From: Candidatus Iainarchaeum sp.
GTDB taxonomy: Archaea; Iainarchaeota; Iainarchaeia; JAGGVJ01
Direction of reading: 5' to 3'
Assembly: GCA_021158055.1 (NCBI GenBank)
Contig: JAGGVJ010000041.1
Coordinates: 1 to 49,545, forward strand
DNA length: 49,545 bases
Both the position numbers and the translations under genes were made by a program. Under the pieces are notes generated by a model. That model ran no database searches. It was not told where the DNA came from and saw only the letters and a program-made list of their open reading frames with translations. This document shows, one piece after another, positions 1-49,545 of this stretch; positions within the stretch are counted from its first letter, which is position 1, and each line of letters opens with the position of its first letter.

Positions 1-2
1 AG

Positions 3-1772
3 GGCGACACAGTTGTCGCGCAGGAAGTCGTTGCTGAAAACGACGACACTGACTTTGACGGAGTTCTTTCAGGAAAAGTCAGGGTTGACACTGCTTTCGC
101 AGGTGCGATTGAAAGAAACTCATACGTCAACCTGATGCTTGACACTGAAAGCCTTACATTGGAAGACGGTAAAGATTTTGAGCTTGACGAGGAATGGGAA
201 GTTACAATCGAAACTACAGAAACTCTTCCAAATGTTGTAGCTGCAGACTGGGAAAACGGAGACAAAGTTGACTCCATCACCTTGACAAACAAGGATGTTT
301 CATGGAGTTCAGATGAAGAAAAGCTTCTCTGGAACGTTTCCGGGCGAACAAAAGCACAGTTGCCAAATGACTTTGCTGAAGTTGTCTTCAAAGGACTTGA
401 AGCCGAGGACACTGAGGACATCAGGGTAAGCGAAAACACCCTGGAATTCTCTGACGGTGACGATGACTACAAGATTCATTTCTTTGACGTCGGCGGCACT
501 TCAGGCACGCTTGACTTGGCTGAAGGAGTCGGAAGCAGCGCTTTCGAATACGAGCTTGTTGAGAGCGACCTTAACAATACAGAATTTTTCCTTTATGTAG
601 ACGTTGAAGGAGACGGTCTTGACGAGGACTACGGATTTGACAACCTGATCGCTGATGACTTTGATGAGCAGGAAGACGACGATGTCAGGCTTGGAATTGA
701 TTTCAGTGGCGGCTTTGCTACTTGGGGCGACGAGGACACCACCGCGTTTGACGCATCAGCTGGTGTGACCGACTGGATAGTTGACTTTGACGGAAACGGC
801 GACGCTAATAGTGCCGGAGACCTTGAGCTGACTTACATGCTGGTCTGGGACGGCGAAGAAGACGATCTTTACGCGTATGTCGTGGATGTCAGGGCAGAAA
901 GTGAGTACGGGGCTGACTTTGAGTTCTGGACTGACTTGGACTTCGGTGACAATTTCGACGGCGGCGACTATGACACTACATCAACCAGTTACGCTGATGT
1001 TGGTTTCATGCCATTGATTGATGATTTGGGCACTACTGCCGAGGGCAGTGTTATGCCGAACATTTTGGTTATCTTGGATGACACAGAGGACCACGATGAA
1101 GAGTGGACAGTGAAACTTGACCCGACTGACGGTTCGCTTATCGAGGAAGACACCGATGACTATGCTGATGATTCAACAACAGTTGAACTTCTCGTTGGTT
1201 CCAATTTGAGCACTGATGACGATGAATTGAGATACATCACTGACTTCGGTACAATCGGAACCCTTGATTCAGGCGGAGACGACTTTGTCTTGACCATCCC
1301 TGACAAGCAGAGGATTGCGCAGATGGCAATCGGAATGGAGTCAACCACCGAAGGCGGCCAGTCTGTAACAACCCTTGCTGAAGGCGAGTCAACCGTAATC
1401 GGCGGAGTGACTGTCACAGTCTCAGCTATTGACGTGGCTGTTACACCGGGAGAAGTCATTGGCGGAGACGCAGCAACCGGAACGTGTGTTGCTACACCTT
1501 CAACCTACACTGTAACGACAGTGCAGGATGTCGGAAACCTTGTCTTCACTGACAACCAGACATTGAGGTCAGGCAACCTTGTGCTTGTCGGTGGTCCAGT
1601 CGTCAACGATTTGACTGCTGACCTCGGAAGCGCAACAGAGCTTGGAATCGCATCGTCCGGACAGAAAGTTGTTGCATTGAAGGGCAACAAATTGGTTGTT
1701 GCAGGTAACACTGCAGACGACACTGTTCAGGCAGGTCAGGAGCTCATCAGCTGGTTGAAAGCAAACGTCTAA
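3..1772 (+). CDS. S-layer protein, 5'-truncated by the window edge
   Basis: Frame is open from position 3. Very acidic (D/E/T-rich) protein with the archaeal S-layer C-terminal motif NLVLVGGPVVN...LVVAG..A.DT..A. Confidence 0.85.
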   Translation, partial: GDTVVAQEVVAENDDTDFDGVLSGKVRVDTAFAGAIERNSYVNLMLDTESLTLEDGKDFELDEEWEVTIETTETLPNVVAADWENGDKVDSITLTNKDVSWSSDEEKLLWNVSGRTKAQLPNDFAEVVFKGLEAEDTEDIRVSENTLEFSDGDDDYKIHFFDVGGTSGTLDLAEGVGSSAFEYELVESDLNNTEFFLYVDVEGDGLDEDYGFDNLIADDFDEQEDDDVRLGIDFSGGFATWGDEDTTAFDASAGVTDWIVDFDGNGDANSAGDLELTYMLVWDGEEDDLYAYVVDVRAESEYGADFEFWTDLDFGDNFDGGDYDTTSTSYADVGFMPLIDDLGTTAEGSVMPNILVILDDTEDHDEEWTVKLDPTDGSLIEEDTDDYADDSTTVELLVGSNLSTDDDELRYITDFGTIGTLDSGGDDFVLTIPDKQRIAQMAIGMESTTEGGQSVTTLAEGESTVIGGVTVTVSAIDVAVTPGEVIGGDAATGTCVATPSTYTVTTVQDVGNLVFTDNQTLRSGNLVLVGGPVVNDLTADLGSATELGIASSGQKVVALKGNKLVVAGNTADDTVQAGQELISWLKANV

Positions 1773-1786
1773 AAAACAAATCTGTA

Positions 1787-1840
1787 AGACAGGGGGTTTT
1801 TCCCCTGTCTTTTTCTATTTTTTTATTTTTCTATTTTTTA
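1787..1840 (+). terminator. Hairpin plus T-tracts after the S-layer gene
   Basis: AGACAGGGG-GTTTTT-CCCCTGTCT 9-bp stem (1787-1810) followed by several poly-T runs. Confidence 0.75.
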
Positions 1841-2089
1841 AGTATCCTTTTTATTTAGCAGTTTTTTTGTACTTTTGTTTTTCAGTACCAATTTTTCAGA
1901 ATTTTTTCAAAAAGAAATTTCTTTTTATCCCAGATTTTTTTAAGAAACCCTTTTTTACTACAAATGCTTTATTAATCTGTGTTGGTGTCTGGCTGCATTG
2001 AAACAGCGTAATCCAATCAAACGAACATATGTATGAACTTATGCATGGTTTTCATTTTGAAAAAAATAGGTGTTGTTTTGCAATAAATT

Positions 2090-2176
2090 TTTTTATGTAA
2101 CTACGATGTAATCATATAACATGTTTCTGTATGGGTTTTTATGTAACTATAATATAATTATATAGCATGTATTTGT
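2090..2176. repeat. Imperfect 41-bp direct repeat upstream of the wHTH gene
   Basis: tttttatgtaactacgatgtaatcatataacatgtttctgt (2090-2130) vs tttttatgtaactataatataattatatagcatgtatttgt (2136-2176). Confidence 0.75.
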
Positions 2177-2267
2177 TTTATCTAATAAAATTAAGTAAAT
2201 ATAATATAACTATATAAAAGAACATACTAAAGAAAGAGCAATACAATTAAATAAAAATTCATTAGCA

Positions 2268-2588
2268 ATGACTTTAAAAAAAATATTAGATGCTAGATAT
2301 TTAAATAACTTATCCCCAAAATCAAAAAAAGTCCTTTTAGAGATTACAAACCATCATGAGATAACAAATAAAACCCTTTCAAATAAACTTAAGACCCCTA
2401 GTTCAAATATTTCCACATACATTAAAAACTTAAATGAACAAGGTTGTGTCTATTTAAGAAGAAAAAACGGTAAAGATAAATTTTGGAGTGCAGACCCAAT
2501 AATGAAATGGAATTTATTAGAGGTAGATGAGGGATTATTAAAAGATGAGGGATATCAAGATACATTATTATATGATTTTAATAAATAA
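2268..2588 (+). CDS. Winged-helix (ArsR/MarR/TrmB-like) transcriptional regulator
   Basis: LS..SKKVL..I....IT...LS..L....SNIS.YIK.L.EQG.V....NGK pattern. Much more AT-rich than neighbouring genes. Confidence 0.75.
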   Translation: MTLKKILDARYLNNLSPKSKKVLLEITNHHEITNKTLSNKLKTPSSNISTYIKNLNEQGCVYLRRKNGKDKFWSADPIMKWNLLEVDEGLLKDEGYQDTLLYDFNK

Positions 2589-2676
2589 CGCATAATTAAA
2601 TATCCAGAAGACTTAACAGCCTACAATCCAATAAACTTTTTAAAGGTACATATAATTCAAAAAAAGGTGCAATCAA

Positions 2677-3246
2677 ATGAACAAAGACGAAATTGTTTTA
2701 TTACTGGCTGTTTTTTCAATTGTGTTCATTTTCGCGGCGATTTTTTTTAATTACTCGCAGCCTGTTTTTGAAGACATTCAAAACGGGGTGGTTTACCAGT
2801 CAACCCACGAAAACCCGGCGAAATACCTGAAAAGCCAGGTGATTTCCGCAGAAAAGGCAAGAATCGTGATTGAATTGAACAAGAACGGTGAGCAAAACCA
2901 GTCAATGACCCAAGGGCTTGTGTGGTTTTCGTACGTGTTCGGAGCGCTTGGCAAAGACCCTGCGATAACTGCCCTGGAGATGGAACAAGGCAAGATTGTC
3001 TCGTGCACAGGTGATTTTAACTCGTCCTGCGAAACGGCTCTTGATCCGGACGAAAACAGCTTTTTGCTTTATATCGTTCAGCCGGACTGCGAGCATGCAA
3101 TCGTGACAGTTGAAGAGAACAAGGCAACCGTGTGCGCTGACTCTTACATGAACGTAGAGCCGATGGCTTACTCTGTTTCAAAAATGCTGTTCCCGAACAT
3201 TGACCTGCTTTCAGAAAACATGGGAAAAATACTGGACAGGCTTTGA
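2677..3246 (+). CDS. Membrane-anchored hypothetical protein
   Basis: N-terminal hydrophobic helix, four Cys, GGTG Shine-Dalgarno upstream. Confidence 0.7.
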   Translation: MNKDEIVLLLAVFSIVFIFAAIFFNYSQPVFEDIQNGVVYQSTHENPAKYLKSQVISAEKARIVIELNKNGEQNQSMTQGLVWFSYVFGALGKDPAITALEMEQGKIVSCTGDFNSSCETALDPDENSFLLYIVQPDCEHAIVTVEENKATVCADSYMNVEPMAYSVSKMLFPNIDLLSENMGKILDRL

Positions 3247-3330
3247 AAGGCAATCTGCATAACAGCAAAGGCAATCCGTATAACCGCGAAAGCAACTTTT
3301 ATAACAGCAAAAGCAGTTTTTATAACTGGT
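3247..3330. repeat. Degenerate 21-bp tandem repeat x4
   Basis: aaggcaatctgcataacagca / aaggcaatccgtataaccgcg / aaagcaacttttataacagca / aaagcagtttttataactggt. Confidence 0.8.
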
Positions 3331-3347
3331 TGTGAACCGGTTTTGTC

Positions 3348-4355
3348 TTGAAAGGAAGTGAGTTTCTGAAAAAAGTATTTGTGTCTGTGGTTTTTTCTGT
3401 TCTGGCAGTTGCGGTGGTTATTTTTTCAGTCGTGAATCTCACCGGCTCCACACAGCATTTGCTTTCTGTTGACTTGTCTTACTTTGCGCTTTCTTCTTTT
3501 TGCATGCTGTTTTCAATAGCGTTGTGGGCCGTGTCCTGGAACCATGTCATGCGCGCGTTTGCAGGCACTCCGTACAAAAACGCGGTTGTGCTTTCTTTCT
3601 GCGCTTTTTACGGAAGCCTTACTCCCATGCAGATAGGCACGGATGCGGTGAGGTCGTTTTTGTCAAAAAAGTTTCTGCTGATACCTGCAAAAAAAGCGTT
3701 TTCAGCGTCTCTTATAACAAAAATGATGAAGTTTTTCCTGCTTGTGATTGCGGCAGGGTTTTCAATCGTCGTGCTTGAACTCAAATCCCCTGTTTTCGGG
3801 CAGTCATTTTTTACGCTGATAGTCGGCTTTTCGGTCATTCTTTTCGCGGCGCTTGTCTTTTACGGGCTTCAGTGGAACAGTTTTGGAAGGCGCGTTGCGC
3901 GCCTGCTGGACATTGCAACCCCGTTCCTTTCAAGGTTCGGGTTTTCTTTCAAGTCGCTCTTTTTGACTTACTCAACCATGTATTCGGAGATGGTTTTGAA
4001 CAGGAAAATCATTGCGTTTTTCCTTGTTTTTCTGTCGCTTTTGTTTGAATACCTGGCCGTTTACTTTGCTTTTTCGGCTCTTTTTATGGAAGTGAGTTTT
4101 TTTGACATTTTCCTGTTTGCGACAATCGTGAACATCTTGTCAAGGGTGCCGTGGCTTCCGCAGGGAATCCTTCTTGTTGAAGCCACAGGGTATGTGTTTT
4201 TGACTTCGCCTTCGTTTGCGGCGCTTGAACCCGTGCAGGTCGGCTCAGTGATAGTTCTCTGGGATATTGTGCGCCTTGCGGTACCGTTGCTTGTTTCGCT
4301 TGCGTTTAACGTGTTGTTGTTTGGCGAAAAGCTGGGTTTCCAAAAAGAAAAATAG
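3348..4355 (+). CDS. UPF0104 / LPG-synthase TM domain flippase-like membrane protein
   Basis: About 8 TM helices, LTP.QIGTDAVR and P.LPQG...VE motifs typical of the family. Adjacent to aglH. Confidence 0.75.
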   Translation: MKGSEFLKKVFVSVVFSVLAVAVVIFSVVNLTGSTQHLLSVDLSYFALSSFCMLFSIALWAVSWNHVMRAFAGTPYKNAVVLSFCAFYGSLTPMQIGTDAVRSFLSKKFLLIPAKKAFSASLITKMMKFFLLVIAAGFSIVVLELKSPVFGQSFFTLIVGFSVILFAALVFYGLQWNSFGRRVARLLDIATPFLSRFGFSFKSLFLTYSTMYSEMVLNRKIIAFFLVFLSLLFEYLAVYFAFSALFMEVSFFDIFLFATIVNILSRVPWLPQGILLVEATGYVFLTSPSFAALEPVQVGSVIVLWDIVRLAVPLLVSLAFNVLLFGEKLGFQKEK

Positions 4356-4356
4356 G

Positions 4357-5424
4357 CTAAATCAGCAGGTTAAGCAGGTTTACAAGAACCGCGTTTATTG
4401 CGACAATTGCCCATATCCTGTAAGTGAGCGTTTTTTCAGTTGCAGGTCCGAAAATTTTGATTATTACCTTGACAAAATTAAGCCGTTCTCCTGCACCCTG
4501 GTACTTTGGTATGGAAAGGACTCCCTTGGAACTTACGTCATATATGGGGTAGCGGCTCTCTGACATGTCTTCTTTGTTAGTAAGCATTTTCAGACCGAAA
4601 AAGTCTGCTATGTGGGGTAAAAATAACAGAAAACCGATTAATTCCTTGTTTGCAAATATCAAAATCCCTGCCATGGCGCTTCCGAAAAGGTATGTTCCGG
4701 CGTCTCCGGGAAAAACTTTGCTCGGGTAGCGGTTGAAGATAATCAGGGCAAGCATGCCTGCGGAAAATACTGCGGCAAGCGGAAAGTAGGCGGTCCCGTA
4801 GACAAGCCCCATTACCCCGAGGCTTGCAATGAAGCTTGAGCCGGTTTCCATGCCGTTTATTCCCGCGAAGGTGTTGGTGAAAGAGGCAAGGCCGGTGATA
4901 AAGAGTATTCCGAGCGCTGTGAAAAAAAGCTTTCCTCCAAACGCCTCAAAAAACAGCGGGCTTACAACGTAAAATGTTATGGGAGTGGCAAAAAGCCATG
5001 CAAAAACCCCTGAAACAAGCACCATCGGAACGGCTCTTGCAATCCACGGCACTTTTTTCAATGCAATGAATTTGTTTTGGGTGTCGTCTGCAAAACCGAT
5101 CAGCGAAAAGATTGTGATCAGGGTTGCCCAGAACAAGTATTCAAAATTAAATCTTAAAAAAACCTGCCCGCTTAAAACGCTGTTAAGCAACATAATTGGG
5201 TCTGTGCCGAAAACCTCGGTCGCACTCAACAAAAACACGCCGATCCAAAGCGGGATAAGCAAGGCAATGCCGCCGGTCTCGGCTATTTTGGGTTTTTCAG
5301 GCTTGTTTATGTCGATTCCGACGATTCCGATTGAATGCATTTTTTTTATGTATTGCTTTATCAGAACAAATGCAATAAAAAAAACTGTTGCGACAACCGC
5401 CAGATACACAGTCAGGTTATTCAT
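4357..5424 (-). CDS. aglH: UDP-GlcNAc:dolichyl-phosphate GlcNAc-1-P transferase (MraY/WecA/GPT family)
   Basis: G.DINKP...IAETGG, IGFADD, N..AGINGME and FNRYPSKVFPGDAGT motifs. Confidence 0.88.
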   Translation of the reverse strand: MNNLTVYLAVVATVFFIAFVLIKQYIKKMHSIGIVGIDINKPEKPKIAETGGIALLIPLWIGVFLLSATEVFGTDPIMLLNSVLSGQVFLRFNFEYLFWATLITIFSLIGFADDTQNKFIALKKVPWIARAVPMVLVSGVFAWLFATPITFYVVSPLFFEAFGGKLFFTALGILFITGLASFTNTFAGINGMETGSSFIASLGVMGLVYGTAYFPLAAVFSAGMLALIIFNRYPSKVFPGDAGTYLFGSAMAGILIFANKELIGFLLFLPHIADFFGLKMLTNKEDMSESRYPIYDVSSKGVLSIPKYQGAGERLNFVKVIIKIFGPATEKTLTYRIWAIVAINAVLVNLLNLLI

Positions 5425-5555
5425 TTTGTCAATTCCTTGCCAGTTGGTGGTTTTGTTGTTTTGGGCTGTCAGTTGATAATCTTGTTGTTTTTGGATGTTT
5501 TGCTTTGGTTTGTTATGTAGATATTGGTTTTTCCAGTTTTAAAAATGTGAGTTAT

Positions 5556-6842
5556 TTATTTCATGATCTCAAGCAGCGCTATTGTCGCGTAGCTTCCCGG
5601 CTCAAGGGAAAACTGTATGCTGGCGGCGGTTTTTCCAGGGAAAAAACCGTCTTTTTCAACTTTGAGAAGACGCATGTTTTTCAGGGCCACGGTTATTTTA
5701 CGCCTGTCTCCGCTTGAACTCGCTTCGGGCAGTTTTTTTATCTTAAATGCTTTTGGGTCTTTTACTGCCGCTTTTGACAGTATTTTTTGCTCAAGCTCCC
5801 CTGCCTGCCCCCCAAGCACCCTGCTTTCAGAACCGAACAACGGTCCTGTGGGAGTGTTGTCAACTAAGATGTCGCCGTCTATTTCTTTTGTGCCGTAAAG
5901 TTTAAGCCGCGTGCTTAAGTACTGGTTGAAAAGAAATGACTGGTATGCGTGAACAAACATCATCACCAGGTTTTTCGGCATGGTTTTCAGGGCCAGGACA
6001 AAGTTTCCGGGGTGTTCAAGCAAACTGTAGCACAATGCTTTTTCATACCTCATGCCTTTCGGGAACGCAAGGGCTGCTTCTTTGAACTCTCCTTTTCCGG
6101 CAAGTTTTCTTGCTTCGACTGACGGCCCTGTTTCTTCCGGGAACTTTTTTGACAGGTAAGTCTCGACTGCCCCCCGGAAGTCTTCTTCAAGAATGCATTG
6201 CCCGACCAGGTGCGTGCATGGGCGGATTGAACCGAAGCGCTGCAAACCGAAATAGTTCGGCATGCCTTTTTCTTTGAGGGTGTTGATTGTCTGCTCAATG
6301 GTTTTTTTGGTTTTTTCCCTGTTTAGCTCAATGTCCCGTATATTGATTGTAAACCGGTTTCCAAGCAGGTCGCCGAGTTCAATTGCGTGGTTTTTGAAGC
6401 AAAAGTCCCGGATTTGCGCGTTTTCAAGGTCAAGTTTCATGAGCGCGTCAAGGTGTCTTTTTTTTACGCTCATTTTTTGCGCGCTGACACTTACCTTGTC
6501 TTTTGTTCCTGCGTAGCTTATGCTTTTTGGGTTTGTGTGCAGGAACCTTGCGATTGTCTTGGAGATCATGTGAGTGTCGCGGTTTGATTTTTCAAGCGTG
6601 AAATGGATGAATGCGCCGCTTCCGGGAATATCTTCGGGTTTCTGCGGTTTGCGTGCTTTTTCCGGTTTTCCGGTTTTTTTATTGTTATTGTTTTTGATGA
6701 ATGCGGTCGCTTCTGTGATTGTGCTGTCAATCCGAATCTCTTCAACAACAAAGTCTTCAGGGATGTGTTTTATGACCCCCCCTGTACCTGGGGTTTTTGT
6801 AAGAAGCTGTGTAATGCCTGCTTTTTTCCACTGTTTTTCCAT
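5556..6842 (-). CDS. truD: tRNA pseudouridine(13) synthase TruD
   Basis: PEDFVVEEI, YAGTKDK, GNRF.I, PNYFG.QRFG and GSYAT motifs. Confidence 0.95.
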   Translation of the reverse strand: MEKQWKKAGITQLLTKTPGTGGVIKHIPEDFVVEEIRIDSTITEATAFIKNNNNKKTGKPEKARKPQKPEDIPGSGAFIHFTLEKSNRDTHMISKTIARFLHTNPKSISYAGTKDKVSVSAQKMSVKKRHLDALMKLDLENAQIRDFCFKNHAIELGDLLGNRFTINIRDIELNREKTKKTIEQTINTLKEKGMPNYFGLQRFGSIRPCTHLVGQCILEEDFRGAVETYLSKKFPEETGPSVEARKLAGKGEFKEAALAFPKGMRYEKALCYSLLEHPGNFVLALKTMPKNLVMMFVHAYQSFLFNQYLSTRLKLYGTKEIDGDILVDNTPTGPLFGSESRVLGGQAGELEQKILSKAAVKDPKAFKIKKLPEASSSGDRRKITVALKNMRLLKVEKDGFFPGKTAASIQFSLEPGSYATIALLEIMK

Positions 6843-6860
6843 TTTCCCACCTTAGAAGCC

Positions 6861-8078
6861 TTAGAACCTGAGTATTGCGCCGAGCCCGCCAAAAGCCATC
6901 ATGAACTGTTTTCCGATGTCTGTTTCCGCAGAGATTATCTCCACATTTGAGCCGATCTGCTCGGCAAGCTCGCTTAACTCCTCGTACAGGTCTTTTGCTT
7001 CAACTATTTCAAAAGTTGCACCGCATTCGCATTTTGGAATGTTTTCCCTGAATGTTTTAAAGTCTTTGACTGTCAGCTCTTTTGATTTCTCGCAGGACCC
7101 GCAAAAAAGCTTTATTCTTTTCATTTTCACTGCCTCTGAAATAAGCAGGATTTCCACCCGTCCCTCCAGCACTGCTTCGCGCACTTCTTTTTCCCCGTAT
7201 GTTGAACGCTCTCCCCTTGCAATGTTTTCGAAAAACCTGTCCATGAGCTTTTTTTCCTGCACGATTTCTGTGTTTTCTATCAGTTCGCCTGACTTGTTTA
7301 CGACTTCGCGCACTCCTGATTCGTCTGTGTAGCTGGTTGACATGTCCCCGATTACTTTTTCTTTTACTCTGGCCTGCAGGTAATCCTCGTTTAAAAAGTG
7401 GTTTTTTGTGCTTCCGGGTCCTCCGAATATTATCCCGCGGAGGTTTTTTAGCTCTGAAAAAGATGAGTTTGCGATGTCTGCGATTCGCTTGTAAAACTCG
7501 TTTTCCGCAACTTCCCTTAACCGCTCAAACCTTTGGGCGCTTTGCCCTCCTGCCCTTGTCTTTCCAGGAACCTGGGACACCATGTTTTTGATTATTTCAA
7601 GTTTTTTCCCGCTTAAAAGCGCCACTGTGGCTTCGTGCTTGTCCATGACGACAATCCCGTAAACCTCGTCGCTTGCAGTCATTTCCTTTAAGGGGTCCAG
7701 GAAAAACATGGAGTCGCAGCGGTAAAGCTGTATGTTGATCTCTTTTGGCGGGACGACCGTCAATAGCTGTATCTTGTGCCCTCCTGCTTCTCTTGAAAAG
7801 CTCCCGCAGAAAATGGCGATGCCTTGTTTTGGAATCCGGTAATTCACTGTTTTCAGGTAGTGGATTATTTTTTCAAGCGCCCCCTGGACGTTTTTCTTTG
7901 TTGTTTTTGATTTTATGTTTGATGATTGTGACAGCTCGTCAGTGAGCTTTGAAGAAATGCTGCTTCTGTCATAATCGTAAGGGATGTAAAGAGAGATTAG
8001 CTCTGTTCCCTGTCCTTTTATGGATTCGAGTTCTTCAAGTTCTTTCTTGAAAGCATATGATTCTTTTGAGCTGGACAT
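6861..8078 (-). CDS. prf1: Peptide chain release factor aRF1
   Basis: GTELISLYIP, NIKS, YRCD and GGQSAQRF motifs, plus a C-terminal Zn-ribbon insertion. Confidence 0.97.
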   Translation of the reverse strand: MSSSKESYAFKKELEELESIKGQGTELISLYIPYDYDRSSISSKLTDELSQSSNIKSKTTKKNVQGALEKIIHYLKTVNYRIPKQGIAIFCGSFSREAGGHKIQLLTVVPPKEINIQLYRCDSMFFLDPLKEMTASDEVYGIVVMDKHEATVALLSGKKLEIIKNMVSQVPGKTRAGGQSAQRFERLREVAENEFYKRIADIANSSFSELKNLRGIIFGGPGSTKNHFLNEDYLQARVKEKVIGDMSTSYTDESGVREVVNKSGELIENTEIVQEKKLMDRFFENIARGERSTYGEKEVREAVLEGRVEILLISEAVKMKRIKLFCGSCEKSKELTVKDFKTFRENIPKCECGATFEIVEAKDLYEELSELAEQIGSNVEIISAETDIGKQFMMAFGGLGAILRF

Positions 8079-8397
8079 TGTTGCACCGGTTTTAGTAAAA
8101 AAAGATAGGGTGTAGTTAATATTTGTTGGTTGATTTTTCTTTTTTTATATTATTGTTATAATAATGGTTTGTTTAAATATAAATATTGTTTTGTAAATTG
8201 CCCTGTAGAAATCCTATTGGATTGTTAGGGGATTTAGGGAAACGAAAAAATACCCGGAGCTTAAAAAACCGTGGACTAAAATGTTTTTGACTGATAAGTA
8301 GAGAAAAGCAATAGATGAAATATATGAATATACTTTGTTGACTCCAAGGGCAGTTCATTATGAATTTTAAGTTTTTCAGCCAATAAAAAACAGTTTT

Positions 8398-9507
8398 CTA
8401 ACATTTCTTGCAGTCCTTTAGCAGGCAACCCGGATCTTTCCCAAACAAATCACCGCCCTGCACCTGGGCCCGGACCCTGCAGCCGCCGCAACGCATTATG
8501 AACTTTTCACAATTGGCAGAGAAAGCGTTTTTCTCAAATCTTTTCCTTTTTATGGTCTTCAACAATTTGTTGTTCCTCACTATTTCGCTTAATGGCTGCT
8601 CGTTCAGATCCCCTACCACGTCGTCCCAGATATAACAGGGAATCACTTTGCCTTCATTTGTGATATGCACGCTTGTTATTCCGGCAACGCAATACGCCAG
8701 TTTATCTTTGGTGACCATATGTTTATCCAACACTCCCTTTATTGAGTCATCATCAATGATGTTGTCCCTGTTCACTATTTTCAGATTCTTGTGGTCTTTT
8801 GAAAAGTCATTCAGGGCTCTGATTGCAGAAATGTATTCTTCGTTCGAGACCGTGATTTTTTCGGCTTCCTTGTCAACCGGCGTCATTCTCCTGACAGAAA
8901 ATTCGTTAAGTTCAAACTGGGATAATACTTCTGCTACTTCCCTGACATGATCAATATTGCCTTTTGTCAAAGTCATTCTCACGCCAATCCTGAAACTTGC
9001 GTCTTCCATGATTTTTATTCCGTTCAAGGTCTTCTTGTAGCTTCCTTTAACACCGCGGATCTTGTCATGGATTTTCTCGGGCCCGTCCACACTTGTAAGG
9101 GTGTGAGTCAGCCCGGCTTTTTTAAGAGAATCAATCACTTTGCGGTCAACAAGGCAGCCGTTGGTAAACATTCGAAGATAAAAATCTTTTGAGAGAAGTC
9201 TGACGGCATCAAGCAGCCTGCCATACATCAGGGGTTCTCCTCCCGTCAGTGAAAAAACTCTTACATTGGGAAAATTTTTCTTGATATCATCTCTTAGCTT
9301 AACCAGTAAGTCATATGAGAAATCAGTGTTGCCTTCGCGAACCGCCCCGCAGTGGCTGCAGTTCAGGTTACACTTGTCTGTGAGTTCAAGGAAAATTGTG
9401 TTTATCAATGCTGCCGGATCAACATCCAATAACCCAAGCGGGTTGGTATCAAACGATTCAAAAAAATCATTTTCTGCTCCCCTAAAATTTGCTTCATCGT
9501 AATCCAT
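8398..9507 (-). CDS. Radical SAM protein with SPASM domain (PqqE/NirJ/AhbC-like)
   Basis: CNLNCSHC, TGGEP, TNG and SVDG..H motifs. SPASM cysteines CVAG...G.VIPC...C....CGGCR...DPGC. Confidence 0.92.
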   Translation of the reverse strand: MDYDEANFRGAENDFFESFDTNPLGLLDVDPAALINTIFLELTDKCNLNCSHCGAVREGNTDFSYDLLVKLRDDIKKNFPNVRVFSLTGGEPLMYGRLLDAVRLLSKDFYLRMFTNGCLVDRKVIDSLKKAGLTHTLTSVDGPEKIHDKIRGVKGSYKKTLNGIKIMEDASFRIGVRMTLTKGNIDHVREVAEVLSQFELNEFSVRRMTPVDKEAEKITVSNEEYISAIRALNDFSKDHKNLKIVNRDNIIDDDSIKGVLDKHMVTKDKLAYCVAGITSVHITNEGKVIPCYIWDDVVGDLNEQPLSEIVRNNKLLKTIKRKRFEKNAFSANCEKFIMRCGGCRVRAQVQGGDLFGKDPGCLLKDCKKC

Positions 9508-9562
9508 TTTCTTACACTCCGTTCTTACACTTTATTTTCTCTCACTTCTTTTTTTATCTTCC

Positions 9563-9631
9563 TCATGCATTCCAAAACCAGACAGCTGAGGCAACAAACT
9601 TCTTGTCAAATGACTGCCAGGCATCAAACAT
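9563..9631 (-). CDS. Candidate 22-aa peptide MFDAWQSFDKKFVASAVWFWNA (possible radical SAM substrate)
   Basis: ATG-to-TGA micro-ORF co-oriented in the 237-bp gap immediately upstream of the SPASM gene. No strong Shine-Dalgarno. Confidence 0.2.
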   Translation of the reverse strand: MFDAWQSFDKKFVASAVWFWNA

Positions 9632-9744
9632 ATGATGCTGTTATTCCAGCCAACCAACAATCAAAAGTAACCAAGCAAATATAATAATCTATCCGCGCTT
9701 CATTTCAAATCTGCCGTGACTTACCGCGTCTGAAGTTTCAAATC

Positions 9745-11526
9745 CTATTCCGGAACACCAGATTTGCCTATGTTTTTGTTTGAATAACCGTCATCCAAAG
9801 TGATGTCTTCAAATTCTTTGATATCCATCTTTGAAAACAGTTCTTCTTCAACATCAACTTCTTTAAGGGCATCCGGCAACAATACGTTAAGCACAAACAA
9901 ATCTTTTCCTTTCCTCTTGTAAACGACGAGCTTGATGCTTATTTCCTGGTGTCTGCATCTCAGCGTCTGATGATACACTTTCTTATGCACTGTCCTGTTT
10001 GAATGCGCGCTCAAGGTGCGAAATTCCTTGTCTGAAAGAGCAAATCTGATTCCTCTCATGCAAAGCCGGGCTTTGTATCTGAGCAAAAGATAATACTCAG
10101 AATAATCATCAACCGTACTTATCTTCTGTACTCTTGCATATGAAACATCCTTGAGGTTTACACTTTTACAATTGTCTTTCACAAAAGACTTCAAAGTCGG
10201 CTCGTCCAGCGGAACATACATGTCAAGGGACTTGTACTCTTTCAGGAAACCCGTGGGGATTTTATTTATTAGTATCCTGTACTTTTTCACAGTCAAGCCC
10301 TTCAATCTTTTTATCTTGAATATTCCTGCAGACCTGTGCAACCTCAAATTTTCAACGCTACTGATTTTTATCTTGATTGCCTTGGATTCTATTTCATTTA
10401 CCAGTTTTATGTTTGCAAAATCCTCTTCTGCAGTGCACAAGAAAGACGGTTCGTCAGTTAGTGAATCGCGCACGAGCCTGTTTTGTATCCTGCTCGAATC
10501 ATGCGGCATGGAATCAAAAAAGCTCTGGAGCCTTTCTCCTTCAGGAAACTTTTTTGTTTTCCTGTAAGAAAACAAAGAAAATTTATCCTTGTCAGTGGCA
10601 CTTGACTGGCCCACAAGAAGAGTTTCTTCCTCCAGATTGAACTTCAACGAGCACATGGGACTGTTGGTTGCTGTGTCATACATGGAAATCTGAAGGTATC
10701 TTTCGCGGGGGGTTTTGTAAACATTGCTTCTTATCTGGAAATAAGTGCCGTTGCCTGCCAGCAGGTTGATATCCGTGGCAAAGGGAATAAATTTCTGCAA
10801 ACCTGATTTTTTCTGGATTTTTTGGTCAACAAACATGCTTGTGAATATAATTGGGACTCCCACAAGTTTCACTTTGTGCCCGCGTGACGAAAAATTCACA
10901 AGGTCAATGAAATGCGTAACGCAATCGTGTAGCACGCCGATAGATGGCCTGTTTGAGATTGCCCTCATTTTGTTGAACTCAAGCAGAATCGGCGGCATAT
11001 AGCTTAAGTTTTCAATTTTTTCTGTTTCAATGATGTTTTTCAGCCCCAGAAAATGACGGAACGCCAGCGAAAACCTGAACTGATACGCCACTCTTATGTC
11101 AAGATGGTGTTCTTGCTGGAGTTTTATTATTTCCTTTATGTCAGCTATGTTATCCGACAGGGGCTTTTCAACCAGAATGCGCCAGGGCTTATCCTTTTTC
11201 ACAAGTTCTGCAATGATATTCTTGTGGGTTGTGATTGGCGTGACTATTATCACTAAACTGTCTTTTAACCCCTCAAGACAGCAAACATCCTGCAACGCTT
11301 CAATCCCTTTGCCTGAACCGGCAGACAATGTGCAGGCAAGTTCTTCAGCACTGTTCTTGTTTATATCAACAATTCTTGAAATGCTGATGGCATTTTCTTT
11401 CTGCAGATCAAGTAAAGTGCTGACATAACCTTCAGCAATTCGCCTTCCCGCTCCGATTATTACAATATCTCTTTTTTTCATAAAATTCTTCTCCTTTTTC
11501 ACAGCATCTTCTTTGGTGTCCCACAA
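9745..11526 (-). CDS. Gfo/Idh/MocA oxidoreductase fused to a degenerate CYTH-like domain
   Basis: IIGAG, TP...H, VEKP, YQFRF and D...H..D motifs. C-terminal ~185 aa ends EDITLDDGYSNKNIG, resembling the CYTH EVT.D..Y.N..L motif. Confidence 0.8.
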   Translation of the reverse strand: MWDTKEDAVKKEKNFMKKRDIVIIGAGRRIAEGYVSTLLDLQKENAISISRIVDINKNSAEELACTLSAGSGKGIEALQDVCCLEGLKDSLVIIVTPITTHKNIIAELVKKDKPWRILVEKPLSDNIADIKEIIKLQQEHHLDIRVAYQFRFSLAFRHFLGLKNIIETEKIENLSYMPPILLEFNKMRAISNRPSIGVLHDCVTHFIDLVNFSSRGHKVKLVGVPIIFTSMFVDQKIQKKSGLQKFIPFATDINLLAGNGTYFQIRSNVYKTPRERYLQISMYDTATNSPMCSLKFNLEEETLLVGQSSATDKDKFSLFSYRKTKKFPEGERLQSFFDSMPHDSSRIQNRLVRDSLTDEPSFLCTAEEDFANIKLVNEIESKAIKIKISSVENLRLHRSAGIFKIKRLKGLTVKKYRILINKIPTGFLKEYKSLDMYVPLDEPTLKSFVKDNCKSVNLKDVSYARVQKISTVDDYSEYYLLLRYKARLCMRGIRFALSDKEFRTLSAHSNRTVHKKVYHQTLRCRHQEISIKLVVYKRKGKDLFVLNVLLPDALKEVDVEEELFSKMDIKEFEDITLDDGYSNKNIGKSGVPE

Positions 11527-11527
11527 C

Positions 11528-14227
11528 TCACTTCAACGAACTCATCAAATCTTTCAGAAACTTTTTTGTCTTCAAAATGTTTCCGGAAACTTTTAGGAAA
11601 AGATTTTCCCCGTCAGATAACATGTTTGCATCCTCATAGCTTGTGCCTGAATCTATCAAAAAATCCCTGATTTTCAGGTATTCTTCTTTGTTTATCAGAA
11701 TAAGCATGTATTTGTCATCAAATTTTGTTCTCAATTTGCCTCCGCAAAGAGAAGATAAAAATTCTGCCAAAGGGCGTCTTTTTTTATTCAGCGCCTTGCA
11801 CGCACCAGAAGAGCCCAGAGTTATCACATAAGAAAAACCATTCTTTCCGCAGTAACAAATCCTATTACCATTCATAGTCAAACCGCTCACAACATCAACA
11901 CTCAGAATCTCGGCGGGAATTATTCCCGGACTTGAATCTTCACCCTCATAAATGTATATTCCTTCAAAAGGTTTCGACACTGCAATAATTCCACACCTGT
12001 CATTTTCAGCACTGCTGCCAACACCACTGTTTTTTCCAATGCCATTACCTTTCCCGACACCGTCGTATCCGGCAATAAGGACGTGTTCTATTCTCTTTGA
12101 CTCACTGCCTTCAAGTATTCTCACAAACTCGCCTGAGCAAGAAAACACTTTAACCGCTCCGATGTCTTCACCGTCGGCAACATAAATCCGGTTCCTGCCT
12201 GTATAAATGTGGTTCGGGTGCTTTATGTGTGGATTTTCTATTTTTTTTAAGGAAACACTCGGATCTGAAGAATCCAAATCAAACACAAGTATTCCCGGCT
12301 TGTTTTTCAATCGCTTCATTGAATCTTCAAGAAAACTCATTGGCCCGGGCAGATAAAACGATACATATACTTTATTATTTTTCAGGCAGATATCAGCAAT
12401 TCCCCCAAAGAAATGCTGGTCTGAACCAAACCGTATTCTGGTAGCTGGTTCCAACTGGCGTGGCGGCACATGCATGACTATTTTGCCTTTCATGTCAAAA
12501 ACATATATTTCTCTTTCATGCGGGGTGCCTTTGCCCTCAACAAGCAATGCAATCCTTGAAGTATCACAACACGAACCCCTGATTCTTTTGCGCCCGTTGC
12601 GAAAAATTTCTTTCCCTATTTTTTCGACTGATTTCCCTGATTTTTCAGTCACGCAGATAAAATCGCATCCTGTAACCAGAACATTTCCCGAATTATTTGA
12701 ATCCAACTCGCGCATTTTGAGAACAGGGCTGCAGCATTCAAAAGAACTGCTGCAATCGACTATTTTTACAAGATACTTTCCAAACGCCCCGGAATCCCAC
12801 AGTTCCACAGGGGTCTGATTGTTATTTTTTCCCAATAAGCGGATGCGGCTAAAAGCATTTGCAAGCATGCGCCTTGCAGATAGGATTTGGTTTGATGACA
12901 GCCACTTTGTTTCGCTTACCGGGAAAATTTTTTCAGATTTTGAACGCTCGACGTTTTTGTAATGGGAAAAATCTTTGTCAATGATTTTAATGCCGAACTT
13001 CTCAGGGTTTTTGGAAAAAACAGACCCGGGAAACGGCATGAATATTTCACTGGACACATTGTCTGGTTGGGTTTCCTTGAAGAAAGTGATAGTTGTCTTG
13101 ATGCTTTCCATGTCCTGCTGTGGCAATCCGACCATGGCATAAAATTCAGCTGTTATCCCCGAATCTTTGATGAATCTGCATGCTCTTGCATTTTGCTCCA
13201 AAGTAATGTTCTTGTTGGTTGCATCAAGCACTTTCTGGTCGCCGCTTTCAAGACCGATAGATATTTTCCTTGCGCCGGCCAGATACATGAGTTCAGGCAA
13301 CTCTTGCTTCACTGAATCAGCTCTTGTCATGCATCTCCATTTGACAGGCAGCTTTCTTTTGATAATATCCCTGCAAAATCTTTCAACTCTTTTGGGGTCT
13401 GTCATAAAACAATCATCGTAAAACTCAAAGTTAAACACCCCCCACTTCTCCATTATCATTTCAATGTCATTAAGCACTTTTTCCACGCGGCGATAACGTA
13501 TGTTTCTTGATGGATTGATGCTGTGGTAACTGCAGAAAAAACATCTGTTTGGGCAGCCAAAAGAACTCACGAGTTGAAAAGACGGCTCGCCGTTGAAGTT
13601 ATCTGAACAAAAATCATAGTTGGATAAGTTAATATCTTCCAGGGGCAACGGCGGCAGTGCATTGGGATCAGGCAGGTCCGCATACCCTGTAAAACAGGGG
13701 GTTCCGCTGGAATCCTTGTACCAGATTCCCTTAATATTGGTGATGCCGTTAATGCCGCTGACTTCGTTGATTCCGCTGATTGACAGCTTGTCTTTTGTAT
13801 TTCCTGTCACGGATTTAATTTTTATTAATGACATAAGTTTTATTATTGTATCCTGCCCCTCGCCGTGGACAACAAGATCAGCGTACTTTACGGTTTCCTT
13901 TGGCAGCAGTGAAGAATGAACGCCGCCCGCTACAGTGATAATGCCCGGGTTTATTTTCTTTATCCTCATCAATAACTCATACATAACGTCCGAAAGATAG
14001 GACTCGTTTATGGAAAAAACGATGACTGGAGGGTTTTTTTCTTCAATGTAGCTTTCCAGATTAAAATCTGTATCTGTAGCCAGATTCACAAAATCAATAT
14101 TTGTTTTTGCTTTAAAATGTTCCTTCAAAGAAGAATATATATACAGGGCTCCCAGCGCGGGCTTTGAATTCAGGAACCTGTCCGGGGAAGACATATTAAT
14201 AACAAGAATATTTTCTTTCTCCTGCAT
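11528..14227 (-). CDS. Cobalamin-binding radical SAM enzyme (class B methylase-like) with a C-terminal NHL/beta-propeller region
   Basis: PALG..YI, GGVH and GEGQ B12-domain motifs; GCPNRCFFC; FYDDCF; GLESG; GLP. C-terminal P.HI....IYVAD....VKVF...GEFV repeat. Confidence 0.88.
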   Translation of the reverse strand: MQEKENILVINMSSPDRFLNSKPALGALYIYSSLKEHFKAKTNIDFVNLATDTDFNLESYIEEKNPPVIVFSINESYLSDVMYELLMRIKKINPGIITVAGGVHSSLLPKETVKYADLVVHGEGQDTIIKLMSLIKIKSVTGNTKDKLSISGINEVSGINGITNIKGIWYKDSSGTPCFTGYADLPDPNALPPLPLEDINLSNYDFCSDNFNGEPSFQLVSSFGCPNRCFFCSYHSINPSRNIRYRRVEKVLNDIEMIMEKWGVFNFEFYDDCFMTDPKRVERFCRDIIKRKLPVKWRCMTRADSVKQELPELMYLAGARKISIGLESGDQKVLDATNKNITLEQNARACRFIKDSGITAEFYAMVGLPQQDMESIKTTITFFKETQPDNVSSEIFMPFPGSVFSKNPEKFGIKIIDKDFSHYKNVERSKSEKIFPVSETKWLSSNQILSARRMLANAFSRIRLLGKNNNQTPVELWDSGAFGKYLVKIVDCSSSFECCSPVLKMRELDSNNSGNVLVTGCDFICVTEKSGKSVEKIGKEIFRNGRKRIRGSCCDTSRIALLVEGKGTPHEREIYVFDMKGKIVMHVPPRQLEPATRIRFGSDQHFFGGIADICLKNNKVYVSFYLPGPMSFLEDSMKRLKNKPGILVFDLDSSDPSVSLKKIENPHIKHPNHIYTGRNRIYVADGEDIGAVKVFSCSGEFVRILEGSESKRIEHVLIAGYDGVGKGNGIGKNSGVGSSAENDRCGIIAVSKPFEGIYIYEGEDSSPGIIPAEILSVDVVSGLTMNGNRICYCGKNGFSYVITLGSSGACKALNKKRRPLAEFLSSLCGGKLRTKFDDKYMLILINKEEYLKIRDFLIDSGTSYEDANMLSDGENLFLKVSGNILKTKKFLKDLMSSLK

Positions 14228-14296
14228 ACTAATCCTTAAGGGAAAATATAAATATAAACAAATTGGATGTTGTTTGTTCTTGGTTAACAGTTTGTA

Positions 14297-14341
14297 GTGA
14301 ACTACCCCACCCTTACGGATGGGGACTTACGGAAAGGTTAA
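14297..14341 (+). repeat. Palindromic element, copy 1 (IS200/IS605-end-like hairpin) upstream of pyrH
   Basis: gtgaactaCCCCAcCCttacGGaTGGGGacttacggaaaggttaa. Homologous copy at 40377-40422 on the minus strand. Confidence 0.7.
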
Positions 14342-14415
14342 GTAATAAAATTGATTTAATTATTTACATAAATTATCTTATCACAATAAATGAATTTTTT
14401 ACGGGAAGTGGTTTT

Positions 14416-15099
14416 TTGAAAAATATTGTCATTTCAATGGGTGGTTCGGTTCTTTTTAACGAAAACTTTGAGCCTGAAAGGATTAAAAAGTTTGCGTCGA
14501 TGATTGCGGGTTTAAAAAAAGATGGTTTTGAAGTCGGTGTTGTTGTCGGCGGAGGAAAGATGTGCGGTAAATACGTTGACGCCGCCAGAGGCCTTGGAGC
14601 GAACGAGTTTTTCTGCGATGATCTGGGAATGAAGGTTACAAGGGTTAACGCGTTTCTTTTCATTCAGGCTTTGGGTGATATTGCGTCTCCTCAAGTGGTC
14701 ACTGATTATTTTGAAGCAAAAAAGATTATGGGTTCAGGAAAAGTGACTGTCATGGGCGGAATGCTCCCGTCAATTACAACTGACGCGGTTGCGGCTCTTT
14801 TGGCTGAGTTTGTTGAAAGTGATCTTGTGAACGTGACCAATGTCAGGGGCGTTTACTCTGATGACCCGACAAAAAACAGTGATGCAGAGTTTCACAAGCA
14901 AATGTCTTTTGAAGAAATGGTCTTGCTTTCGTCCGAAAAAGATTCAAGGCGCGCCAGGTCAAACTTTGTTTTTGATGCGATAGCCTCCAAGATAATCGCG
15001 AGAAGCAAAGTAAGAACAAGCATCGTGGGTTCGGATTCAGTTGAAAACATCCTGAAGGCCGTTAAAAGAAAAGGGTTTGACGGCACTTTAATCGGATGA
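14416..15099 (+). CDS. pyrH: UMP kinase
   Basis: IVISMGGS, VVVGGG, TTDAVAA and TNVRGVY..DP motifs. Start moved to TTG at 14416 to match family length. Confidence 0.95.
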   Translation: MKNIVISMGGSVLFNENFEPERIKKFASMIAGLKKDGFEVGVVVGGGKMCGKYVDAARGLGANEFFCDDLGMKVTRVNAFLFIQALGDIASPQVVTDYFEAKKIMGSGKVTVMGGMLPSITTDAVAALLAEFVESDLVNVTNVRGVYSDDPTKNSDAEFHKQMSFEEMVLLSSEKDSRRARSNFVFDAIASKIIARSKVRTSIVGSDSVENILKAVKRKGFDGTLIG

Positions 15100-15171
15100 T
15101 GAAATCAATTAAATAAAATGATTTAAAAATGATTTATCCCTTTAAGTAAGTAATGCAGTTGATTAGGTGGA

Positions 15172-15230
15172 ATTTAGTTATTTCAAATGATATTTAGCTA
15201 TTTCAGGTAATATTTAGTTGTTAATAGCGT
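15172..15230. repeat. Degenerate 20-bp tandem repeat x3
   Basis: atttagttatttcaaatgat / atttagctatttcaggtaat / atttagttgttaatagcgt. Confidence 0.65.
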
Positions 15231-15257
15231 ATGTTGAAGAACGGGTTGGTGAATTGA

Positions 15258-16016
15258 ATGGTGTTTCGAAAGTTTGTTGAAAAACATGTCAATGATGAAT
15301 GTTTAAGGTTTCTTGGTTTGTTCATGGTGGTTTTGGGTTTTGTTTCCCTGATGGCCACGGTTTTTGTTTACATGCAGTTGGATTCGGCGCTTTCTTCAAC
15401 GCAAAAATATTCAGACGCGCTTGATTCGATAGACAACGATGTCAGGATAACAATTGACAGGTTTGGCGAAGCTGTTTCAAGCATGAACAGTTCATTCGGC
15501 GAGTTTGAAACAGCCATTTTCACGATGTCAACCAACCTTGGTGAAATGGGCGACAACCTTGAAGACGAAGGGGAAAAACTGCAGTCGTATGTGAGTGGTT
15601 CCACTGTAACAAACCAGATGTTTTCTTCGCTTGGAAGTTCCCTGGCTGAATCAGGCTCTTCCATTAAAAGCGCTACTTACGGCTTTGACAATATTTCTTA
15701 TTCGTTTTCGTCAACCGCGAAAAAATTCGATTCTTTTACGGAAGGCCTTGACTCGGTAAAGACCTCGCTTTCGTCTGCAAAAAACGAAGTTGTTTCGTCC
15801 ATTTCAAGCCTTCGCAGCATTTCATTTGTCGTGCTCGTGCTTGGGACCATGTTTTCTCTGGTGTTCATATTAAACGGGATTGCATACGGTTTGATTTACA
15901 TCAGTCTCAAGAGATTCCAGCTGAAGTTAGAGCAAGGGACAGTTGCCGGGGACAGTGACAAAACCACCAAGCCGGTTAGCGGTTCAAGCAGTTTTGTAAG
16001 CAGTTCGAAAAAGTGA
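15258..16016 (+). CDS. Hypothetical membrane protein, two TM helices flanking a Ser-rich helical/coiled-coil domain
   Basis: GGTGA Shine-Dalgarno, two hydrophobic segments, heptad-like pattern between them. Confidence 0.7.
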   Translation: MVFRKFVEKHVNDECLRFLGLFMVVLGFVSLMATVFVYMQLDSALSSTQKYSDALDSIDNDVRITIDRFGEAVSSMNSSFGEFETAIFTMSTNLGEMGDNLEDEGEKLQSYVSGSTVTNQMFSSLGSSLAESGSSIKSATYGFDNISYSFSSTAKKFDSFTEGLDSVKTSLSSAKNEVVSSISSLRSISFVVLVLGTMFSLVFILNGIAYGLIYISLKRFQLKLEQGTVAGDSDKTTKPVSGSSSFVSSSKK

Positions 16017-16034
16017 TTTGTAAGCGGTGTTGCT

Positions 16035-17045
16035 TTAGCCTGACAGGGAGTCAAGTTCAAAGTCTTCCCATTTCCGGAGTCCGAGCGCTATTTCAATTTC
16101 TGCCGGCGAGACAACAGGCTTGTTTAATTTTGCAATGCCGTCAAAAGTTATGCGCGGGCACGCCGTGTTTACATAGCAGTCAAGATCAAGGTTTGTCAGC
16201 TGTTCTGCGGAAATGTTTTCTGTGTCTATCAGGAACGCGGTTTTTCCTGACTTTTTTATTTTTTCAACAAGTTCTTTTGCCAGCGAAAGCCTTTCCTGTC
16301 CCTTTTTTCGACTGACTGCAACCCCAAAAACTTTGCATCTGGAGGCGGCATCAATTAACCCGAACCTTTTTTTCAAAAATTTGTCTTTGAAGCTTTTGTC
16401 AAGCAAAGAAATGTCTTTTGAGTGGGGCCTGTAGACATAAACAGGTTTTGAAGAGTAAATTGTTGCTCCAAGCGGGTGGAATAACCCGTCGCCGATAAAA
16501 AGTATTGCGTCAAATTCCATGCTTGTGTTGTCAAGGGTTGAAAAATCACAGCCCAAGACCTGCCCGTTGACGGGGGTTCTTTTGGTTTTCCCGCCGATAA
16601 GTGCTTTTTTGCCTGTTTTTTCCAGTCCGGCTTTCATGTCCTCAAGAAAACCTGTGTATTGCGCGGTTGCTATGAGTGCGATTTTTTTTTCCTTTATTTT
16701 TTTTTCAATGGCCTGAAGCGTTTGAAGGTCGATTGAATCTTTTTTGGTTTCGTATTTTCCTTCAACATATATTACAGGTATTGCGGTTTTTTCAAGCAAT
16801 GGGAGGTGTCCGACGTGCAGCAGGGCCTGCGCTCCAAGGGATTTGAGTTTTTCGTCTGCAAGGTCGCATGCGCCAAAGCACGGCTCTGCGTTTATTATCA
16901 CTTCGCAGTTGCATTTTTCACTTATGGTCTTGGCAATCAAGCATGCTTTCGGTTTCAGGCCTTCGGGAAGCTGCAGCCCTACAACAGAGTAGTTTGCCTT
17001 TTTTATTTTTTTTACGGCTTTGTCAAAGTTTAGAATAAGTTCCAT
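16035..17045 (-). CDS. dph2: Diphthamide biosynthesis enzyme Dph2
   Basis: LQLPEGLK, CFGACD, GQVLGC, GDGLFH and TACPRI motifs. Confidence 0.96.
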   Translation of the reverse strand: MELILNFDKAVKKIKKANYSVVGLQLPEGLKPKACLIAKTISEKCNCEVIINAEPCFGACDLADEKLKSLGAQALLHVGHLPLLEKTAIPVIYVEGKYETKKDSIDLQTLQAIEKKIKEKKIALIATAQYTGFLEDMKAGLEKTGKKALIGGKTKRTPVNGQVLGCDFSTLDNTSMEFDAILFIGDGLFHPLGATIYSSKPVYVYRPHSKDISLLDKSFKDKFLKKRFGLIDAASRCKVFGVAVSRKKGQERLSLAKELVEKIKKSGKTAFLIDTENISAEQLTNLDLDCYVNTACPRITFDGIAKLNKPVVSPAEIEIALGLRKWEDFELDSLSG

Positions 17046-17094
17046 TTTTTAAAACCAAGTGTCTGAAAAAATCTTTTTTATGAATTGTGATTTT

Positions 17095-17146
17095 AGAAAC
17101 AAAAAATAAGAAAAGAAAAAAAGAGGAAAGGGGCTTGAACCCCTTT
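17095..17146 (-). terminator. Hairpin plus T-tract after rpl10e
   Basis: AAAGGGG-cttgaa-CCCCTTT stem (17127-17146), followed on the minus strand by T-runs. Confidence 0.6.
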
Positions 17147-17154
17147 TGCGGTTG

Positions 17155-17898
17155 TTATTTTTTGTCTTTTGAGTCCTTTGATTTTTCGTCTTTGGATTCC
17201 GTTTTTTCTTCTTTGGTGTTTGTTTTGTCTTTGGTGCCGGTTTCATCCTTGGTGCCGGTTTCATCCTTGGACTCTGTTTTTTCCTCTTTGCCTTCCTCGG
17301 CTGTGGGTTCTGCAACCGGGACCGGTTCTTCTTCTTCGCTTATCTTTACTTTTGCAGTGACTTTTACTTTCTTTTGAGTGCTCATTTCAACTCTGCTCGT
17401 GACCGGCAGCCTTGATTTTGCCTTTCTTAAAGCGTCGCGCACTTGTTTTTCAAATTGCTGGTCGCTTTCAATAGTGATTATGGGCTGGTTTGATTTTACT
17501 CTTGCGGCCAAGCCGATGGTTTTTCCAAAGGATTTTCTCATTCCCTGCTGGATACGGTCGGCGCCTGCACCGGTGTATTGCTTGTTTTCCCTTAAGATGT
17601 GGTGCGGGTAAACTCTTATTTTTATTTTGTAGTTTAATTTGCCGATTTCTCCGCCTAAAAACCTGTTGATTGTGGTCCTGACTGATTCAAGGGCATTGTG
17701 CCTGATTTGCCCGTTTTGCGTTGTGATAAGATCAAATTTCCTGTCAAAACTGCCGTTCAGGTTTCCGATGTCGAACATTCTTATCTTTGAACCCGGGATT
17801 CCTCCGACGTAGTTTCTCCTGTGGACTTTCACTGATTTTCTTGTGTATGCCGGACCAGTGACTTTGCTGTAACATTTTGCAGGCCTCAATGATACCAT
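17155..17898 (-). CDS. rpl10e: 50S ribosomal protein uL16 (L10e) with a long charged C-terminal tail
   Basis: LRPAKCY, IRHNALES.R and YPHHILRENK...GAGADR...GMR..FGK motifs. GAGGTGA Shine-Dalgarno before ATG 17898. Confidence 0.96.
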   Translation of the reverse strand: MVSLRPAKCYSKVTGPAYTRKSVKVHRRNYVGGIPGSKIRMFDIGNLNGSFDRKFDLITTQNGQIRHNALESVRTTINRFLGGEIGKLNYKIKIRVYPHHILRENKQYTGAGADRIQQGMRKSFGKTIGLAARVKSNQPIITIESDQQFEKQVRDALRKAKSRLPVTSRVEMSTQKKVKVTAKVKISEEEEPVPVAEPTAEEGKEEKTESKDETGTKDETGTKDKTNTKEEKTESKDEKSKDSKDKK

Positions 17899-18060
17899 TA
17901 ACTTCACCTCAAAATAAGACTATTGCTTTTATGCAAAAGAGTGTCATATAATTGATTTATAAAATTTTGCTGTTTGTGTGCAAATTAGTAATACTAATGT
18001 GGTCTGTTTCCTTTTTATTTTTAATGCTGTTTTGGTGCAATTAATTTTGGTTTTTTGAAA

Positions 18061-18100
18061 AAATGTTATTAATACTTTTAAAATGTTATTAATACTTTTA
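18061..18100. repeat. Perfect 20-bp tandem duplication in a divergent promoter region
   Basis: aaatgttattaatactttta x2. Confidence 0.9.
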
Positions 18101-18150
18101 TATACTATCTTTATGTGTGGAAAAGGATATTTGTTTTTGGGTGAGATATA

Positions 18151-20010
18151 TTGGAAAATGACATTGAAAATTACGAGCAGACAGTGGGGTTGACAAAGTA
18201 CCTGTTTTCAATTCCAAAGACCAGCATCACGCTTTTGTTGACTTTTTTGTCATCGGTTTTTTTCGCGGTTTTTTCGCAGTTTTTCCTGGTTTTTGGCTTT
18301 AACCCTGATTTTTCCCTGTCGCTTGACTCTGTTTCAAGAATCATTGTGGACGGAACTTTCAACGGCTTTGTGCTGCTGTTTGTGCCGGCGCTTTTTGCAG
18401 GGATATTAACGCCGTTTTTTTCAAGGCACGGCAAGAAATTTGTGAAAATTTACAGGTCAATGTTTCTTGCGTTTTTTTGCTCGACTTTCATTGGCGTCTT
18501 GATGCTTGCCGGAAGCATTTTGAACCCGTGGCTCAATGTTTCAATGATCGGGTTTTTGATTCTCGGCTACTCGGTCATATTTGCGTTCAGGGCGCTTGTG
18601 ATTCACAGCACAGTCAACCTAAAGTTCCCGTTCGTGCTTGTCCCGAGTTCTCTTCAGACGGTCGCGGGTTTGGCTTTGATTGCATTTGCGATGTCTGTTA
18701 ATTTAGCACCGGCTTTTGTTGTTGCAGTGTCGCTTGAAACACTTATCATAAAGACGATTTTAGTGACAAGTGTTTTTGTGACCCTTGTTTTTTTGTTTAT
18801 TGCAGTAGTTGACGCACCCATGAAAAGAAATTTTGGTGTTTCTGCAATAGAGGCCTTTAGTTTGTTTTTGTCTGCCTGGGCTGACAATTCAATTGAGCTT
18901 GAAAGCCTTTTTCATAAGATCGGCCAGGAGGTAACAACAACCATGGGGATAATCTCGTTTGAGTCGTCAAAAAAAATTAAAGGCATTTTTTTGGTCCCCG
19001 CGATTCACCCTGGCCCGTTCGGAGGCACGGGGGGCGCAAGAATGCCGTTTTTGCTTTCAAGAAAACTTTCAAAGGCAACGGGGGCAGATGTTTTTGTCAT
19101 GCATGGGCCTGCGACTCACGATTTCAACCCTGTTTCTTCAAAGGAGATAAACAAGTTTTTCACGGCTGCCATGGACACGCTGCCAAACCTTGAGAAAGTT
19201 TCTTCCGCGACTGTGATGAAAAAATTCAAAACAGGCCTTAGCACTTTTTCTGTTCAGGCCTTTGGAAACAACTATTTTTTTGCGTCAACGCTTTCGCCGA
19301 AACCCACTGAAGACGTGGATTTAAATACGGGAATCGCTGTTTCCAGCGTTGCAAAAGCAGCGGGCGCAAAAGACGCGATTTTTGCTGATGCCCATAACTG
19401 CCACCAGGTCGGCGACTTTATTATCCTTTCAGGAAGCCCTGTGGGGTTTGACATGATGGGAAATGCAAAGAAATCAGTGGATAACCTGCTTTCGGTTAAG
19501 CAGAAACCGGTTAAGTTCGGCTCTTTTGTCAGCAGGCAGAACAAAAAATTTGAAAGTGATTTCGGAAGTGCGGGTGCGTCGCTGGCTGTTGTGGACACAG
19601 GGGGCCAGAAAAGCGTTTATGTTCTTTTCGACGGCAACAACCTGCAGCTCGGCTTGAGGGAAAAGCTGATTGGCGTGTTGAAGTCCAAAGGTGCTGCGGA
19701 CGCGGAAATAATGACCACTGATTCTCACAGCGTCAACACAATCAAGGGGGTTGAAAACCCTGTTGGTTCAGTGACAGGCCACGAGGTTTTGTCAGAGTGG
19801 GTGGCTGAAGCTTTTGATCGCGCTGTTTTGGCCTTGGACCCGGTCAAAGTTGGGTTTTCCCTTGAAGTGGTTCCACACGTGCAGGTAATCGGTTCCACAA
19901 AGACGCAGAGTATGGTTTCGACAATAAATTCGATTGTTGCGGTGTCAAAGATACTTGCCCCGGTTATACTGGTTTTGTCGTTTATGCTGGCGTTTTTTCT
20001 GTTTCTTTGA
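18151..20010 (+). CDS. DUF2070 family membrane protein
   Basis: N-terminal TM bundle; HPGPFG, MHGPATHDFNP, DAHN, DGNN and TTDSH motifs. Confidence 0.88.
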   Translation: MENDIENYEQTVGLTKYLFSIPKTSITLLLTFLSSVFFAVFSQFFLVFGFNPDFSLSLDSVSRIIVDGTFNGFVLLFVPALFAGILTPFFSRHGKKFVKIYRSMFLAFFCSTFIGVLMLAGSILNPWLNVSMIGFLILGYSVIFAFRALVIHSTVNLKFPFVLVPSSLQTVAGLALIAFAMSVNLAPAFVVAVSLETLIIKTILVTSVFVTLVFLFIAVVDAPMKRNFGVSAIEAFSLFLSAWADNSIELESLFHKIGQEVTTTMGIISFESSKKIKGIFLVPAIHPGPFGGTGGARMPFLLSRKLSKATGADVFVMHGPATHDFNPVSSKEINKFFTAAMDTLPNLEKVSSATVMKKFKTGLSTFSVQAFGNNYFFASTLSPKPTEDVDLNTGIAVSSVAKAAGAKDAIFADAHNCHQVGDFIILSGSPVGFDMMGNAKKSVDNLLSVKQKPVKFGSFVSRQNKKFESDFGSAGASLAVVDTGGQKSVYVLFDGNNLQLGLREKLIGVLKSKGAADAEIMTTDSHSVNTIKGVENPVGSVTGHEVLSEWVAEAFDRAVLALDPVKVGFSLEVVPHVQVIGSTKTQSMVSTINSIVAVSKILAPVILVLSFMLAFFLFL

Positions 20011-20019
20011 TGTGGTATT

Positions 20020-21102
20020 GTGTCTGATTTCATTGCCACGTGTGTTGCCGGTTGCGAGGACCAGGCAATTGAAGAGGTAAAACAGGCTGTCGGACCAGTG
20101 GATTCAAGGCGGTTTTTTTTAAAGGGCATGTTCTTTTTTTCAACTGTTCTTGAAAAAAAAGAGGTTTTTTCAAGGATTGAAAGCGCAGATACGGTTTTCC
20201 TTGCAAGCGTCGTGTTTTGCATGAAAAAAACCGATGCTGATATTGATTCAATTGTTTCGGCAGTAAAAGAGCTTCTTGTCTTTCGGGAAGACGGTGTTGA
20301 AAGGTCGCGTGCGTTGATCGGTCCGGGCGAGTCGTTCAGGGTCGAGTGCAACAGGCGGGGAACGCATTCTTTTTCAAGCGTTGATGTGTGCAGGAAAACA
20401 GGTTCTTTTGTATGCGGCTTTTGCGCGGCAAAAGTGGATATTAAAAACCCTTCTAAGGCAGTCCGCGTTGAGATAATCGGAAGGGATGCTTTTGTCTGCA
20501 TTGGTCTGGCAAAAGAGGTGAGTTTGTCAAAAAAGGTTGAGGGGTTTGTAAAATCAACTGTGGGAAAAAAACCTTGTTTTGATGCGCGAAACAAAATGAA
20601 AGATGTTATTGAAAAATGGGGCAAGCTGATTTGCCTGGATGACTCGTTTTGTGCTCTTGACCTGGGTGCTGCTCCGGGTGGCTGGAGCGCCGAGCTGTCA
20701 AAAGTGTGCGGCAGGGTTTTTGCTGTGGACACTGCTTACTTGTCGCAGGAAACCTCGTGCCTTTCAAACGTTGTTCATGTAAAGAAAAGAATGGGGGATC
20801 TGGTTGAATCCGACCTTGGGGGTGTTTCAAAAGTGCAGTTTGTTTCTTGTGACGCGAGCATGGTTGTTGATTTGCTTGAAAGGATAATTTTTAAAATCGC
20901 AAAAAATTTTCTTGAAAAAGGAAGGTTTTTGGTTGTAACTTTAAAGTTTCCTTTTCGCGTAAAAAAGGAAACAGCAGACCATCAGATAAGTGAGTTTGAT
21001 TTGCTGGCGCGCAAAAGCGGTTTCACGCTTATTGAAGCGGTTTCCTTGAGGCACAACACTGCTTTTGAAAAAACGGCTTTGCTTAAATTTGAAGGCAATT
21101 AG
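20020..21102 (+). CDS. THUMP domain + FtsJ/RrmJ-type 2'-O-methyltransferase (RlmM-like architecture)
   Basis: THUMP (SFRVECNRRG...VDIKNP...VRVEI), then LDLGAAPGGWS and a K-D-K-E tetrad. Confidence 0.85.
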   Translation: MSDFIATCVAGCEDQAIEEVKQAVGPVDSRRFFLKGMFFFSTVLEKKEVFSRIESADTVFLASVVFCMKKTDADIDSIVSAVKELLVFREDGVERSRALIGPGESFRVECNRRGTHSFSSVDVCRKTGSFVCGFCAAKVDIKNPSKAVRVEIIGRDAFVCIGLAKEVSLSKKVEGFVKSTVGKKPCFDARNKMKDVIEKWGKLICLDDSFCALDLGAAPGGWSAELSKVCGRVFAVDTAYLSQETSCLSNVVHVKKRMGDLVESDLGGVSKVQFVSCDASMVVDLLERIIFKIAKNFLEKGRFLVVTLKFPFRVKKETADHQISEFDLLARKSGFTLIEAVSLRHNTAFEKTALLKFEGN

Positions 21103-21232
21103 ATCCATTTGCAAAGTTAATAAGTGGTAAACTGTAAAAATTGCAGAGATAATAAACGATAAACTGTAAAAAAAGCGGGTTTAAAAAAAGAGTCGGACGG
21201 TTTGTTTCAAACCGTTTTTGTTGGGTGCTTTG

Positions 21233-21616
21233 TTACGAGCCGTTTATGTAAAAATAGGCTGTCCTGAGAGGAATGTCGTATTTTGCGGCGATGGTCTTGA
21301 TTGGTTTTCCGGCTTCCGCATCTGCTTTTATGCTGTTTATCAGGGTTTCCCCGTATTTTTTCGGGCGGCCCCTGTTTACGTCGAATGGTTTCAGTTTTAT
21401 TTCAACATTTTCAAGTGCGTCCACTACCTTTTGTGATGTCTGGTCAAACAGACTTGGCGGACAGTAAATTGTTTTTACTTTTGGGGCATTGTTAAGGATT
21501 CCGACAACAATGTCTGCTGAAGGCCTCTTGTTGATGTAAATCTCGTTTATTTCACTGTCAAGCTCCAGAAGTATGTCCATTAATTCGGATTTGTTTTTTG
21601 CTTTTACCACTTCCAT
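21233..21616 (-). CDS. DUF1699 family protein with C-terminal HTH
   Basis: RPS...IYCPPSL...TS motif, then RGRPKKY and a resolvase-like HTH. Confidence 0.75.
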   Translation of the reverse strand: MEVVKAKNKSELMDILLELDSEINEIYINKRPSADIVVGILNNAPKVKTIYCPPSLFDQTSQKVVDALENVEIKLKPFDVNRGRPKKYGETLINSIKADAEAGKPIKTIAAKYDIPLRTAYFYINGS

Positions 21617-21788
21617 TACGTCACCGTGTAATTTCGCGAAGTTTTTAAGGATTGCACTTTTTTAGCTAGCTAAAGTCCAGTTAAATCCAGGTCAAAACTG
21701 TTGAATATTGTGTCAAAAATTATTAAATATTTTTTGCACAACTATATTATTTCTTTCCATCTTTTTAAACTCTACTATTTTGCAGTTT

Positions 21789-22919
21789 TTAATCTAAAAA
21801 CATTTCATTTTCTATTTTTTCCGGCAGGTAAGTTGAAGCGACGAATTCAAGGGACTTGTTTGCAAGTGCCTGTTGTTCGATTCTGATCCCTTTTTCTGCC
21901 ATGAGTTTTAACTGCCTTAGCCACACGGGGTTGTTTTTGAACCAGGGATACCTCATTTCTTCGTTTATCCTGTTTCTGTCAATGTCTTTTAGTTTTTCCG
22001 TGACATTTTTCAGGTTGTATGTCTCGATGTCATCCATTGTCATGCCCACGTATTTTGCCGTGGGTACAGCGTACTTGTCTGAAAGGTGGGCAAGGTTTAT
22101 GGACCCGTATTTCAGGACAGAGTAAATGTAAAAACCGTATGGGTCTCCGTCAACGAATGTGATGACAGGCAGTTTCAGCCTTTCGTAAAGTATTTTTAAA
22201 AATCTTCGGACACCTCTCGGGAACATTCCTTCCCCGGTGACCAGGATGCACCCGAGGCTTTTCCAGGTTTTTTCCTCAATGAGTCGCGACATCATAGCGT
22301 CGTTTTCTATCGCAAGTATGAAGTCGGCGTTGCAGTTGGTTATTTCAATGTCTTCAACGTTTCCGGGAATCAGCCAGCCTCCGCGTCCCAGTCCCGAGCA
22401 GTTGAATTCGTCCCCGGCCTGTTTTATTGTGATGTCTCCGTATACTGAACCTCTTCCTTTGGCGTTTACGTGCAGTTGGCTTCTTAAAATGTCAAGCGAG
22501 CATTCAAGGTCGTCGAGAACCGAACCGCTTTCGGTGTCGTCGTCGAAAGTGTTTTCTTTTGAGTTTGGAAGCGAGTGTTTGAGGTTGTAATAAAGCTCAC
22601 GTTTTCCAACGGTTTTTTCCGCGTTTACATAGCTCATGCATGCGGATGCAACCATTGTTGTCTGCATGAATTTCCTTGTGTGCGCGGCGTTTATGAATTT
22701 TCTTTCGGATTTCCCTTCGCCAAGTCTCAGGAGTCTTTTTTCTTCATCGTATCTGATGTTTGTTTGTGTTCTGGTGGGCACGAAAAATTTTGGTGGTTCT
22801 TCGTTTTTTATCTGGTCAACCATGTTTTTACCGAAGCTTGATAACGAGTTTAATATTTCTTCATTTGAAAGCACTTTTTCTTTTGAATTTGAAAGTGCTT
22901 TGCCTTTTGAATCAGTCAT
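21789..22919 (-). CDS. top6A: DNA topoisomerase VI subunit A
   Basis: RELYY catalytic Tyr motif; TOPRIM with IE and DGDPYG; EQQAL. Confidence 0.96.
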   Translation of the reverse strand: MTDSKGKALSNSKEKVLSNEEILNSLSSFGKNMVDQIKNEEPPKFFVPTRTQTNIRYDEEKRLLRLGEGKSERKFINAAHTRKFMQTTMVASACMSYVNAEKTVGKRELYYNLKHSLPNSKENTFDDDTESGSVLDDLECSLDILRSQLHVNAKGRGSVYGDITIKQAGDEFNCSGLGRGGWLIPGNVEDIEITNCNADFILAIENDAMMSRLIEEKTWKSLGCILVTGEGMFPRGVRRFLKILYERLKLPVITFVDGDPYGFYIYSVLKYGSINLAHLSDKYAVPTAKYVGMTMDDIETYNLKNVTEKLKDIDRNRINEEMRYPWFKNNPVWLRQLKLMAEKGIRIEQQALANKSLEFVASTYLPEKIENEMFLD

Positions 22920-22920
22920 T

Positions 22921-24726
22921 TTACTTCACCTCTTTTTCGGTTTCATCTGTGTTTTCGCGTTTTTCTGCAGGCGGGGTTTCTTCTTCTGTGATTGTGTTTT
23001 CGTTTGCGATTTTGTCTTCTTGGCTTTCCGAATCCAGTTCCCCTGTTTTTTCGTGTTCTTCTGTGATTGTGTTTTCGTCTGTAATCTTGTCTTCTTGGCT
23101 TTCCGAATCCAGTGTCACTGCTTCGTTTTCCTGTGCCGCTTCTCCGTTTCCGTTTTCCAGTGCCTCTGCTTCTGCGAGTTCGGCGAACCTGCTGCCTACG
23201 ATTTCTTCAAGTTTTTGTTCAAGTATTGTTTTGCTTGTTCCTGTCAAAAACTCAAGGCTTTTTGCGGTTTCAGGAATGTATTTTTCAAATATCTTTTTTT
23301 TGCGTTCTTTTTCAAGAAGCCTTCTTTTTCCGCTTAGGTGGCTTTTGAGTTTTCTTCCGGCATCCATGAGCGCGTTTCTGATTTCTTCAAGTATTTCGTC
23401 TTCGTCTGAAATGGCTTGTTTTCCCGCACTTGTGTAGGGAATGTGCGCTGAGCTCACGTTTACAAAGATGGTTACAGGTGATTCGTTGATGTTCCTTAGC
23501 TCGTATCGTTTCCAGTCAACTTTTGACACTGCCTGGCTGATTACACACCCGCCGCCGTCAAAAAGAAGCGGTGCCCTGTTTGCGTATCTTAAGACTTCGA
23601 CTTTTGAAGTTTCTTCCTTTTCAACGGATCTTCCTGCTTTTCCGCCGTATCCGAGGGAGACTTCCACTTGGAAGGGAACTCCCCCGCGGTAAATCTGCGC
23701 GTTTCTTTCGACAACCGCGAGGAATTCCGGCTCAAGAATTTGCTGCATTGCTTTTGTCAGCTGGTTGTCCCCGATCGGGATAAGGAAGTTTGTTTCTGGA
23801 GCCATGAATTTTATGTTTTTAAACGCTTCAACCATTTCTTCTGCTTCGTCCCATTTTAGCTCCTGCGGGCGCTTGTTTAAATCAAATGACACGTGCGTTC
23901 CTATTTCGTTTGCTTTTGAACTGCTTATCCTTGCAAAGTCAGTCATGAGGAAGCTTTTGATTTTGTATGCATTGCTTTTGCTGGCGCGTGTGAGTATGTC
24001 GTCTGCAGTCATTCCTTTCGGGTGCGGGAGCATTTCTTTCGGGACAGGTGGGATTTTTTCAACTGCCCTTTCAAAGATGAGCAGTTCCCCGTCCGGGTCT
24101 TCAAACCGTATTGTTGTGTGTGGGTTTGCAAGGGCGGTCCGTTTGATGTATTCCAGCGGCCCGTATTCTCCTTTGTTGTAAGTGACTGTTTTGAACTCGG
24201 CTATTATTGTTGTTCCTTTTATTTCTTCGTCTTTGTATTCTTTTTCGTTTGTGAGTTCAGGCATGTTTCTTTTGACGTCAATTTTCACGTCTGTTTCGTA
24301 AATTGTCCCGTTTTCAAGTCCTGAAATCAGTTTTGTGGATTTTCCTGTTGTTATCTGCGAAAACATTGTGCATCCACTGGCACCGATTCCCTGTTGCCCG
24401 CGGCTTTGGATGCGCCTGTGGAACTTTGTTCCCGCAAGAAGTTGTCCCAGGGCTTTCCCGGCGACTTTTTTTGGCATCCCGGGCCCGTTGTCCCTGGATG
24501 TTACTCGGTAGTGCTCGTTTCCGATTTTGTCAATTTTTATGGTTATGTCCGGCAGTATGCTTGCTTCTTCGCATGCGTCGAGAGAGTTTGTGACGTACTC
24601 GTGTACTATGGTGGTAAGTGATTTTACTTTTCCTGTGAAGCCAAGCATTTGCTTGTTTTTTTTGAAGAATTCGGCTACGCTGTGTTCCTTGAATTCGCTG
24701 AATATTTCGTCTGTTATGTCTATCAT
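22921..24726 (-). CDS. top6B: DNA topoisomerase VI subunit B with acidic repeat tail
   Basis: GHKL motifs HEYVTNSLDA, DNGPG and SRGQQGIG; RYANR.PLL. GGTGA Shine-Dalgarno before ATG 24726. Confidence 0.96.
   Translation of the reverse strand: MIDITDEIFSEFKEHSVAEFFKKNKQMLGFTGKVKSLTTIVHEYVTNSLDACEEASILPDITIKIDKIGNEHYRVTSRDNGPGMPKKVAGKALGQLLAGTKFHRRIQSRGQQGIGASGCTMFSQITTGKSTKLISGLENGTIYETDVKIDVKRNMPELTNEKEYKDEEIKGTTIIAEFKTVTYNKGEYGPLEYIKRTALANPHTTIRFEDPDGELLIFERAVEKIPPVPKEMLPHPKGMTADDILTRASKSNAYKIKSFLMTDFARISSSKANEIGTHVSFDLNKRPQELKWDEAEEMVEAFKNIKFMAPETNFLIPIGDNQLTKAMQQILEPEFLAVVERNAQIYRGGVPFQVEVSLGYGGKAGRSVEKEETSKVEVLRYANRAPLLFDGGGCVISQAVSKVDWKRYELRNINESPVTIFVNVSSAHIPYTSAGKQAISDEDEILEEIRNALMDAGRKLKSHLSGKRRLLEKERKKKIFEKYIPETAKSLEFLTGTSKTILEQKLEEIVGSRFAELAEAEALENGNGEAAQENEAVTLDSESQEDKITDENTITEEHEKTGELDSESQEDKIANENTITEEETPPAEKRENTDETEKEVK
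22981..23113. repeat. 58-bp in-frame direct repeat in the top6B tail
   Basis: 22981-23038 vs 23056-23113, encoding LDSESQEDKI(T/A)(D/N)ENTITEE twice. Confidence 0.9.
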
Positions 24727-24736
24727 TTTTTCACCT

Positions 24737-25297
24737 TTAAATACCAAAACTGTTCATTTTTTCTGCGATTTCTTTTTTTTGCCTTTTTTCACGCAGTTTT
24801 TTGTAGACGCTTGAATGGGTCGCTCCTTCCGCCAGCAGTTCAACTGCTTTTTTCGCTGTTTCGACTGACTGGAAGCTCCCGATTATCCCCGCGGTTTTCC
24901 CGTAAATTGAGAGTGTTGCTCCTGATTCGCTTTCTATTGATGCTTTTACTTTTCCCGAGCTGCCGATTATTCTTGACTTCAGCGTTTCAACGGCTTTTTT
25001 TGAATGGCCGGCAAAGTCGTGAAGGTCAACGATTTCAAAGTACGTGTCTTCTTTGAGGAGTTCCAGTGCTTTTTCAGGGTTAAAACCGCGGCCGATTGCT
25101 TTTACGACGTCTTTTAGTTTCCAGGCAAAAAAAGGGTCAGTGTCCTCAAGCCTTTTTATTGAGACGTTTCCTGTCTCGCTGTCGATTAAGAGTTTTGCGC
25201 CGCTTTTTTTTTCAATGAGTTTTTTTGTCTTGCCGTCGCTTCCGATTAATATTGCCACTCTTTCTTTTGGAATTAATACAATGTCCTGGTCATACAT
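24737..25297 (-). CDS. KH-domain pre-rRNA processing protein (Dim2/PNO1)
   Basis: R.AILIG..G, AIGRGF.PE.A and RIIG..G motifs. Canonical position next to rio1. Confidence 0.93.
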   Translation of the reverse strand: MYDQDIVLIPKERVAILIGSDGKTKKLIEKKSGAKLLIDSETGNVSIKRLEDTDPFFAWKLKDVVKAIGRGFNPEKALELLKEDTYFEIVDLHDFAGHSKKAVETLKSRIIGSSGKVKASIESESGATLSIYGKTAGIIGSFQSVETAKKAVELLAEGATHSSVYKKLREKRQKKEIAEKMNSFGI

Positions 25298-25403
25298 AAA
25301 AGCGCCTGCATGTGTGTGTTTTTTGATTGATTGTCTGTAATTATATTAAGTGGATAATCATTTATAACCTTTTGCTTTTGTTTAGCGTCGCTTAATACTG
25401 GTT

Positions 25404-26186
25404 TTACACGTTTTTTTGTTTGTTTTCCTTGTATTCGCGTATTTTTTGAAGGGTTTTTTCTTGGTCTGTTTTCACGCCCAGGGTTTCAAAGTAGGTGCAT
25501 ATGTTTTTAACGTCGCGTTTGAGAAAGTCGATTGCTTTTGGGTGGGTGATGAGCACTGCCTGCCCCATATCTATAAAAACAGGTTTTTCTTCGCGGTTTA
25601 AGATGTTGAATTCTGACAGGTCTGAGTGAACGAGTTTTACTTTGTGCAGGATGTTTGCAATGAAATTGACTGTTTTGTCAAAGAATTGCTCCGGGTTTTG
25701 CGGCGGGCATTTTTTAAGCGTGGGTGCGGCATCGTCGCCTGTGCCGATGAATTCCATCACAAGCACGTTGTTTAAGTATGCAAACGGGGTTGGCACGCGT
25801 TCGCCGCATTTTTTTGCAAGGCTGAGGTTTTGAAATTCCTTCTGTACCCACATGTTTACTATGTCGTGTTTTGTTTTTTTTGTTTTTTTGAAACGCGGGT
25901 CTCCCTCGATGTATTCATGCATTTTTTTGAATTTGCTTGTCTCTATCTTGTATATCTTGACTGCGATGTTTCCGCTTTCGTTTGTCGCCAGAAAAACGTT
26001 TCCTTCTTTTCCTGTTGAAATCGGGTGTTTGAGTTGGTGGATCCACTTTTTGCGTCCGAGCCGCTGCAGCGTGTCAAGGGTTGAGGCGTCAAATACCAGG
26101 GAGACGATTTTTCTTTTCCCCTTGATTTGCTTTTTTGGTTTTCCGCTTAATTTTTTCACCAGCGATTCAACTTTGTCTTTGTCCAT
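25404..26186 (-). CDS. rio1: RIO1 serine kinase
   Basis: ISTGKE, AVKIY, LVHSDLSEFNIL and IDMGQAV motifs. Confidence 0.95.
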   Translation of the reverse strand: MDKDKVESLVKKLSGKPKKQIKGKRKIVSLVFDASTLDTLQRLGRKKWIHQLKHPISTGKEGNVFLATNESGNIAVKIYKIETSKFKKMHEYIEGDPRFKKTKKTKHDIVNMWVQKEFQNLSLAKKCGERVPTPFAYLNNVLVMEFIGTGDDAAPTLKKCPPQNPEQFFDKTVNFIANILHKVKLVHSDLSEFNILNREEKPVFIDMGQAVLITHPKAIDFLKRDVKNICTYFETLGVKTDQEKTLQKIREYKENKQKNV

Positions 26187-26255
26187 GTGAATCTTCCAGG
26201 GTAAGTGATTGTTTTTTGGTTTGCTGATTTGTGCATCAGGCTCTTGAGCCGGATA

Positions 26256-26603
26256 TCAGACTTCCAGGTCGTCAAGGTAGCGGTTTTGCCGCAGCCAGGT
26301 TACCTGGTTTAAGTGGTATTTCCAGATGACATCTCCTTTTTCGTTTCCCTGGACCGGCCAGGGGTCGACTATGACGATGTCTCCTTGTCGAAGGGTGATT
26401 TTTCTTTTCAGCCTTCCCGGAATGCGGCACATTCTTTCGTTGTTGTCTGTGCATTCCACCCGGAACCTGCTGCCGTGAACCTGGGTTACGAGTCCGATGA
26501 AGTTTCCTTCTTTCGGGGTTCTTACGCGAATCACTTCCTGGGTTCCCGGCGCGGGCTTTTTCTTGAATTTGAATTCTCTTGGTCTTTTTCTGAAATTGGC
26601 CAC
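26256..26603 (-). CDS. eif1A: Translation initiation factor aIF-1A
   Basis: CRIPGRLK, GDIVIV.PW and KGDVIWKY motifs. Confidence 0.95.
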   Translation of the reverse strand: MANFRKRPREFKFKKKPAPGTQEVIRVRTPKEGNFIGLVTQVHGSRFRVECTDNNERMCRIPGRLKRKITLRQGDIVIVDPWPVQGNEKGDVIWKYHLNQVTWLRQNRYLDDLEV

Positions 26604-26612
26604 GTTTACACC

Positions 26613-26906
26613 TCATAATTTGATTATCTGGACATGGGGGACGCCGGCAATGGTCATTATTGACGAGTCATTTATGTCCTGTTCTTTTTTAAGGCAGGAA
26701 ACTGCTTTTTCTCCGGAAATGTTTATCTGGTCAGCTGACAATGCCATTGAATTGATTTTTTCGCCTGGAGTTTCCTGGTTTCCGTAAAATGATTCTTTTA
26801 CGTTTAGCATGAATTTTCCTTCTTCAAAGGTTTTTCCAAGGATGTCCCTGTCGCATACTGCCAGGACTTTTTGCCCGTTTCTTTCATGCATTTTTGCCAC
26901 CATCAA
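26613..26906 (-). CDS. DUF424 family protein
   Basis: LAVCD..ILGK.F.EG...V.ESFY and I.GVPHVQ motifs. Confidence 0.9.
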   Translation of the reverse strand: MMVAKMHERNGQKVLAVCDRDILGKTFEEGKFMLNVKESFYGNQETPGEKINSMALSADQINISGEKAVSCLKKEQDINDSSIMTIAGVPHVQIIKL

Positions 26907-26952
26907 TTTATCACTCGGAACTGTTTTTTGCCTGAAACCGCGGTTATTGCAG

Positions 26953-27363
26953 TCATTTAAGATTTCTCACGGGAAATGTTGCACCGCATGCTTCGCATTT
27001 AACCTGTTTTATCCTGTCAATTGTAACAAGTTTGGTGTCCGGTTTTCCGCATTCTTTGCAGAGAATAAACTCGTTTAAGTATTCTTCAAGTTTTTTGTTT
27101 ATTGACTTTCCGAGAAATTTCCCCTGCAGGATGCATCTTTGTCCTTCGATGTTTCCTGCGGTTGCAAGTTCTCTTGAAATGAATTTCAGCAGGTGGTTGG
27201 GGTCCCTGTTTAGTGTTGATGAAACTTCACCGAAGTTTTTTATAATTGTTTTTTTCCCTTGTATTTCCGAAATAAAAGAAGGGGGCTCAAACCTTTTTTT
27301 GCTGAGTGCAATTGGGGGTAGTTTTTCATATGCTCTTTCAAGCAATTTTTCGTAGTCTGTTAT
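26953..27363 (-). CDS. eif2B: Translation initiation factor aIF-2 beta (probable ATA start; track start TTG 27378)
   Basis: YEKLLERAY, RFEPP, ELATAG and C..CGKPDT...C..CGA motifs. AGGTGA Shine-Dalgarno 5 nt before ATA. Confidence 0.93.
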   Translation of the reverse strand: MTDYEKLLERAYEKLPPIALSKKRFEPPSFISEIQGKKTIIKNFGEVSSTLNRDPNHLLKFISRELATAGNIEGQRCILQGKFLGKSINKKLEEYLNEFILCKECGKPDTKLVTIDRIKQVKCEACGATFPVRNLK

Positions 27364-27612
27364 TGGAATCACCTTCAATGATTAAATTATTTTTGTAGCT
27401 TTGCATTTGATGCATAGTGAATAAATGTATAGATGCATAGTAAGTGGTGCGTGTGAAATGAATGAGTCATTTCGCGGGAAATGCCTGTTTGCAGTTGTTT
27501 TTGTCCTTGTTTTATAGTTTTTTTGCCTTTATAATATCGGTTTTAAATCTTTATAAACCTCTTGTTTTCTGAACCGCTGCAAAACGCTTGCTTACGCGCT
27601 CACAGGAGTTGC

Positions 27613-28626
27613 TTACCCGAACAGCAGGGTTCCTGCGACAAAAAACACAAGTGCCCCCGCGACTATCGGCGGCAGTGCAGGGAGCATTCTTCCTTTTTTT
27701 CTTTCAACAAGATTGATTACGACAACAAGGCCTGAAAGCGCACCGAAACAGACAAACAGGGCTTTAATCAGGGACGTGCTGACTGCCACGGTTCCAAAAT
27801 TAATGAATGTGCTTTGGGGCGCGTTCAGGACTGCGGCGGCGAATATCAAAGGCATTACAAGGTCGCCGGTTCCAAGTTCAAAGATCCTGTTTTTCACAGG
27901 GAAAGATAATGTGAATGCCATGTCATTGGCAATTATTGACTTTGCCATCTCAACCATGTGTTTTGTGAAAAACACGGCGATTATATCGTAAAGCGAGAGA
28001 ATCAAAAGAAAAACAATCGCAGGCAGTACTCCAAGCGATGCCCCGAGAATCCCCCCGACCCCTGCTATTGCAAGCACAGCGCTCATGTTTTTTGTGGCAA
28101 TGGTTTTTTTTACTGTTTTTAAGACCAGTACAAGGCCTGCAAGAGCAATTGCAGGCAATTCCGGGACAAACGCTGAAAAGACAAGCACGGATGCGAAAAA
28201 CACCGCGATTGTTTCGATTATCTTCAAAAACACCTTTATTTTGAGCCGTATTACTGCAATCATTATCGCAGTCATTATGATGATCAACCCAAAAAACTCA
28301 AAACTGTTGCTGATTTCCTCAGGGTTTTCAGTCACTGTTATCTGTTGCAGTGAAAGCGACTGTGAAACATACAGACCGAGAAGTTGCGTGAACAAAAAGC
28401 AGACCATCACCATGAAATAAAGTTTTCTGGTTTCGGTTTTCCAAGTATTTTTTTGGGGTTTTGGTTTTGTTGCTTGTTTTTCACCTTCCTGTTCTTTTGC
28501 CTTTTTGTTTTCCGCTTTTGTTGTTTGTTTTTTGCTGTCTGTTTTTTGTTTCTTTGTCTTTTTGCTGTCTTGTTTTTTTGCTTTTGCACCCAAGGTTTTT
28601 GCTTTGCTGTCTTGTTTTTTTGCCAT
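27613..28626 (-). CDS. Presenilin-family (GxGD) intramembrane aspartyl protease
   Basis: YD..AVF, LGTGD and LPALP motifs; Lys-rich repetitive N-terminus. Confidence 0.93.
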   Translation of the reverse strand: MAKKQDSKAKTLGAKAKKQDSKKTKKQKTDSKKQTTKAENKKAKEQEGEKQATKPKPQKNTWKTETRKLYFMVMVCFLFTQLLGLYVSQSLSLQQITVTENPEEISNSFEFFGLIIIMTAIMIAVIRLKIKVFLKIIETIAVFFASVLVFSAFVPELPAIALAGLVLVLKTVKKTIATKNMSAVLAIAGVGGILGASLGVLPAIVFLLILSLYDIIAVFFTKHMVEMAKSIIANDMAFTLSFPVKNRIFELGTGDLVMPLIFAAAVLNAPQSTFINFGTVAVSTSLIKALFVCFGALSGLVVVINLVERKKGRMLPALPPIVAGALVFFVAGTLLFG

Positions 28627-28648
28627 GTTGTTTTCCCTTTTTCTTTTT

Positions 28649-30739
28649 TCATTCTATTTTTTTTATCATCTTGACATATTTTCTTTTCGGCTCATAAAGT
28701 TCGCCTTTCTTGATCATGGCAGAGATTATTTCAAGGGCTTTGTCTTCGTCGATGTCATGGTCTTTTGCGTGTTTTACTATGTCGTCTTTGTGAATGAGGT
28801 CTTTTTCAGCACTTAATTCAGCTATGATTTTCATTATTTGTTTCATTTTGTTAACGCTTGACTGGGTTTTCCCTGTTCCGATTATCCCGATGTCAAGCCT
28901 TCCGGTTTCAGGGTCTTTTGCCACCATTTCAAGACTATACCTGAAGATGTCTATTGCTTTTTCAATGTCTTGCTCTTCTATTTCAGAAGACAGCCTTATT
29001 TTCGCAGAGGCCTCGGAAAGCCTTATGATTGCCTGCAACTGTCTTGCGGTAGCGCTTACGACTCCTTCTTTTCTTCCATGTGACCTTAGTTCCATGTAAA
29101 AGTTTGCTATGCGGTCCATCATTTTTGGCTTTATGACAGGGATCATCTCGCGTCTTGCGTAAGCGATGTATTTTCTCATCAAGTCGATTTCAATGACTGG
29201 TTTTATTATTTCTTCCGCTTTTTCAAGGTCTGAAAGGACAATTTCCTTGTTTTGCGACTGCCTTGCAATAAGTCCGGCTGCATAGTTTCCTTTCAGGATG
29301 TGATTTGCGATTTTCCTGTCCTGGTCGGCTTTTGTCTCGTCGCGGATCACGAATATGAGGTCAAACCTTGAAAGAAGCGGTGGGGGGACATCAAATTGCG
29401 TGGTCGCCAGTTCGTTCGGGTCAAACCGCCCGTATTTCGGGTTGGCGCTTGCAAGGACAGAGGTCTGTGTCTTGAACTGGGCGACGATCCCTGCTTTTGC
29501 AATGCTCACTGTCTGCTGTTCCATGGCTTCGTGCATGGAAGACCGGTCTTCCTCGGTCATCTTGTCAAACTCGTCAATCATTGCCTGCCCGCCGTTTGCA
29601 AGAACAAGCGCGCCTGCTTTCAGGGTCCATCCCCCTTCTCCGAACTCGTCTTTTTCAGCTGAAGCAGTGAGTCCCGCGGCAGAAGAAGATTTTCCGCTTA
29701 CAACAATGCTTTTTGGAGCAAGCCTGTGCACGTACCCCATCAGTTCGCTTTTTCCGACACCCGGGTCTCCGATTAGCAGTATGTGGATGTCTGAGCGGAT
29801 TTTTTTCCCATCAGGCTGTATCTTGTGAGGGGTTCCGCTGAAAAGCTGCAGCACAAGCGATTCTTTTATGCGCTCGTTTCCGTAGATTCCGGGCGCAATT
29901 GATTTCATGAGCTTGTCGTAAATTTCAGGGTCTTTTGCAAGTTCAATGATTTGTTTTTCTTCTTTTGGCGTTATGTCGACTTCCTCGAATTCTTTTTGCG
30001 TCTGGATAAAGTTGTTTGCTTCAAGGTACCTTCCGTAAACAGATGTTTTTTTTACCGGGGGCCTGAGCCGAAGTGTGCCGATGACTTCTATTCTTGCCCC
30101 TGGAGTCAGTTTGTTTGTCAGGTCGTCTTCAAGGAGCACTTCAATGTATTTTGCCTGTTCCCCTCCTTTCATGTATTCAAGGGGTTCCTGAATCTGTATT
30201 TTTTGAAAGTCAATGAAAGTGCTTTCTTCAAGCATTAATTCAAATTCCCTGCGGTCGCATTCGCAAAAACCAGGCCTTGTCAGTTCCAGGTCGTTTTGGG
30301 GAATCCTGTACACCCTCCCGCATTTTTTGCACCTGAACGCCGCGAGTTTTAGTTTGGGAAGCACGTCGACCATGAGGCGGACGACTCCTTCAACGGCAAT
30401 TAGCTTGTTTAAGTGGGAGGCGTTTATGTTGGTTATCAGGTGTTTTTCTTCTCTTGGAATGTTTATGAACCGCACGTGGGGTTCAAAATCAGTTGTTTCG
30501 CTTCCGCTGTCAATGCCCTGAACGGCTTTTTTTATCGCGTCAATGACTGTGTTCGGGTTTTCAAGGAGTTCATCTGCCAAATCAATGTTGAACTTATCAA
30601 GTTTTTTGTAGTCAATTTCAAGAGATTTTTCTTCAGGATACCTTTCAGCAAGCTTTTGTATTTGCGAAAAATATTCGTCCCTTAAGAAAGCCTCGAATTT
30701 TCCGACAAGCGGATTGTATGTTGCAGATTCAACTTCCAA
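28649..30739 (-). CDS. mcm: Replicative helicase MCM
   Basis: Zn finger, GDPGVGKS, IDEFDKM, AMEQQ..SIAKAG and LSRFD motifs. No intein. Confidence 0.97.
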   Translation of the reverse strand: MEVESATYNPLVGKFEAFLRDEYFSQIQKLAERYPEEKSLEIDYKKLDKFNIDLADELLENPNTVIDAIKKAVQGIDSGSETTDFEPHVRFINIPREEKHLITNINASHLNKLIAVEGVVRLMVDVLPKLKLAAFRCKKCGRVYRIPQNDLELTRPGFCECDRREFELMLEESTFIDFQKIQIQEPLEYMKGGEQAKYIEVLLEDDLTNKLTPGARIEVIGTLRLRPPVKKTSVYGRYLEANNFIQTQKEFEEVDITPKEEKQIIELAKDPEIYDKLMKSIAPGIYGNERIKESLVLQLFSGTPHKIQPDGKKIRSDIHILLIGDPGVGKSELMGYVHRLAPKSIVVSGKSSSAAGLTASAEKDEFGEGGWTLKAGALVLANGGQAMIDEFDKMTEEDRSSMHEAMEQQTVSIAKAGIVAQFKTQTSVLASANPKYGRFDPNELATTQFDVPPPLLSRFDLIFVIRDETKADQDRKIANHILKGNYAAGLIARQSQNKEIVLSDLEKAEEIIKPVIEIDLMRKYIAYARREMIPVIKPKMMDRIANFYMELRSHGRKEGVVSATARQLQAIIRLSEASAKIRLSSEIEEQDIEKAIDIFRYSLEMVAKDPETGRLDIGIIGTGKTQSSVNKMKQIMKIIAELSAEKDLIHKDDIVKHAKDHDIDEDKALEIISAMIKKGELYEPKRKYVKMIKKIE

Positions 30740-30783
30740 AAAACGTCACCCCCCGTGCTCGTTTGTAATACCCTATTTAGCGG

Positions 30784-30868
30784 TAGTTAGATTGTGGTTA
30801 TAGTCAGATTGTGGTTATAGTCAGATTGTGGTTATAGTCAGATTGTGGTTATAGTCAGATTGTGGTTA
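30784..30868. repeat. 17-bp tandem repeat x5 upstream of mcm
   Basis: TAGTCAGATTGTGGTTA x5; the first copy has one mismatch; no spacers. Confidence 0.95.
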
Positions 30869-31000
30869 TTATGATTATTAGAATTAATTATGATTAATGA
30901 GTAAATTAAAGATTTGCTTAGGGAAAAACTTTATTTCCCTTTAATGTGTTTTTTAACGGTTTTCTCCTGCTGTTAAAATAAAGTAAACACTGGCCTGCAC

Positions 31001-31966
31001 TCAAAACAAAGCAAACATTTTCCCTATGAAGAAGATGTAGAACAGGATGAATATTCCGCCTTCCCATTTTGTGAGTTCTTTGTCGTGGGTTATGAAGAAG
31101 AACAGGAGCGTGACTGCGACGAGCATCGGCAGTGCTGTTTCTATTAGTATTTTGGGGACAATTAAGGGGGTTATGAGTGCGGGTATTGCCATCACCGTGA
31201 ATATGTTGAATATGTTTGACCCGAGCACGTTTCCGATGGCTATTTCCGGTTTTCCTTTTTTTGCCGCGGTTACTGTCACCATCAGTTCGGGAAGTGATGT
31301 TCCAAGGGCCATTGCGGTGATTGCTATGAGTTCGGTTCCTATGTTTATGATTTGGGAGAGGGTTATCATTGCCTGGATGGTCAGTTGTGCGCTTATGCAT
31401 ATGAACAGTGCGCTTATGACAAAGTATGCGTATTCTTTTTGCGTGAGTTTTTGGTTTTTTATTATTCCTTTGAGTTCTTTTTTTATTTCGGTGTCTTTGT
31501 GTTCTTTTTGCGTGGATAGCGTGTAGTTGATGTATATTGCCGCGCCTGCGATGAATATGATTGCTTCGGGCAGTGAGAAGATGCCGTCTGAAATTGCAAG
31601 CGCAAACAGGAAAGTTGAACCCAGGAGTATGGGGAGGTCGACGCGGGTGATTTCGTATGTCAGTTTCAGTTTTTTGTTTAGTATGACTGCTGTTCCAAGC
31701 ACAAGGCATATGTTTGTGATGTTTGAACCGATCACTGTTGCTGCGACTATTTCAGTGGAACCGCTTAGCGTTGCAAATATTGAGGCGATCAGTTCGGGAA
31801 ACGATGTCCCGATGCTTACGAGAGTCACGCCGATTATGAACGGCGGTATTCCCATCAGTATCCCGATTCTTTCAGCCGAGTCTGTGAAGTAGTCTGATGA
31901 TTTTACGAGAACCCCGAGGCTTACCGCAAAAGCTGCCGCAAAAAATGCAAGCATCATTAAGTCCAT
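31001..31966 (-). CDS. Ca2+/Na+ antiporter (CaCA, YrbG-like)
   Basis: Two alpha repeats GTS(F/L)PEL...GSNI.N. Confidence 0.95.
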   Translation of the reverse strand: MDLMMLAFFAAAFAVSLGVLVKSSDYFTDSAERIGILMGIPPFIIGVTLVSIGTSFPELIASIFATLSGSTEIVAATVIGSNITNICLVLGTAVILNKKLKLTYEITRVDLPILLGSTFLFALAISDGIFSLPEAIIFIAGAAIYINYTLSTQKEHKDTEIKKELKGIIKNQKLTQKEYAYFVISALFICISAQLTIQAMITLSQIINIGTELIAITAMALGTSLPELMVTVTAAKKGKPEIAIGNVLGSNIFNIFTVMAIPALITPLIVPKILIETALPMLVAVTLLFFFITHDKELTKWEGGIFILFYIFFIGKMFALF

Positions 31967-32133
31967 GAAAAGAATAAAAGCGCAGTGGTTTAAGTTATTT
32001 ATGTTTGCGCCGGGCGTTGGGTTTGTTTTTGCTTTGTGTGTTGGAAATGTTTTTAATCAATGAACTTGATTAGTATTTTTAGTTTTTAGTTATTGATTAT
32101 TTTGACTTGACCCATATTTTACAGGTGTTTGTT

Positions 32134-33810
32134 ATCAGCGAAAAAGTTCTTGTTACGGCGGCTCTTCCTTACGCAAACGGTTTGCTTCACATTGCTCACG
32201 TCAGGAGCACGTATCTTCCGGCGGATGTGTTTTCGCGGTTTTTGAAGGCGACGGGTCGCGACGCGATTTATATTTGCGCGTCTGATGACCACGGCACTCC
32301 CATTGAAGTGAATGCTGCAAAGCGCGGGGTTTCGCCTGAAGAACACGTTGCTTTTTTCAGGAAGAAACAAGTTCGCGATTTCAAGGATTTGGGCATAGAG
32401 TTTGATTTTTTTTCTCGCAGCAGCGGAAAGGTAAACCGAGAGTTTTCTGATTTTTTCTTCAATACTTTAAAGGAAAAAGGGTTTATTGAAGAACGCGAGG
32501 TATTGCATCGTTTTTGCCCTAAGTGCAAGAGGTTTTTGCCTGACAGGTTTGTCAAGGGAACGTGTCCTTTTTGCGGTGCTTTTGACCAGTACGGCGACGG
32601 GTGCGAGGAGTGCGGCAAGATTTACCGTCCTGTTGATTTGCTTGATCCAAAATGCGCGCAGTGCGGAACGGTTCCTGTTGAAAAGGCAGGCAAGCATTTT
32701 TTTTTCAAGCTGAGTTCTTTTTCAGGCAAGCTCAAGTCGTGGCTTGAGTCAAACAATGCTTTGCAGAGTGAAGTGAAAAACTATGCTTTGAAGTGGATTG
32801 AGGAAGGGCTTGAGGACTGGGACATTACCCGCGACGCCCCTTATTGCGGTTTTGAGATCCCGGGCGAGAAAGACAAGTATTATTATGTGTGGTTTGACGC
32901 GCCAATCGCTTATTTTTCTTCTGTTGCGCAGTGGGCAAAGGAAAAAGGTGTTGAGTTTGACGGGTTTGTGAGCGGGGACGCAAAGATTTATCATTTTATC
33001 GGAAAGGACATTCTTTACCACCATTATCTTTTTTGGCCTGCCATGCTTTTGGGCGTTGAAAAGTTTTCTTTGCCTTTTGCGATTCCGACAAGGGGGCATG
33101 GTCTTTTGGCAGGGAAGAAGATGAGCAAATCAAGGGGAAGTTTTATTACTGTTGAGGATTTCCTCAAGGAGTTCCCTGCTGATTATCTGCGGTATTACTG
33201 GTCGGCAACGACTTCTTATTCAATGCAGGACGGGTCTTTTTTTTGGGGTGATTTTCAAAGGAGGGTCAATGACGACCTTGCGAACACGCTTGGTAATTTT
33301 GTCAACAGGACTCTTGTGTTTGTGAAGAACAATTTTGACTCTAAGGTTCCTGAAATCCTGAAACCGCGGCAGTTGGCGGGAGCTGAAAAAGAGTTTGACG
33401 CCGCGATTTCCAGGGTGGCCGGGGATGTTTTTTCCGCGATGGATTCAGGGGATTTGAAGAAAGGTCTTGAGGTTTTGATGGATTTTGTCCGCGAGTGCAA
33501 CAAGTATTTCAATGATTCAAAACCGTGGCAGCTTGTGAAGGAAGGAAAAGATTCTTCGGCGTCTGTTTCTGTCTCTCTTTGCGCAAAGGCGGTTGCAACC
33601 GTTGCAGTGCTTGCTTTTCCGTTTGTTCCTGTTTCGTCAAGGGATATCTGGAGCCAGTTGGGTTTCAGCTCAGAGCTTGAAAAGGTAAAGTGGGGTTCTT
33701 TGAAGTCGCTTTCTGTCGGCGGCCTGGTCATAAAAAATCCAAAGCCGGTGTTTAAGAAAATTGAGGATTCCGTGATAAAGAAGGTTTCGCGGGATTTGGG
33801 CGGGGCATGA
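32134..33810 (+). CDS. metG: Methionine-tRNA ligase catalytic subunit (probable ATC start; track start TTG 32107)
   Basis: ALPYANG..HIAH, DDHGTP, Zn knuckles, YVWFDA, GKDI and KMSKS motifs. Confidence 0.95.
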   Translation: MSEKVLVTAALPYANGLLHIAHVRSTYLPADVFSRFLKATGRDAIYICASDDHGTPIEVNAAKRGVSPEEHVAFFRKKQVRDFKDLGIEFDFFSRSSGKVNREFSDFFFNTLKEKGFIEEREVLHRFCPKCKRFLPDRFVKGTCPFCGAFDQYGDGCEECGKIYRPVDLLDPKCAQCGTVPVEKAGKHFFFKLSSFSGKLKSWLESNNALQSEVKNYALKWIEEGLEDWDITRDAPYCGFEIPGEKDKYYYVWFDAPIAYFSSVAQWAKEKGVEFDGFVSGDAKIYHFIGKDILYHHYLFWPAMLLGVEKFSLPFAIPTRGHGLLAGKKMSKSRGSFITVEDFLKEFPADYLRYYWSATTSYSMQDGSFFWGDFQRRVNDDLANTLGNFVNRTLVFVKNNFDSKVPEILKPRQLAGAEKEFDAAISRVAGDVFSAMDSGDLKKGLEVLMDFVRECNKYFNDSKPWQLVKEGKDSSASVSVSLCAKAVATVAVLAFPFVPVSSRDIWSQLGFSSELEKVKWGSLKSLSVGGLVIKNPKPVFKKIEDSVIKKVSRDLGGA

Positions 33811-33858
33811 TTTTTTTTTGTGTTTTGAAGTACTTTTTAAGGTTTTGAAGGTGATTTT

Positions 33859-34191
33859 TTGACTGGTGTTGTTTCTTTTAGTGATTTCAAGAAAGTGGAT
33901 TTGAGGGTAGGCAAAGTTATTGAAGCGGAGCCTCACCCCAATGCTGACAAGTTGTATGTTTTAAAGGTTGATTTGGGCGAGGAGAGTCCGAGAACTGTTG
34001 TTGCCGGGATTGTCCGGTGGTTCAAACCGGAAGAGCTTGTAGGCAAGAGCGTGGTTGTTGCGGCAAACCTTGAGCCGGCTAAAATCCGCGGGGTGTTGTC
34101 GCAGGGAATGCTTCTTGTGGCTGAAAAAGATGAAAAGATTTCTTTGCTTTCAGTTGAGTCAGAGATGCCTGCCGGCTCGCGGGTAATGTAA
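33859..34191 (+). CDS. Stand-alone tRNA-binding OB-fold protein (MetRS C-terminal domain / Trbp111-like)
   Basis: DF.KVDLRVG, HPNADKLY and NLEPAKIRGVLSQGMLL motifs. Has its own GGTGA Shine-Dalgarno. Confidence 0.93.
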   Translation: MTGVVSFSDFKKVDLRVGKVIEAEPHPNADKLYVLKVDLGEESPRTVVAGIVRWFKPEELVGKSVVVAANLEPAKIRGVLSQGMLLVAEKDEKISLLSVESEMPAGSRVM

Positions 34192-34234
34192 GCAAACGCT
34201 TGTGAAGCAAATGCTGTAATTTGCGAATCAGCTG

Positions 34235-34627
34235 TTAGCGGACTCTTGTTATTTGCATGAGTGATTCAAACATCATGTACTCGACTTCTTTTCCTGATTC
34301 AAGCGGACCGCCTTCAAGTTTTTGCGGTGCTGTGATGTCAAAGGTTGCGTAAGTTGAAAGGTCCATGAGCTGAACGGTTGTTCCGGAAACCGATATTACC
34401 TGCGCAGTGCTTTTTTCAATGACCGGTGCTTCAATTGTTGCGTCGGTTGGTTTGAGTATTCCTCTTTTCTGGTTGTCGAATATGCCGATTCCGTCGACTC
34501 TTGCTTTTGTAGACCCGTGTTTTCCGGGTTTGCTTTTTGTGACGCCGAGCACTTTGCACGGCGCCCCGTCCATCATTACATAGCTTCCTTTTTTCAGTTC
34601 TTTTACTATTGTGTGAACTATTGCCAA
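34235..34627 (-). CDS. eif5A: Translation factor aIF-5A
   Basis: SKPGKHG hypusination motif. Confidence 0.96.
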   Translation of the reverse strand: MAIVHTIVKELKKGSYVMMDGAPCKVLGVTKSKPGKHGSTKARVDGIGIFDNQKRGILKPTDATIEAPVIEKSTAQVISVSGTTVQLMDLSTYATFDITAPQKLEGGPLESGKEVEYMMFESLMQITRVR

Positions 34628-34777
34628 AAAATCACCTTTAATTTTTGTTTTTTATTGTTCTATAATTCTGTGTGTGTGTTGTAATTCTAATGTTTTGTAA
34701 TTTTAATGTTTTAGTTTTGTCTTGTAATATGTAGCTTAATGCTTTTAATTAAATACCTTGCTTTCAATAACTCTATT

Positions 34778-35599
34778 ATGGAAAGTGGTTCAGGCAGTGA
34801 TTTAAACGGTTCAAAATTAAACGGTTCAAAAAATGTTTTTTTTGATTGCCACACTCATTTAGGCAGAAACTTCTTTAAAAATGATTTGAAGGAAGTGATT
34901 GCGCGGGCGCAAAAAGCAGGGGTTCAAAGGGTGGTGAATTGCGGTCTTGACAAGCAGACCAATCTCGAGACTGTTTCTCTTGCCCGCGAGTTTGATTTGG
35001 TTTGCGCTGCTGTTGGTTTTTCCCCCACTGATGTGTCAAAAGCCACGGGAGAAGAGGAACTGGCGGTTCTTTCCCAGATTGAATCTTTTGACGCGGTTGC
35101 TGTGGGTGAGGTGGGTCTTGATTTTCACTGGATTAAAGACGAGGGTGAAAGGAAAAGGCAGGCGGAGGTGTTTTTGAAGATTCTTGAAATCGCTGAAAAG
35201 CGGGGGTTGCCTGTGATTATTCACTCGAGGGCGGCGGAGAGGGAAGTGGTTGACATTCTTGAAAGCTTTGGAAAATCATGCTTTGTAATGCATTGTTTTA
35301 CCGGGAAGCTTTCGCTTGCAAAGCGCGCGCTTGATTTGGGTTGTTTTTTTTCGATTCCCACAAATGTGTGTTATTATTCTTCAATGCAGAAACTCGCAGG
35401 GATTGTTCCGCTTGAAAAGTTGTTGATTGAAACTGATTCGCCGTTTTTGCATCCGCAGCGCGGTGAAAGGAACGAGCCTGCTTTTGTTGTTCGCGCGTAT
35501 GAAACGGTTTCAAACATTAAGAATATAAATATTGAGCGTCTTTGTGATAGTGTATATTTTAATTTTACCCATGTTTTTGGGGTTAGTTTGCCCCGGTGA
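34778..35599 (+). CDS. tatD: TatD family hydrolase/nuclease
   Basis: DCHTHL, GEVGLD, IHSR, MHCF and ETDSP motifs. Confidence 0.93.
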   Translation: MESGSGSDLNGSKLNGSKNVFFDCHTHLGRNFFKNDLKEVIARAQKAGVQRVVNCGLDKQTNLETVSLAREFDLVCAAVGFSPTDVSKATGEEELAVLSQIESFDAVAVGEVGLDFHWIKDEGERKRQAEVFLKILEIAEKRGLPVIIHSRAAEREVVDILESFGKSCFVMHCFTGKLSLAKRALDLGCFFSIPTNVCYYSSMQKLAGIVPLEKLLIETDSPFLHPQRGERNEPAFVVRAYETVSNIKNINIERLCDSVYFNFTHVFGVSLPR

Positions 35600-35604
35600 T
35601 TTTT

Positions 35605-36075
35605 TTGTTTGAGAGTGTTAAAAATAAGTTCATGAAAAGGTCAGCGAAACCGAAAAACATTGCTCTTTTGGTGGACGGTCCGAATGTCTTGAGGCGGGAG
35701 TTCGGAAATATTGATCTTGAGAAAGTGAAAAAGGAGTTGAGCAAGTATGGCCAGGCAAAGGTTTTGCAGGTTTTTCTTGACCAGTATGCTTCAAACAAGC
35801 TGATTGAAGCGGTGTCAAACCAGGGTTTTGAGGTTATTGTGATGCCTTGCGATGTTGATGTCGGCATGGCTGTTGCCGCAACAGAACTTTTTTTCAACCC
35901 GCACATTGATATGATCGCTTTGATGACCCGTGATTCCCACTTCCAGTCGGTTGTGACAAGGGCAAAGATGCACGGGAAAGGGACGATTGTTTTGGGGATG
36001 GAGCCGTCGTTTAGCGTTGCATTAAAAAACTCCGCTGATATTGTTATTATGTTGAACGATGAACAGGCCAGGTAA
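35605..36075 (+). CDS. NYN domain protein (TIGR00288-like)
   Basis: VDGPNVLR, DVDV, TRDS.F and ALKNSAD motifs. TTG start after GGTGA. Confidence 0.9.
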   Translation: MFESVKNKFMKRSAKPKNIALLVDGPNVLRREFGNIDLEKVKKELSKYGQAKVLQVFLDQYASNKLIEAVSNQGFEVIVMPCDVDVGMAVAATELFFNPHIDMIALMTRDSHFQSVVTRAKMHGKGTIVLGMEPSFSVALKNSADIVIMLNDEQAR

Positions 36076-36080
36076 GTGAT

Positions 36081-36647
36081 ATGAATCTTCCTTCAGGAAA
36101 TCTTTTGTTGAGCCTTGACGTGCTGGACACGATGTCTTTTAATGCTCTTTTGAGCGACTTGATTAAAAAAAACTTTTTCGGGTACGTGGTTGTCACGATA
36201 AACGGTGTTGACGGGCTTGAAGAGGGCTCGATTGTGTTTGAGAATGGCAGCAGTGTTGCTGCAAGTTATGAGTTTATAAAACATGATAAAAAGGTAAGCG
36301 GTGATGCTTCGCTTGAACTGGTCTTCAATGCTGTTGCGGCTCAGCACGGTGTTATTGAGGTTTATGAGCTTAAAAAAGATCAGGTGCAGATAATTCTTGC
36401 ATTGAATGACGATTCGTTTAAACTGAAAAAGCTGCTGGATGAAAAAGTGCTTGAAGAGCAGAAAGCAAGTGAGTTTAATAAGAAGTTGTTTGCAAGATAT
36501 ATAGATGCCGGAAAAACTGACCGGTCAAAAGTGTCAACAAAAGACATCTTGCGCAAGTATGGCCTTTCAAGCATGATTGGTACTGATTTGAGCAAAAAGG
36601 ATATTGTCAAGGATCTGGTTGGAAAATACGGGAAAAAAGAGGAGTAG
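36081..36647 (+). CDS. DUF2226 (PATAN-like) domain protein
   Basis: L....F.GYV.V.....EEG.I.F.NG..VAA.YE......G..L...IEVYEL pattern; C-terminal ILRKYGL. Confidence 0.75.
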   Translation: MNLPSGNLLLSLDVLDTMSFNALLSDLIKKNFFGYVVVTINGVDGLEEGSIVFENGSSVAASYEFIKHDKKVSGDASLELVFNAVAAQHGVIEVYELKKDQVQIILALNDDSFKLKKLLDEKVLEEQKASEFNKKLFARYIDAGKTDRSKVSTKDILRKYGLSSMIGTDLSKKDIVKDLVGKYGKKEE

Positions 36648-36648
36648 C

Positions 36649-37110
36649 ATGGGACTTATTAATTCGATTGTGTCGTTCAGTTACAGGGTTTTGAAACTTG
36701 AAGACCAGCAGGAGATGGATTCGGAGAGGGATCTTCTTTTAAAGGAATTCATTTCTTTGAAGACGAGGTATTTTGAGCCGAAAGCAATGCAGCAGTTGCC
36801 TGATTATGTCAGGAAGAAGCATTTGATAAATTCGCTTACGTTTACAAAGCGCGACGGCACAGTTATCATGAGCACTGAAGAGGATGCTTTTAAGGGCGCG
36901 ATGGTCGGGAGTTCTCTTTTTAAGTATTTGTTGTCTGAGCTGCCGGATTCGCGTTATTTGATGGTTAAGCGCGAGAACTGGCATATTGTTTACGCAAAGA
37001 AAGAGTACCTCATAGTGATTGAAGCCAATGACGTGCTTGCGTCAATTGAGATAGAGGCGATTGCAAAGGATATAGAAAAGCACATTAATAAATTAGAATA
37101 TAAATATTGA
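36649..37110 (+). CDS. Hypothetical protein with a Roadblock/profilin-like C-terminal domain
   Basis: SLTFTKRDGTVIMST hairpin, a helix, three strands and a terminal helix. ATG 1 nt after the previous stop. Confidence 0.55.
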   Translation: MGLINSIVSFSYRVLKLEDQQEMDSERDLLLKEFISLKTRYFEPKAMQQLPDYVRKKHLINSLTFTKRDGTVIMSTEEDAFKGAMVGSSLFKYLLSELPDSRYLMVKRENWHIVYAKKEYLIVIEANDVLASIEIEAIAKDIEKHINKLEYKY

Positions 37111-37191
37111 ATCGGGTGTTAATTTACTGACACGTGATTTTTAGCGGATGGGTAATGATTAAAAATTTTTTATTGGTTATTTTGTGATTTT

Positions 37192-37977
37192 ATGGCGAGA
37201 ATCATAACGATTTCATCAGGTAAGGGCGGTGTCGGAAAAACAACGTGCGTGGTTAATCTGGGTATCGCTTTGGCGCAGTTCGGGCAAAAAGTTCTTATTG
37301 TTGACGCCGATGTCACGATGGCGAATTTGAGCCTTGTTGTCGGGATTGACACTTGCCCGATAACTTTGCATGATGTTCTTTTGGGCGAGGCTGACATTCA
37401 TGATGCGATTTACGAGGGCCCGTCAAAAATAGATTTTATCCCGTCGGGAATGAGTGTTGATTCGTTCAGGCGCGTGGATCCTGAAAGGCTTGCGCTGTTG
37501 ATTGGGGACCTGAAAGAGTATTATGATTTCATATTGGTTGATTCTCCGGCAGGGCTTGGAAAAGATGTCTTGTCCGCGATTGCCGCGGGAGATGAGGTGT
37601 TCCTTGTGCTTGCCCCGAATTCTGCTTCTCTTGCAGACGCCATGAAAATCAAGACCACTGCAGAACGTTTGGGCGTGAAGGTTTCCGGGTTTATTGTGAA
37701 TATGATTGAGGGAAGAAAAGAGGAGATAAAACCAGAGGATTTGAGTTCTGTTTTAAGGATAAAAATGCTTGGAAAGATTCCTCAAAGCGATGAAGTGAAA
37801 ATGGCTTTTATGCTTAACAAACCGGCAATGATTCTTTTCCCGTCAAATTCAGCGGCTGTTGCTTTTAAGAGGATTGCCGCCAATATTTTAGGTATTCCGT
37901 TTAAGGAAGATGAAAAGACCGGGGGTAAAAACCCGATTGTCAGGTTTTTTAACAAAATTTTTAAGAGGGGAAAATAA
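37192..37977 (+). CDS. minD: MinD family ATPase
   Basis: SGKGGVGKT, VDAD...NL and DSPAG motifs; amphipathic C-terminus PIVRFFNKIFKR. Confidence 0.92.
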   Translation: MARIITISSGKGGVGKTTCVVNLGIALAQFGQKVLIVDADVTMANLSLVVGIDTCPITLHDVLLGEADIHDAIYEGPSKIDFIPSGMSVDSFRRVDPERLALLIGDLKEYYDFILVDSPAGLGKDVLSAIAAGDEVFLVLAPNSASLADAMKIKTTAERLGVKVSGFIVNMIEGRKEEIKPEDLSSVLRIKMLGKIPQSDEVKMAFMLNKPAMILFPSNSAAVAFKRIAANILGIPFKEDEKTGGKNPIVRFFNKIFKRGK

Positions 37978-38199
37978 ATGACAGGTGAACGACCGTTTGA
38001 TTTGCTGACCAGTTCAGTTGGAAAATCAGTGCTTGTGGAACTCAAGGGAGGAGTGCAGTTTCGCGGGGTAATGAAAGCGTATGATATTCACATGAATATT
38101 GTGATAGATGACGCTGAAGAGCTTGAAGAAGGCGAAGTGAAAAAAAAGCTCGGAACCCTTCTTTTGAGAGGCGACAATGTTTTGTTTATCTCTCCGTGA
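37978..38199 (+). CDS. Sm-like archaeal protein (Lsm/SmAP)
   Basis: RP...L, YDIHMN and RGDNV..ISP motifs. Confidence 0.95.
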   Translation: MTGERPFDLLTSSVGKSVLVELKGGVQFRGVMKAYDIHMNIVIDDAEELEEGEVKKKLGTLLLRGDNVLFISP

Positions 38200-38285
38200 G
38201 TTTTTGCTTGTTTTTATTGTTTGCCGTCTTTGATGCATTGATTGTTTTAAATCCTTTAGCAGTTAATTGTTTTAATGGATTTTTT

Positions 38286-38380
38286 GGGCCCGTAGATCAG
38301 CTGGAAGATCGCGTCCTTGGCGTGGATTCGCTTTTGCCGAAGCGCTGACGAGGCCTGGGGTTCAAGTCCCCACGGGTCCA
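38286..38380 (+). tRNA. tRNA-Ala(GGC) with a 22-nt intron (38326-38347) at position 40/41
   Basis: Exons are near-identical to the operon tRNA-Ala(UGC) outside the anticodon arm. Anticodon 38319-38321; complete hBHBh motif. Confidence 0.92.
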
Positions 38381-38495
38381 TTTTCAGATCTTTTGAGCCT
38401 GCGTTTTTTATTCGGGATATATTTTTATAGTTTTTTCGGCACATATTTAGATGGACACACATTAAAAATTTCCGCACTTGTTTTTGTTGCTTTTT

Positions 38496-38568
38496 GGGCC
38501 CGTGGTCTAGCGGCTATGACACCACCTTGACGTGGTGGGAATCACCGGTTCGATTCCGGTCGGGCCCA
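38496..38568 (+). tRNA. tRNA-Val(GAC)
   Basis: Cloverleaf GGGCCCG/CGGGCCC; anticodon arm CCACC-TTGACGT-GGTGG; TTCGA T-loop. Confidence 0.96.
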
Positions 38569-38641
38569 TTTTTTGACTGGTTTTGGTTTTTCTTGCATAC
38601 TGTTCATTTTTTTGAATTTGATTTTGTTTTTTGCATTGCTT

Positions 38642-40375
38642 TTATTGCCTTGAATTGCTTTCAAGCGCGGCGTCAACCAGCCCCACAAACAACGGCGCCG
38701 GGTCAAGTGGTCTTGATTTGAATTCCGGGTGCGCTTGCGTTGCAACAAAAAACGCGTGTTTTTGTTTTGGCAGTTCGATGAATTCGACGAGTTCTGTTCC
38801 GTCCATTGCCCTGCAGTGTTTTCCGGATATTTTCAGCCCGTTTTCTTTTAGTGCGCTGACAAATTTCGGGTTTACTTCAAACCTGTGCCTGTGGCGTTCA
38901 AGGACCATGTTGTCTGTTTCGTTCAGGATTCCTGTGTATTTTTTGAAGTTTTGGCTTTCCTGCATCAGTTCAAGTTTTTGCCTGTCTTTTTTTATCCTGT
39001 TGCATTTTTTGTACAGGTCAAAGACTATTGAGTCTTTTTTAAGGGTTGCGGCGTATGCGCCGAGCCTCATTGTGCCGCCGTAGTTGTTGTTGTCCATGAG
39101 CTTGCGCTGGGATTTAAGAATGTCGATTACGGGAAAATCGGTTTTTGGGTTTATTTCAGTTGAGTTTGCGTCCTGCATGTTGCATTTGTTTCTCGCGTAT
39201 TCGATTACTGCAAGTTGCAGTCCGTAGCAGAGCCCGAGAAACGGCTTGTTGTTTTCACGGCAGTATTGGATTGCGTTTATTTTTCCTTGCGTTCCGCTTG
39301 ATCCGAATCCCCCGGGAATGATTACCGCGTCGAATTTTTCAAGTTCGCTTACATTGCCTTCTTCAAGCTGGTTTGACTGCAGCTGCACTATTTTTGGTTT
39401 TGCGCCGGCTTGTGTCGCGGCGTGCTTTACGGCTTCTTTTACTGAAAGGTAGACGTCTTCGAGTTCGCTGTCTCCTTCTTTTATGTATTTGCCGACTATT
39501 GCGACTGAAATGTTTTTTGCCGCGTTTTTTTCTTTTTCCACGAATTCGCTCCATTTTGATTGTTTGTCTGTGTCGCCTGCGGGTTCCATGCTGAAATGCG
39601 AGAGCAGCAGGTTTGTGGCGTTTTGTTTTTCCAAAAGGAGGGGTATTTCGTATATGGAGTCGACGTCCGGGTTTTCAAATATGTGGTCTTTTTTCACATA
39701 GCATAGGTTTGATATTTTTTCAAGCCTGGATTTGTCCATTCTTTTTGTTGACCTTGTTACCACAAAGTCTGGTGCTATTCCCATTTCGCGCAGCCTTGCC
39801 GCGGAGTGTTGGGCGGGTTTTGTTTTCAGCTCGCCTACTTTTTCCAGGAACGGCACGTAGACCACTAAGACAAACATGATTTTTTCGCCTTCGAATTTCA
39901 TCTGGCGCACTGCTTCGAGGAAAATCCTGTTTTCAAGGTCTCCCGTGGTGCCTCCGATTTCAACGAGTGCGAAGTCGTGTCCTTTTCCGGCTTGTTTTAC
40001 CCTGTCTTTTATTTCGTTCATGACGTCTGGTATGAGGCGGACGTCTTTTCCCTTGTATTCGAGGCGCCTTTCTTTTTCAATCACTGAAAGGTACACTTGT
40101 CCTGTTGTGATGTTGTTTTTCTTTGGAACGGTTATGTCAAGGAATCTTTCATAGTTTCCGAGGTCCTGGTCGATTTCTCCGCCGTCGCCGGTTACCCACA
40201 CTTCCCCGTGTTCGGTGGGCCTGAGTGTTCCGGCGTCGATGTTCACGTACGGGTCAATTTTTAGTGCCGTAACATCAAAACTCTGGTTTACAAGAAGCCT
40301 TCCGATTGAAGCGGTAGTGACTCCTTTTCCAAGCCCTGACATTACTCCCCCGCAAACTATTATGTATTTTGTCAT
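38642..40375 (-). CDS. pyrG: CTP synthase (alternative start at 40435 adds 20 aa)
   Basis: [39 protein letters not shown] and QAHPEF motifs. Confidence 0.97.
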
Positions 40376-40376
40376 T

Positions 40377-40422
40377 TTATCCTTACCGTAAGACCCCTTC
40401 CGGAAGGGAGGGGATAGCTTGC
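40377..40422 (-). repeat. Palindromic element, copy 2, at the pyrG start
   Basis: Minus strand gcaagctatCCCCTcCCttccGGaAGGGGtcttacggtaaggataa; homologous to 14297-14341. Confidence 0.7.
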
Positions 40423-40628
40423 AATCCTTTTCCATAATTTACCAACTCCACTTTTTTGACATTTGAATTAATTATGTTTCCTGTTGGGTTTAACAAACGA
40501 ACCCAATTGCCATAATTGAATAGTTTCGCCTACCCTCAATAGGTAAAACATTTTTTTTTAGAATCAGCGCCTGTATTTTGCCCGGATACGGTCTGTCAAA
40601 TCCAAACAAGGAGTGGTTTGTCAAACCG

Positions 40629-40715
40629 GGATAATCTGGATAATCTGGATAATCTGGATAATCTGGATAATCTGGATAATCTGGATAATCTGGATAATCT
40701 GGATAATCTGGATAA
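40629..40715. repeat. 9-bp perfect tandem repeat, 9 full copies plus a partial
   Basis: GGATAATCT x9 plus GGATAA. A 14-bp duplication (taaattatttgcga x2) follows at 40742-40769. Confidence 0.95.
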
Positions 40716-40871
40716 CATAGTATAATCTGTTGAATCAGTATTAAATTATTTGCGATAAATTATTTGCGATGGGCAAATCTGGAGTCTAAAAAAAAGATTG
40801 AATCATAAAATGTTGCATTGGGAGTGCGGACACCACAAAAACAGTTAGTTTAAAATTGAAGTTGTCCCTTT

Positions 40872-41471
40872 ATGTTGGTGGTATTTTTAGACGAAACCAA
40901 AATCATGGAAAAATACAGGGAGCCGGCTTGCTTGTGGGGTTTGGAGCCGAATAAGTATGTGATGCGAATCCCTGGAATGATAAAATCCGGAAAAGTTTTG
41001 GATGTCGGGGTCGGCGAAGGAAGAAACGCTTTGTATCTCGCCGGGAAGGGGTTTGATGTTACGGGGGTTGACGTGTCGGAAGAAGCCGTGAATAAGTTCA
41101 TGGGATTTGCCAAAGAAAAAAACATCCATGTTAAAGGGGTTGCAAAGAGTGTTGCTGATTTTGAGTTTGACGAAGATTATGACGTAGTCATTTGCGTGGC
41201 GACTCTTCATTTGATTTTAAGGGATCAGATGCTTGAAACCGTCAAAAGAATAAAAAGCCACACAAAAAAGAACGGCCTGAATTTGATAACCGTGTTTACC
41301 AAAGAAGACGCGGGTTTTAAAGAGTTTCCGGACCTTTGTTTTTTTGATAAAGGTGAGTTGAAAGGGTTGTATGGTGATTGGCAGATTTTAGAATATGATA
41401 ATTATGTGAAAGAAGAAACACATGGCAAACCCCACAAGCACCATATTTGTGTTTTGATCGCTAAAAAGTAG
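40872..41471 (+). CDS. Class I SAM-dependent methyltransferase (TehB-like); start uncertain
   Basis: VLDVGVGEGRNALYLA..GFDVTGVD motif; GEL...Y..W.IL.Y. Confidence 0.9.
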   Translation: MLVVFLDETKIMEKYREPACLWGLEPNKYVMRIPGMIKSGKVLDVGVGEGRNALYLAGKGFDVTGVDVSEEAVNKFMGFAKEKNIHVKGVAKSVADFEFDEDYDVVICVATLHLILRDQMLETVKRIKSHTKKNGLNLITVFTKEDAGFKEFPDLCFFDKGELKGLYGDWQILEYDNYVKEETHGKPHKHHICVLIAKK

Positions 41472-41746
41472 CTGTCTTCATTCCCGGGGTTTGGCGGTCT
41501 GAAGAAGTGTCCAAAGAATAGTTTTAATACAGGAAGTGATATATATTATCATGGATTGCCAGGCGCATATTTTGCACTGGTTTTTTATATCAATTTGCAG
41601 AAGTATATATCAGAAACAAATACTTGACAAGTTTTGCGCTTTTCTAATTCTGTTAGTTTCAAGCGGTCAGTGTCGGTATTTTTATTTATCAGTCGTTATT
41701 TGCTAATGCTTTGAATTTTATTTTGAGTCATTAATCAGGTGATTTA

Positions 41747-41866
41747 TTGGGAACAAGGAAAAAAAAATCAAGCAGGTTTAAAAAATCGCGTTCCATGCAG
41801 AGATGGAAGTGGAGAAAGAAAAAAATGAATGAAAGAAAGAGAAAAAGACGCAGAGAAAAAAGCTAG
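41747..41866 (+). CDS. rpl41e: Ribosomal protein eL41 (eS32), absent from the ORF track
   Basis: AGGTGA Shine-Dalgarno, TTG start, 39 aa MGTRKKKSSRFKKSRSMQRWKWRKKKMNERKRKRRREKS with the RWKW.KK signature. Confidence 0.85.
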   Translation: MGTRKKKSSRFKKSRSMQRWKWRKKKMNERKRKRRREKS

Positions 41867-42196
41867 TTTTTGAAATGATTGTTTGGCAGGACGAAATTGT
41901 TTTGCCGTTCACTTTCTTTTTTGTTTTTTGATTCGCGGTTATACCTGCATATTTTACTGTTTTTGCTGGCTGGCGGATTGCTGACCGGGTTGTTTGTCGG
42001 CGGATTTAATCAGCTTTGGTTGTTTGGTTGTTTGTCAACGGCTGTTTGACAGGTCATTGTATTTGTTATTGCGTTGGTTTGACAGGTTATTATATTCATT
42101 AATGCATTAGTATATGACATTGTATTGATGATGAATTGTTGTATGACATTACATAAATGACGGATAGTTATGAACGCATAGAGATGAATGGTTTTT

Positions 42197-42308
42197 GCGG
42201 GGGTTCCAGAGCCTGGTCAATGGACATGTTCGGCATGCCCGATTAAATGGGCAGGACTTAAGATCCTGTGGCTTAGCGCCTTCGTCGGTTCAAAGCCGGC
42301 CCCCCGCA
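42197..42308 (+). tRNA. tRNA-Leu(UAA) with a 26-nt D-loop intron (42221-42246, position ~21/22)
   Basis: GCGGGGG/CCCCCGC acceptor, CAGGA-CTTAAGA-TCCTG anticodon arm, long variable arm, BHB-like intron. Confidence 0.9.
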
Positions 42309-42354
42309 TTTGGTTTGTGTTGCTGTTGTGTTTGTTTTTTTGAGGGGTGGTTTT

Positions 42355-43053
42355 TTGAGGGGCACGATGATTGTTTTTGAGGGGCTTGATTCAAGCGGTA
42401 AAAAAACCCAGACCTTGTTGCTTGAAAAAAAACTCAAAGAAAAAGGGCACAAAGTGAAAATGATTGACTTTCCGCAATACGATTCTCCTTTCGGCGGAAT
42501 TGTCGGCAGGTATTTGCGCGGCGAGTTCGGCAGTTTAGGTGAGCTTCCGCCTGAAGTTTCAGCTCTTTTGTATACTCTTGACCGTTACCAGTTCAAAAAC
42601 GCGATGGAGTCGCATCTCAAAGAAGGGGGGGTCTGGATAGTCAACCGATACATCCAGTCAAACCTGGCTTTCCAGAGCACTTTCATGGATTCGGAGGAAG
42701 AAAAGGAAAAGTTTGTTGACTGGGTGAAAACTGTCGAGTCCAGGCTGCCTCAGGCAGATGTTGTGGTGTTCCTTGACATGCCTGTTGAAGCAGTGGAATC
42801 TTTAATGGAGTCGCGTGAAAAAAGAGAGTACAGGGGCGGTATGGAAAAAGACATTCACGAGCAGGATTCAGATTATCAGGAAAAGGTCCGCGGGTCATAT
42901 TTGAAGGTTGCAAGGCAAGAGAAGAACTGGGTGGTTGTGGAGTGCGCTAAAAAAACATCCAAGGGTTGGAAAATTAAGTCCCCGCAGGAAATCCACGATG
43001 AAATCTGGGACAGGATAGACAAGTTTTTTGCAGTCTACAAGTGTTTTTACTGA
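42355..43053 (+). CDS. tmk: Thymidylate kinase
   Basis: IVFEGLDSSGKKTQ, FPQY, DRY and NRY..SN.AFQ motifs. TTG start after GGGGTGG. Confidence 0.93.
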   Translation: MRGTMIVFEGLDSSGKKTQTLLLEKKLKEKGHKVKMIDFPQYDSPFGGIVGRYLRGEFGSLGELPPEVSALLYTLDRYQFKNAMESHLKEGGVWIVNRYIQSNLAFQSTFMDSEEEKEKFVDWVKTVESRLPQADVVVFLDMPVEAVESLMESREKREYRGGMEKDIHEQDSDYQEKVRGSYLKVARQEKNWVVVECAKKTSKGWKIKSPQEIHDEIWDRIDKFFAVYKCFY

Positions 43054-43063
43054 AAAATCTGTT

Positions 43064-43429
43064 TTAATCCGGGGTGTTTTTGTCTTTGGCATGGGTATCG
43101 TTGCCTTGAACTTCGGCGTTGCTTTCAGCGGGTTTTTTGCCTTCTATTTCCTGCAGTTTTTGCAGGTGTTTCATTTGCTCGTCTTTTATTACTGCCTGCC
43201 TGAACTCGTTGTTTGTTTCAAAAAGCTGGTTTTGAACGGCTTTGAGTTCTTGTTTTTGCTCACGGGTTTTTTCCCTGATGCCTTCAAGCGCTTTTTTCTT
43301 TTTTATGATGATTGTCCGTCTTGAGTCGATTTCAAAAAGTAAGCTTGTGCGTGTCAGATCTTCCCTGTATTCGCGTTCAATTTGCCTTATTTTGTTTTTT
43401 TCTTCTTCTGTCCTGTCAAAAAAATGCAA
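43064..43429 (-). CDS. Hypothetical charged coiled-coil protein (possible ATT start at 43438)
   Basis: 121-aa E/K/Q-rich helical ORF with a GGGTGG Shine-Dalgarno upstream. Confidence 0.6.
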   Translation of the reverse strand: MHFFDRTEEEKNKIRQIEREYREDLTRTSLLFEIDSRRTIIIKKKKALEGIREKTREQKQELKAVQNQLFETNNEFRQAVIKDEQMKHLQKLQEIEGKKPAESNAEVQGNDTHAKDKNTPD

Positions 43430-43760
43430 TCTTGAAATAAAACCACCCTTTGAGTTTAATGTTTACATGTATTTTACATGTATAATACATATCTAAGATA
43501 TATATCTAAGTTTAAAGTAATGTATGTATTAAAGTTTGAATCAACTAAAAAAGTTTGTGTGAAGTTTCAAAAGAAGTTTGCGTGATTTTTTGGGTGCAGA
43601 CCAATAACTATTTATAAGGTTTTGATGCAAGATAATAAGTTGTTTGGCGAAGGCAGATTCTTGTTTTGCCAAATGATTCGATTGAGTTTTTGGTTTGTTA
43701 TTTTTTAAACTTTTTTTGTTGTTTTTGACTGCAAATTGTTTGTTGTTTTTGACTGCAAAT

Positions 43761-43780
43761 GGAAAGTTTTTATATATAAA
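43761..43780 (+). promoter_or_regulatory. BRE/TATA promoter of the rRNA operon
   Basis: GGAAAG-TTTTTATATATAAA about 260 bp upstream of 16S, preceded by a 21-bp duplication (43716-43736 / 43740-43760). Confidence 0.6.
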
Positions 43781-43980
43781 AAACCATTAATATTGTGGTT
43801 AAGTCACTGCACTGAAATATTTACTTAAATTTTTGATGCAAGCGCTTTTGCACGTGCATTTATTCAGTGTGAAACTGGCCAAAATTAACAGGAACGAAAT
43901 CAAATTTTTTGAGCGTTGACAGTTTAAGTGTCGATGTTCATTTTATGAGGCCCCAAGTTTTTTTGGGTCTGATGTTCAAA

Positions 43981-44003
43981 TCCATGCAAGGTAAACCCCG
44001 CAA
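43981..44003 (+). other. 5' strand of the pre-16S BHB processing stem (partner at 45611-45633)
   Basis: TCCATGCA-AGGT-aaa-CCCCGCAA pairs with TTGCGGGG-GCCT-taa-TGCATGGA. Confidence 0.85.
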
Positions 44004-44041
44004 CAGTTAAAATGTTGCGATCAAACAAACAATACAATATA

Positions 44042-45533
<1,492 letters not shown>

Positions 45534-45659
45534 TCAGTAAATGAAGCAACCATGTGCCTTCGGGCACTGGTTGTGTGAAGTGTGTTTATAACCACTTCCT
45601 TTTTTTCTGTTTGCGGGGGCCTTAATGCATGGATTTGAATGAAATTTAATAGGGTTTTC

Positions 45660-45735
45660 GGGCCCGTAGATCAGCTGGAAGATCGCATGCTTTGCAAGCA
45701 TGAGGCCTGGGGTTCAAATCCCCACGGGTCCACCA
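45660..45735 (+). tRNA. tRNA-Ala(UGC) in the 16S-23S spacer, CCA encoded
   Basis: Cloverleaf; anticodon TGC at 45693-45695; G3-U70 pair. Confidence 0.97.
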
Positions 45736-45987
45736 GCTTTTTAGAAAGGCTCGCATAACCTAAAGTATCCGGAAAACAAAGAACAATTTTGTTTTTCGGG
45801 CCCTGAAAACAGGAAGTTGTTTTCGGGAATTCACGCTCACGCGGATTAATCCGCTTGAAACTCACATGCAAAAGAATGTTTCATTTTTTTGCTTTGAACA
45901 ACATGCACCCGGTGTGTAATTATATCGGGGAAGGGTGAGACTGCAACCGTTTACGTTTAACGGCGGTTGTTGGTTCATGAAGCCGTG

Positions 45988-46011
45988 TATAGGAGGTTAA
46001 ACGGCCTAAGG
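45988..46011 (+). other. 5' strand of the pre-23S BHB processing stem (partner at 48968-48991)
   Basis: TATAGGA-GGTT-aaa-CGGCCTAAGG pairs with CCTTAGGCCG-GACC-ttt-TCCTATA. Confidence 0.85.
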
Positions 46012-48967
46012 TAAGATGCTACGCCTTTTGGTGGATAGTTTGGCTTAGGGACTGACGACGAGCGCGGCAAGCTGCGATAAGCTTGGGCGAGTAGCAAGCA
46101 TATTTTGAACCCAAGATTCTCTAATTGGTTGATAGACCGGGAACGCAGTGAATTGAAATATCTTAGTAGCTGCAGGAAAAGAAAGCAATTGCGATGCCGT
46201 TATTAATGACGAACGAACGCGGCACAGGGCAAACCGAACCTTTCACGGCAACGTGTTTGGAATGTGGTTTTTGGCCTGTTTTACAACCCGATTTTGAAGT
46301 TGAGGTCTCCTGGAACGGAGCACCGTAGAGGGTGATAGTCCCGTAAACGACAGATTGAGGGTTGATTTTACAGTGTCCAGAGTATTGTGCGTTGGATATC
46401 GCGCAAGAATCCGGGGCCACCAAGCCCCAACCCTAAATATTTCCTAAGTCCGATAGTGAATTAGTACCGCGAGGGAAAACTGAAAAGCATCCCTGACGGG
46501 AGGTTAAAAGAGTTTGAAACCAAGAGGCTACAGGTGGATACGGCATGAAAGGGGCTTTTTTGAACGAATATGAAGCGATTTGTTATTAGGAGAAAAAGTT
46601 TTTCAGTGTTGTATCGTCCTTCCGGAAGCAAGGGCCGGGGAGTTAGTTGTGGTGGTGAGGTTAACCCGTTTCGCGGGGAAGCCAAGGGAAACCAAGTATC
46701 CCGCAGCTCACTTATGTGAGTCAGGGGATGGGTCTTAAAGGGCCTAAATCACTGCAGCCATACCTGAAACTATGTGAACTAATCCTGGGCAGGTTGAAGG
46801 CGTTCTACAGAGTGCTGGAGGACCGTACCGTTTCTAGTCAAACTGTTCGGGTGACCTGGGATTAGGGGTGAAAGTCCATTCGAACATAGTAATAGCAGGC
46901 TCCTCCCGAAACATCCCTCAGGATGGCCTGGCTGGAGAATGATGGCGAGGTAGAGATACTGACTGGAAAGTTAAGGATCGAAAGGTTCGGCTTTCCTGTC
47001 AAACTCCGAATTTGCTGTCTTCGCAGAAGGCTGGAGTTGGCGTGCACGGGTAACCGTGTATGCGTGAAGTGAAGAAACTAGACTTGGGTTAAGGTCCCAA
47101 AGTACCGGCTAAGTGTTAATGTAAATGGCGTCATAGGTCGAAGACAATTGGAAGGTTGGCTTAGAAGCAGCCACCCTATATTGAGTTCGTAACAGATCAC
47201 CAGTCGAGATTTATGGCACAGAAAATGGACGGGGCTAAGTCGGTCACCGATACCCAAGAGCTTTGATTGTATCAAAGATTTTGTAGGGAGGCGTTGCGCG
47301 TGGGCAGAAGTCAGGGCGTAAGCTCTGGTGGACCGCGTGGAAATGAGAATCCCGGTGAAAGTAGCAGCTTACCTGAGTTAAAATCTCAGGCGCCGAAAGG
47401 GCTCGGGTTCCTCGGATCTGATCATCAGCCGAGGGTTAGCCGATCCTAAGTTTGTCCTTAACTGAGGCAGACGAAAGGGAAACAGGTTTATATTCCTGTG
47501 CCTTGCAAATACGTGCGGTAACGCTAGTTTGCTCTCTGACGCTTTCGGGTAGTTCAAGCACCGTTATCGCGGTGTCTACCAATGATAACTCTGTGGAGAA
47601 TTGTAATAATGAGAAGCAGAGTAAAATTGCAATGGGTTGTGTATGCAGCTTTGGATGAGCCCAAGAGCCCGTGAAAAGGGGAGCGGAATGGATTTTGCAA
47701 GTTCGTACCTAGAACCAGGACTGGTGCCCCTAGCTGAATAGGCTAAGGCGTGTTGAGACAACTCGATTAAGGGAATTCGGAAAAATGGCTTCGTATCCTT
47801 GGTATAAGGAGTGCCTGAAGATGAATAATCTTCAGGTCGCAGAGACCGGGGGGGTCCGACTGTTTATTAAAAACACAGGTCACAGCAAACCCGAAAGGGC
47901 TCGCACTGTGGCTGACTCCTGCTCACTGCTAGTACGTGAAACTTTCTTTCAAGGGAGCTAAGCGCTAGTGAAGAGCGGACCTAACTCTGAGGTTCTTAAG
48001 GTAGCGTAATACCTCGTCAATTAATTGTTGACTTGCATGAATGGAGTAACGAGATCCCCACTGTCCCTAGTCGAGACTCAGTGAAATCACTACACGGTGG
48101 TGATGCCGTGGACTCCCACTGGGGTGAGAAGACCCCGTGGAGCTTTACAACAGTCTGAGGTTGCTGTTCGTTTTGGGATGTAGAGTGTAGGTAGTAGGCT
48201 TCGAAGCATAGTCGCTAGGTTATGTGGAGCCGGCAATGTAACACTACCCATCCTCGAGCGAATCGCTTACCCGAAAGGGGACAGGTTCAGATAGGTTGTT
48301 GGACTGGGGCGGTACGCGCCTGAAAAAATATCAGGCGCGCCCAAAGGTTTGCTCAGGAAGGTCAGAAATCTTCCGTCGAGTGCTAAAAGCAAAAGCAAGC
48401 CTGAAAGGATTTTTCAAAGAGCGAAATTCTGGCGCGAAAGCGTGGTTTAGCGATCCTCTGTGCCTCTTTGGTGGAGGCCAGGTCTGACAGAGAAGTTACC
48501 CCGGGGGTAACGAAGTGGTAGCGGGTGAGAGCCCATATCGACCCCGCTGTTTGCTGTCCCGCCGTCGACTCTTGCCATCCTGGCTGTGCATAAGCAGCCA
48601 AGGGTGGGGTTGTTCACCCATTAAAGGCGAACGTGAGTTGGGTTTAGTACGTCGCGAGACAGTATGGTTACTACCTAGTGGGAGTGTGAGGTGTCTGAGG
48701 GGAAGCACCCTCGAGTACGAGAGGAACGAGGGCTCGCAGCCTCTGGTCTATCAGTTGTCCGACAGGGCATGCTGAGCAGCTACGCTGTACGTGGATAAGA
48801 GCTGAAGGCATCTAAGCTCGAAGCCACCCCCAAAAAGAGACACCCATACTGCTGTCTTTGATAGTAGTGAAGAGTACTCATAGAACATGAGGTTGATAGG
48901 CCAGGCGTGTAAGTGCCAAGCTTCGGCGAGGTATTCAGCGCGCTGGTACTAATAATTCAGGATTCTG
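46012..48967 (+). rRNA. rrl: 23S rRNA (ends approximate)
   Basis: AGTACCGCGAGGGAAA, GAAGACCCCGTGGAGCTT, P-loop CTGGGGCGG and sarcin-ricin loop AGTACGAGAGGAAC. Confidence 0.98.
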
Positions 48968-49076
48968 CCTTAGGCCGGACCTTTTCCTATACGTGGTTTT
49001 CATAAAAACCATTTCTTTAAATATTAGTTTCATTACTAATTTTTCACTGGGAATTGGTTTAAATTAAAAAATCAGA

Positions 49077-49311
49077 GGCAGTGAGTCGGTGGCTACCGGG
49101 CCCGAAAGGGTACTGAGGAAGGTCCGCCCACTCACAGGAAAACAAACGCGTTGCGAAACGCGCGCGGGAACAGAAACGATACTTCCTGCCTGCCAAGCAA
49201 TGATCGAAAGAGAGCGGCAGACAAAGAAGGTGAAACGCGCCCGCGAGAGTGCAAGCATAAGCGCTAAGTCGAATGCCATCATTTACAGAAGGCGGCCTAT
49301 GACTCACTGCC
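49077..49311 (+). ncRNA. rnpB: RNase P RNA, short (235 nt), type M-like
   Basis: P1 GGCAGTGAGTC/GACTCACTGCC; conserved regions GAGGAAGGTCCGCC, CAGAAAC, TGAAAC, GAATG and ACAGAAGGCGGCCTAT. Confidence 0.93.
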
Positions 49312-49545
49312 CACATGGTTTTTAATGACTGTTTTTAAGAGTATTTTTTTTGTTGGAAGTAGTGATAGCGCTTTTTTTGTTTTTGTAAGTAGAGGAGTTT
49401 GTTATTGGTTTTGATGTTGTTTAAGGTCGTTTAACTTCAATTTTAGTGTTTTAGTTTCTTTTTTAAGTAATAGTTTTTTTGTTAGGGTAGCGGTAGTTTG
49501 TGGTTTTTAAATAGAAAAATTTATACATGTGTGTTTCTATTAATG

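Follow-up and report, generated by a model that had tools for sequence, protein, structure and literature searches.

A block of three same-strand genes has been inserted into the conserved divergent spacer between aRF1 and pyrH in the genome of Candidatus Iainarchaeum sp., and we put at about one in two the probability that it is a lineage-specific glycan-sugar tailoring module of three soluble enzymes. The likeliest substrate is a sugar from a cell-surface glycan of the S-layer/N-glycan type, either nucleotide-activated or lipid-linked. Coordinates are those of the window, the whole 49,545-nucleotide stretch of contig JAGGVJ010000041.1 that was analysed. The organism is a tiny vent archaeon, and its genome (1.15 Mb) is 94.9% complete.

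An insertion between aRF1 and pyrH

The features of the region are as follows:

6861-8078 (-), aRF1 (prf1), left insertion boundary
8398-9507 (-), gene 3, 369 aa ORF, radical-SAM/SPASM
9745-11481 (-), gene 2 from its ATG (open to a TTG at 11526), 578 aa, or 593 aa from the TTG, Gfo/Idh/MocA
9748-10326 (-), gene 2 C-terminal extension, residues 401-593 (~195 aa), orphan, basic (about 20% K+R)
11528-14227 (-), gene 1, 899 aa ORF, B12-binding/radical-SAM
11531-12820 (-), gene 1 C-terminal extension, residues 470-899 (430 aa), orphan
13082-13567 (-), gene 1 radical-SAM core, residues 221-382 (Pfam)
13844-14158 (-), gene 1 B12-binding-type domain, an N-terminal Rossmann domain, residues 24-128 (Pfam)
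14297-14355 (+), IS200/IS605-type (IscB/HEARO-like) RNA or element-end fragment of about 50 nt, in the gene 1/pyrH divergent spacer
14437-15099 (+), pyrH-like AA_kinase gene (amino-acid-kinase family), right insertion boundary

The three co-oriented ORFs lie between aRF1 and pyrH just as an earlier, sequence-only reading of the window had described them, and TruD and Dph2 genes are also among the flanking genes. The flanks are AT-rich, as had been noted, with a GC of 0.28 in both spacers, although this is ordinary for intergenic DNA. Genes 3 and 2 are separated by 237 nt. Gene 2 had been described as starting 1 nt after the gene 1 stop, which holds for the TTG only; the ATG at 11481 is preceded by a GGAG motif ~9 nt upstream and public gene calls for gene 2 are of 578 aa, and the gap between genes 1 and 2 is thus 46 nt, with gene 2 probably starting at this ATG and coding for 578 rather than 593 aa. 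Inspection by eye also revealed motifs resembling GGAG or AAGGA upstream of genes 3 and 1. The block genes are intact and >99.5% identical in 2–3 assemblies, and their proteins recur in other assemblies with 1–4 substitutions. None of the three products contains TM-like segments (all three scanned), and the proteins are soluble. No glycosyltransferase, aminotransferase or nucleotidyltransferase gene is present inside the block. Within the window, an S_layer_C protein (a weak match, 30.6 bits), an LPG_synthase_TM 'flippase-like' protein and a GT4 protein are encoded 3–8 kb from the block, consistent with the S-layer and flippase-like neighbours mentioned previously; TruD and aRF1 stand between the block and the GT4 and flippase-like genes.

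Both genes are present in 32 relatives of the same class, and in 28 of these aRF1 and pyrH form a divergent, adjacent pair 61–404 bp apart; one of the other four has a 1.5-kb gap, and in three the genes are on different contigs. Here they are 6.36 kb apart, and the block is therefore a real insertion, as the earlier reading had proposed. The proposal that it was probably laterally acquired fares less well. Codon usage in the three genes is close to average for the genome (at the 9th, 13th and 19th percentiles of distance from its mean, noting that long genes score low through length alone), and the GC content is likewise typical of the genome. No repeats pairing the two edges of the block were found, and the gene 1 radical-SAM core has its nearest relatives within the same archaeal class. 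With native composition and no bracketing repeats, recent lateral transfer is not supported; the block may be either old enough to have acquired native composition, or built from genes of its own lineage.

Domain composition of the three proteins

The predicted B12-binding radical-SAM identity of gene 1 is borne out by Pfam matches to B12-binding (44 bits, cut-off 32.1) and Radical_SAM (70 bits), the former being the only B12-binding-type domain found in the genome (1 match), and all three cysteines of the CxxxCxxC motif (C225/C229/C232) are invariant in alignment A2. AF2 confidence is moderate to good across residues 1–465. For this part of the protein the nearest solved structure is AprD4, both by sequence (E = 1.7e-16) and by predicted fold (Foldseek top match 6fd2, E = 1.4e-21, TM 0.71, fold-level identity about 18%), a ranking that is weak as evidence because PDB coverage of class-B radical-SAM enzymes is sparse. 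Gene 1 is not a member of the AprD4 family (76.1 bits, cut-off 500), and its top three curated NCBIfam profiles, PhpK (118.6 bits, cut-off 600), HpnJ (116.8, cut-off 577.6) and BchE (116.1, cut-off 481), are matched at about one fifth of each cut-off, which is no evidence of membership.

Database matches to the whole gene 1 protein reach only its first ~500 residues. The long C-terminal extension, absent from AprD4, has strands predicted within residues 523–845 and seven cysteines at 492–554, and its last ~90 residues are predicted to be mostly helical with two short strands; AF2 pLDDT is mostly <50 across residues 467–812. A search of 214 further genomes of the phylum found nothing similar beyond two chance-level matches (16–18 bits). 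The sequence-only reading had assigned a beta-propeller to this region. A propeller is possible, but the leads to it are weak: a Pfam DUF5128 match on residues 667–703 (E = 0.1, 12.2 bits) and an Atlas feature score of 0.84, under the lead level of 0.9. NHL and DUF5128 HMMs gave no match in the genome at E <= 10.

Gene 2 codes for a Gfo/Idh/MocA dehydrogenase as proposed (Pfam GFO_IDH_MocA N-terminal domain, 47.7 bits), with a complete predicted fold at residues ~16–400 in the TTG numbering (AF2). Conserved residues include G25/G27, E120-K121-P122 and H205 (alignment A1), and the catalytic EKP and D-x3-H motifs are intact. The top Foldseek matches are sugar or cyclitol dehydrogenases, with GenD2 ranked first and also including GnnA, DgpA, KanD2 and inositol dehydrogenases, although they are effectively tied (1e-17 to 1e-15), GenD2 with ~30 other Gfo/Idh/MocA structures. 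The CYTH-like character proposed for the C-terminal extension did not hold up. A CYTH HMM searched against the six-frame genome matches only C13:27965-28402 and not gene 2, and hhalign against 12 archaeal CYTH proteins gave probabilities <1%. The extension (AF2 pLDDT 30–58) has no usable match in the ESM Atlas, and in an exhaustive phmmer search all non-self matches to gene 2 fall within residues 5–327.

Gene 3 is a radical-SAM/SPASM protein, in agreement with the earlier assignment (Pfam Radical_SAM 79.7 bits, SPASM 33.7 bits), with core cysteines C46/C50/C53 and eight cysteines in the SPASM domain at residues 273–369. Its best NCBIfam scores are to NirJ (135.2 bits, cut-off 515), AhbD (131.4) and AhbC (116.3), and some of its matches at ~30% identity are named in their sources as 12,18-didecarboxysiroheme deacetylase, as might be expected if the block tailored a tetrapyrrole or cofactor in the manner of Ahb or NirJ. 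We regard this as highly improbable: the gene 3 scores reach roughly a quarter of the 500–650 cut-offs, the rest of the block bears no resemblance to tetrapyrrole enzymes, and the BchE score of gene 1 does not exceed those for the unrelated PhpK and HpnJ models.

By sequence, the best solved relatives of gene 3 are SkfB (E = 1.4e-17) and PqqE, both peptide maturases, and in NCBIfam it matches many RiPP maturase families (70–96 bits), while gene 1 matches ApyD and RiPP C-methyltransferase families (54–70 bits). The genome is also rich in radical-SAM proteins, with 24 matches in its 1.15 Mb that include a six-member cluster. Peptide or protein modification, in which gene 3 would cross-link or epimerise, gene 1 C-methylate and the gene 1 extension bind the protein, is nonetheless unlikely. 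No ORF in the block or next to it is a plausible precursor, those present being of low complexity and 22–61 aa long; gene 3 lacks an RRE-sized N-terminal domain, the approximately 35 residues before its radical-SAM core being too few for an RRE; and the gene 1 core has its nearest relatives in glycan clusters. To our knowledge, Gfo/Idh/MocA dehydrogenases have no usual role in RiPP pathways, which also counts against it.

Chemistry on lipid head groups or cyclitols, such as HpnJ- or calditol-like ring contraction or other change to a head group made of inositol or a hexose, or action on scavenged archaeal lipids, seems similarly doubtful. HpnJ is among the leading gene 1 profiles, the top NCBIfam match of gene 2 is inositol 2-dehydrogenase (46.3 bits), an LPG_synthase_TM gene is nearby, and gene 3 has a weak match (31.8 bits) to 7tol, the GDGT/macrocyclic archaeol synthase. 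But the 7tol match is limited to the generic radical-SAM core (residues 40–145), the family scores are far under their cut-offs, including that of gene 1 to a ladderane-lipid B12-binding radical-SAM model (93.5 bits, cut-off 360), the three proteins have no TM-like segments, and the LPG_synthase_TM genes of relatives are found among glycosyltransferases rather than lipid-synthesis genes.

Relatives in glycosylation clusters and proposed chemistry

Searches found no orthologues of the three proteins, whether among 5.8 billion proteins indexed by word or among 1.84 billion representatives read exhaustively; they are orphans at the family level, and their earlier description as uncharacterised stands. 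With curated family scores so far under the cut-offs, the substrate class is not readable from family membership. The orphan status of all three, the long spacer between genes 3 and 2 and the low-confidence models of both extensions are also what fast-evolving or decaying lineage-specific genes might display, with three unrelated enzymes being chance neighbours in no coherent pathway. This has a very small probability in our estimation: the frames are long and intact, the cluster-binding cysteines and dehydrogenase motifs are all kept, codon usage is near the genome mean (though length alone lowers the distance of long genes), the proteins recur nearly unchanged in other assemblies, and gene 2 is preceded by a GGAG ribosome-binding motif, with similar motifs read by eye ahead of the other two genes.

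A glycan-sugar tailoring module gains comparative support, as does the glycan option raised in the sequence-only reading, from the three best relatives found anywhere for the gene 1 radical-SAM core (163, 156 and 145 bits; 28–32% identity). All three are within glycosylation clusters of the same class, a context drawn from 3–4 loci and two relative families (f7 and f14) at about 30% identity:

G026:C37, Gfo/Idh/MocA, DegT aminotransferase, hexapeptide acyltransferase, B12-binding radical-SAM, methyltransferase, GT1/GT4
G035:C6, GT2, methyltransferase, B12-binding radical-SAM, 11-TM protein, LPG_synthase_TM, GT1/GT4, methyltransferase, B12-binding radical-SAM, GT2
G008:C1, two B12-binding radical-SAMs, a radical-SAM 28% identical to gene 3, DegT aminotransferase, two GT2

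These enzymes share the B12-binding and radical-SAM architecture of gene 1, but at 459–540 aa they lack its C-terminal extension, and they lie among glycosyltransferases and polytopic membrane proteins, whereas the block stands alone between housekeeping genes. The relatives display looser versions of its pairings, with a B12-binding radical-SAM accompanied by Gfo/Idh/MocA or by a SPASM-type radical-SAM. In a quick maximum likelihood tree, which is unrooted with long branches and no support of 95 or more, the gene 1 core groups with the G026:C37 enzyme (SH-aLRT 90), and the pair nests in a group holding both G035 enzymes (SH-aLRT 86).

In the proposed module, gene 2 would convert a secondary alcohol of the sugar ring to a ketone, or the reverse, in an NAD(P)-dependent manner, and gene 1, to which it may be tightly coupled (46-nt spacer with a ribosome-binding motif), would act at a neighbouring carbon through a 5'-deoxyadenosyl radical. 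With cobalamin bound, gene 1 could add a methyl group, following the logic of GenD1 and GenK; without it, a vicinal hydroxyl could be eliminated, as in AprD4, with gene 2 serving as ketoreductase partner like AprD3. Gene 3, which has two auxiliary-cluster sites in addition to its radical-SAM core, might perform a further oxidation, epimerisation or decarboxylation, and the orphan C-terminal extensions of genes 1 and 2 may be substrate- or partner-recognition modules. The pairing of a B12-dependent methylase with a dehydrogenase had been taken to indicate C-methylation, which is one option only, because AprD4, the nearest solved structure, is a diol dehydratase and not a methylase. If the block does tailor sugars, C-methylation leads at a little under even odds, AprD4-type deoxygenation is a less likely outcome, and other radical chemistry is somewhat less likely again. 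FecCD/BtuC, PduO-type adenosyltransferase and CobS were not found in this 94.9%-complete genome, but FecCD exceeds its cut-off in none of the 41 class genomes searched, and the missing transporter therefore leaves cobalamin use undecided.

Three known systems are informative. AprD4 is the radical-SAM 1,2-diol dehydratase of apramycin C3'-deoxygenation. It deoxygenates a sugar together with an NADPH reductase partner, AprD3 (PMC5461906), and thus, as in the block, such a radical-SAM enzyme is paired with a nicotinamide-dependent oxidoreductase on a sugar; the block differs in having a third, SPASM-type enzyme. The conversion of gentamicin A2 to X2 (PMC4340712) also combines a Gfo/Idh/MocA-fold dehydrogenase and a cobalamin-type radical-SAM in one sugar pathway, with the sugar oxidised, transaminated, N-methylated and then C-methylated by GenD2, GenS2, GenN and GenD1. 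The oxidation by GenD2 is at the sugar 3'' position, and gene 1 is likened to GenD1 by enzyme type. The G026:C37 cluster includes the same four enzyme types, whereas the block has neither the aminotransferase nor the N-methyltransferase; the genome has a single weak DegT-like match (29.9 bits). Lastly, PMC9204698 presents HpnJ as a non-methylating class-B enzyme with a proposed role in contracting a lipid-attached sugar ring, and HpnJ and BchE together illustrate that not every class-B enzyme is a methylase.

A hairpin of an IS200/IS605-type family

An 8-bp G+C-rich hairpin is located at about 14304–14323, 77–96 nt upstream of the gene 1 ATG. The genome yielded no Y1 transposase, and no matching second element end is present at the other edge of the block. 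The hairpin is not specific to the block, as its family has eight dispersed copies in the genome. The window copy aligns to HEARO at positions 1–52 only (12.4 bits, E = 1.6), and in contrast to IscB/TnpB elements the window contains just these approximately 50 nt and no nuclease gene. It is ~80% identical over 49 nt to a copy next to an RRXRR+HNH (IscB-like) gene, where the repeat makes up the 5' stem-loop of a complete HEARO RNA (117.9 bits), and another copy is at the 3' end of an OrfB_IS605/TNB gene; the hairpin thus shares its sequence family with that HEARO stem-loop of the same genome and belongs to an IS200/IS605-type family, as its earlier description as resembling an IS200/IS605 end had implied.

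An insertion into the aRF1/pyrH spacer

The island comprises three minus-strand genes (8398–14227) flanked by aRF1 (prf1) and TruD on one side and by a pyrH-type kinase and Dph2 on the other. Within the window, 3–8 kb from it, are a GT4 gene, one for an LPG_synthase_TM protein and one that is S-layer-like.

8398–9507, minus strand: gene 3, ORF of 369 aa, radical-SAM/SPASM
open from a TTG at 11526, minus strand: gene 2, Gfo/Idh/MocA, 593 aa in this numbering
11528–14227, minus strand: gene 1, ORF of 899 aa, B12-binding/radical-SAM

The aRF1 and pyrH genes were looked up in 40 relatives, all related to the source genome (G000; 1.15 Mb, completeness 94.9%) at class level only, within a phylum of 215 species genomes, the listed ones being roughly 0.6–1.5 Mb. 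Both genes are present in 32 of the relatives (on the same contig in 29 and on different contigs in three), and in 28 of these 32 they are divergent neighbours, with matches 61–404 bp apart. The distance in the window is 6.36 kb, and the island is therefore an insertion into a conserved spacer, as the sequence-only reading had supposed in placing it between two housekeeping genes. The exception is relative G025, in which a 1.5-kb gap between pyrH and aRF1 (G025:C2:6053–7555) is occupied by a different gene, so that this spacer has taken up genes at least twice. By eye, the P-loop and general look of its product resemble those of the AAA_14/DUF4143 ATPase on contig C25. In three further relatives aRF1 gives a two-piece match within a single open frame of 852–928 aa, a pattern expected of an intein or other large in-frame insertion.

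G025 locus L045, 796–2154, minus strand: inserted ORF, 452 aa, P-loop ATPase-like
G022:C11:38045–40747: split aRF1 frame
G024:C2:440015–442714: split aRF1 frame
G012:C1:16331–18838: split aRF1 frame

Elsewhere the window carries, at 44042–49311, a complete rRNA operon (16S, tRNA-Ala and 23S) with an RNase P RNA of archaeal type roughly 100 nt past the 23S gene, and, at 38285–38381, a 97-nt tRNA-Ala(GGC) that probably contains an intron.

Little in the composition of the island sets it apart. Codon usage of the three genes is near the average of the source genome, with distances at the 9th, 13th and 19th percentiles of its 627 long ORFs, long genes scoring low partly through their length, and their GC contents at the 22nd–47th percentiles; both flanking spacers have a GC of 0.28, which is ordinary for intergenic DNA. 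No direct or inverted repeats pair the two edges, no integrase or transposase gene lies within the island, and the sole trace of a mobile element is an IS-type hairpin fragment of about 50 nt that has seven further copies elsewhere in the genome. The gene 1 core has its nearest relatives within the class of the source genome. Of the marks of a recent transfer, then, a synteny break is present, and deviant composition, flanking repeats and mobility genes are absent; the view that the island was probably acquired laterally is not borne out.

The hairpin, upstream of gene 1, belongs to a family of eight copies in the source genome, with at most five mismatches in 29 nt and conserved flanks. The stem, read on the minus strand, includes a conserved G-U wobble position; the loops vary between copies, and one copy has a compensatory change in the stem.

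about 14304–14323: hairpin upstream of gene 1, 8-bp G+C-rich stem, four-nt loop
C13:16630–16658: hairpin copy 1
C14 (the window) 14300–14328: hairpin copy 2
C15:13148–13176: hairpin copy 3
C20:28228–28256: hairpin copy 4
C25:4212–4240: hairpin copy 5
C28:26932–26960: hairpin copy 6
C33:7237–7265: hairpin copy 7
C45:28569–28597: hairpin copy 8

The C15 copy makes up the 5' stem-loop of a full-length HEARO RNA (117.9 bits against a gathering score of 83), and this RNA and the beginning of an RRXRR+HNH (IscB-like) gene overlap; HEARO is the guide RNA of IscB. The C28 copy lies in the opposite orientation at the 3' end of an OrfB_IS605/TNB (TnpB-like) gene, the location of the TnpB RNA, and shares a further 110 nt or so with the C33 copy. 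Most of the others are solo spacer fragments, the distance to a gene start being 26–110 nt. A search for a Y1 transposase in the source genome was negative. The description of the hairpin as IS200/IS605-end-like was thus right in kind, the motif occurring within a HEARO match beside an IscB-like gene and also at a TnpB-like gene. The window copy matches HEARO positions 1–52 only (12.4 bits, E = 1.6), with about 80% identity to the full HEARO copy over 49 nt and no likeness beyond; it is a short dispersed remnant in the spacer, and it neither brackets nor explains the island.

Three proteins and two orphan extensions

Gene 1 has a class-B radical-SAM architecture, with an N-terminal B12-binding-type Rossmann domain (residues 24–128; PF02310, 44 bits, cut-off 32.1) followed by a radical-SAM core (residues 221–382; PF04055, 70 bits) whose CxxxCxxC motif (C225/C229/C232) is invariant in the gene 1 alignment. 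The nearest solved structure to the core is AprD4, a 1,2-diol dehydratase of sugars, both by sequence (E = 1.7e-16) and by predicted fold (E = 1.4e-21), followed in the fold search by the methylases MgmA, TsrM, TokK and CysS, and by OxsB. The curated profiles do not discriminate, with PhpK (TIGR04479, 118.6 bits, cut-off 600), HpnJ (TIGR03471, 116.8 bits, cut-off 577.6) and BchE (TIGR02026, 116.1 bits, cut-off 481) all scoring 116–119 bits and far under their cut-offs; the AprD4 family NF033070 scores 76.1 bits against a curated cut-off of 500.

The core is followed by an extension of 430 residues (470–899) with no family match. A search of 5.8 billion proteins, with 8000 candidates scored, gave nine matches to gene 1 at E <= 0.001; one is its own cluster, and the other matches span 19–50% of the query, all inside the first 500 residues or so. 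B12-binding/radical-SAM matches occur in 28 of the 40 relatives (29 of 41 genomes with the source), none extending beyond residue 454; in JGI metagenome contigs the sole relative is a distant enzyme of this type with 24% identity. The extension gave only two chance-level matches (16–18 bits) in the 214 other genomes of the phylum, and no homologue of it was found among seven large proteins encoded beside the relatives' enzymes, six of which have 6–13 TM-like segments and one none. It had been taken for a beta-propeller, a designation that rests on weak leads: DUF5128 at E = 0.1 over a single stretch, and Atlas features at 0.84 for lactonase/NHL/SGL clusters. Propeller profiles (NHL, DUF5128) gave no match at E <= 10, self-BLAST of gene 1 found no internal repeat, and the AF2 model of the extension is of low confidence, with strands broken up by helices. 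The 63 residues that come soon after the radical-SAM domain (492–554; window 12568–12754) contain seven cysteines, two CC pairs among them, which could form an extra metal or cluster site, in a region modelled at low confidence.

Gene 2 had been described as starting 1 nt after the gene 1 stop. A GGAG motif lies about 9 nt upstream of an ATG at 11481, and public gene calls give 578 aa; the spacer between genes 1 and 2 is therefore 46 nt. The first 400 residues or so form a complete Gfo/Idh/MocA dehydrogenase (PF01408, 47.7 bits), with GxGxxG, EKP with the catalytic Lys, D-x3-H and the C-terminal alpha/beta domain; G25, G27, E120-K121-P122 and H205 (of D-x3-H) are conserved relative to 59 distant homologues in an alignment of 60 sequences. 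The AF2 model covers the two-domain fold to about residue 400, and Foldseek matches (TM 0.63–0.81 against the targets) are headed by GenD2, then GnnA, DgpA, inositol dehydrogenases and KanD2, all with similar E-values. That the island serves lipid head-group or cyclitol chemistry we regard as unlikely.

When 1.84 billion representatives were searched exhaustively with phmmer, gene 2 had one match below 1e-10, which is itself; the remaining 92 are weak Gfo/Idh/MocA matches of at most 44 bits, all within residues 5–327. For the last 195 residues or so no match was found and the AF2 model is of low confidence. This ending had been called CYTH-like, and to the eye its residues have some likeness to a CYTH-type ending; hmmscan of residues 390–593 returned nothing at E <= 10. 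The CYTH assignment (PF01928) was also rejected with the profile run on the six-frame genome (matching another locus only), with hhalign (probability below 1%) and in the Atlas (no match). The two fused domains have no homologue in about 2–6 billion public proteins, and the uniqueness of the island partly reflects a lack of same-order genomes. The only other Gfo/Idh/MocA-like gene in the source genome (C20:28317–29648, 443 aa, weak at 21.6–24.3 bits) starts 61 nt from a hairpin copy.

Gene 3, separated from gene 2 by 237 nt, contains a radical-SAM core (PF04055, 79.7 bits) and a SPASM domain (PF13186, 33.7 bits, cut-off 21.5), with eight cysteines in residues 273–369. Its best non-self match has 31% identity (133 bits), and its structural neighbours, all weak matches, are SkfB, PqqE, GDGT synthase and the sugar decarboxylase BlsE. 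Peptide modification, a reading for which the likeness to SkfB and PqqE might be cited, is improbable: only about 35 residues precede the core, there is no PqqD match, and the island spacers hold no convincing small ORF for a precursor, although one may be encoded farther away. Tetrapyrrole tailoring is very improbable; the AhbD, AhbC and NirJ profiles, from the alternative haem and haem d1 pathways, score 131.4, 116.3 and 135.2 bits for gene 3, below their cut-offs of 500–650 bits. Rfam at the gathering threshold gave nothing within the island, and scans for sigma-70 promoters and intrinsic terminators, models unsuited to archaea, gave no excess over shuffles.

Variants of all three proteins with 1–4 substitutions are present in other assemblies, one on a contig of 48 kb, so genes 1–3 are real and stable within the species. 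Two DNA runs, both from the same hydrothermal-vent metagenome study, contain the window sequence; one of them may be its source, and there are no RNA runs among the matches listed. The organism is a very small vent archaeon that probably depends on a host.

Cobalamin and the glycan clusters of relatives

Gene 1 carries the sole B12-binding domain in the source genome, and searches there for FecCD/BtuC, a PduO-type adenosyltransferase and CobS were negative. FecCD over the cut-off is absent from all 41 class genomes searched, yet 29 of them have B12-binding/radical-SAM-like genes, and its absence is therefore uninformative on whether gene 1 uses cobalamin; we know of no reliable sequence motif for cobalamin binding or use. 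Class-B enzymes need not be methylases (PMC9204698), and AprD4 is a dehydratase acting with a reductase partner (PMC5461906).

The most informative result on function comes from the relatives, in which the three best homologues of the gene 1 core (163, 156 and 145 bits) all lie in glycosylation clusters. The G026:C37 cluster encodes a Gfo/Idh/MocA dehydrogenase, a DegT aminotransferase, a hexapeptide acyltransferase, a PIN protein, the B12-binding/radical-SAM enzyme, a methyltransferase and GT1/GT4; the four enzyme types of the GenD2/GenS2/GenN/GenD1 steps of gentamicin (PMC4340712) all recur in it. In G035:C6 the order is GT2, a protein of no assigned type, methyltransferase, B12-binding/radical-SAM, an 11-TM protein, LPG_synthase_TM, GT1/GT4, methyltransferase, a second B12-binding/radical-SAM and GT2. 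Two weaker homologues (93–99 bits) in G008:C1 accompany a radical-SAM protein that shares 28% identity with gene 3, a DegT aminotransferase, a methyltransferase and two GT2 genes, and in G039:C17 a SPASM radical-SAM gene and a B12-binding/radical-SAM gene lie around one for an 8-TM protein homologous to that of G035. In a quick, unrooted maximum-likelihood tree with long branches and all support values under 95, the G026:C37 enzyme is the neighbour of the gene 1 core (SH-aLRT 90), and the two fall in a group that also contains both G035 enzymes (SH-aLRT 86).

The best-supported explanation, to which we give a probability of about one half, is that the island is a soluble, lineage-specific module tailoring a glycan sugar. 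In this reading the products of genes 1 and 2 would form a radical/redox couple, gene 3 would supply a further radical enzyme, and the orphan extensions would serve to recognise substrate or partner. If the chemistry is C-methylation, the question is how the cofactor is supplied without recognisable genes for cobalamin uptake or salvage. A less likely variant is an AprD4/AprD3-like pair that works without cobalamin, deoxygenating or ring-rearranging a cell-surface sugar, fused to two hitherto unseen recognition domains and accompanied by the SPASM enzyme. AprD4-like chemistry would extend a reaction known from one antibiotic pathway only to archaeal glycans, which would thereby gain deoxy or rearranged sugars by a route without described counterpart.

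Literature searches found nothing combining radical SAM, Gfo/Idh/MocA and cobalamin, and nothing relevant on radical-SAM C-methylation of archaeal glycan sugars; to our knowledge, there is next to no work on the radical-SAM enzymes that very small archaea encode in glycan clusters. As a combination these enzymes are familiar; new are their fusions, their orphan domains and where they are placed. That the three genes form no coherent pathway at all strikes us as very improbable. Very small archaea depend on cell-surface contact with their hosts, and under the glycan-tailoring reading unusual surface sugars may matter for host attachment. The enzymes are soluble and therefore expressible, a compact set of a class-B radical-SAM enzyme, a likely redox partner and a SPASM enzyme. 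The island is a clean, testable target, yet one among very many uncharacterised radical-SAM loci, and a lineage-specific variant, not a new kind of system.

Other radical-SAM genes of the source genome

There are 24 Radical_SAM matches in the 1.15-Mb source genome, unusually many for its size. Six of the genes, one with SPASM, are clustered in C28:46000–55000 (L013) with a gene for a DUF7121 protein and a type IV prepilin-peptidase-like (A24) gene. Contig C5 (L014), which is short and has a GC of 0.365 against about 0.42 for the genome, carries three successive radical-SAM ORFs (77–2080, 2231–3244 and 3208–5382), of which two are very long at 667 aa and 725 aa or more, and may be a mobile or strain-variable segment.
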